From Actinomycetes bacterium (GTDB taxonomy: Bacteria > Actinomycetota > Actinomycetes > JACCUZ01), in contig JBBRHF010000004.1 in the NCBI GenBank assembly GCA_038223055.1, positions 24,123 to 48,122 on the forward strand: DNA of 24,000 nucleotides, written 5' to 3'. The position numbers were made by a program, and so were the translations under genes. How positions within the stretch are numbered: position 1 is the first letter of the stretch; every line of letters begins with the position of its first letter. The notes under the pieces are model-generated. The model was given only the letters and a program-made list of their open reading frames with translations. It did no database searches and was not told the origin of the DNA. Shown here piece after piece: positions 1 through 24,000 of the stretch.

Positions 1-2633
<2,633 letters not shown>

Positions 2634-2637
<4 letters not shown>

Positions 2638-3119
2638 GCACGAGCGCCCCCGGACAGGGCCAGTGGAATGCCGCGGGCCAGCGGACTGCGACCATGCCGA
2701 CGGTGACCGACTCGCCTCCCCAGGACCGGCCGGTGACCCGCGCCAAGCCGCGCAAGGCGCGGTTGCTGATGGCGCGGGTCGACCCCTGGTCGGTGATGAA
2801 GCTCTCGTTCCTGCTGTCCATCGCCCTGATGATCGTGGCGCTGGTCGCCGTCGGGGTGCTCTGGTCGGTGCTCGACTCGATGGGCGTGTTCGACTCGGTG
2901 GGAAGCGCTGTCGAGACGGTGACCCGTGAGCGGGACAGCGCCAAGGGGTTCGACATCATGGCCTACATCGGGTTCAAGCAGGTCATGACCGTCACCGTGC
3001 TGCTCGCCGCGGTCAACGTCGTGCTGATGACCGCGCTGGGCACCCTGGGCGCGTTCCTCTACAACCTGGCCGCCAGCCTGGTCGGCGGATTGCACATCAC
3101 CTTCACCGAGGACGTCTGA
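2634..3119 (+). CDS. DUF3566-type membrane protein (positional equivalent of M. tuberculosis Rv0007)
   Basis: GTG at 2634 overlaps the gyrA stop (GTGA). Basic N-terminus, then [36 protein letters not shown] and a second TM near the C-terminus. Sits immediately after gyrA and before tRNA-Ile, as in other actinobacteria. Confidence 0.8.
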
Positions 3120-3161
3120 CTCATGCGGGAAGGGCGGGTGAGATAGTCTGTCGCGGCGCGC

Positions 3162-3235
3162 GGGCCTATAGCTCAGCTGGTTAGAGCGCTGCCCTGATAA
3201 GGCAGAGGTCAGTGGTTCAAATCCACTTAGGCCCA
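3162..3235 (+). tRNA. ileT: tRNA-Ile (anticodon GAT)
   Basis: Cloverleaf folded by hand. Acceptor GGGCCTA/TAGGCCC, D stem GCTC/GAGC, anticodon stem CTGCC/GGCAG with loop CTGATAA, T stem AGTGG/CCACT with loop TTCAAAT, discriminator A. CCA is not encoded. Confidence 0.95.
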
Positions 3236-3261
3236 CTCCCGCGGCTGACCGGAGGCACTGC

Positions 3262-3384
3262 ATGACCAAGAGGATGTTCGTGGCCGCCATGGCCGCCGTC
3301 GGCGGGGCGCTGGCCTATCGCAAGGTGCTCGCCGAGCGCACCGAGTCCGATCTTTGGTCCGAGGCGACCGACCCCATCGACTGA
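3262..3384 (+). CDS. 40-aa small membrane-associated protein with DLW motif (DLW-39-like family)
   Basis: Not in the ORF track because it is under 60 aa. GGAGG at 3251-3255, 6 nt before the ATG at 3262. Translation MTKRMFVAAMAAVGGALAYRKVLAERTESDLWSEATDPID. Third-codon positions are almost all G/C. Lies between tRNA-Ile and tRNA-Ala, where I recall this small actinobacterial family being found. Confidence 0.6.
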   Translation: MTKRMFVAAMAAVGGALAYRKVLAERTESDLWSEATDPID

Positions 3385-3453
3385 GGACCCCACCCGTTCC
3401 GGGCTCGTTCAGCGATTCTTCGGTGGCGTAGCCTGGCTGAGGTTCACCTGCTG

Positions 3454-3526
3454 GGGGACGTGGCGCAACTGGTAGCGCACCGCCTTTGCAAGGCGGGGGT
3501 TGAGGGTTCGAGTCCCTTCGTCTCCA
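3454..3526 (+). tRNA. alaT: tRNA-Ala (anticodon TGC)
   Basis: Acceptor GGGGACG/CGTCTCC including the G3:U70 Ala identity pair. D stem GCGC/GCGC. Anticodon stem CCGCC/GGCGG with loop TTTGCAA. T stem GAGGG/CCCTT with loop TTCGAGT. Discriminator A. Confidence 0.95.
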
Positions 3527-3571
3527 CCCAGGGCGACGGCCCGCAGGCCGCTCGGTGTGCTGGCCGGGAGT

Positions 3572-4231
3572 TCAGCCCGACCGACTCGGCAGCCTCGCGG
3601 TGAGAACGTCGGCGCCGCCGAGGGCGGTGACTCCCATCGAGCCGCTGTCCGAGCGGGACAGGGCGGCGGCGAGCACCAACTTCGCGGTTCCATGAACGTC
3701 GGGCCGGAAACTGCCGGCCGGAACCCGCTTGCCGTCCCGGCGGGCCAGCCAGGCTCCGTAGGTGACGCCCGGGTTCAGCCCGCGTACGTCGAGGGTCACG
3801 GCCGTCCCCCAGCCGCGCTGGTCGAGCACCACCCGGGCAGAGGCGCCAGTCGGACTCGCCAGGCGAACGGTCTCACCGTCGGGCCGCTGCCGGCTCAGCC
3901 CGATCACGAAGCCGGCCCCGGTGAACGCTACGGCGATGACCACGGCTGCGACGGCGAGCAGGGCCCGCCGGTTTCCGGTGGACCAGCGTCGCTGCTGGGC
4001 GATCGCGCCGAGCACGCGGTCCAGTGACGGCGCCGGCAGGCTCGGCGGGGGACCCTCGACGGGCACCGCAACGGCCATCGCCGTCACGACCGGACGCAGC
4101 CGAGCCACCTCATCGGCGCAGCCGGGGCACTGAGCGAGGCCGTGTTCGACCCGGGCCGCTTCCTCGGTCGGCAGGTGCCCCAGCAGATAGGGCCCGAGGT
4201 CCTGCGGGCCCAGCCCGCACTCGTGCGTCAT
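3572..4231 (-). CDS. Membrane anti-sigma factor: zf-HC2-like N-terminus, one TM, RskA-like extracytoplasmic domain
   Basis: Internal ATG at 4231 overlaps the sigma-gene stop (ATGA). MTHECGLGPQDLGPYLLGHL...VEHGLAQCPGCADEV gives a His/Cys cluster with H-x4-C-x2-C spacing. TM is ALLAVAAVVIAVAFTGAGFVIGL. The C-terminal segment GVTYGAWLARRDGKRVPAGSF resembles the anti-sigma-K (RskA) domain. The 341-aa ORF in the track is an upstream over-extension into the sigma gene. Confidence 0.75.
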   Translation of the reverse strand: MTHECGLGPQDLGPYLLGHLPTEEAARVEHGLAQCPGCADEVARLRPVVTAMAVAVPVEGPPPSLPAPSLDRVLGAIAQQRRWSTGNRRALLAVAAVVIAVAFTGAGFVIGLSRQRPDGETVRLASPTGASARVVLDQRGWGTAVTLDVRGLNPGVTYGAWLARRDGKRVPAGSFRPDVHGTAKLVLAAALSRSDSGSMGVTALGGADVLTARLPSRSG

Positions 4232-4770
4232 CCGTCCCACCCCATTTCCTCCAGGGCGAGGCGCAGGGCACGCAGGCCGTAGAACGCGCGGCTTCGGGCG
4301 GTGCCCTCGGGGATCCCGAGATCGGCGGCGACATCGGCGTAGGGCCGACCCCGGTAGTAGGTCTCGACCAGCACCAGTCGGTGATCCTCGCGGATGCGCC
4401 GCAGGGCCTCCTCCATCAGCCACACGTCCAGCGACCGGTCGAAGGCGTCTACCTCTGGCGTGTCGCTCTCCCGACGGGGGGCGGGCAGGGCCCGGCTCGC
4501 CCTGGCGCGGACCTCGTCGATGATGACGTTTCGCAAGATCGCGAACAGCCACGGCCGGACCGGCCGGGCTCGATCGTAGCGGTCGGCTGCGCGCCACGCA
4601 CGCAGGAACGTCTCCTGGACCGCCTCTTCTGCCGTGCCACCGTCACCCAGCGCATGGTTCGCGTAGCCGAAAAGCTCACCCGAGTGGGCCTCCCAGGCGG
4701 CGCGCAGGCCGGTGTCGCCGGAGAGGTCAGGTCCCCTCACCCGGGTGCGCTCCTCGCGTCGTAGCGCCAT
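4228..4770 (-). CDS. ECF (group 4) RNA polymerase sigma-70 family factor
   Basis: Region 2 (EEAVQETFLRAWRAADRYD...PWLFAILRNVIIDEVR) and region 4 HTH (LVETYYRGRPYADVAADLGIPEGTARSRAFYGLRALR). Overlaps the downstream anti-sigma gene by 4 nt. GAGGGGGA lies just upstream of the ATG at 4770. Confidence 0.88.
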   Translation of the reverse strand: MALRREERTRVRGPDLSGDTGLRAAWEAHSGELFGYANHALGDGGTAEEAVQETFLRAWRAADRYDRARPVRPWLFAILRNVIIDEVRARASRALPAPRRESDTPEVDAFDRSLDVWLMEEALRRIREDHRLVLVETYYRGRPYADVAADLGIPEGTARSRAFYGLRALRLALEEMGWDG

Positions 4771-4891
4771 CTATCCCCCTCTGCAATCCCCCTCTGCCGC
4801 TCATGACGGTGCCTGAGGAAGCCTCGGTTGTCCAGGCGAGACGCGTGCCGGATGTTCCGCCGGAGCCAGCCGCGAGATTTCCCCGGGTCTG

Positions 4892-4919
4892 GTGAACGGT
4901 CACCCGACGTCGCCCGTAT
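4892..4919 (+). promoter_or_regulatory. Candidate ECF-type promoter (GTGAAC-N17-CGTAT) for the secreted-protein gene
   Basis: GTGAAC at 4892-4897 and CGTAT at 4915-4919 with a 17-nt spacer. This resembles the generic ECF GGAAC-N16-17-CGT architecture. It lies about 90 nt upstream of the GTG at 5012, in the divergent region shared with the sigma gene. Motif match only. Confidence 0.3.
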
Positions 4920-5011
4920 CCCTGCCGACAAGCAGCGCAGATCTGGCCCGCCGGGCTCTACCTCAGCACGCCTCAACCCCCCGGCATACCTCGACCACGA
5001 AGGAGCAAATA

Positions 5012-5536
5012 GTGCGAAGCAGTCGAAAGAACCTCGGGCTCGTCGCAGCGGGGGTCATGGCCCTCGCGACGTTCTCCGCCTCGCCGGCCCTGGCCGACGG
5101 CGGTCACGAGCACAACAACCTTCTCAAGGCTGACCTCGTCGGGAGCAACCCCGCCCCGGCCAGCCCCACCATCGGCGGCATCGCGCCTGGCGGGGCACCG
5201 TGGGTCAACGCCGAGAGCACGGCCCGGGTCCGTGCGGACGGACAGATCACGGTACGCATCCGCGGCCTGGTCATCCCCACCGCGCCGTTCAACGCCACCA
5301 ACCCGGTCGCCAGCGCCGTCGCCACTCTGGTTTGTGGCAACGCCAAGCCGGCAGCGTCAGCATCCACGGCACCGTTCGCGCTCGACACGGCCGGCAACGG
5401 CCGCACCAAGGACATGATCACGGTCCCCATGCCGTGCATGGACCCGGTCGTTCTGATCCAGCCGGTCAGGAACGGTGCGATCGCGCCGGCCTACATCGCG
5501 GCCACGATGATGGACAGCGATCAAGACGACGACTGA
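5012..5536 (+). CDS. Secreted hypothetical protein (Sec signal peptide, two Cys, acidic C-terminus)
   Basis: GTG at 5012 lies 7 nt after AAGGAG (5000-5005). VRSSRKNLGLVAAGVMALATFSASPALA/DGGHEH is a typical signal peptide. I do not recognise the family. The upstream part of the 214-aa track ORF lacks coding character. Confidence 0.7.
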   Translation: MRSSRKNLGLVAAGVMALATFSASPALADGGHEHNNLLKADLVGSNPAPASPTIGGIAPGGAPWVNAESTARVRADGQITVRIRGLVIPTAPFNATNPVASAVATLVCGNAKPAASASTAPFALDTAGNGRTKDMITVPMPCMDPVVLIQPVRNGAIAPAYIAATMMDSDQDDD

Positions 5537-5587
5537 TCAAGACGACGACTGAGGTCGTCCCCACAGATCGCTGGCCCTGCTAGGAAA

Positions 5588-5620
5588 CCCCCCCGCCCCG
5601 GCAGGGCCGGTGCGGGGGGG
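5588..5620. terminator. GC-rich hairpin between convergent genes (probable bidirectional terminator)
   Basis: CCCCCCCGC CCCGGC AGG GCCGG T GCGGGGGGG: a 9-bp outer stem plus a 5-bp inner stem. It sits between the stop of the secreted-protein gene (5536) and the stop of the minus-strand repeat protein (5680). No clear U-tract. Confidence 0.55.
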
Positions 5621-5679
5621 CGGCAGAGGGGGCATGTCCTCCGGTGGAGGACGCGCCCCCTCTGACTGTCCGGTTGCGC

Positions 5680-6546
5680 TCAGGCCGGGTCGATGCCGTC
5701 CTTGATCCGGCGAGCCTGCTCCGGGTCGATCTCCTCCGTAACCGAGCCGGCGGCGGACGCCGACTCGTCCGCAACATCGGCCAGGGCCTCGTCCGGGCTG
5801 GCACCTGCGGCGTCGGCGGCCAGGGAGTCGGCGGCCAGGGAGTCGGCGGCGAGCAGGTCACTTGCCGATGCCGCTGCCACCGGACTCAAGGGCGCCGACG
5901 CGACCGGACTCGGCACCGGAACGCCCGCAGGGTGCAACGAGCCTGTCCCTGTCGAGGCCGTGGGGCGCCCGATCGGCGAGGCCCATGGCTCGGGCTCGTT
6001 GCCGGTGGACCCCACCCATGCCTTCCAGCCGGCCACGGCCGCCCCGATCACGCCGACGAGCAGGAGCAGTTTCCGGCCCCGACGGCGGTTGGGCTTTGGC
6101 GCCTCGATCTCGCCACGAAGTGCGGCAACCGCGGCCGCGCCCCGGGTCTTGGCCTCCCCGCGGACCGGCTCGCTGGCCGCCAGAGCCGCAGCGACGGCAC
6201 CAGCGACCTTGGGGAGCACGTCTCCCTTGACCTTGCTGACGGCGGGCTCGACCTTGGGTGCTGCCCAGTCCAGGGCCGTTCCGACCCTGGGTGCGGCCCA
6301 GTCGCGGGTGGCCTCGACCCTTGGTGCCGCCCACTCAAGGGTGGCGTCGACCTTGGGTGCGGCCCAGTCGCGGGTGGCCCCGACCCTTGGTGCGGCCCAC
6401 TCCAGGGTGGCGTCGACCCTGGGTGCGGCCCAGTCGCGGGCCTCCGACGCCACCGGAGCGACCCTAGCGTTTGCGCGTCGGGTGGTCCGCCGCGCTTCCT
6501 TGCGTAAAGTCGTCATGCGGGACACAAAAGACCTCCGGGTCACCAT
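5680..6546 (-). CDS. Single-pass membrane protein with six 11-residue WAAP(R/K)V repeats (positional analogue of Rv0008c/cwsA)
   Basis: The minus frame has high GC3 and a plausible composition, whereas the two plus-strand ORFs over the same DNA are Arg/Gly/Pro-rich junk. Repeats read DWAAPRVDATLE/WAAPRVGATRD and so on. RRRGRK is followed by the TM LLLLVGVIGAAVAGWKAWV. The tail is Ala/Ser/Pro-rich with DSLAA x3. The start is uncertain: ATG at 6546, or in-frame GTG at 6525 placed 6 nt after GGAGG. Confidence 0.7.
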   Translation of the reverse strand: MVTRRSFVSRMTTLRKEARRTTRRANARVAPVASEARDWAAPRVDATLEWAAPRVGATRDWAAPKVDATLEWAAPRVEATRDWAAPRVGTALDWAAPKVEPAVSKVKGDVLPKVAGAVAAALAASEPVRGEAKTRGAAAVAALRGEIEAPKPNRRRGRKLLLLVGVIGAAVAGWKAWVGSTGNEPEPWASPIGRPTASTGTGSLHPAGVPVPSPVASAPLSPVAAASASDLLAADSLAADSLAADAAGASPDEALADVADESASAAGSVTEEIDPEQARRIKDGIDPA

Positions 6547-6705
6547 TGAGTGGTCGAGCGAGTATTCACCTCTCCTGCCCCAGCCTTGCCTGCAGGAAAC
6601 CGGAGGTCAACTAGCGGGCGGGTGAGACCTCGATCACCACGGCGGCACCCGCGCCGGCGTGCGAGGATGGCGGTTCCCCACCCGACGTACGAAAGGGCCC
6701 CGCTC

Positions 6706-7236
6706 GTGACCGAGGAGCATTATGCCACGCTCAAAACCAACCGTGGCGACATCGTGATCAAGCTGTTCCCCGACCATGCGCCCAAGACGGTGGCGACCTT
6801 CACCGGGCTGGCTGAGGGGTCCCGGGAGTGGGTCGATCCTCGCACCGGAGCCAAGAGCAACGCCAAGCTCTACGACGGCACGATCTTCCATCGGGTGATC
6901 CGCGGGTTCATGATCCAAGGCGGTGACCCGCTCGGCACCGGCACCGGCGGTCCGGGATTCCGCTTCGCCGATGAATTCCACCCCGAGCTGGTGTTCGACC
7001 GGCCCTACCTGCTCGCGATGGCCAATGCCGGACCGGGGACCAACGGGTCCCAGTTCTTCATCACCGTGGGGCCAACCCCCCACCTCAACCGCAAGCACAC
7101 GATCTTCGGCGAGGTCGCCGACGGCCCCAGCCGCGAGGTGGTGGACGCGATCGCCAGCACCGCGACCGGGCCGATGGACCGGCCCACCGACGACGTCGTC
7201 ATCGCCGCCGTTGAGCTCGAGCGCCGAGAGGCCTGA
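6706..7236 (+). CDS. ppiA: Cyclophilin-type peptidyl-prolyl cis-trans isomerase A
   Basis: YATLKTNRGDIVIKLFPDHAPKTV...FHRVIRGFMIQGGDP...YLLAMANAGPGTNGSQFFITV is near-identical in its motifs to mycobacterial and streptomycete PpiA. GTG at 6706 (GAAAGGG 8 nt upstream) gives an N-terminus the same length as the Streptomyces protein. An alternative ATG at 6667 has no usable spacing to an RBS. Confidence 0.93.
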   Translation: MTEEHYATLKTNRGDIVIKLFPDHAPKTVATFTGLAEGSREWVDPRTGAKSNAKLYDGTIFHRVIRGFMIQGGDPLGTGTGGPGFRFADEFHPELVFDRPYLLAMANAGPGTNGSQFFITVGPTPHLNRKHTIFGEVADGPSREVVDAIASTATGPMDRPTDDVVIAAVELERREA

Positions 7237-7245
7237 CCGACTCAC

Positions 7246-8133
7246 GTGAGCGAACACCCCCCGGCCGGCCGGCCGGACGCCGGAACGCAGGACACCGCCA
7301 CGTGCTACCGCCATCCGGAGCGGGAGGCGCACATCCGCTGCGTTCGGTGCAACCGGCGGATCTGCCCCGACTGCATGATCGATGCCTCGGTCGGCTTCCA
7401 GTGCCCCGAGTGCGTGCGGGAGGGCAGCAAGAACGTCCGCCAGGCCCGTACGACGTTCGGCGGGCGGGTCCTCGATGACGCGGGCTATGTCACCAAGATC
7501 CTGATCGGGCTCAACGTCGTGGCGTTCATCGCGCAGCGAGCGGTGGGCGACAGCCTGCAGCACCAGTTCTGGCTGATCGGCGGCCCTGCCCTGGACCCGC
7601 TGCTGGGCCAGCCCGTGGGCGTGGCCGACGGTGAGTACTACCGGCTGCTCACCGCCGCGTTCTTGCATGGCAGCGTCCTGCACCTGGGCCTGAACATGTA
7701 CGCGTTGTATCTGTTCGGCCCGCTGATCGAGCGCGCCTTCGGCCGGCTGCGCTTCACGGCGATCTACCTGGTGTCGGCCCTCGGGGGCACCGCGGCGTCC
7801 TACGCCTTCAACAGCCCGTTCGGGCCTTCACTCGGCGCCTCGGGCGCGGTCTTCGGACTGATGGGCGCGCTGCTGGTGGTCGGGCGGCGCCTCGGCACCG
7901 ACCCCCGCGCGGTGCTCGCCCTGCTCGCCATCAACTTCGCGTTCGGAGTCTTCGCTCAGGGCAGCATCGATTGGCGCGCCCACGTCGGCGGCCTCGTGGC
8001 CGGCGCCGTGGTCGCGCTGCTGCTGTCCTACGCGCCGAAGGCCGGGCGCAACGCCGTACAGGCCCTCGGGGTCATCGCTGTGCTCGGGGCCATCGCCGCG
8101 CTGGTGGTCTGGCGCACGATCAGCCTCGGCTGA
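7246..8133 (+). CDS. Rhomboid-family intramembrane serine protease with N-terminal Cys-rich zinc ribbon
   Basis: CYRH...CVRCNRRICPDC...FQCPEC zinc-ribbon-like N-terminus. FLHGSVLHLGLNMYALYLFG (H-x4-H-x3-N), catalytic GASGAVFGLMGA and HVGGLVAG motifs. Multiple TMs. Confidence 0.9.
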   Translation: MSEHPPAGRPDAGTQDTATCYRHPEREAHIRCVRCNRRICPDCMIDASVGFQCPECVREGSKNVRQARTTFGGRVLDDAGYVTKILIGLNVVAFIAQRAVGDSLQHQFWLIGGPALDPLLGQPVGVADGEYYRLLTAAFLHGSVLHLGLNMYALYLFGPLIERAFGRLRFTAIYLVSALGGTAASYAFNSPFGPSLGASGAVFGLMGALLVVGRRLGTDPRAVLALLAINFAFGVFAQGSIDWRAHVGGLVAGAVVALLLSYAPKAGRNAVQALGVIAVLGAIAALVVWRTISLG

Positions 8134-8169
8134 CTCGGCTGACTCGGCTGAGCCGGCGGCCGCTGCCCG

Positions 8170-8201
8170 TTGTCCACACTGGGGATAACCGGTGTGGATG
8201 A
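8170..8201. promoter_or_regulatory. Cluster of three DnaA-box-like 9-mers
   Basis: TTGTCCACA at 8170-8178 on the plus strand is a perfect match to the actinobacterial consensus. TTATCCCCA at 8188-8180 on the minus strand matches TTATCCACA at 8/9. TCATCCACA at 8201-8193 on the minus strand matches at 8/9. The 12-bp palindrome ACACAGCTGTGT follows at 8205-8216. Confidence 0.45.
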
Positions 8202-8260
8202 CTTACACAGCTGTGTTTACCCAGGTCCGCGGCGCTGGCCACATGGTGTTGGTACGGCGG

Positions 8261-8512
8261 TCACTTCCAGCGGGTGGACAGTCCGAAACCCACACAGATC
8301 AGTCCGAAGCCGATGGCCATGTTGTAGTTGCCGATGCTGCCGATCGGATAGTCCTGCTGGGTGATGTAGTAGGTCACGACCCAGAGCAGCCCGACGATGA
8401 AGCAGGCAATCATCAGCGGCACGAGCCACCGGGGGCTACCCAGCCGGACTGCGTTGCTCCGCTGCGAGGGCGGGGTGAAGGCGGTTCGGCGGCGGATGGG
8501 GGACTTGGGCAC
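8261..8512 (-). CDS. crgA: Cell division protein CrgA
   Basis: 83 aa with two TMs: PRWLVPLMIACFIVGLLWVVTYY and GNYNMAIGFGLICVGFGLSTRWK, a typical CrgA signature. GTG start at 8512, 7 nt after AAGGAG. Conserved position relative to Rv0011c. Confidence 0.92.
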   Translation of the reverse strand: MPKSPIRRRTAFTPPSQRSNAVRLGSPRWLVPLMIACFIVGLLWVVTYYITQQDYPIGSIGNYNMAIGFGLICVGFGLSTRWK

Positions 8513-8592
8513 GGAGCGACTCCTTTGTGGCGGTCTCGTCGGCTAGCGTAGACCGCATCACCAGCGCAGTCGGACCGATTCGCTCGCCTGCC

Positions 8593-8636
8593 CGACTCCG
8601 TGCCCAAGCAACCCCGACTCCGTGCCCAAGCAACCC
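8593..8636. repeat. Perfect 22-bp tandem direct repeat (2 copies) in the crgA / DUF881 divergent intergenic region
   Basis: CGACTCCGTGCCCAAGCAACCC occurs at 8593-8614 and again at 8615-8636, ending 16 nt before the DUF881 start codon and overlapping its RBS region. Confidence 0.9.
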
Positions 8637-8652
8637 CGTGGAGGTCAGCGCC

Positions 8653-9387
8653 ATGCCGGCCGCACCCGCGCTGTGGCGCCTCGTGGTTCCGATGGTCTTC
8701 GTGCTGGCCGGTGTGCTCTTCGCGGCGAGTGCCGGCGCGGCCAGGGGTGGGGACCTGCGTGGCGGCGCCAGGAGCGACCTGCCGAGCCTGATCCGGGCCG
8801 AGCAACGTCGCGCCGACGGGGACACCCGCCGGGTCGAGGCGCTGCGCGCCGAGGTCGATGCCGGGACCCGGGTCGCCGCCCGGGCCGACGGCCGGGTCGC
8901 GGCGCAAGTCCAGCGCACCGCCGGTCTGCGTTTCGCTGCCGGCATGGGTGCCCTGCGCGGACCCGGGCTCTCCGTCACCCTGAACGACGCTCCCCGTGCG
9001 GCCGACCGGCTGCTGCCCAAGGGGACCACACCTGATGACCTGGTCGTCCACCAGCAGGACGTGCAGGCCGTGGTCAACGCGCTGTGGGCCGGCGGTGCCG
9101 AGGCGATGCAGATCATGGACCAGCGGGTGATCTCGACCTCGGCCGTGCGGTGCGTCGGGAACACCCTGATCCTGCAGGGCCGCGTCTACTCCCCGCCCTA
9201 CGTCGTCGCGGCGATCGGTGACCCCGATCGGCTCGGTGCCGCGCTGAACCGGTCGGAGAACGTGCAGCTGTTCCGCTACTACGCCGACCACGACGGTCTG
9301 ATCTACCGCGTGGCCGACCACGCCGACCTGCGGGTCGCGGGTTACCAGGGGTCGCTTCGCCTGCTGCACGCCCTGGCGGGCGCGTGA
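8653..9387 (+). CDS. DUF881 domain membrane protein (Rv0012-like, division/cell-wall cluster)
   Basis: ATG at 8653 lies 8 nt after GGAGG. N-terminal TM LWRLVVPMVFVLAGVLFAAS. GPGLSVTLND...DLVVHQQDVQAVVNALWAGGAEAM...GNTLILQGRVYSPPYVVAAIGD matches the DUF881 pattern as I recall it. Confidence 0.8.
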   Translation: MPAAPALWRLVVPMVFVLAGVLFAASAGAARGGDLRGGARSDLPSLIRAEQRRADGDTRRVEALRAEVDAGTRVAARADGRVAAQVQRTAGLRFAAGMGALRGPGLSVTLNDAPRAADRLLPKGTTPDDLVVHQQDVQAVVNALWAGGAEAMQIMDQRVISTSAVRCVGNTLILQGRVYSPPYVVAAIGDPDRLGAALNRSENVQLFRYYADHDGLIYRVADHADLRVAGYQGSLRLLHALAGA

Positions 9388-10082
9388 ACCTCGTCCGGAC
9401 GCTGGTCCGCACTGTCGGTGAGCTGTTCGTCACGGCGGGGGTGGTGCTCCTGCTGTTTTGCGCCTACCAGTTGTTCTGGACCAATGTGCAGGCCGACCAG
9501 GCTCAGCACCGGATCGCCGACCAGCTGACCCGGACCTGGCAGCGGCCCGGGCCTGAGCCAACTCCCGCGCCGGGCAGCACGGCGACTCCGGCCCCGGCGC
9601 GCGTCGACTTCGGCAAGGGCTTCGCCTTCTTGCGCATCCCGCGGCTGGGGAAGTCGTTCACCGTGCCGGTCCTCGAGGGTGTCCGCACGTCCGACCTCGC
9701 CCGCGGTGTCGGCCACTACCCCAAGACTGCCGCTCCCGGGGAGGTCGGCAACTTTTCCGTCGCCGGGCACCGGGCCACCCACGGCGAGCCGTTCCGCAAC
9801 CTGGACCGGATGCGCGCGGGCGACTCGGTCGTGGTGGAGACCCGCACCACGTGGTTCACCTACGTCGTGGACAAGACCCAGATCGTCCTGCCCAGCGACG
9901 TGTGGGTCATCGACCCGGTGCCCGGGCATCCCTCGACCCGGCCCACCCGACGGCTGCTGACCCTCACAACCTGCAACCCGCGCTGGGCATCCACCCATCG
10001 GCTGATCATCTTCACCCACCTGTCGGATGCTCGCCCCAAGACCGAGGGCTCCCCGCCCGCTCTGCTCGCGAAGGGACGGTAG
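9384..10082 (+). CDS. Class E sortase (transpeptidase)
   Basis: GTG at 9384 overlaps the upstream stop (GTGA). N-terminal TM. GNFSVAGHRATHG supplies the catalytic His, LLTLTTCNPRW the TLxTC catalytic Cys, and a downstream HR the Arg. Class E sortases occupy the same neighbourhood in Streptomyces (srtE1/srtE2). Confidence 0.88.
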   Translation: MNLVRTLVRTVGELFVTAGVVLLLFCAYQLFWTNVQADQAQHRIADQLTRTWQRPGPEPTPAPGSTATPAPARVDFGKGFAFLRIPRLGKSFTVPVLEGVRTSDLARGVGHYPKTAAPGEVGNFSVAGHRATHGEPFRNLDRMRAGDSVVVETRTTWFTYVVDKTQIVLPSDVWVIDPVPGHPSTRPTRRLLTLTTCNPRWASTHRLIIFTHLSDARPKTEGSPPALLAKGR

Positions 10083-10241
10083 ATGTACGCCTGGATCTGG
10101 CGCCGCCTGCCCGGCCCCCTGACCGTGCGGCTGCTGGTCGCGACGCTGCTTGCGGCCGGCGTCGTTCTGTTCCTCTTTGTCGTCGCCTTCCCGTGGGCCG
10201 AGGGATCGCTCCCCTTCCTCAAGGTGACGGTCGACCAGTGA
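10083..10241 (+). CDS. 52-aa single-TM small membrane protein
   Basis: Not in the ORF track. The ATG at 10083 directly abuts the sortase TAG (10080-10082), and the TGA at 10239-10241 overlaps the trpG GTG at 10238. Translation MYAWIWRRLPGPLTVRLLVATLLAAGVVLFLFVVAFPWAEGSLPFLKVTVDQ. GC3 is very high (47 of 51 third positions G/C). Confidence 0.55.
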   Translation: MYAWIWRRLPGPLTVRLLVATLLAAGVVLFLFVVAFPWAEGSLPFLKVTVDQ

Positions 10242-10885
10242 GCTCCGCCGCGGCGCCGGGTCCCCGCATCCTGGTCGTCGACAACTACGACAGCTTCGTG
10301 TTCAACCTCGTTCAATACCTCGCCCAGCTCGGCGCCACCTGCGAGGTCCGCCGCAATGACGAGGTGACGGTTTCGGACGCGCTGGGCTACGACGGGGTGC
10401 TGCTCAGCCCCGGCCCGGGCAGGCCGGAGAAGGCTGGAGCCTGCATCGAGCTGGTGCGCGCCTGTGCCGGCGCGATCCCCCTGCTGGGTGTCTGCCTGGG
10501 GCACCAGGCGATCGGCGTCGCCTACGGAGCGACGGTGTCGCGGGCCCCCGAGTTGCTGCACGGCAAGACCAGTCGGATCGTGCACGAGGGGGCGGGCGTG
10601 CTCAACGGTCTGCCGTCGCCGTTCACCGCGACGCGCTACCACTCGCTCGCGGTCGAGTCGGACTCGGTGCCCGACACCCTTGAGGTCACCGCCCGGACTG
10701 ACGGCGGGGTCATCATGGCGATGCGCCATCGCGAGGTCGCCGTCGAGGGCGTCCAGTTCCACCCCGAGTCGGTGCTGACCGAGGGTGGTCATCAGTTGCT
10801 GGCCAACTGGCTGGTCATCTGCGGCGACCCGGGTGCGCCGGCCCGGGCGGTCGGGCTGTCCCCCGTCGTCGGTCGCGACGGCTAA
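10238..10885 (+). CDS. trpG: Anthranilate / aminodeoxychorismate synthase component II (class I glutamine amidotransferase)
   Basis: ILVVDNYDSFVFNLVQYL, LLSPGPGRP, catalytic GVCLGHQAIG, and VEGVQFHPES (His/Glu of the triad). Positional equivalent of Rv0013. Confidence 0.93.
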   Translation: MSSAAAPGPRILVVDNYDSFVFNLVQYLAQLGATCEVRRNDEVTVSDALGYDGVLLSPGPGRPEKAGACIELVRACAGAIPLLGVCLGHQAIGVAYGATVSRAPELLHGKTSRIVHEGAGVLNGLPSPFTATRYHSLAVESDSVPDTLEVTARTDGGVIMAMRHREVAVEGVQFHPESVLTEGGHQLLANWLVICGDPGAPARAVGLSPVVGRDG

Positions 10886-10910
10886 ACGTTTGCCTGACTG
10901 GACCAAACGC

Positions 10911-10950
10911 GACCGGCCCGCAGTGCCGTCGAGGGCGCTGCGGGCCGGTC
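10911..10950. terminator. 13-bp-stem hairpin between convergent trpG and the 4-TM gene
   Basis: GACCGGCCCGCAG tgccgtcgagggcg CTGCGGGCCGGTC, followed by the T-containing tail CCGTGTTCTTGTCGTT. Confidence 0.6.
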
Positions 10951-10964
10951 CCGTGTTCTTGTCG

Positions 10965-11003
10965 TTCGGACTGCTTCAGACTGGTTCAGACTGGTTCAGA
11001 AGG
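10965..11003. repeat. 10-bp tandem repeat TTCAGACTGG (2 perfect and 2 degenerate copies)
   Basis: ttcggactgc ttcagactgg ttcagactgg ttcagaagg, immediately 3' of the minus-strand 4-TM gene stop at 11009-11011. Confidence 0.85.
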
Positions 11004-11008
11004 CAGCC

Positions 11009-11683
11009 TCAGACCGTGGCCGGGTTGGCCGTGGTGGCGGCGTCGGACCTGACCCGCGGGCCGTCGGCAACCTCGCCATCCTGCTGCGTGGTCTCCGCCG
11101 GCGGCGCGATCGACCGGATCAGCCACAGCACCGGCACCGACGCTTCGGCGAAGGCGGCGATGACCTTGGTCGTGAACCACTCCTGCTCGTTGATCGAGGG
11201 GAACGGGCCCACCTGCGGGACGGGCAGGTAGACGCTGGCGAGGACGGCGCCCAGTCCGCTGACCGACAGCACGACCGCAACCAGCCAGACGTGCTTGTTG
11301 CTGGTCAACATGGCGACGGCCAGCAGAGCGCTGATCACCGCAGTCGCGGCGAACAGCTGGCCCTGGGAGAGCACCGATCCGCCGATACCGAGCTGGATCG
11401 CCAGCTTGGCGTGGATGACCGACGACACCGCCAGCGCGAGTGCGGCGAGCAGTCGGGCTGCGAGCAGCGCCCGCGGGTCACCCGCCGGCCGCTGGGATGG
11501 CTGCGACTCGTCGCCCGGCTCGACGTACGACGGGGTGTCGCTCGACGGCTCAGACTGGTCGATCGACGGCTCGGACCGGTGGACCGAAAGCTCACGTTCC
11601 CGGACGGGGACGTTGATGATCTCTGTCTCTTGGTGTTCGGGGTGCTCTGTCACGGCTGTCTCCTTGCCGACGTGGTCGCTCAT
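11009..11683 (-). CDS. 4-TM integral membrane protein with acidic Ser/Pro-rich N-terminal tail; 4-nt overlap with the multi-cupredoxin gene
   Basis: The ATG at 11683-11681 overlaps the upstream TGA (11682-11680) as ATGA. Four predicted TMs: LLAARLLAALALAVSSVIHAKLAI, LFAATAVISALLAVAMLT, VWLVAVVLSVSGLGAVLASVYL and KVIAAFAEASVPVLWLI. I do not recognise the family. The 258-aa track ORF is an over-extension. Confidence 0.7.
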   Translation of the reverse strand: MSDHVGKETAVTEHPEHQETEIINVPVRERELSVHRSEPSIDQSEPSSDTPSYVEPGDESQPSQRPAGDPRALLAARLLAALALAVSSVIHAKLAIQLGIGGSVLSQGQLFAATAVISALLAVAMLTSNKHVWLVAVVLSVSGLGAVLASVYLPVPQVGPFPSINEQEWFTTKVIAAFAEASVPVLWLIRSIAPPAETTQQDGEVADGPRVRSDAATTANPATV

Positions 11684-14600
11684 GACTGATCGGGTGACGG
11701 GGCGATGGTCGCGGGCTCGCCGGAGCGGGCCGCGATCCGAGCCCGCAGTTGCAGCAGGGTGAGCAGGCCGATGATGAGCAGCCAACCTGTGCTGATGCCG
11801 GCCAGGGCGACCGGGGAGATGGCCGCGACGTGGGTCTTGGCCGGGTGGATGTTCAGAGCCGGTCCCACCACCACCATGCCGAACATGCCGGGGTGGGGGG
11901 TGCAGACGTACTCGATGGTGCCTTCCTTGGTCAGCTTCAGGTTGAACCGCTTCCCCGGCGCCAGCTTGGCGTCGAACGAGTGGTCTCTGGCGGTGACCGT
12001 GTGGGGCAGCTTGCCGATGTTGACCCAGCTGATGGTGTCGCCGACCCGTGCTTGCAACGTGGCGGGGGTGAAGGAGTTGTCCTTGACCTCGACCTCGTAG
12101 GTCTTGGCGATACCGCTGCTCTTCGGAGCCGGTCCGGCTGCGGCGAGCGCGGTCTCGGCGGTCCCGCTGCCGCTGGCCTTGGGGACCGCGACACCGGCAA
12201 GCGCCTTGCCGACCGTCAGCGAGCCATCCATGCCGGGGTGATATGTGCAGACGTACTTGACGGTGCCTACCTTGGTGAGCACGTAGTTGAAGCGCTGGCC
12301 GGGTGCTATCGGTGACTTGTCGAACGACTTGTCCGCGGCGGTCACGGTGTGGGCGATCTTGCCGACGTTGACCCAGCTGATCGTGTCCCCGACGTTGGCC
12401 TTCTGGTTGACCGGGGTGAAGGTCATCTCGTTGACCTTGATCTCGTAGGTCTTGGTCTTGCCCTTGCTGGCCGGGGCCGCGACGGCGGCCTTTCCGCCCG
12501 CTGCGGCACCGGCGCCGGCGCCACCACCGCTGCTGTTGGCGGCCGGGGGCGGTACGGCGACTCCGGCGAGAGCCGCGCCGACCACGAGCGTCCCGTTCAT
12601 CCCGGGGTGGTAGGTGCAGACGTAGGCGAAGGTGCCCTTGGCCCGCAGCGCGTAGTTGTAGCGCTGGCCGGGTGCGATCGGTGACTTGTCGAACGACTTG
12701 TCCGCGGCGGTCACCGTGTGCGGCATCTTTCCGACGTTGACCCAGCTGATCGTGTCGCCGACGCGGGCGTTCACGGACTTGGGTGTGAAGGTGTTGTCGC
12801 CGACCTTGATCGTGTAGGTCTTGGTCTTCCCGCTGGCGGCGGGAGCAGGAGCAGCCTTGCCGGCACCTGCGCCGGCGGCGCCGGCCTTCGCTCCAGGCTT
12901 GGCGGCGGGAGCAGGCTTGATGACCGTGCCGGGCAGTGCCGCGGCGACCACGATCGTGCCGGTCATGTAGGAGTGGTAGGTGCAGACATAGGCGATGGTT
13001 CCGGGCTTCTGCAGCACCGTGGATGCCCTGCCGCCGACGGGGAGGGCGACGTCGAAGCCGCCTACCGCGGTGGCGGTGTGGGGCGCCTTGCCGGTGTTGA
13101 CCCAGGTCACCGTGTCGCCGGCGCGCGCCGACAGGTTGGCCGGGCTGAAGCCCGTGTCGGTGACCGTGACGGTGTGGCTGCCCGGCTTACCGGGGGTGGC
13201 TGGCACCGCTGCCGGGACGGGACCCGCAGCGGCTGCGGGCGGTCCGGGGGCGGCCGCTGCGGCCGGCGGCGCGGCACCGGTGGCGTCCTGGACGATGACG
13301 GTGCCGGACATGCCCGGTGAGTGGATGGTGCACTCGTAGGCGTAGGTCCCGGCCGTCGGGAAGGTGTGGCTGAAGGTCTGTCCGGTGGCCAGGGTTGGGC
13401 TTGCGAACACCTCGGCTGTCTTCGAGGTTACGTCGTGCTTGCCGCTGGTGTTGGTCCAGGTGACGGTGCCGCCGACGGCGATGGTGACCGAGGCCGGGGC
13501 GAACGACTGGCCGGACAGGGACACCGCCGCAGTGGCCGGTGCCGGAGCGCCGGGTGCGGGAGCCGCGGGCGCGGGCGCGGGCGCCGGTGCGCCGGGTGCG
13601 GGTGCCGCGGGTGCGGGTGCCGCCGGCGGCGCGCTGCCGCTGGCGTCCTGGACGATGACGGTGCCGGACATGCCCGGTGCGTGGATGGTGCACTCGTAGG
13701 CGTAGGTGCCGGCCTTCGCGAATGTGTGGCTGAAGGTCTGCCCGGCGGCCAGGGTTGGGCTTGCGAACACCTCGGCCGTCTTCGAGGTTACGTCGTGCTT
13801 GCCGCTGGTGTTGGTCCAGGTGACGGTGCCGCCGACGGCGATGGTGACTGAGGCCGGGGCGAACGACTGGCCGGACAGGGACACCGCCGCAGTGGCTGCG
13901 GCCGGTGCTCCGGGTGCGGGGGCAGGTACCGGAGCGGGGGCGGGGGCGGGGGCGGGGGCGGGGGCGGGGGCGGGTGCGGGTGCGGGTGCGGGGGCAGGCG
14001 CCGGGGCCGGGGCGCCGGCGGCCTGCACGATGACCGTGCCGGTCATGCCGCCGTGGAAGGTGCACTCGTAGTTGAAGGTGCCGGCCGTCGGGAACGTGAA
14101 GCTAAAGGTGTTACCGATCCGCAGGGTCGGGCTCCCGAAGACACCGGCCGGTGTCGTCGAGGTCACGTCGTGGGTGCCGCCGCTGTTGGTCCACGTGACG
14201 GTGCCGCCGACGGCGATGGTGACGGACGCCGGGCTGAACGACTGTCCCGAGAGGGTGACCGCCGCCGTCTTCGGCGCGGCTGCGGCCGGGGCGGCTGCGG
14301 CAGCCGGGCCGGGACCCTGGTCAGACGCGGAAGCGCTACTCACGGTGACGGTTCCCTGCAAGGCCGGGTTGCCCATGTTCTCGTGATCGACGTACGAGTA
14401 GGTCCCCACCTCCTTGAAGGTGTAGGACCAGGTCTGACCTGCGTCCAGGCCGCCGGAGTCCAGCTTGGCCGGACCGGAGGTGCTGTGGATGCGGTGCTTG
14501 CCGCCTTGGGCCGCCCAGGTGACAACGGTGCCAGGGGCGACCGTCACGTCCTTCACCGACAGGCTGGTGCCGATCGTGATCGTCTGGGTGCCCGCCGCGA

Positions 14601-14697
14601 CAGCGGTGCCACCGGCGAAGCCGATCACCGCCGCGACGAGTAGCAGGACACTCAGTCCCGCCGTGCGGACGAGCCCGCTTCTATCCTGGTGACGCAT
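11680..14697 (-). CDS. Exported, C-terminally membrane-anchored poly-cupredoxin: eight tandem blue-copper-like domains linked by Ala/Pro-rich spacers
   Basis: GAGGGAG lies 5 nt before the ATG at 14697. Signal peptide is LSVLLLVAAVIGFAGGTAVA/AG. Domains by nt on the minus strand: D1 14565-14341, D2 14265-14023, D3 13893-13645, D4 13533-13285, D5 13176-12943, D6 12822-12577, D7 12456-12208, D8 12108-11863. D2-D8 each carry H...C-x2-H-x2/3-M, e.g. THDVTS...YECTFHGGM and LPHTVT...YVCTPHPGM. D1 has Tyr in place of the Cys. C-terminal TM is ISTGWLLIIGLLTLLQL (about 11814-11743) followed by RARIAARS. Confidence 0.85.
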   Translation of the reverse strand: MRHQDRSGLVRTAGLSVLLLVAAVIGFAGGTAVAAGTQTITIGTSLSVKDVTVAPGTVVTWAAQGGKHRIHSTSGPAKLDSGGLDAGQTWSYTFKEVGTYSYVDHENMGNPALQGTVTVSSASASDQGPGPAAAAAPAAAAPKTAAVTLSGQSFSPASVTIAVGGTVTWTNSGGTHDVTSTTPAGVFGSPTLRIGNTFSFTFPTAGTFNYECTFHGGMTGTVIVQAAGAPAPAPAPAPAPAPAPAPAPAPAPAPAPVPAPAPGAPAAATAAVSLSGQSFAPASVTIAVGGTVTWTNTSGKHDVTSKTAEVFASPTLAAGQTFSHTFAKAGTYAYECTIHAPGMSGTVIVQDASGSAPPAAPAPAAPAPGAPAPAPAPAAPAPGAPAPATAAVSLSGQSFAPASVTIAVGGTVTWTNTSGKHDVTSKTAEVFASPTLATGQTFSHTFPTAGTYAYECTIHSPGMSGTVIVQDATGAAPPAAAAAPGPPAAAAGPVPAAVPATPGKPGSHTVTVTDTGFSPANLSARAGDTVTWVNTGKAPHTATAVGGFDVALPVGGRASTVLQKPGTIAYVCTYHSYMTGTIVVAAALPGTVIKPAPAAKPGAKAGAAGAGAGKAAPAPAASGKTKTYTIKVGDNTFTPKSVNARVGDTISWVNVGKMPHTVTAADKSFDKSPIAPGQRYNYALRAKGTFAYVCTYHPGMNGTLVVGAALAGVAVPPPAANSSGGGAGAGAAAGGKAAVAAPASKGKTKTYEIKVNEMTFTPVNQKANVGDTISWVNVGKIAHTVTAADKSFDKSPIAPGQRFNYVLTKVGTVKYVCTYHPGMDGSLTVGKALAGVAVPKASGSGTAETALAAAGPAPKSSGIAKTYEVEVKDNSFTPATLQARVGDTISWVNIGKLPHTVTARDHSFDAKLAPGKRFNLKLTKEGTIEYVCTPHPGMFGMVVVGPALNIHPAKTHVAAISPVALAGISTGWLLIIGLLTLLQLRARIAARSGEPATIAPSPDQS
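13262..13920. repeat. Tandem ~300-bp duplication with 360-bp period inside the poly-cupredoxin gene (domains D3/D4)
   Basis: 13262-13560 aligns with 13622-13920, with about 19 mismatches counted by eye (roughly 94% identity; about 96% in the core). The encoded domains differ at only about 5 residues. Confidence 0.9.
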
Positions 14698-15063
14698 GGT
14701 CGCTCCCTCTCATTGCCGGCTCGGCGAGCCACCGGAGTGGGGTCGCCGTTTTGTGTCACCTTGGTAGACCTTCTGTGCTCGACCTAGGGGCTAACGGTTC
14801 GCGAGGCAAGGACCTTTGGCCCCCGCGAGCGTGGATGTTAGGTAAAGCTTTTGCCACGGCAACCATCTGAGGCCACTTTCGGCCGCCGCGAAGCTCCATC
14901 CGGAAGCCATCACCAGTCGGGTTGTGGGGAGTCGTGCCCAAGGGGCACCCACCGATCCCGGCACTATCACAAAAAGTGCATAAAGGGAGAGTACGTCGAA
15001 TCCGGACGCCCCCTTACCGCATGCCGCCGGGTGTGCCCCACACGGCGAAGCGGACCCCGATCT

Positions 15064-15148
15064 GTGTCCCTCAGCCTGCCGTGTCCCTCAGCCCGCCGTG
15101 TCCCTCAGCCCGCTGTGTCCCTCAGCCTGCCGTGTCCCTCAGCCTGCC
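15064..15148. repeat. Five head-to-tail copies of a 17-bp unit GTGTCCCTCAGCC(T/C)GC(C/T)
   Basis: Copies at 15064-15080, 15081-15097, 15098-15114, 15115-15131 and 15132-15148, with 0-2 substitutions per copy. Non-coding: the period is not a multiple of 3. Located between the pknB stop and the poly-cupredoxin start. Confidence 0.95.
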
Positions 15149-15253
15149 GTGGTGACTCGACGCCACCCGCCACGCGGCCTCCACGCGGTTGTCCGCAGTT
15201 CGCTGTCGCCCTGCCGGCAACAGTGTCGGCAGCGCTATAGGTGGCGCGGGTGT

Positions 15254-15281
15254 CCCACCCCCACCCCCACCCCCACCCCCC
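15254..15281 (-). repeat. (CCCCA)n tract; on the minus (sense) strand G3-T-G5-T-G5-T-G5-T-G6, a G-quadruplex / i-motif candidate
   Basis: CCCACCCCCACCCCCACCCCCACCCCCC starts 20 nt 3' of the pknB stop. It abuts the palindrome CCGGCGC-TG-GCGCCGG at 15280-15295. Confidence 0.8.
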
Positions 15282-15300
15282 GGCGCTGGCGCCGGACCGG

Positions 15301-17069
<1,769 letters not shown>

Positions 17070-17073
<4 letters not shown>

Positions 17074-18374
17074 TCGTCGCCTTCCTGCTGGGGCGGATGC
17101 TGCTGGTCTTGCTTGTGCCGGTCACCCGGAGGTTGCCCCGGCTGGGGGCGTGACGGGTCGTCTGGTCCGGTCCCTGCTGGTCCGACGGTAACGGTCCCGG
17201 CGGTGTCACCCGACGAGCCGGGAGCAGTGCACGCCCGGACCAGGCTCATCGTCAGGAGGGCCAGGGCGAGCAGCACGACCGTGGTGGGCAGCCACCGGGA
17301 GCGCCGGCGCGCGGGCGGAAGCTCGAATCCCGGATCGGTGTCGGAACCGACCCGGCCGGGCCCGCCGACCCGCTCGTAGGGCACGGCGATGGGCGGCGGC
17401 TCCTGCGGCGAGCGCGCCGAATTCGGAGAGCGGGCCGCGTCCGACATGTGGGCTGCGTCCGACGTGTGGGCTGCGTCCGACATGTGGGCTGCGTCCGACA
17501 TGTGGGCTGCGTCCGAAAAGTGGGCTGCGTCCGGTACGCCCGCATCCGGTGAGATCGCATCGAGCAGCCCGGCCGCCTCGCGGCCCACGTCCCCGGCGGT
17601 CACCGGCCGGAAGGCAGGGTCCTTGGCCAGCATCCGCATCACGAGGTCGCGGGCCGGCGCGGGAACCGTGGGCGGCAGCTCCGGGGGCGGCTCGCGCACC
17701 TGGGCCAACGCGACGGTGACGGGGGTGTCGCCGACGAACGGCAGCCGCCCGCTCAGGCACTCGTAGGCCACGATGCCAAGGGAGTAGATGTCGCTGGCGG
17801 GGGTCACCGGCCGGCCGCTGGCCTGCTCAGGTGAGATGTAGTGAGCGGTTCCCATGATCGCGCCGGTGCGGGTGAGCGGAACCGAGTTGGCGGCTCGGCT
17901 GATGCCGAAGTCGGTGATCTTGAGTACGCCGTCGGGAGTGACGATCATGTTGCCGGGCTTGATGTCGCGGTGGATGACCCCCTCGAGATGGGCCGCCTCC
18001 AGCGCGAACGCGGCCTGCCCGATGAGGTCGATGCTGCGTTCGGCGTCCAGCGGCCCCTCCCGGGTGATGATCGTCGAGAGGGGCTCGCCGGGCACGAGCT
18101 CGAGCACGAGGAATGGCGCCCCGGCCGCCTCGCCGCCGTAGTCGTAGACCGCCGCGATGCCCGGGTGCGACAGCGCGGCGGCATGGCGCGCCTCGGCCCG
18201 AAACCGCTCGAGGAAGGTCGCGTCCTCGGCGTACTCCCGGCGCAGCAGCTTGACCGCCACCGGCCGGGCGAGCACCTGGTCGGTGGCGGCCCAGACCTCG
18301 CCCATGCCGCCGCCGGCGATGCGTTCGGACAGGACATAGCGCTCGCCGAGGACGACGTGGGTGTCCGATGTCAT
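17070..18374 (-). CDS. pknA: Ser/Thr protein kinase PknA
   Basis: The ATG at 18374 overlaps the pbpA stop (ATGA). GGGMGEVW, VAVK, HRDIKPGN, DFGIS and GTAHYISPEQ. Single TM WLPTTVVLLALALLTMSLV. The 482-aa track ORF is an over-extension into pbpA. Confidence 0.93.
17439..17528. repeat. 18-bp in-frame tandem repeat x5 within pknA (encodes SDAAH[M/T/F] hexapeptides)
   Basis: GTCCGACATGTGGGCTGC repeated at 17439, 17457, 17475, 17493 and 17511, with 0-3 substitutions. It translates on the minus strand as DAAHFSDAAHMSDAAHMSDAAHTSDAAHMSDAA in the juxtamembrane linker. Confidence 0.92.
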
Positions 18375-19819
18375 CGCCCCAACACCGCCCGCATGACGTC
18401 TCGGGCGATCGGTGCCGCGAGCTGGTTGCCGCTGACTTCGGCGGCGCCGCCGCCGTCCTCGATGACGACGGCGACCGCCACCTTGGCGTCCTGCGCGGGC
18501 GCGAACGACACGAACCACGCGTGCGGCTTCTTGCCGCCCCCCTGCTGGGCGGTGCCGGTCTTGCCGGCGACCCGGACGCCGTCGATCTTCGCGTTGGAGC
18601 CGGTGCCCTGCTCGACGACGGTGACCAGCATCTCGGTCAGGGTGCTCGCGGTCTGGGGGCTCATGGCGGTGGAGAGCTCCTTGGGTCGGGTTCGGTCCAG
18701 CACGGACAGGTCAGGAGCCCGCACCTCCTGCACCAGGTGTGGCGCCATCAGGACGCCCCGGTTGGCGACCGCAGCGACCACCATGGCCATCTGCAACGGG
18801 GTCGCCCGGACGTCGAACTGCCCGATCGCCGACTGGGCCGTCTGGGGTGGGTTCAGGTCGGTGGGGATGCGGCTGGCCGCTGCCGGCGTCGGGATCTCGA
18901 CCGTGGTGTTGAAGCCGAACTTGCGGGCCTGGCTCACCAGGGCGTCGGCCCCGAGGTCCAGCCCGACCTTGCCGAACGCCACGTTGCAGGAGCGTTTGAG
19001 CGCGTCCTCCAGCGTGGCGGTGCCGTCGGCGCTGCACGCCTGCCCATCGAAGTTGGGCAGGTTGGTCGAGGTCTGGGGCAGGTCCAGCGACCCGGCGTTG
19101 TCGACCGGCGTGTCGCGCTGGAACTTCCCGCTCTCGAGGGCCGCCGTCGCCGTCACGATCTTGAAGGTGGACCCCGGCGGGTAGGTTCGCCGGGTCGCCC
19201 GGTTCAGCATCGGCTGGCGCGGGTCACCGGTGAGCTTGCTGCGGGCCGCGCGGATCGCCGCCGAGTCGTGCGAGGAAAGCACGTTCGGGTCGTACGACGG
19301 GCTGCTGGCCAGTGCCAGGATCGCGCCGGTCGCCGGCTGGATCGCGACGACGGCTCCCCGGCGCCCCCTGAGCCCCGCATAGGCGGCCTTCTGCGCCGCC
19401 GAGCTCAGCGTCAGCTGCACGCTGCCGCCCTTGGGCTGCTCGCCGGTGAGCAGGTCCATCACCCGGCGGACGAACAGGCTGTCGTCGGTGCCGGACAGGA
19501 TCGTGTTGGCTGTGGACTCGATCTCGGTCGCACCGTAGATGAGCGAATAGAAACCGGTCGCGGGGGCATAGAGCCGCCCGTCGGAATAGGTCCGCTTGAA
19601 CTTGAGCCGGTCGTTGGTCTCGACGCTGGAGGCGATGGCCTTGCCGCCGACGAGGATCGGCCCGCGCTGGCGGGAATACTCCTCCAGGATCAGCCGCGGG
19701 TTGTTCGAGTCGTTGTGCAGCGAGCTCGCCCGAACCACCTGAAGATAGTTCACGTTGAGCAGCAGCAAGGCGAACAGCACCATGACGGCGACGGCGAGGC
19801 GGCGCACGGGGGCGTTCAT
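18371..19819 (-). CDS. pbpA: Penicillin-binding protein A (class B transpeptidase, PBP2-like)
   Basis: The start MNAPVRRLAVAVMVLFALLLLN parallels M. tuberculosis PbpA (MNASLRRISVTVM...). AGGTGG RBS. SxxK (GSTFK), SxN (RSCN) and KTG (GKTGTA) motifs. Confidence 0.93.
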   Translation of the reverse strand: MNAPVRRLAVAVMVLFALLLLNVNYLQVVRASSLHNDSNNPRLILEEYSRQRGPILVGGKAIASSVETNDRLKFKRTYSDGRLYAPATGFYSLIYGATEIESTANTILSGTDDSLFVRRVMDLLTGEQPKGGSVQLTLSSAAQKAAYAGLRGRRGAVVAIQPATGAILALASSPSYDPNVLSSHDSAAIRAARSKLTGDPRQPMLNRATRRTYPPGSTFKIVTATAALESGKFQRDTPVDNAGSLDLPQTSTNLPNFDGQACSADGTATLEDALKRSCNVAFGKVGLDLGADALVSQARKFGFNTTVEIPTPAAASRIPTDLNPPQTAQSAIGQFDVRATPLQMAMVVAAVANRGVLMAPHLVQEVRAPDLSVLDRTRPKELSTAMSPQTASTLTEMLVTVVEQGTGSNAKIDGVRVAGKTGTAQQGGGKKPHAWFVSFAPAQDAKVAVAVVIEDGGGAAEVSGNQLAAPIARDVMRAVLGR

Positions 19820-19835
19820 CGGCGGACCACCTGGT

Positions 19836-21230
19836 TCATCGGCGTACGACCTGGGTCTTGGCGTCATCGATCGGCGCGGCGGGCGGCGGCGCGGGTCGCC
19901 GGGAGGCATCGCTGATCCGCAGCAACACGGCGACCAGGATCCAATTGGCCACCAGCGATGAGCCGCCGTAGGACAGCCACGGCATGGTGAGCCCGGTGAG
20001 CGGGATGAGCCGGGTGACCCCGCCCACGACGACGAAGACCTGCAGGGCCACGCTGAACGCGAGCCCGGCCGCGAGCAGCTTGCCGAACGAGTCGCGGACG
20101 GCCACGGCCGTGCGCAGCCCCCGCTGGACGATGATCGCGTAGACGATGAGCAGCGCCATCAGGCCGGTGAGCCCGAGCTCTTCGCCGATGGCCGCGACGA
20201 TGAAGTCGGTCTTGGCGTAGGGAACGATGTCCGGTCGGCCCTGCCCGAGGCCCTTGCCGAGCAAGCCCCCGGTGCCCATGCCGTAGAGGCCCTGCACGAG
20301 TTGGAAGCTGTCTCCGCGGATGTTGCGTTCGGCGAAGGGGTGCAGCCAGATGTCGACCCGCTGCTGGACGTGGCCGAACATCGTCCACGCGAGGAACGAC
20401 CCGGACATGAACATGCCGATGCCGATCAGCAGCCAGGATCGGCGCTCGGTGGCGATGTAGAGCAGGGCCACGAAGACACCGAAGAACAGCAGCGAGGTGC
20501 CGAGGTCGCGCTCGAACACGAGCACGGCGAGGCTGGCCGCCCAGGCCACGATGATCGGGCCGAGGTCGCGGCCTCGGGGCAGGTCGATCCCGGCGACCCG
20601 GCGGCTAGCCAGCGCAAGCACGTCGCGCTTCGCCACGAGATAGCCGGAGAAGAACACCAGCAGCACCAGCTTGGCGATCTCGCCGGGCTGGAAGGAGAAC
20701 CCCGCGAACCGGATCCAGATGCGCGCGCCGTTGATGGTGGTGCCGATCACCGGCAGCAGCGGGAGCAGCAGCGCCACGATGCCCGCGAGCAGCGCGGTGT
20801 AGGTGAAGCGTTGCAAGATGCGATGGTCGCGTACGACGACGAGGAACAGCACGAACAGCACGACCCCGACGGCGGTCCAGGTGATCTGAGCCGGGGCGGA
20901 GGCGGTGGGCGCGATGTTGCCGAGGCGTCGGGCCCGATCGGCGCCGGCGAGGTCGAGCCGGTGGATGACTGCCAGGCCCAGACCGTTGATCATGGTGACC
21001 GCCGGCAGCAGCACCGGGTCGGCGTCGGGAGCCAGCCGGCGCAGCGCGAGGTGGGCGACCAGGAACAGCCCCGCCAACCCTGCGCCGTAGGTCGCCATGT
21101 CGGTGGGGAGCACCGCGTCGTGGGCCAGGCCGACGGAGGCATAGGCGGCCATCGCCACCCCGAGCGAGAGCACCAGCAGCAGCAGCTCGATGTTGCGGGG
21201 ATGACGTGCGGCCACGCCTCGGGCGCTCAC
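19836..21230 (-). CDS. rodA: SEDS-family peptidoglycan glycosyltransferase RodA/FtsW-like
   Basis: Polytopic membrane protein aligning by eye with M. tuberculosis RodA (RNIELLLLVL..., DPVLLPAVTMINGLGLAVIHRLDL, C-terminal PLTGLTMPWLSYGGSSL). The start is set at in-frame GTG 21230 (464 aa). The 621-aa track ORF runs back through pstP. Start is uncertain by a few codons. Confidence 0.9.
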   Translation of the reverse strand: MSARGVAARHPRNIELLLLVLSLGVAMAAYASVGLAHDAVLPTDMATYGAGLAGLFLVAHLALRRLAPDADPVLLPAVTMINGLGLAVIHRLDLAGADRARRLGNIAPTASAPAQITWTAVGVVLFVLFLVVVRDHRILQRFTYTALLAGIVALLLPLLPVIGTTINGARIWIRFAGFSFQPGEIAKLVLLVFFSGYLVAKRDVLALASRRVAGIDLPRGRDLGPIIVAWAASLAVLVFERDLGTSLLFFGVFVALLYIATERRSWLLIGIGMFMSGSFLAWTMFGHVQQRVDIWLHPFAERNIRGDSFQLVQGLYGMGTGGLLGKGLGQGRPDIVPYAKTDFIVAAIGEELGLTGLMALLIVYAIIVQRGLRTAVAVRDSFGKLLAAGLAFSVALQVFVVVGGVTRLIPLTGLTMPWLSYGGSSLVANWILVAVLLRISDASRRPAPPPAAPIDDAKTQVVRR

Positions 21231-21270
21231 CGGTGCACCATGTCCTTGTCGGTAGCTCCAGATGGGCTGC

Positions 21271-22770
21271 TCATCGGGGGCCGCCGCAGTCGAGGGCTTC
21301 CGGGCTGGTCCCGGTCGGCGAGGGCACCGGCGTGCCGGTGGCGTCCGGGGCCGGCGATCCGCCCGAGGGTGGCGGTGTCGTGACCGGGGCGGGAGTCGGG
21401 GTGACCGGGGGGGGCGTGAGCTGCGCGGGCGTGCCCCGCGGCGTGCCCGGGGCCAACGTGACCGGGGTTGGTGCCGTTGCCGGGGTGGTGGGGGTGCCGG
21501 TCGGCGCCGGAGTGCCGCCGCCGCCGCCGGGGCTGGGGCTGGGGCTCGGGCTCGGGCTCGCCGTGGCGCGAGCGCACAGCGTGGCCTGCTCGCGCAGCGT
21601 GCTGATGATGCGCTTGGCCGCCCCCAGGTTGCTGGCGGTGATCTCGGCCTCGACTCTGGCCCGGTGGTAGGCCGGGAGGTCGCGCAGTGCGACGTCCTCA
21701 CGTTCGTACAGTTTCGAGGTCTTGACCGGGCCGACGTCCTGGGTCAGGCCTCGGTAGATCGCGACCTCGGACCCGGCGGGGGCGACGTAGAACTGCTGCT
21801 GGGACCAGCGCCACGCCCCGTAGCCGCCGCCGCCGAGCAGGGCCAGCACGAGCACGATCCCGAGGGCGGTGAGCCAGCGACGGCGCGGGGGCGGCTCGTC
21901 GGTCTCTTCGTCGGGGTCGCTGTCCTGGTGCGGCGCAGGTGCGAGCGCAGCAGCCTTCGCGGCCGCTGAGTCGGTGGTCGAGCGGCGCACCGGAGCGCGG
22001 GCGGCGGCGCCGACGGTGACCGGGATCGCCGAGGGGCTGGCCTCGACGTCGACGACGTCGGCCACGATCGCGGTGATGTTGTCGGGTCCGCCGCCGCGCA
22101 GGGCGAGCTCGACGAGCCGCTCAACAACGGCGGCCGGGTCGCCCGGGTCGCCCGGGTCGGCGAGGGCCTCGTGCAGGGTCTCGTCGCTGACGACGTTGGA
22201 CAGGCCGTCGCTGCAGAGCAGATAGCGGTCACCGGCCCTGGCCTCGCGGACCGACAGGTCGAGCTCGACGTCGCGCCCGTCGAGGGCGCGCAGGATCAGC
22301 GACTTCTGCGGATGGCTCTCCGCCTCCTCCGCGGTGATGCGTCCCTCGTCGACGAGGGTTTGCACGAACGTGTGGTCCTTGGTGATCTGGGTCAGGTCGC
22401 CGGCGCGCAGCAGGTAGCAGCGCGAGTCCCCGACGTGCACGAGCCCGAACCGCGAGCCGGCCCGCAGCAGTGCGGTCAGCGTGGTGCCCATGCCGAGAAG
22501 GTCGGGATCGCCGGCGACCATGTCCCGCAGGTGGCCGTTGGCGATGCTCACTGCCGCGGAGAGCGCCGCGAGCAGGTCCGACCCGGGCGAGTCCTCGTCC
22601 AGCTTGGACAGCACGCTGATGGCGAGGGAAGAAGCAACCTCGCCCGCGGCATTGCCGCCGACCCCGTCGGCGACGGCTAGAAGGCGCGGACCGGCATAGC
22701 CGGAGTCCTCGTTGCCGTCGCGGACCAGGCCCACGTCGGACCGGGCGGCGAACCGTAGCGCGAGCGCCAT
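21271..22770 (-). CDS. pstP: PP2C-family Ser/Thr phosphatase PstP with TM and Pro/Thr/Ser-rich extracellular tail
   Basis: MALALRFAARSDVGLVRDGNEDS, LLAVADGVGGNAAGEVAS, GMGTTLTA, LLCSDGLSN and GGPDNITAIVADV match mycobacterial PstP. TM WLTALGIVLVLALLGGGGYGAW. ATG at 22770 lies 4 nt after the fhaB stop. Confidence 0.94.
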   Translation of the reverse strand: MALALRFAARSDVGLVRDGNEDSGYAGPRLLAVADGVGGNAAGEVASSLAISVLSKLDEDSPGSDLLAALSAAVSIANGHLRDMVAGDPDLLGMGTTLTALLRAGSRFGLVHVGDSRCYLLRAGDLTQITKDHTFVQTLVDEGRITAEEAESHPQKSLILRALDGRDVELDLSVREARAGDRYLLCSDGLSNVVSDETLHEALADPGDPGDPAAVVERLVELALRGGGPDNITAIVADVVDVEASPSAIPVTVGAAARAPVRRSTTDSAAAKAAALAPAPHQDSDPDEETDEPPPRRRWLTALGIVLVLALLGGGGYGAWRWSQQQFYVAPAGSEVAIYRGLTQDVGPVKTSKLYEREDVALRDLPAYHRARVEAEITASNLGAAKRIISTLREQATLCARATASPSPSPSPSPGGGGGTPAPTGTPTTPATAPTPVTLAPGTPRGTPAQLTPPPVTPTPAPVTTPPPSGGSPAPDATGTPVPSPTGTSPEALDCGGPR

Positions 22771-22774
22771 GTCG

Positions 22775-23278
22775 CTATTTCCGCAACTCGATGACGGTCT
22801 TGCCAATGCGGATCGGCACGCCGATCTTCACCGGGGTGGGGCCGTTGACTTTGGCCCGGTCGAGGTAGGTGCCGTTGGTGGAGCCCATGTCCTCGACCAT
22901 CCACTGACCGTCGAGCGGGTAGAGCCGGGCGTGGCGGGTGGAGACGTAGTCGTCGTCGAGCACGATCGTCGAGTCCTGGGCGCGGCCCAGGGTGACCGGT
23001 GTCTCGTTCAGCCGCACGCTCGTCCCGGACAGCGCGCCGTGGGTGACCACCAGGGTGCTGGGCACGCCGCGGCGACCCTTGGCGGGCTTGGCCGGCTTGT
23101 CGGCCTTGCTCTGTCGCGGTGGGCGGGCGGTGGGGACCCCGGTTCGTTGCGGGCCTCCCCGTGACGCGACCCGGCGGCCGAACAGGTCCGATCGCATCAC
23201 CGACACCGCAGTCAGCACGAACAGCCACAGGACGGCGAGGAAGCCGAGCCGGATGATCGTCAGCGTGAGCTCGGACAC
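22775..23278 (-). CDS. fhaB: FHA-domain membrane protein FhaB/FipA
   Basis: N-terminal TM LTIIRLGFLAVLWLFVLTAV. C-terminal FHA domain TLGRAQDSTIVLDDDYVSTRHARL...STNGTYL. GTG at 23278 lies 5 nt after GAGGTGAG. Confidence 0.92.
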   Translation of the reverse strand: MSELTLTIIRLGFLAVLWLFVLTAVSVMRSDLFGRRVASRGGPQRTGVPTARPPRQSKADKPAKPAKGRRGVPSTLVVTHGALSGTSVRLNETPVTLGRAQDSTIVLDDDYVSTRHARLYPLDGQWMVEDMGSTNGTYLDRAKVNGPTPVKIGVPIRIGKTVIELRK

Positions 23279-23283
23279 CTAGC

Positions 23284-24000
23284 TCACCTCGCGCCGTCGT
23301 GGAATACCAGGACCGTGCTGCCCATCAGGATCTTGGCGCCGTTCTCGAGCCGGGCCTGCTCGACGCGACGGCCGTCGACCACCACTCCGTTGGTTGACCC
23401 ATTGTCCAGGAGGGTGACATCGCCGCCCTGCATGCGGATGTCGGCGTGGTGGCGGGACACGCCGAGATCTTCGATCCGCAGGTCGTTCTCGGTGCCCCGA
23501 CCGACCCGGGTCAGCGCCTTGGTCAGCGCGTACGTCGTGTCGCCGACCTGCAGCCACGGCGTGCCCCGGCGTGGGGCGACCTCGGCCGGGCGCTGGCCGT
23601 CCTGCGCGTCCCAGCCCCCGGGCCGCGCGCCGCCGGTGGCCGCGCTGCGCACCCGCAACCGGCCGGTGTCCAGCCCGTCGTCGCGCTCGAACTCCACCGT
23701 GACCGGGCCGAGGAAGGAGTAGCCCTGCTCCTCGGCGTGCTCGCGCACCATTGAGGACAGCTCCTCGGACAACGGCTCGGCGTAGACGATCAGACGCTCG
23801 TGATCGCGCTCACCCAGCGATACGGTGAACCGGTTGGGCACCATGGTTCGTCCCCGCGCGACGATGGCGGCCCGGTCGTCGCACTCGCGCTGCAGGGCGC
23901 TGGCGATCTCCACCGGCTGCACCTCCGCCTTGAATGCGCGAGCGAACGGTCGGTTGACCATCTCCTCGATGCGGCGCTCGAAGCGCTGCAGGACGCCCAC
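23284..24000 (-). CDS. fhaA: FHA-domain protein FhaA (DUF3662 N-terminal domain plus C-terminal FHA)
   Basis: GVLQRFERRIEEMVNRPFARAFKAEVQPVEIASALQRECDDRA is the typical FhaA N-terminus. C-terminal FHA is RVGRGTENDLRIEDLGVSRHHADI...STNGVVVDG. The first codon is GTG at 24000-23998, at the window edge. This matches the N-terminus of streptomycete homologues, so the gene is probably complete, but an upstream start cannot be excluded. Confidence 0.88.
   Translation of the reverse strand: MGVLQRFERRIEEMVNRPFARAFKAEVQPVEIASALQRECDDRAAIVARGRTMVPNRFTVSLGERDHERLIVYAEPLSEELSSMVREHAEEQGYSFLGPVTVEFERDDGLDTGRLRVRSAATGGARPGGWDAQDGQRPAEVAPRRGTPWLQVGDTTYALTKALTRVGRGTENDLRIEDLGVSRHHADIRMQGGDVTLLDNGSTNGVVVDGRRVEQARLENGAKILMGSTVLVFHDGAR

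Follow-up and report, generated by a model that had tools for sequence, protein, structure and literature searches.

In textbooks, a blue copper protein is a carrier with a single domain, and electron transfer over long distances outside the membrane is credited almost wholly to multihaem cytochromes. The locus analysed here, a window of 24,000 nucleotides from an Actinomycetes bacterium, holds a gene for a single chain of eight cupredoxin-like modules and raises the question of what such a chain is, and what it could do outside the cell membrane.

Architecture of the cupredoxin chain

The features of the gene and its surroundings are listed below in window coordinates, with the evidence in brackets.

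10911..10950, no strand assigned: GC-rich hairpin of 17 bp between the convergent partner gene and a trpG-like gene (sequence)
11009..11683, minus: partner gene, 224 aa, with a variable cytoplasmic N-terminus and four TM helices (gene overlap, homologue comparison, four helices in AF2)
11680..14697, minus: multi-cupredoxin chain gene, cap-A3-B-C2-D plus TM anchor, ORF of 1005 aa with ATG start (Pfam and NCBIfam cupredoxin models; orthologues of 50-58% identity)
11728..11814, minus: TM helix at the C-terminus, aa 962-990, with a basic tail after it on the cytoplasmic side, RARIAAR... (hydropathy, AF2 helix)
11851..12111, minus: D8, aa 863-949, type D, membrane-proximal, ligands H899/C932/H935/M938, loop CTPHPGMFG (ligand reading, alignment)
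12178..12465, minus: D7, aa 745-840, type C, ligands H783/C817/H820/M823 (ligand reading, alignment)
12541..12831, minus: D6, aa 623-719, type C, ligands H660/C694/H697/M700 (ligand reading, module typing)
12910..13194, minus: D5, aa 502-596, type B, ligands H540/C572/H575/M578 (ligand reading, alignment)
13279..13548, minus: D4, aa 384-473, type A, ligands H421/C456/H459/M463 (ligand reading, module typing)
13639..13905, minus: D3, aa 265-353, type A, ligands H301/C336/H339/M343 (ligand reading, module typing)
14014..14286, minus: D2, aa 138-228, type A, ligands H176/C212/H215/M218 (ligand reading, alignment)
14332..14592, minus: D1, the cap, aa 36-122, cupredoxin fold with His68 retained and Asp104 at the Cys position (pLDDT 92-96; eighth stretch of the amicyanin HMM; cap signature in homologues)
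14593..14697, minus: Sec-type signal peptide, aa 1-35, hydrophobic core 7-25, cleavage-like site between AVAA and G (hydropathy, AF2 helix, motif checks)
14698..15300, minus: spacer of about 600 bp from the pknB stop to the cupredoxin start, with an AT-rich promoter-like patch near 14960-15000 (sequence)
14703..14709, minus: Shine-Dalgarno sequence GAGGGAG, 6 nt 5' of the cupredoxin ATG (direct sequence reading)

An earlier note on this DNA had described a 1005-aa ORF in which a signal peptide precedes eight cupredoxin modules and a TM helix closes the chain, all of which was confirmed by the reading frame, HMM searches, hydropathy and AF2 modeling. The seven His/Cys/His/Met ligand sets named there for D2 to D8 were found at exactly those residues, and each of the seven cysteines in the chain lies inside a C-x2-H-x2/3-M loop. 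The cupredoxin models that the note had proposed as a check gave strong matches over seven stretches each: Pfam Cupredoxin_1 (PF13473) with E=1.4e-61 and 205 bits (cut-off 27), and Copper-bind (PF00127) with E=2.4e-57 and 192 bits (cut-off 21.2). The same note had tied its interpretation to conservation of the ligands among homologues, and in an alignment of 24 homologues they were invariant or nearly so. Its comparison of the D8 loop with that of amicyanin (CTPHPGM and CTPHPFM) also held, as CTPHPGMFG aligns with CTPHPFMRG. D1, in contrast, has no Cys and thus no type-1 (T1) site; on its own it gave a sub-threshold Copper-bind match (E=0.021). D3 and D4 are recent duplicates, with 92% amino acid identity, 86-92% nucleotide identity and a 360-nt period.

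In the AF2 model, the chain comprises eight all-beta modules with pLDDT of about 90-96, and the Foldseek matches were cupredoxin proteins, in keeping with the Greek-key beta-sandwich of that family. The seven linkers have pLDDT below 50 and measure 15-36 aa, with 59-97% Ala+Pro+Gly; the Ala/Pro-type composition described earlier was retained, whereas the earlier lengths of 20-45 aa were not. The pTM of 0.27 for the whole chain means that fixed inter-domain packing is not predicted. Helices were modeled at residues 7-25 and 962-990, and motif checks of the signal peptide revealed neither an RR motif nor a lipobox. The signal peptide together with the C-terminal TM helix and its basic tail places every module outside the membrane. 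Judged by sequence and model, type-1 copper modules do form an extracytoplasmic array on this chain, which is anchored in the membrane; copper binding is predicted from the ligand sets.

Several known protein classes were compared with this array. Amicyanin, plastocyanin and pseudoazurin share the fold and the His/Cys/His/Met set and are the closest solved sequences, but each of them is one soluble domain of about 100 aa that serves a dedicated partner (methylamine dehydrogenase, for instance), whereas the chain has eight modules. The NCBIfam amicyanin model (TIGR02657) matched with E=2e-70 and 233 bits, passing its cut-off of 110 only by summing eight stretches, and no mau genes occur in the neighbourhood; assignment to amicyanin was rejected. 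Multicopper oxidases and ceruloplasmin likewise carry several cupredoxin folds per chain and ranked first among the structural matches of the complete model, but they are compact, with trinuclear T2/T3 clusters at domain interfaces, whereas the chain consists of independent modules on disordered linkers; this class was rejected because no HxH motif was found anywhere in the chain and global superposition was poor (TM about 0.1-0.16). A sortase-anchored or lipoprotein surface protein was also rejected, given that the chain has no LPXTG/LAXTG signal and no lipobox Cys.

Module order and distribution of the family

The modules are not equivalent repeats. They fall into four paralogous types plus the Cys-less cap, and in orthologues their order is fixed as cap, A (1-3 copies), B (0-2), C (1-3), D and anchor, the window chain being cap-A3-B-C2-D plus the TM helix. 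Size differences between orthologues arise only by duplication inside one module type, which, with the fixed order, argues for positional roles. The lipoyl-domain swinging arms of 2-oxoacid dehydrogenase E2 are similar in having small carrier domains on Ala/Pro-rich linkers, but those domains are near-identical repeats working on the same active sites, whereas the chain has four module types in conserved order. This order agrees better with a relay set by module position than with a generic swinging-arm array.

With its signal peptide, Cys-to-Asp cap, A-B-C-D order, TM helix and coupled 4-TM gene, the window chain belongs to the capped poly-cupredoxin orthologous group, as defined in the present analysis. 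The cap signature is kept in 19 of 22 homologues and in 44 of 146 diverse representatives. An exhaustive search at E<=1e-30 returned 293 cluster representatives, many of them anchored arrays with 4-9 type-1 sites, and tandem T1 arrays with a C-terminal anchor occur in hundreds of 50%-identity clusters; the architecture is neither unique nor rare. The family is abundant in soil metagenomes, where it is annotated just as plastocyanin. Distant multi-cupredoxin families stand alone without FeS/NrfD genes, and thus the array is evidently workable with other partners.

In agreement with the earlier note, which knew of no characterized system with this architecture, the searchable literature yielded no description of such an anchored multi-T1 chain. 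Halocyanin, sulfocyanin and archaeal blue-copper proteins are likewise membrane-anchored and replace c-type cytochromes where soluble cytochromes are few. One blue-copper survey reported forms that have two T1 centres but lack T2/T3 sites, which were left without functional prediction, and it classified only proteins of 1-3 domains, with no 4-9-T1 arrays bearing a cap and a C-terminal anchor (PMC9038741).

Gene context and a conserved FeS/NrfD cassette

In the window, the upstream neighbour of the cupredoxin gene is pknB, in place of FeS/NrfD genes. A sigma-70 consensus scan of the upstream spacer gave no promoter match; the spacer sequence suggests that the cupredoxin and 4-TM gene pair probably has its own promoter. 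The 17-bp hairpin downstream is likely a bidirectional terminator that ends the two-gene unit. The ATG of the partner gene overlaps the cupredoxin stop codon (ATGA), resulting in translational coupling, and an overlap of this kind with a conserved 4-TM gene speaks for a membrane partner present in stoichiometric amounts. The partner protein is 49-53% identical to the products of genes downstream of cupredoxin orthologues; none of its 41 homologues has a Pfam family, and its invariant residues are H91/W133/Y152/G159/P160/E166/W169/R190.

The search for multi-cupredoxin proteins and inspection of their neighbourhoods, both proposed in the earlier note, revealed many homologues and, in nine orthologous loci, a cupredoxin/4-TM pair directly downstream of two genes, one for a 4Fe-4S protein exported by Tat and one for an NrfD protein. 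Fer4_11, NrfD, cupredoxin chain and 4-TM gene (the last in most) recur in this order in at least eight different genomic neighbourhoods. The genes flanking the nine cassettes are unrelated and no catalytic subunit lies within them, which leaves the cupredoxin chain as the sole candidate redox partner of the FeS/NrfD pair. Twin-arginine motifs (TRRSVL, SRRDFL) place the FeS protein on the same membrane side as the copper modules. This protein matches PsrB/NrfC, DsrO and the ActB FeS domain, and the cassette NrfD, which has an additional C-terminal part (TM, Ig-like domain, TM extension), matches among solved structures only ActC of the four Alternative Complex III (ACIII) structures (E = 7e-42 to 2e-34). 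In the window, tblastn at E<=1e-5 over all 24 kb detected neither an FeS nor an NrfD gene, and we infer the link of the window chain to a quinol module from its orthologues only.

ACIII reduces the membrane-tethered cupredoxin auracyanin (PMC10873879; PMC7439408). The auracyanin/ACIII system of Chloroflexus and Roseiflexus is similar to what is proposed for the orthologous cassettes, in that a tethered extracytoplasmic T1 cupredoxin is fed by a quinol oxidizer made of ActC (NrfD-type) and FeS subunits. Auracyanin is, however, a single domain, compared to seven T1 modules plus a cap in the chain. The cassettes hold just an FeS protein of 272-287 aa and one NrfD protein, with no cytochrome genes called; the haem subunits ActA/ActE, the second NrfD ActF and the large molybdopterin-like N-terminal domain of ActB are missing, so that the system, though probably ACIII-like in its working, is not a member of ACIII. 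This ActC-like NrfD and FeS gene set is found in the nine orthologous loci but is absent from the 24-kb window.

Proposed electron pathway and its alternatives

The orthologue context, with FeS and ActC-like NrfD proteins and no other redox partner, independently supports an electron-transfer role. We propose, with a probability of about 0.55, that the chain is the subunit that carries electrons in a copper-based quinol:cupredoxin pathway, one that works outside the membrane and without haem; given the four-gene unit of related bacteria, the chain is probably a copper-based electron conduit outside the cell membrane. The relay or swinging-arm reading of the earlier note is thus supported for the extracytoplasmic T1 array (by HMMs, fold and conservation) and for electron transfer (by orthologue context), but not for a generic swinging arm, given four module types in fixed order. 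In the proposed pathway, the chain would be exported by Sec, its signal peptide cleaved and its C-terminal helix held in the membrane, probably in association with the co-translated 4-TM partner, while the eight modules would reach outward on their Ala/Pro/Gly linkers. The NrfD/ActC-like membrane subunit, assigned at the family level, would oxidize menaquinol and pass electrons to the Tat-exported four-cluster FeS subunit at the outer membrane face, from which they would enter the membrane-proximal type-D module as the putative entry point. Electrons would then move by tethered collisions from D through C and B to A, presumably toward the distal end; transfer between domains across linkers of 15-36 aa is assumed, as AF2 predicts no stable domain contacts. 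The distal Cys-less cap presumably docks a high-potential acceptor, candidates being a multicopper oxidase, a copper nitrite reductase or a terminal oxidase; the cassette itself contains no gene for the terminal partner.

The absence of FeS and NrfD genes from the window could also mean that in this genome the chain and its 4-TM partner are uncoupled from the quinol module and, as a shuttle on a tether or a buffer of electrons, link other redox enzymes outside the membrane; the donor could be a bcc complex or a different dehydrogenase, for instance, and the recipient a copper nitrite reductase, multicopper oxidase or aa3 oxidase. Stand-alone chains in other lineages are consistent with such a role, as is a multicopper oxidase gene that adjoins in two lineages only, beside the cassette in locus L001 and, in L010, beside a short Kineosporia form; NirK classically receives its electrons from cupredoxins such as pseudoazurin and azurin. 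However, FeS/NrfD genes are kept in all nine other orthologous loci and may lie elsewhere in this genome, and the window has no NirK, multicopper oxidase or oxidase gene, so we regard this role as rather unlikely. The two multicopper oxidase neighbours, a distal cap that could serve as a donor-binding module, and the electron-uptake role of cupredoxins such as rusticyanin in acidophilic iron oxidizers would also agree with an inward flow, in which the chain collects electrons at the surface from Mn(II), Fe(II) or phenolics, possibly via an oxidase, and passes them on toward the membrane, where they would reach a terminal oxidase or, uphill and by a reversed NrfD module, the quinone pool. Judged by typical potentials, transfer from T1 copper to FeS/menaquinone would be strongly uphill; multicopper oxidases do not export electrons but hand them to O2 within the protein, and iron- or manganese-oxidation genes are not conserved in the cassettes. 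Inward uptake is therefore improbable.

Copper buffering, the alternative named in the earlier note, would have the array sequester Cu(I)/Cu(II) in the envelope in a CopI-like manner, and could draw on the seven copper sites per chain and on a weak CopI model match (E=1.8e-18). The score for this model (NF051440) was 66.9 bits against a 280-bit cut-off, and assignment as a CopI cuproprotein was rejected on this score and on the absence of a cop-operon context, with no cop, cso or cus genes in the window or the orthologous loci. Apart from the T1 ligands the chain has no His/Met-rich tracts, one copper per ~90 aa is a poor storage ratio, and conserved linkage with a respiratory-type FeS/NrfD module is unexpected for a copper sponge. 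A buffering role is thus poorly supported and appears very improbable.

The outward electron pathway also bears on the earlier analogy to multihaem cytochromes. Gram-positive multihaem c-type cytochromes likewise carry many one-electron centres on one anchored polypeptide and could bridge the membrane and outer wall, a purely functional analogy; they differ in cofactor, fold and their fixed short centre spacing. High potentials are expected of Met-ligated T1 sites, much higher than those of the haem centres, so that other acceptors are likely and low-potential ones, Fe(III) oxides for example, improbable; the analogy survives for many anchored one-electron centres but not for low-potential acceptors.

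A broader and more tentative reading, which may well not hold, is of a haem-free respiratory branch widespread in Actinomycetota, in which a minimal ActBC-like menaquinol dehydrogenase would feed a copper wire of D, C, B, A and cap, with wire length tuned by domain duplication to span the thick wall to an extracellular or wall-associated high-potential acceptor and the cap acting as a new docking or catalytic end-module. The A-B-C-D order and the cap predict stepwise potentials, electron entry at module D and docking at the cap, and the modular design may be of use for engineered protein wires. Since relatives encode the conserved, anchored T1 chain together with a quinol module resembling ACIII, respiratory electrons may cross the Gram-positive envelope by a route built on copper alone. 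If the wire reading is true, this would be the copper counterpart of multihaem-cytochrome conduits, and such a route would explain how extracytoplasmic copper enzymes could be supplied in some actinobacteria without soluble c-type cytochromes.

Ligands, fold and module order of the cupredoxin chain

We assessed the long open reading frame by profile searches, structure modeling and comparison with its homologues.

11680-14697, minus strand: cupredoxin chain, 1005 aa, ATG start (open reading frame as read)

The ATG is preceded by a GAGGGAG ribosome-binding site read from the sequence. Seven stretches of the protein matched each of the Pfam models Cupredoxin_1 (E=1.4e-61) and Copper-bind (E=2.4e-57), and eight matched the NCBIfam amicyanin model. 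All residue numbers that the earlier note had assigned to the seven His/Cys/His/Met sets proved correct; the chain contains seven cysteines, each within a C-x2-H-x2/3-M loop, and the four ligands are invariant or nearly so among homologues. The proposed likeness of the last loop to amicyanin was also confirmed, as CTPHPGMFG aligns with amicyanin CTPHPFMRG. In an AlphaFold2 model built with 24 homologues, the eight expected modules (D1 to D8 from the N terminus) are all-beta with pLDDT of ~90-96, and the signal peptide and C-terminal anchor appear as an N-terminal signal helix and a helix at residues 962-990. The seven linkers, 15-36 aa long and mostly Ala/Pro/Gly, have pLDDT <50, and the pTM of 0.27 indicates that the chain, as modeled, is a set of beads on a string. 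On each point that could refute the assignment in silico (profile match, fold and ligand conservation) the result thus went in its favor, and the protein belongs to the cupredoxin domain family. The closest solved sequences are single type-1 copper (T1) domains, and Foldseek matches to the whole model are multi-cupredoxin proteins with poor global superposition. Several other identities were rejected, including amicyanin itself, a multicopper oxidase (the HxH motif is absent from the whole chain), and a sortase-anchored protein or lipoprotein (the chain has no sortase signal and no lipobox).

The T1 modules are not equivalent. Scored against the modules of the window protein, they sort into four types, A to D, and every orthologue follows the order cap, A (one to three), B (zero to two), C (one to three), D, anchor. 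The smallest form, cap-A-B-C-D, has 626 aa, and the window protein is cap-A3-B-C2-D; chain length changes by within-type duplication. The type A modules D3 and D4 share 92% protein and 86-92% DNA identity with a 360-nt period, although the count of such near-identical modules is provisional because a short-read assembly breaks within this gene: the 1.3-kb contig of the neighbor protein P0029 ends inside D8. P0029 is present in a collection of 15 billion proteins, and the exact 1005-aa chain is absent from it. The cap, D1, retains the first histidine (His68) and carries an invariant Asp in place of the Cys ligand; its signature, HR-x-RS-x-SGP..FDSG-x-L-x-PG ... Y-x-D-x-R-N/D ... Y-x-GTI, is shared by 44 of a diverse set of 146 cluster representatives. 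The chain also has a physical gradient: modules D5-D8, close to the membrane, are basic (net +2 to +7) and have Gly/Ala/Lys linkers, and D1-D4 at the distal end are neutral to slightly acidic, with (Ala-Pro)n linkers. The linkers sum to 193 residues, and we estimate that the fully extended chain could reach several tens of nanometers.

Genomic surroundings and the four-helix partner

The window is an oriC-proximal actinobacterial region in which the cupredoxin gene lies between pknB and a trpG-like gene. On one flank are gyrA, two tRNAs, ppiA, a rhomboid protease and the trpG-like amidotransferase, and on the other the conserved fhaB-pstP-rodA-pbpA-pknA-pknB block.

11009-11683, minus strand: 4-TM partner gene, 224 aa, directly downstream of the cupredoxin gene, its ATG overlapping the cupredoxin stop (ATGA)
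10911-10950: perfect 17-bp GC-rich hairpin between the ends of the trpG-like gene (10885) and the 4-TM gene (11009), which converge

The partner protein has four predicted transmembrane helices and no match in Pfam or NCBIfam or among PDB folds (best E 1.5), and none of its 41 homologues belongs to a Pfam family. It shares 49-53% identity with the products of genes downstream of cupredoxin orthologues, with His91, Trp133, Tyr152, Gly159-Pro160, Glu166, Trp169 and Arg190 invariant, so that sequence comparison marks it as a conserved partner of the chain. A metagenome scan with this protein returned six short loci only. The hairpin is likely a bidirectional terminator that closes the cupredoxin/4-TM pair.

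The spacer from pknB to the cupredoxin gene is 600 bp, without a sigma-70 consensus site in the promoter scan, and Rfam revealed no regulatory RNA near the gene. At 15064-15151 the spacer carries 5.2 copies (94% matches) of a 17-nt tandem repeat with the unit GTGTCCCTCAGCCTGCC (plus strand), which could have a regulatory role or mark a past recombination event. A (CCCACC)4.5 run lies at 15254-15280, just downstream of the pknB stop, and its GGGTGG repeats on the minus (coding) strand could form a G-quadruplex. A family-wide functional link to pknB was rejected, as no kinase gene adjoins the cassette in any of the nine orthologous loci.

Elsewhere in the window, tRNA-Ile(GAT) (3162-3236) and tRNA-Ala(TGC) (3454-3528) lie downstream of gyrA and are not accompanied by rRNA genes. 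The minus-strand stretches 3572-4597 and 5680-6546 include a weak match to an RskA-like anti-sigma-K C-terminal domain (E=1.7e-5, short of the Pfam cut-off) as well as a DUF5324 protein. Several 200-350-aa frames without a family match at 2160-10906 may be shadow frames of high-GC DNA. The minus strand of 15301-24000 encodes PknB (three PASTA domains), PknA, PbpA, RodA/FtsW, the PP2C phosphatase PstP and FhaB; the longest rodA frame (621 aa) overlaps the longest pstP frame, and the true starts are therefore probably further downstream.

Orthologous cassettes and the distribution of cupredoxin arrays

The 16 orthologues (50-58% identity, 626-893 aa) are built alike, with a signal peptide, a first module without Cys, four to seven T1 modules and a transmembrane helix at the C terminus. 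In nine orthologous loci, drawn from at least eight distinct genomic neighborhoods, the cupredoxin gene is immediately preceded by genes for an iron-sulfur (FeS) Fer4_11 protein of 272-287 aa with a twin-arginine signal and an NrfD protein of ~655 aa, and in most of them it is followed by the 4-TM gene. The genes flanking this cassette are unrelated between the loci, and a catalytic subunit is absent. The FeS protein resembles PsrB/NrfC, DsrO, QrcC and the FeS domain of ActB. Among all PDB sequences, the NrfD protein matched only ActC of the four solved structures of Alternative Complex III (ACIII), with E = 7e-42 to 2e-34. Its conserved C-terminal extension of ~220 aa (in all orthologous NrfD genes, e.g., 9250-9921 of locus L003) comprises a transmembrane helix, an extracytoplasmic Ig-like domain with weak Big_1 and Big_3_5 matches, and a second transmembrane helix. 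The solved ActC chains (466-486 aa) align to NrfD residues 12-441 and thus have no counterpart of the extension, which may be a docking platform. In contrast to the nine loci, the window lacks the FeS and NrfD genes; tblastn detected no homologue of either within the whole 24 kb.

A scan of species-representative genomes placed relatives in Kineosporia and in Actinomycetota metagenome-assembled genomes. A shorter form with three modules occurs in two Kineosporia genomes (L009 9869-11212; L010 67-1260); its last module has lost the Cys (loop YADPAHEGM) and its tail is rich in acidic repeats, so that this form looks like a decaying or repurposed copy. It has no FeS/NrfD genes nearby and adjoins a multicopper oxidase, as does the cassette of the metagenome-assembled locus L001. 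There (1271-12804), the FeS-NrfD-cupredoxin-4TM cassette directly follows same-strand genes for a two-component system, a multicopper oxidase of 704 aa with a Tat signal, and a membrane protein of 373 aa. In L010 (67-3911) the short cupredoxin gene is flanked by genes for an oxidase 76% identical to that one and for a related membrane protein. The adjoining oxidase is a possible terminal partner.

An exhaustive HMMER search over 1.84 billion cluster representatives yielded 34,100 matches at E<=1e-3, of which 293 reach E<=1e-30. Of the 150 best matches, 70 carry four or more T1 sites and 17 carry six or more, with nine as the highest count; a hydrophobic anchor at the C terminus is present in 103. 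Arrays at a greater distance (P0017, P0018 and P0022) occur on their own, with no FeS/NrfD genes. The architecture is thus widespread, and the window protein with its seven T1 sites stands at the upper end of the range but is not unique. Two giant metagenome proteins, P0121 (3670 aa) and P0214 (2512 aa), combine at least eight plastocyanin-type modules with PKD domains and are another uncharacterized class of cupredoxin array. The earlier note knew of no characterized system of this kind, and neither tandem T1 arrays nor a link between NrfD and cupredoxin turned up in the full-text literature open to search, from which many subscription-journal papers are missing. A review of NrfD-like subunits nowhere mentions copper or cupredoxin, and a survey of archaeal blue copper proteins describes classes with one to three domains only (PMC9038741).

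Proposed electron transfer and alternative roles

The earlier note had proposed an extracytoplasmic copper relay. The analysis establishes the topology, the ligands, the fold and the order of the modules, as well as the partner gene and the conservation of the cassette, whereas copper binding, the direction of flow, the entry point and the acceptor are what we infer. An extracytoplasmic electron-carrier subunit is the best-supported reading of the chain, and within the orthologous cassettes nothing but the copper chain qualifies as a plausible redox partner for the outward-facing FeS/NrfD pair. The coupling of the window chain to a quinol module is carried over from these cassettes and is unproven; with both genes missing from the window, a stand-alone shuttle in this genome is the main rival, and the distant solitary arrays are in keeping with it.

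Met-ligated T1 sites are expected to have high potentials, so that on the electron-carrier reading flow from FeS to copper would be downhill and low-potential mineral acceptors are unlikely. Inward electron uptake by the chain is less likely. Seven ligand sets would also suit copper buffering, but the chain falls below the CopI score threshold and has no cop context around its gene; identity with CopI or another copper-resistance protein was rejected on these grounds, and buffering too is less likely.

For the electron-carrier reading, the closest model is ACIII, a quinol oxidoreductase whose electrons reduce auracyanin, a tethered cupredoxin (PMC10873879, PMC7439408). The orthologous cassette lacks the heme subunits, ActF and the large ActB domain and is therefore not an ACIII, although by analogy it would work like the ACIII-auracyanin pair. 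Menaquinol would be oxidized at NrfD, and electrons would pass across the FeS clusters into the membrane-proximal D module, travel outward by collisions between tethered modules, and finally reach an acceptor of high potential that docks on the cap or close to it.

Follow-up and report, generated by a model that had tools for sequence, protein, structure and literature searches.

In the 24-kb stretch of actinobacterial DNA analyzed here (the window), the convergent genes trpG and pknB are separated by 4,415 bp, counted between their stop codons (10886-15300). This interval contains a 1,005-aa poly-cupredoxin ORF, a downstream membrane-protein ORF and a 603-bp spacer. Its presence raises the question of whether the two genes were inserted at this junction, what they might do, and whether their position next to a cell-division kinase bears on their function. 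An earlier note on this DNA had proposed that they split an otherwise tight junction, and that they may be read through from the pknB operon or controlled together with cell-wall growth signaling.

The trpG/pknB junction

The flanking genes and the distance of several kilobases between them are as the earlier note described. On the left is trpG, a glutamine amidotransferase gene on the forward strand (10238..10885, start codon approximate; Pfam GATase, 3.3e-56). On the right, on the reverse strand, is pknB (15301..17073; Pfam Pkinase, 7.4e-50, and three PASTA domains), beyond which Pfam identifies pknA, pbpA, rodA, pstP, fhaB and fhaA. Between trpG and the membrane-protein gene, a terminator scan detects a GC-rich inverted repeat with a 17-pair stem, including 14 GC pairs (I5, 10907..10954; 24-nt arms, 88% complementarity); it is probably a bidirectional terminator. 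Directly past the stop codon of the membrane-protein gene, a 10-bp unit is repeated 3.7 times (10964..11000; TRF score 60). The significance of this repeat is weak, because its unit was equally frequent across the window in 1 of 100 shuffles.

The composition of the two genes is native-looking, as had been noted: their GC3 (0.88-0.89) and codon adaptation (0.69-0.71) both lie within the ranges of the neighboring genes (0.84-0.93 and 0.64-0.76, respectively). No mobility genes, target-site duplications, tRNA or flanking direct repeats were found for the interval, in agreement with the earlier reading; and because the interval is filled by two ORFs and a non-coding leader, there is no room in it for an integrase.

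The claim of an insertion is upheld by synteny with the genomes of PknB relatives. None of the 80 loci compared has the cupredoxin/membrane-protein pair within 10 kb of pknB, and the trpG/pknB gap in the three closest relatives is only 5 bp (L006, with 66% identity in PknB and 77% in trpG), 135 bp (L007) and 561 bp (L036); even among the nearest sequenced relatives, PknB identity is only 59-66%. Thus, the data support an insertion that is specific to one lineage of uncultured actinobacteria and that brought in two co-inherited genes. The description of the junction as otherwise tight, however, does not hold. Across the 54 loci with a convergent trpG the median gap is 120 bp, and 36 have a gap of at most 300 bp, but 15 contain 1-5 kb of unrelated cargo, such as HNH/DUF222, RibD_C, BrkB or acyl-CoA dehydrogenase genes, an AAA-LuxR regulator, an ABC transporter or an Mrr nuclease. 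The convergent trpG/pknB junction is therefore a recurrent permissive landing site.

The poly-cupredoxin and its membrane partner

The poly-cupredoxin gene (11680..14697, reverse strand) matches Pfam Cupredoxin_1 (1.4e-61, 7 stretches) and Copper-bind (2.4e-57, 6 stretches). Its best NCBIfam match is amicyanin, with 233 bits over 8 stretches, and its matches in the PDB are amicyanin, pseudoazurin and plastocyanin. The protein consists of a signal peptide, eight cupredoxin-like domains joined by Pro/Ala/Gly-rich linkers of 32-46 residues, and a C-terminal transmembrane (TM) anchor. According to a motif scan and domain alignment, seven of the eight domains (residues 145-947; 11857..14265, reverse strand) have complete type-1 copper ligands (His...Cys-x2-His-x2/3-Met), with an upstream His invariant across the seven and Cys-x2-His-x2/3-Met loops that start at residues 212, 336, 456, 572, 694, 817 and 932. 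Domains 3 and 4 are the product of a recent duplication, as shown by a 300-nt direct repeat of 86% identity. The remaining domain, N-terminal and membrane-distal (residues 36-112; 14362..14592, reverse strand), has no Cys ligand, and neither do its counterparts in 13 of 13 aligned homologues, where a His and a Y-x-D motif are conserved. The membrane anchor, SPVAxAGxxTGWLLIIGLLTxxQLRxR (11737..11817, reverse strand), is conserved at the C-termini of 16 homologues, and a comparison of these C-termini revealed no LPXTG or LAXTG sortase motif. The number of copper domains varies from 4 to 7 among homologues, at a constant spacing of ~110-125 residues.

The partner gene (11009..11683, reverse strand) encodes a four-TM-helix (4-TM) protein of 224 aa, identical to the public gene call P0001. 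Its ATG, at 11683, forms a 4-nt stop/start overlap (ATGA, 11680..11683) with the cupredoxin gene, as read directly from the sequence. The overlap noted earlier is therefore real, but not its extent of ~100 nt, which had been counted from a TTG at 11785. Overlap of this kind implies that translation of the two genes would be coupled, and it recurs with the same length in L001, L002, L004, L095, L096, L099 and an Arthrobacter plasmid (L110). Residues 1-65 of the 4-TM protein form an acidic, Ser/Thr-rich cytoplasmic tail with a semi-conserved KE[TP]x[VM]T motif (alignment A1), and a weak AlphaFold2 model (pLDDT 63) places the helices at 70-97, 107-127, 132-152 and 166-192. In the same alignment, H91, W133, Y152, G159, W169, R190 and P194 are invariant. 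No family in Pfam or NCBIfam matched this protein, a Foldseek search with the pLDDT 63 model matched nothing, and no cofactor motif is recognizable in it.

Besides the window, 11 independent loci show the pair together, with one exception, and the cupredoxin gene immediately precedes the 4-TM gene, in most cases overlapping it by 4 nt (L001, L002, L004, L087, L088, L091, L092, L095, L096, L099, L101). The co-occurrence raised by the earlier note is thus seen in nearly all the other loci found, and the two genes have diverged congruently (Mantel r=0.79; 1 of 10,000 permutations reached this value). Natural cupredoxin/4-TM fusions also exist (P0112, P0146). In L086, a close 4-TM homologue, the contig extends only 63 bp upstream of the ORF, and this segment has no cupredoxin gene; a distant homologue, L103, has no cupredoxin neighbor. 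On the conjugative plasmid unnamed2 of Arthrobacter sp. U41 (NZ_CP015734.1), a single-domain cupredoxin with a Cys-x2-His-x2-Met loop (WP_083266752.1, 'cupredoxin domain-containing protein') overlaps by 4 nt a 4-TM homologue (WP_197515887.1, 'hypothetical protein') that hhalign matches at 99.4% (E 2.9e-21). Unlike in the window, this cupredoxin is lipoprotein-anchored, with one copper domain rather than a poly-domain chain, and the pair is plasmid-borne, beside recombinase, IS3, CHRD and sortase genes. We conclude that the cupredoxin and 4-TM genes are inherited as a unit, and that the 4-TM protein represents an uncharacterized family repeatedly associated with cupredoxins.

A putative copper electron relay

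In the other loci, wherever the sequence extends far enough upstream, the poly-domain pair is preceded by genes for a Tat-exported 4Fe-4S protein and an ActC-like membrane subunit, quinol-interacting and of the alternative complex III (ACIII) type (Fer4_11 and NrfD genes in L001, L004, L088, L092, L099 and L101). That is, in these other uncultured actinobacteria the pair is the distal half of a four-gene operon, of which we found no description in the searchable literature. The Fe-S protein has a twin-arginine leader and matches PsrB, ArrB and ActB, and for the NrfD-like protein the matches are to ActC in four solved structures of ACIII (6f0k, 6lod, 8k9e and 6btm; ACIII with auracyanin, Chloroflexus/Roseiflexus), with E-values of 2.6e-42 to 2.5e-35. 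No ActC-like or Fe-S gene, nor any relic of one, was found within the window, and in none of the other pair-carrying loci is pknB or trpG close by. In a Dermatophilaceae MAG, Fe-S and ActC-like genes occur as a pair without the cupredoxin pair; hence, the two halves can be separated, which makes the arrangement in the window plausible.

The explanation that we favor, and consider somewhat more probable than not, is that of a conserved two-gene copper electron-relay cassette, inserted at the permissive trpG/pknB junction, for which pknB is a landing site and not a functional partner. The first protein is Sec-exported and C-terminally anchored in the membrane, with seven predicted amicyanin-like type-1 copper centers arranged as beads on Pro/Ala-rich linkers, and a predicted copper-less cupredoxin domain capping the far end. 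Menaquinol would be oxidized by the ActBC-like module, and its electrons would enter the tethered chain at the copper domain nearest the membrane, from which they would hop outward, center by center, until they reach a high-potential acceptor; flow in the reverse direction is also possible. A point against this reading is that the flexible linkers do not keep the copper centers within tunneling distance, so that transfer would need collisions between domains. The 4-TM protein may act as a membrane dock or assembly partner of the chain. It also counts against the reading that no quinol-dehydrogenase genes adjoin the cassette in the window; in this organism, they would have to be located in another part of the genome.

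A close parallel is ACIII, which reduces the blue-copper protein auracyanin (PMC10873879). Similarly, the related loci encode an ActC-like NrfD-family subunit and a Tat-exported Fe-S subunit beside a membrane-anchored blue-copper protein. However, they hold two ACIII-like subunits only; the ActA/ActE haem subunit, ActD, ActF and the molybdopterin-like half of ActB were not called in them. Their ActC-like protein, of ~660 aa, has an extra C-terminal extracytoplasmic domain and TM helix, their copper protein has 4-7 tandem centers instead of the one of auracyanin, and the 4-TM partner is obligatory. In the Arthrobacter plasmid, by contrast, there are no ActBC-like genes near the pair.

The poly-cupredoxin shares with amicyanin, plastocyanin and halocyanin the cupredoxin signatures and the His...Cys-x2-His-x2-Met loop, which is CTPHPGM in domain 8 and CTPHPFM in amicyanin. 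It differs from these single-domain proteins in its eight domains, long Pro/Ala linkers, TM anchor, copper-less cap and dedicated 4-TM partner gene. The potentials expected of type-1 copper, ~+0.2 to +0.4 V, suit high-potential acceptors or donors. In concept, the cassette also parallels extracellular electron transfer in Gram-positive bacteria via multihaem cytochromes or flavins, e.g., Thermincola OcwA and Listeria PplA/EetAB, where a membrane quinol dehydrogenase feeds a wall-spanning redox chain, and where small membrane proteins of unknown role likewise occur together with the exported redox protein. There is no sequence relationship to these systems, though, and the predicted cofactor is copper rather than haem or flavin.

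It is unlikely, in our estimate, that the pair serves copper homeostasis instead, with the chain sequestering or buffering copper on the periplasmic side and the 4-TM protein taking part in copper handling or export. Pointing in this direction are a weak match to CopI, a copper-resistance cuproprotein (NCBIfam NF051440, 67 bits, under the cut-off of 280), the location of the Arthrobacter pair on a plasmid, and the invariant His, Tyr, Glu and Trp residues of the 4-TM protein, which face outward in the topology inferred from the natural fusions. Nevertheless, each copper domain has a complete type-1 electron-transfer ligand set, not Met/His-rich sequestration motifs; one copper per ~120 residues is a poor design for storage; and the conserved neighbors are of the quinol-dehydrogenase type, not CopA, CsoR or CopZ-type.

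The leader and the remaining alternatives

The region between the pknB stop and the cupredoxin ATG (14698..15300, reverse strand; 603 bp) has no codon-position GC bias, and is therefore non-coding. Its GC content dips to 58% at 14898-14997, and a ribosome-binding site, GAGGGAG, is found at ~14703-14709. No Rfam family matched this leader, no similarity to any of the fetched loci was found, and it has no relic of ActC, Fe-S or other genes. The earlier note had called it a repeat-rich leader of 600 bp; the leader stands, and its repeats amount to one 17-bp array and one (GGGGGT)n run. In the array, the unit GGCAGGCTGAGGGACAC on the transcribed strand is repeated 5.2 times (15064..15151, reverse strand; TRF score 155); its five occurrences, against 0.03 expected by chance, are restricted to this segment. 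The run (15254-15280; TRF 6-bp x4.5, 100%) belongs to the 3' end of pknB, where a GC-rich hairpin is followed by (GGGGGT)4GGG on the mRNA-sense strand (15254..15309, reverse strand), with a predicted fold of -80.8 kcal/mol for 141 nt (z=-1.97). Comparable short tandem arrays occur throughout the window (17432-17533, 6247-6440, 8591-8638), and are thus a trait of the genome, not of the insertion.

We also regard as improbable that read-through has drawn the module into the pknB operon, where it would be co-controlled with cell-wall growth signaling, e.g., as a PknB substrate or effector. In favor of this, the pair is oriented as pknB, the hairpin that follows the pknB stop lacks a U-tract, a promoter scan of the leader gave no sigma-70-type hit, and the KE[TP]x[VM]T motif in the Ser/Thr-rich tail of the 4-TM protein might conceivably be phosphorylated by a Ser/Thr kinase. 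This motif, however, is conserved in homologues far from pknB, so adjacency is not needed for it, and the spacer, with its GC dip and strong ribosome-binding site, resembles an independent upstream region. Moreover, other genera hold unrelated cargo at this junction, and the pair itself, missing from all 80 pknB loci compared, is elsewhere found downstream of Fe-S and ActC-like genes and never near pknB or trpG, which speaks against the control proposed earlier.

A non-redox surface protein, in which wall-spanning cupredoxin repeats are structural or adhesive and the 4-TM protein helps in secretion or anchoring, is very unlikely: surface proteins typically have Pro/Ala-rich linkers and repeats that vary in number, and the distal domain has lost its copper site, but all four ligands are kept in each of the other 4-7 domains of homologues only 50-58% identical, and the genes are linked to Fe-S/ActC-like genes. 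Least credible of all is an ancestral pair at this junction, with which the native-looking composition and the lack of mobility genes or target-site duplications would agree, since every one of the 80 lineages sampled across Actinomycetes, the three nearest among them, would have had to lose the pair, the usual context of the pair is another operon, and native-looking composition is expected even after transfer, given pair-carrying contigs of 65-72% GC.

The most likely function of the poly-cupredoxin and its 4-TM partner, as predicted from sequence, would thus be an extracytoplasmic electron relay. In the best reading, the cassette in the window has been separated from its usual quinol-dehydrogenase genes and has no functional tie to PknB. 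Because the pair belongs to a respiratory-type operon in other bacteria, most likely it came to lie beside the cell-division kinases by chance, through the site of insertion.

The trpG–pknB interval

The window spans an origin-proximal conserved region of an actinomycete genome, with a GC content of ~70%. It includes gyrA (16-2637), the genes for tRNA-Ile and tRNA-Ala (3162-3528), ppiA (6550-7236) and a rhomboid gene (7246-8133). The genes for a DUF881 protein (8527-9387) and a sortase (9384-10082), together with trpG (about 10238-10885), lie on the + strand and converge on pknB (15301-17073, - strand), which is followed on its own strand by pknA, pbpA, rodA, pstP, fhaB and fhaA, in that order. 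The stop codons of trpG and pknB are 4,415 bp apart. As an earlier note, made from the sequence alone, had described, this interval contains two open reading frames and a non-coding leader only. The first frame encodes a poly-cupredoxin (11680-14697, - strand; 1,005 codons; seven Cupredoxin_1 and six Copper-bind matches). The second, downstream on the same strand, encodes a 224-residue protein with four transmembrane segments (4-TM). Its start, now corrected to the ATG at 11683, overlaps the cupredoxin stop codon as ATGA, and the public gene call (P0001) corresponds to the same 224-aa product; for the 1,005-aa protein, an exact-sequence look-up gave no record. SRR19962012 contains an identical contig.

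We fetched 80 genome loci with the closest PknB relatives, one genome per GTDB species, and searched them with the proteins of the window. No cupredoxin or 4-TM match was found within 10 kb of pknB in any of the 80. The pair is therefore a lineage-specific insertion, as had been proposed, and does not belong to the conserved fhaA-pknB division and cell-wall operon, given that it occupies this position in none of these loci. In the nearest relatives, three uncultured Actinomycetota metagenome-assembled genomes (MAGs) with PknB identities of 66%, 59% and 60%, DUF881, sortase and trpG converge on pknB with stop-to-stop gaps of 5, 135 and 561 bp, respectively. The neighboring sortase gene is part of this conserved DUF881-sortase-trpG block (63% identical in locus L006).

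The junction had been called otherwise tight, which holds only in part. Among the 54 loci in which trpG is convergent, the gap has a median of 120 bp and measures 300 bp or less in 36, but exceeds 1 kb in 15. These larger gaps, of 1-5 kb, contain unrelated, lineage-specific genes, for example an HNH/DUF222 nuclease (L008), a 998-aa AAA-TPR-LuxR regulator (L024), an ABC transporter in Amycolatopsis (L041), a RibD_C protein in Nocardia (L063), an acyl-CoA dehydrogenase in Rhodococcus (L045), a BrkB-family protein in Janibacter (L048) and an Mrr nuclease in Streptomyces (L016). Unrelated cargo also lies between pknB and trpG in L023. Thus, the convergent trpG/pknB junction behaves as a recurrent insertion hotspot, or permissive site, and the pair in the window is an ordinary lineage-specific acquisition there.

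The interval does not have the makeup of a genomic island or mobile element. It contains no integrase, transposase or other mobility gene and no tRNA, the nearest tRNA genes being those at 3162-3528, and no flanking direct repeats were detected around it beyond chance. The GC3 and codon usage of both genes fall within the range of the neighboring genes. The earlier reading was correct on the native composition and on the lack of an integrase, transposase or flanking direct repeat. No relatives of the pair were found on viral contigs, and the 69 bp downstream of the closest related pair (L095) fail to align with the window. Mobility of the wider family is evidenced only by a copy on an Arthrobacter plasmid.

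A tie between the pair and pknB, or cell-wall growth signaling, had also been suggested. This proposal is not supported: no other locus has the pair near pknB, and elsewhere the junction collects unrelated cargo. Because the junction is permissive, functional inference from adjacency is weakened, and nothing beyond position supports a link to PknB. The adjacency is best explained by a tolerant landing site and gives no grounds for proposing a new branch of PknB signaling.

The leader, of 603 bp between the pknB stop codon and the cupredoxin ATG, has no codon-position GC bias. An Rfam search of 10500-15800 at E<=1 gave no match, and therefore no known riboswitch or leader RNA is present. The folding of its proximal 268 nt is at best equal to that of shuffled sequence (z=+0.11), which provides no evidence for a structured leader. 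A pseudogene relic of missing upstream genes is rejected for the leader: blastn against all fetched loci and tblastn (E<=5) with ActC, Fe-S and further proteins gave chance-level matches only. A sigma-70 scan of the leader, which does not span the diversity of actinobacterial promoters, detected no promoter. The GC content falls to 58% at 14898-14997 and a GAGGGAG ribosome-binding site is present; in these respects the leader looks like an independent upstream region. Read-through from pknB is also possible, as the hairpin past the pknB stop codon lacks a U-tract and no canonical promoter was detected.

The repeats behind the earlier description of the leader as repeat-rich come down to two elements: at 15064-15151, one 17-bp x5.2 array, and, after the GC-rich hairpin at the 3' end of pknB, a (GGGGGT)n run. 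Comparable arrays occur throughout the window. The run, (GGGGGT)4GGG at 15254-15280 in the mRNA sense (- strand), lies ~20 nt past the pknB stop codon, directly after the hairpin, and is a strong candidate G-quadruplex former at the 3' end of the operon. Within pknA, an 18-bp x5.7 tandem repeat (17432-17533) encodes a repeated DAAHMS peptide, which falls in the linker that connects the kinase domain to the TM segment. A 33/66-bp tandem array (x5.9/2.9) is located at 6247-6440, a perfect 22-bp x2.2 array at 8591-8638, at the 5' end of the DUF881 frame as annotated, and an acidic, GAC-rich array at 2415-2524, at the 3' end of gyrA. The genome is generally rich in VNTR-like short tandem repeats, and we thus attribute the leader repeats to a habit of this genome.

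The copper protein and its membrane partner

The poly-cupredoxin matches the Pfam families Cupredoxin_1 (205 bits, cut-off 27) and Copper-bind (192 bits, cut-off 21), as well as the NCBIfam amicyanin model, with 233 bits summed over 8 stretches (cut-off 110). A Sec-type signal peptide is found at its N-terminus. The four type-1 ligands, namely an upstream His followed by Cys, His and Met in the C-terminal loop, are complete in seven of its eight domains; the upstream His is invariant in these seven, each of which has a Cys-x2-His-x2/3-Met loop, CTPHPGM in domain 8. The remaining, N-terminal cupredoxin-like domain is without the Cys ligand in all 13 homologues aligned. By its sequence, the protein would thus be classed among the type-1 (blue) copper cupredoxins. 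Domains 3 and 4 arose by a recent duplication and match each other over 300 nt at 86% identity.

Linkers of 32-46 residues, rich in Pro, Ala and Gly, separate the domains. The C-terminus carries a strongly conserved TM anchor, SPVAxAGxxTGWLLIIGLLTxxQLRxR, which implies that the C-terminus tethers the protein and that the copper-less domain is at the distal end. The sortase motif L[PA]xTG is absent from the C-terminus (...ISPVALAGISTGWLLIIGLLTLLQLRARIAARS) and from the homologues; that is, the protein does not belong to the sortase-anchored (LPXTG/LAXTG) surface proteins. The number of copper sites varies among close homologues (50-58% identity), every one of them of metagenome or MAG origin: they carry 4, 5, 6 or 7, spaced constantly at ~110-125 residues, and the chain in the window is the longest among the complete homologues.

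No Pfam or NCBIfam model matches the 4-TM protein. A relationship to DoxX was considered and dropped, since a Pfam search at E<=10 of 38 family members gave nothing consistent, with one member at E=2.1. The AlphaFold2 model has four helices and is of mediocre quality (pLDDT 63); compared with the PDB using Foldseek, it retrieves generic helical bundles only (E>4), and no fold was assigned. We define here an unnamed, cupredoxin-associated 4-TM family by its four TM helices, an invariant His in TM1, an outer-loop motif, Y...GP[FL]P.[IM].EP.W, and a position just downstream of a cupredoxin gene or fusion to one; the gene in the window fits this definition. Invariant in the family alignment are H91, W133, Y152, G159, W169, R190 and P194, together with a GP[FL]P.I.EP.W loop. 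When 1.8 billion cluster representatives were searched with a profile, 470 members were obtained at E<=1e-3, and the family is therefore sizeable and uncurated.

Two members are fused to a single type-1 copper domain, in opposite orders and with an extra TM helix in between. P0146 (413 aa) consists of a signal peptide, the cupredoxin, a Pro/Ala linker, the TM helix and the 4-TM domain, and P0112 (327 aa) of the 4-TM domain, the TM helix and the cupredoxin. These fusions imply an N-in/C-in topology for the 4-TM domain, which would place His91, Tyr152, Glu166 and Trp169 at the outer face. The cytoplasmic N-terminal tail (residues 1-65; 11480-11683) is acidic and rich in Ser, Thr and Pro, and includes a semi-conserved motif, KE[TP]x[VM]T (KETAVT in the window), whose conservation is irrespective of genomic position. 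In the window, the tail also contains a 21-bp x2.8 repeat (11537-11594) encoding SEPSxDQ. It is a matter of speculation from sequence that the tail could be a phosphorylation or FHA-binding site, and this is the one such lead left for a link to PknB. In locus L092 (2689-3223), the 4-TM gene matches in two reading frames, reflecting either a frameshift or a sequencing error.

Co-inheritance and operon context

The two genes are co-inherited. A cupredoxin gene is found directly upstream of a close 4-TM homologue in 11 loci (L001, L002, L004, L087, L088, L091, L092, L095, L096, L099 and L101), usually with the identical 4-nt overlap. The sole exception among close homologues is L086, which has a different N-terminal extension on the 4-TM domain and only 63 bp of contig upstream of the frame, too short for a cupredoxin gene; all other loci with usable upstream sequence have the pair. 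Over 11 loci, pairwise divergence is congruent between the 4-TM core and the C-terminal 135 residues of the copper protein (Mantel r=0.79, a value that 1 in 10,000 permutations attained), and for both genes the nearest relative of the window is L095 (81% and 82%). The fusions join the same two domains in one chain.

In further support of the unit, a more distant 4-TM member (L094) is preceded by a single-domain cupredoxin lipoprotein. At greater distance, the association weakens: a 4-TM member at ~1e-27 (L103) has no cupredoxin neighbor, and a poly-cupredoxin with 36% identity (P0063) has no 4-TM neighbor. Also in support of the unit, a conjugative plasmid of Arthrobacter sp. U41 (NZ_CP015734.1, 47844-48721; L110, 5522-6399) carries a cupredoxin gene and a 4-TM member with the 4-nt overlap. 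The former, annotated as 'cupredoxin domain-containing protein', encodes a single domain with a lipobox and a CTFHPQM loop, while the latter, a 'hypothetical protein', matches the 4-TM family profile at 99.4% probability. Their neighbors are recombinase, CHRD, sortase, second cupredoxin and IS3 genes. This copy provides a cultured, genetically tractable entry point for experiments.

Wherever at least 3 kb of upstream sequence is available (L001, L004, L088, L092, L099 and L101/L102), the poly-domain pair is preceded by two further genes, the evidence in L099 being a visible reading frame. One encodes a Fer4_11 protein of ~285 aa with a twin-arginine leader, and the other an NrfD-family protein of ~660 aa. 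The downstream neighbors of the pair differ in every locus. In the PDB, the NrfD-like protein matches only ActC of four alternative complex III (ACIII) structures (E 2.6e-42 to 2.5e-35); for the Fe-S protein, the matches are PsrB, ArrB and the Fe-S part of ActB. Genes of ActC-type NrfD and ActB-type Fe-S proteins thus accompany the copper protein in L001, L004, L088, L092, L099 and L101. The window carries only the distal half of this four-gene operon; neither an ActC-like nor an Fe-S gene was detected anywhere in its 24 kb (tblastn, 1e-4), nor as a relic in the leader. Unlike ACIII, which has the haem subunits ActA and ActE and a second NrfD-like subunit, ActF, the window and the related operons have no cytochrome or second NrfD among their Pfam-marked called genes.

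With >1,000 proteins at 1e-30, the ActC-like family far outnumbers the cupredoxin/4-TM family, and in a Dermatophilaceae MAG (GCA_035655615.1; L106, 6437-9968; also L107-L109) the Fe-S and ActC-like genes are not followed by the cupredoxin/4-TM pair. The two halves of the operon are therefore separable modules. In this MAG, the Fe-S and ActC-like genes are preceded by that of a conserved 203-aa lipoprotein ending ...GTYTWSCMTPCGGGADGMTGSM, which resembles a cupredoxin or CuA-type strand and loop; its identification as a cupredoxin is not supported, as the hhalign probability is 11% and Pfam gives no match. The ActC-like proteins (L001, 5941-7932; L004, 2138-4108; ~660 aa) are ~200 residues longer than the solved ActC chains, and in the added C-terminal segment a beta-rich, apparently extracytoplasmic domain seems to precede a last TM helix and a basic tail. 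Upstream of the four-gene operon in L099 (3572-6963) are a Tat-signal protein with a weak Cu-oxidase_3 match (2.6e-07), a 373-aa protein without assignment and a LuxR-type two-component system. Judging from its sequence, the multicopper-oxidase-like protein could be a terminal partner of the copper chain.

A possible path for electrons

ACIII oxidizes menaquinol and reduces the blue-copper protein auracyanin (PMC10873879). In such complexes, the NrfD-like subunits serve as anchors that interact with quinone and have no cofactor; the review of that family behind this statement mentions no copper-linked members or partners (PMC8076601). The cassette resembles this known theme of a quinol dehydrogenase feeding a blue-copper carrier. 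Full-text literature searches gave no account of poly-cupredoxin chains in actinobacteria, nor of the 4-TM partner or a link to ActBC-like genes (ActC-like plus Fe-S subunit).

The window encodes a chain of seven sites, each with a type-1 copper ligand set, which is exported, anchored at its C-terminus and translationally coupled to the 4-TM partner, and in relatives a Tat Fe-S subunit and an ActC-like subunit belong to the same operon. In a mechanism based on these elements, menaquinol would be oxidized at the ActC-like subunit, and electrons would pass via the Fe-S subunit, reach the copper domain nearest the membrane and move onward along the chain, by encounters between domains, to a high-potential acceptor, be it an oxidase, a copper enzyme or an extracellular oxidant. 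Flow in the opposite direction, from an extracellular donor, is likewise possible. The anchor helix and the 4-TM bundle would together make a membrane dock. The variable number of domains and the wall-length linkers suggest a reach across the envelope, and the chain may work either as a 'wire' or as several tethered shuttles.

It is conceivable, but in our estimation improbable, that the poly-cupredoxin and the 4-TM protein by themselves conduct electrons over long range through the actinobacterial envelope, using copper alone and no haem. The 4-TM protein would then offer a quinol- or partner-docking site in the outer leaflet, built on the invariant His91, Tyr152, Glu166 and Trp169, and the pair could be self-sufficient without adjacent ActBC-like genes, as in the window, the Arthrobacter plasmid and the fusions. 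If true, respiratory or extracellular electron transfer would gain a new class of module, made from tethered type-1 copper domains.

The cassette defines an uncharacterized 4-TM family that numbers hundreds of cluster representatives, lacks a Pfam or NCBIfam model and is tied to blue-copper proteins by gene order, coupling and fusions. The four-gene operon of uncultured soil actinobacteria amounts to a minimal ACIII-like quinol module plus a membrane-tethered chain of four to seven coppers. Should electrons cross the wall along this chain, it would be the copper equivalent of multihaem conduits, and would widen the set of marker genes for predicting extracellular or high-potential respiration from metagenomes.
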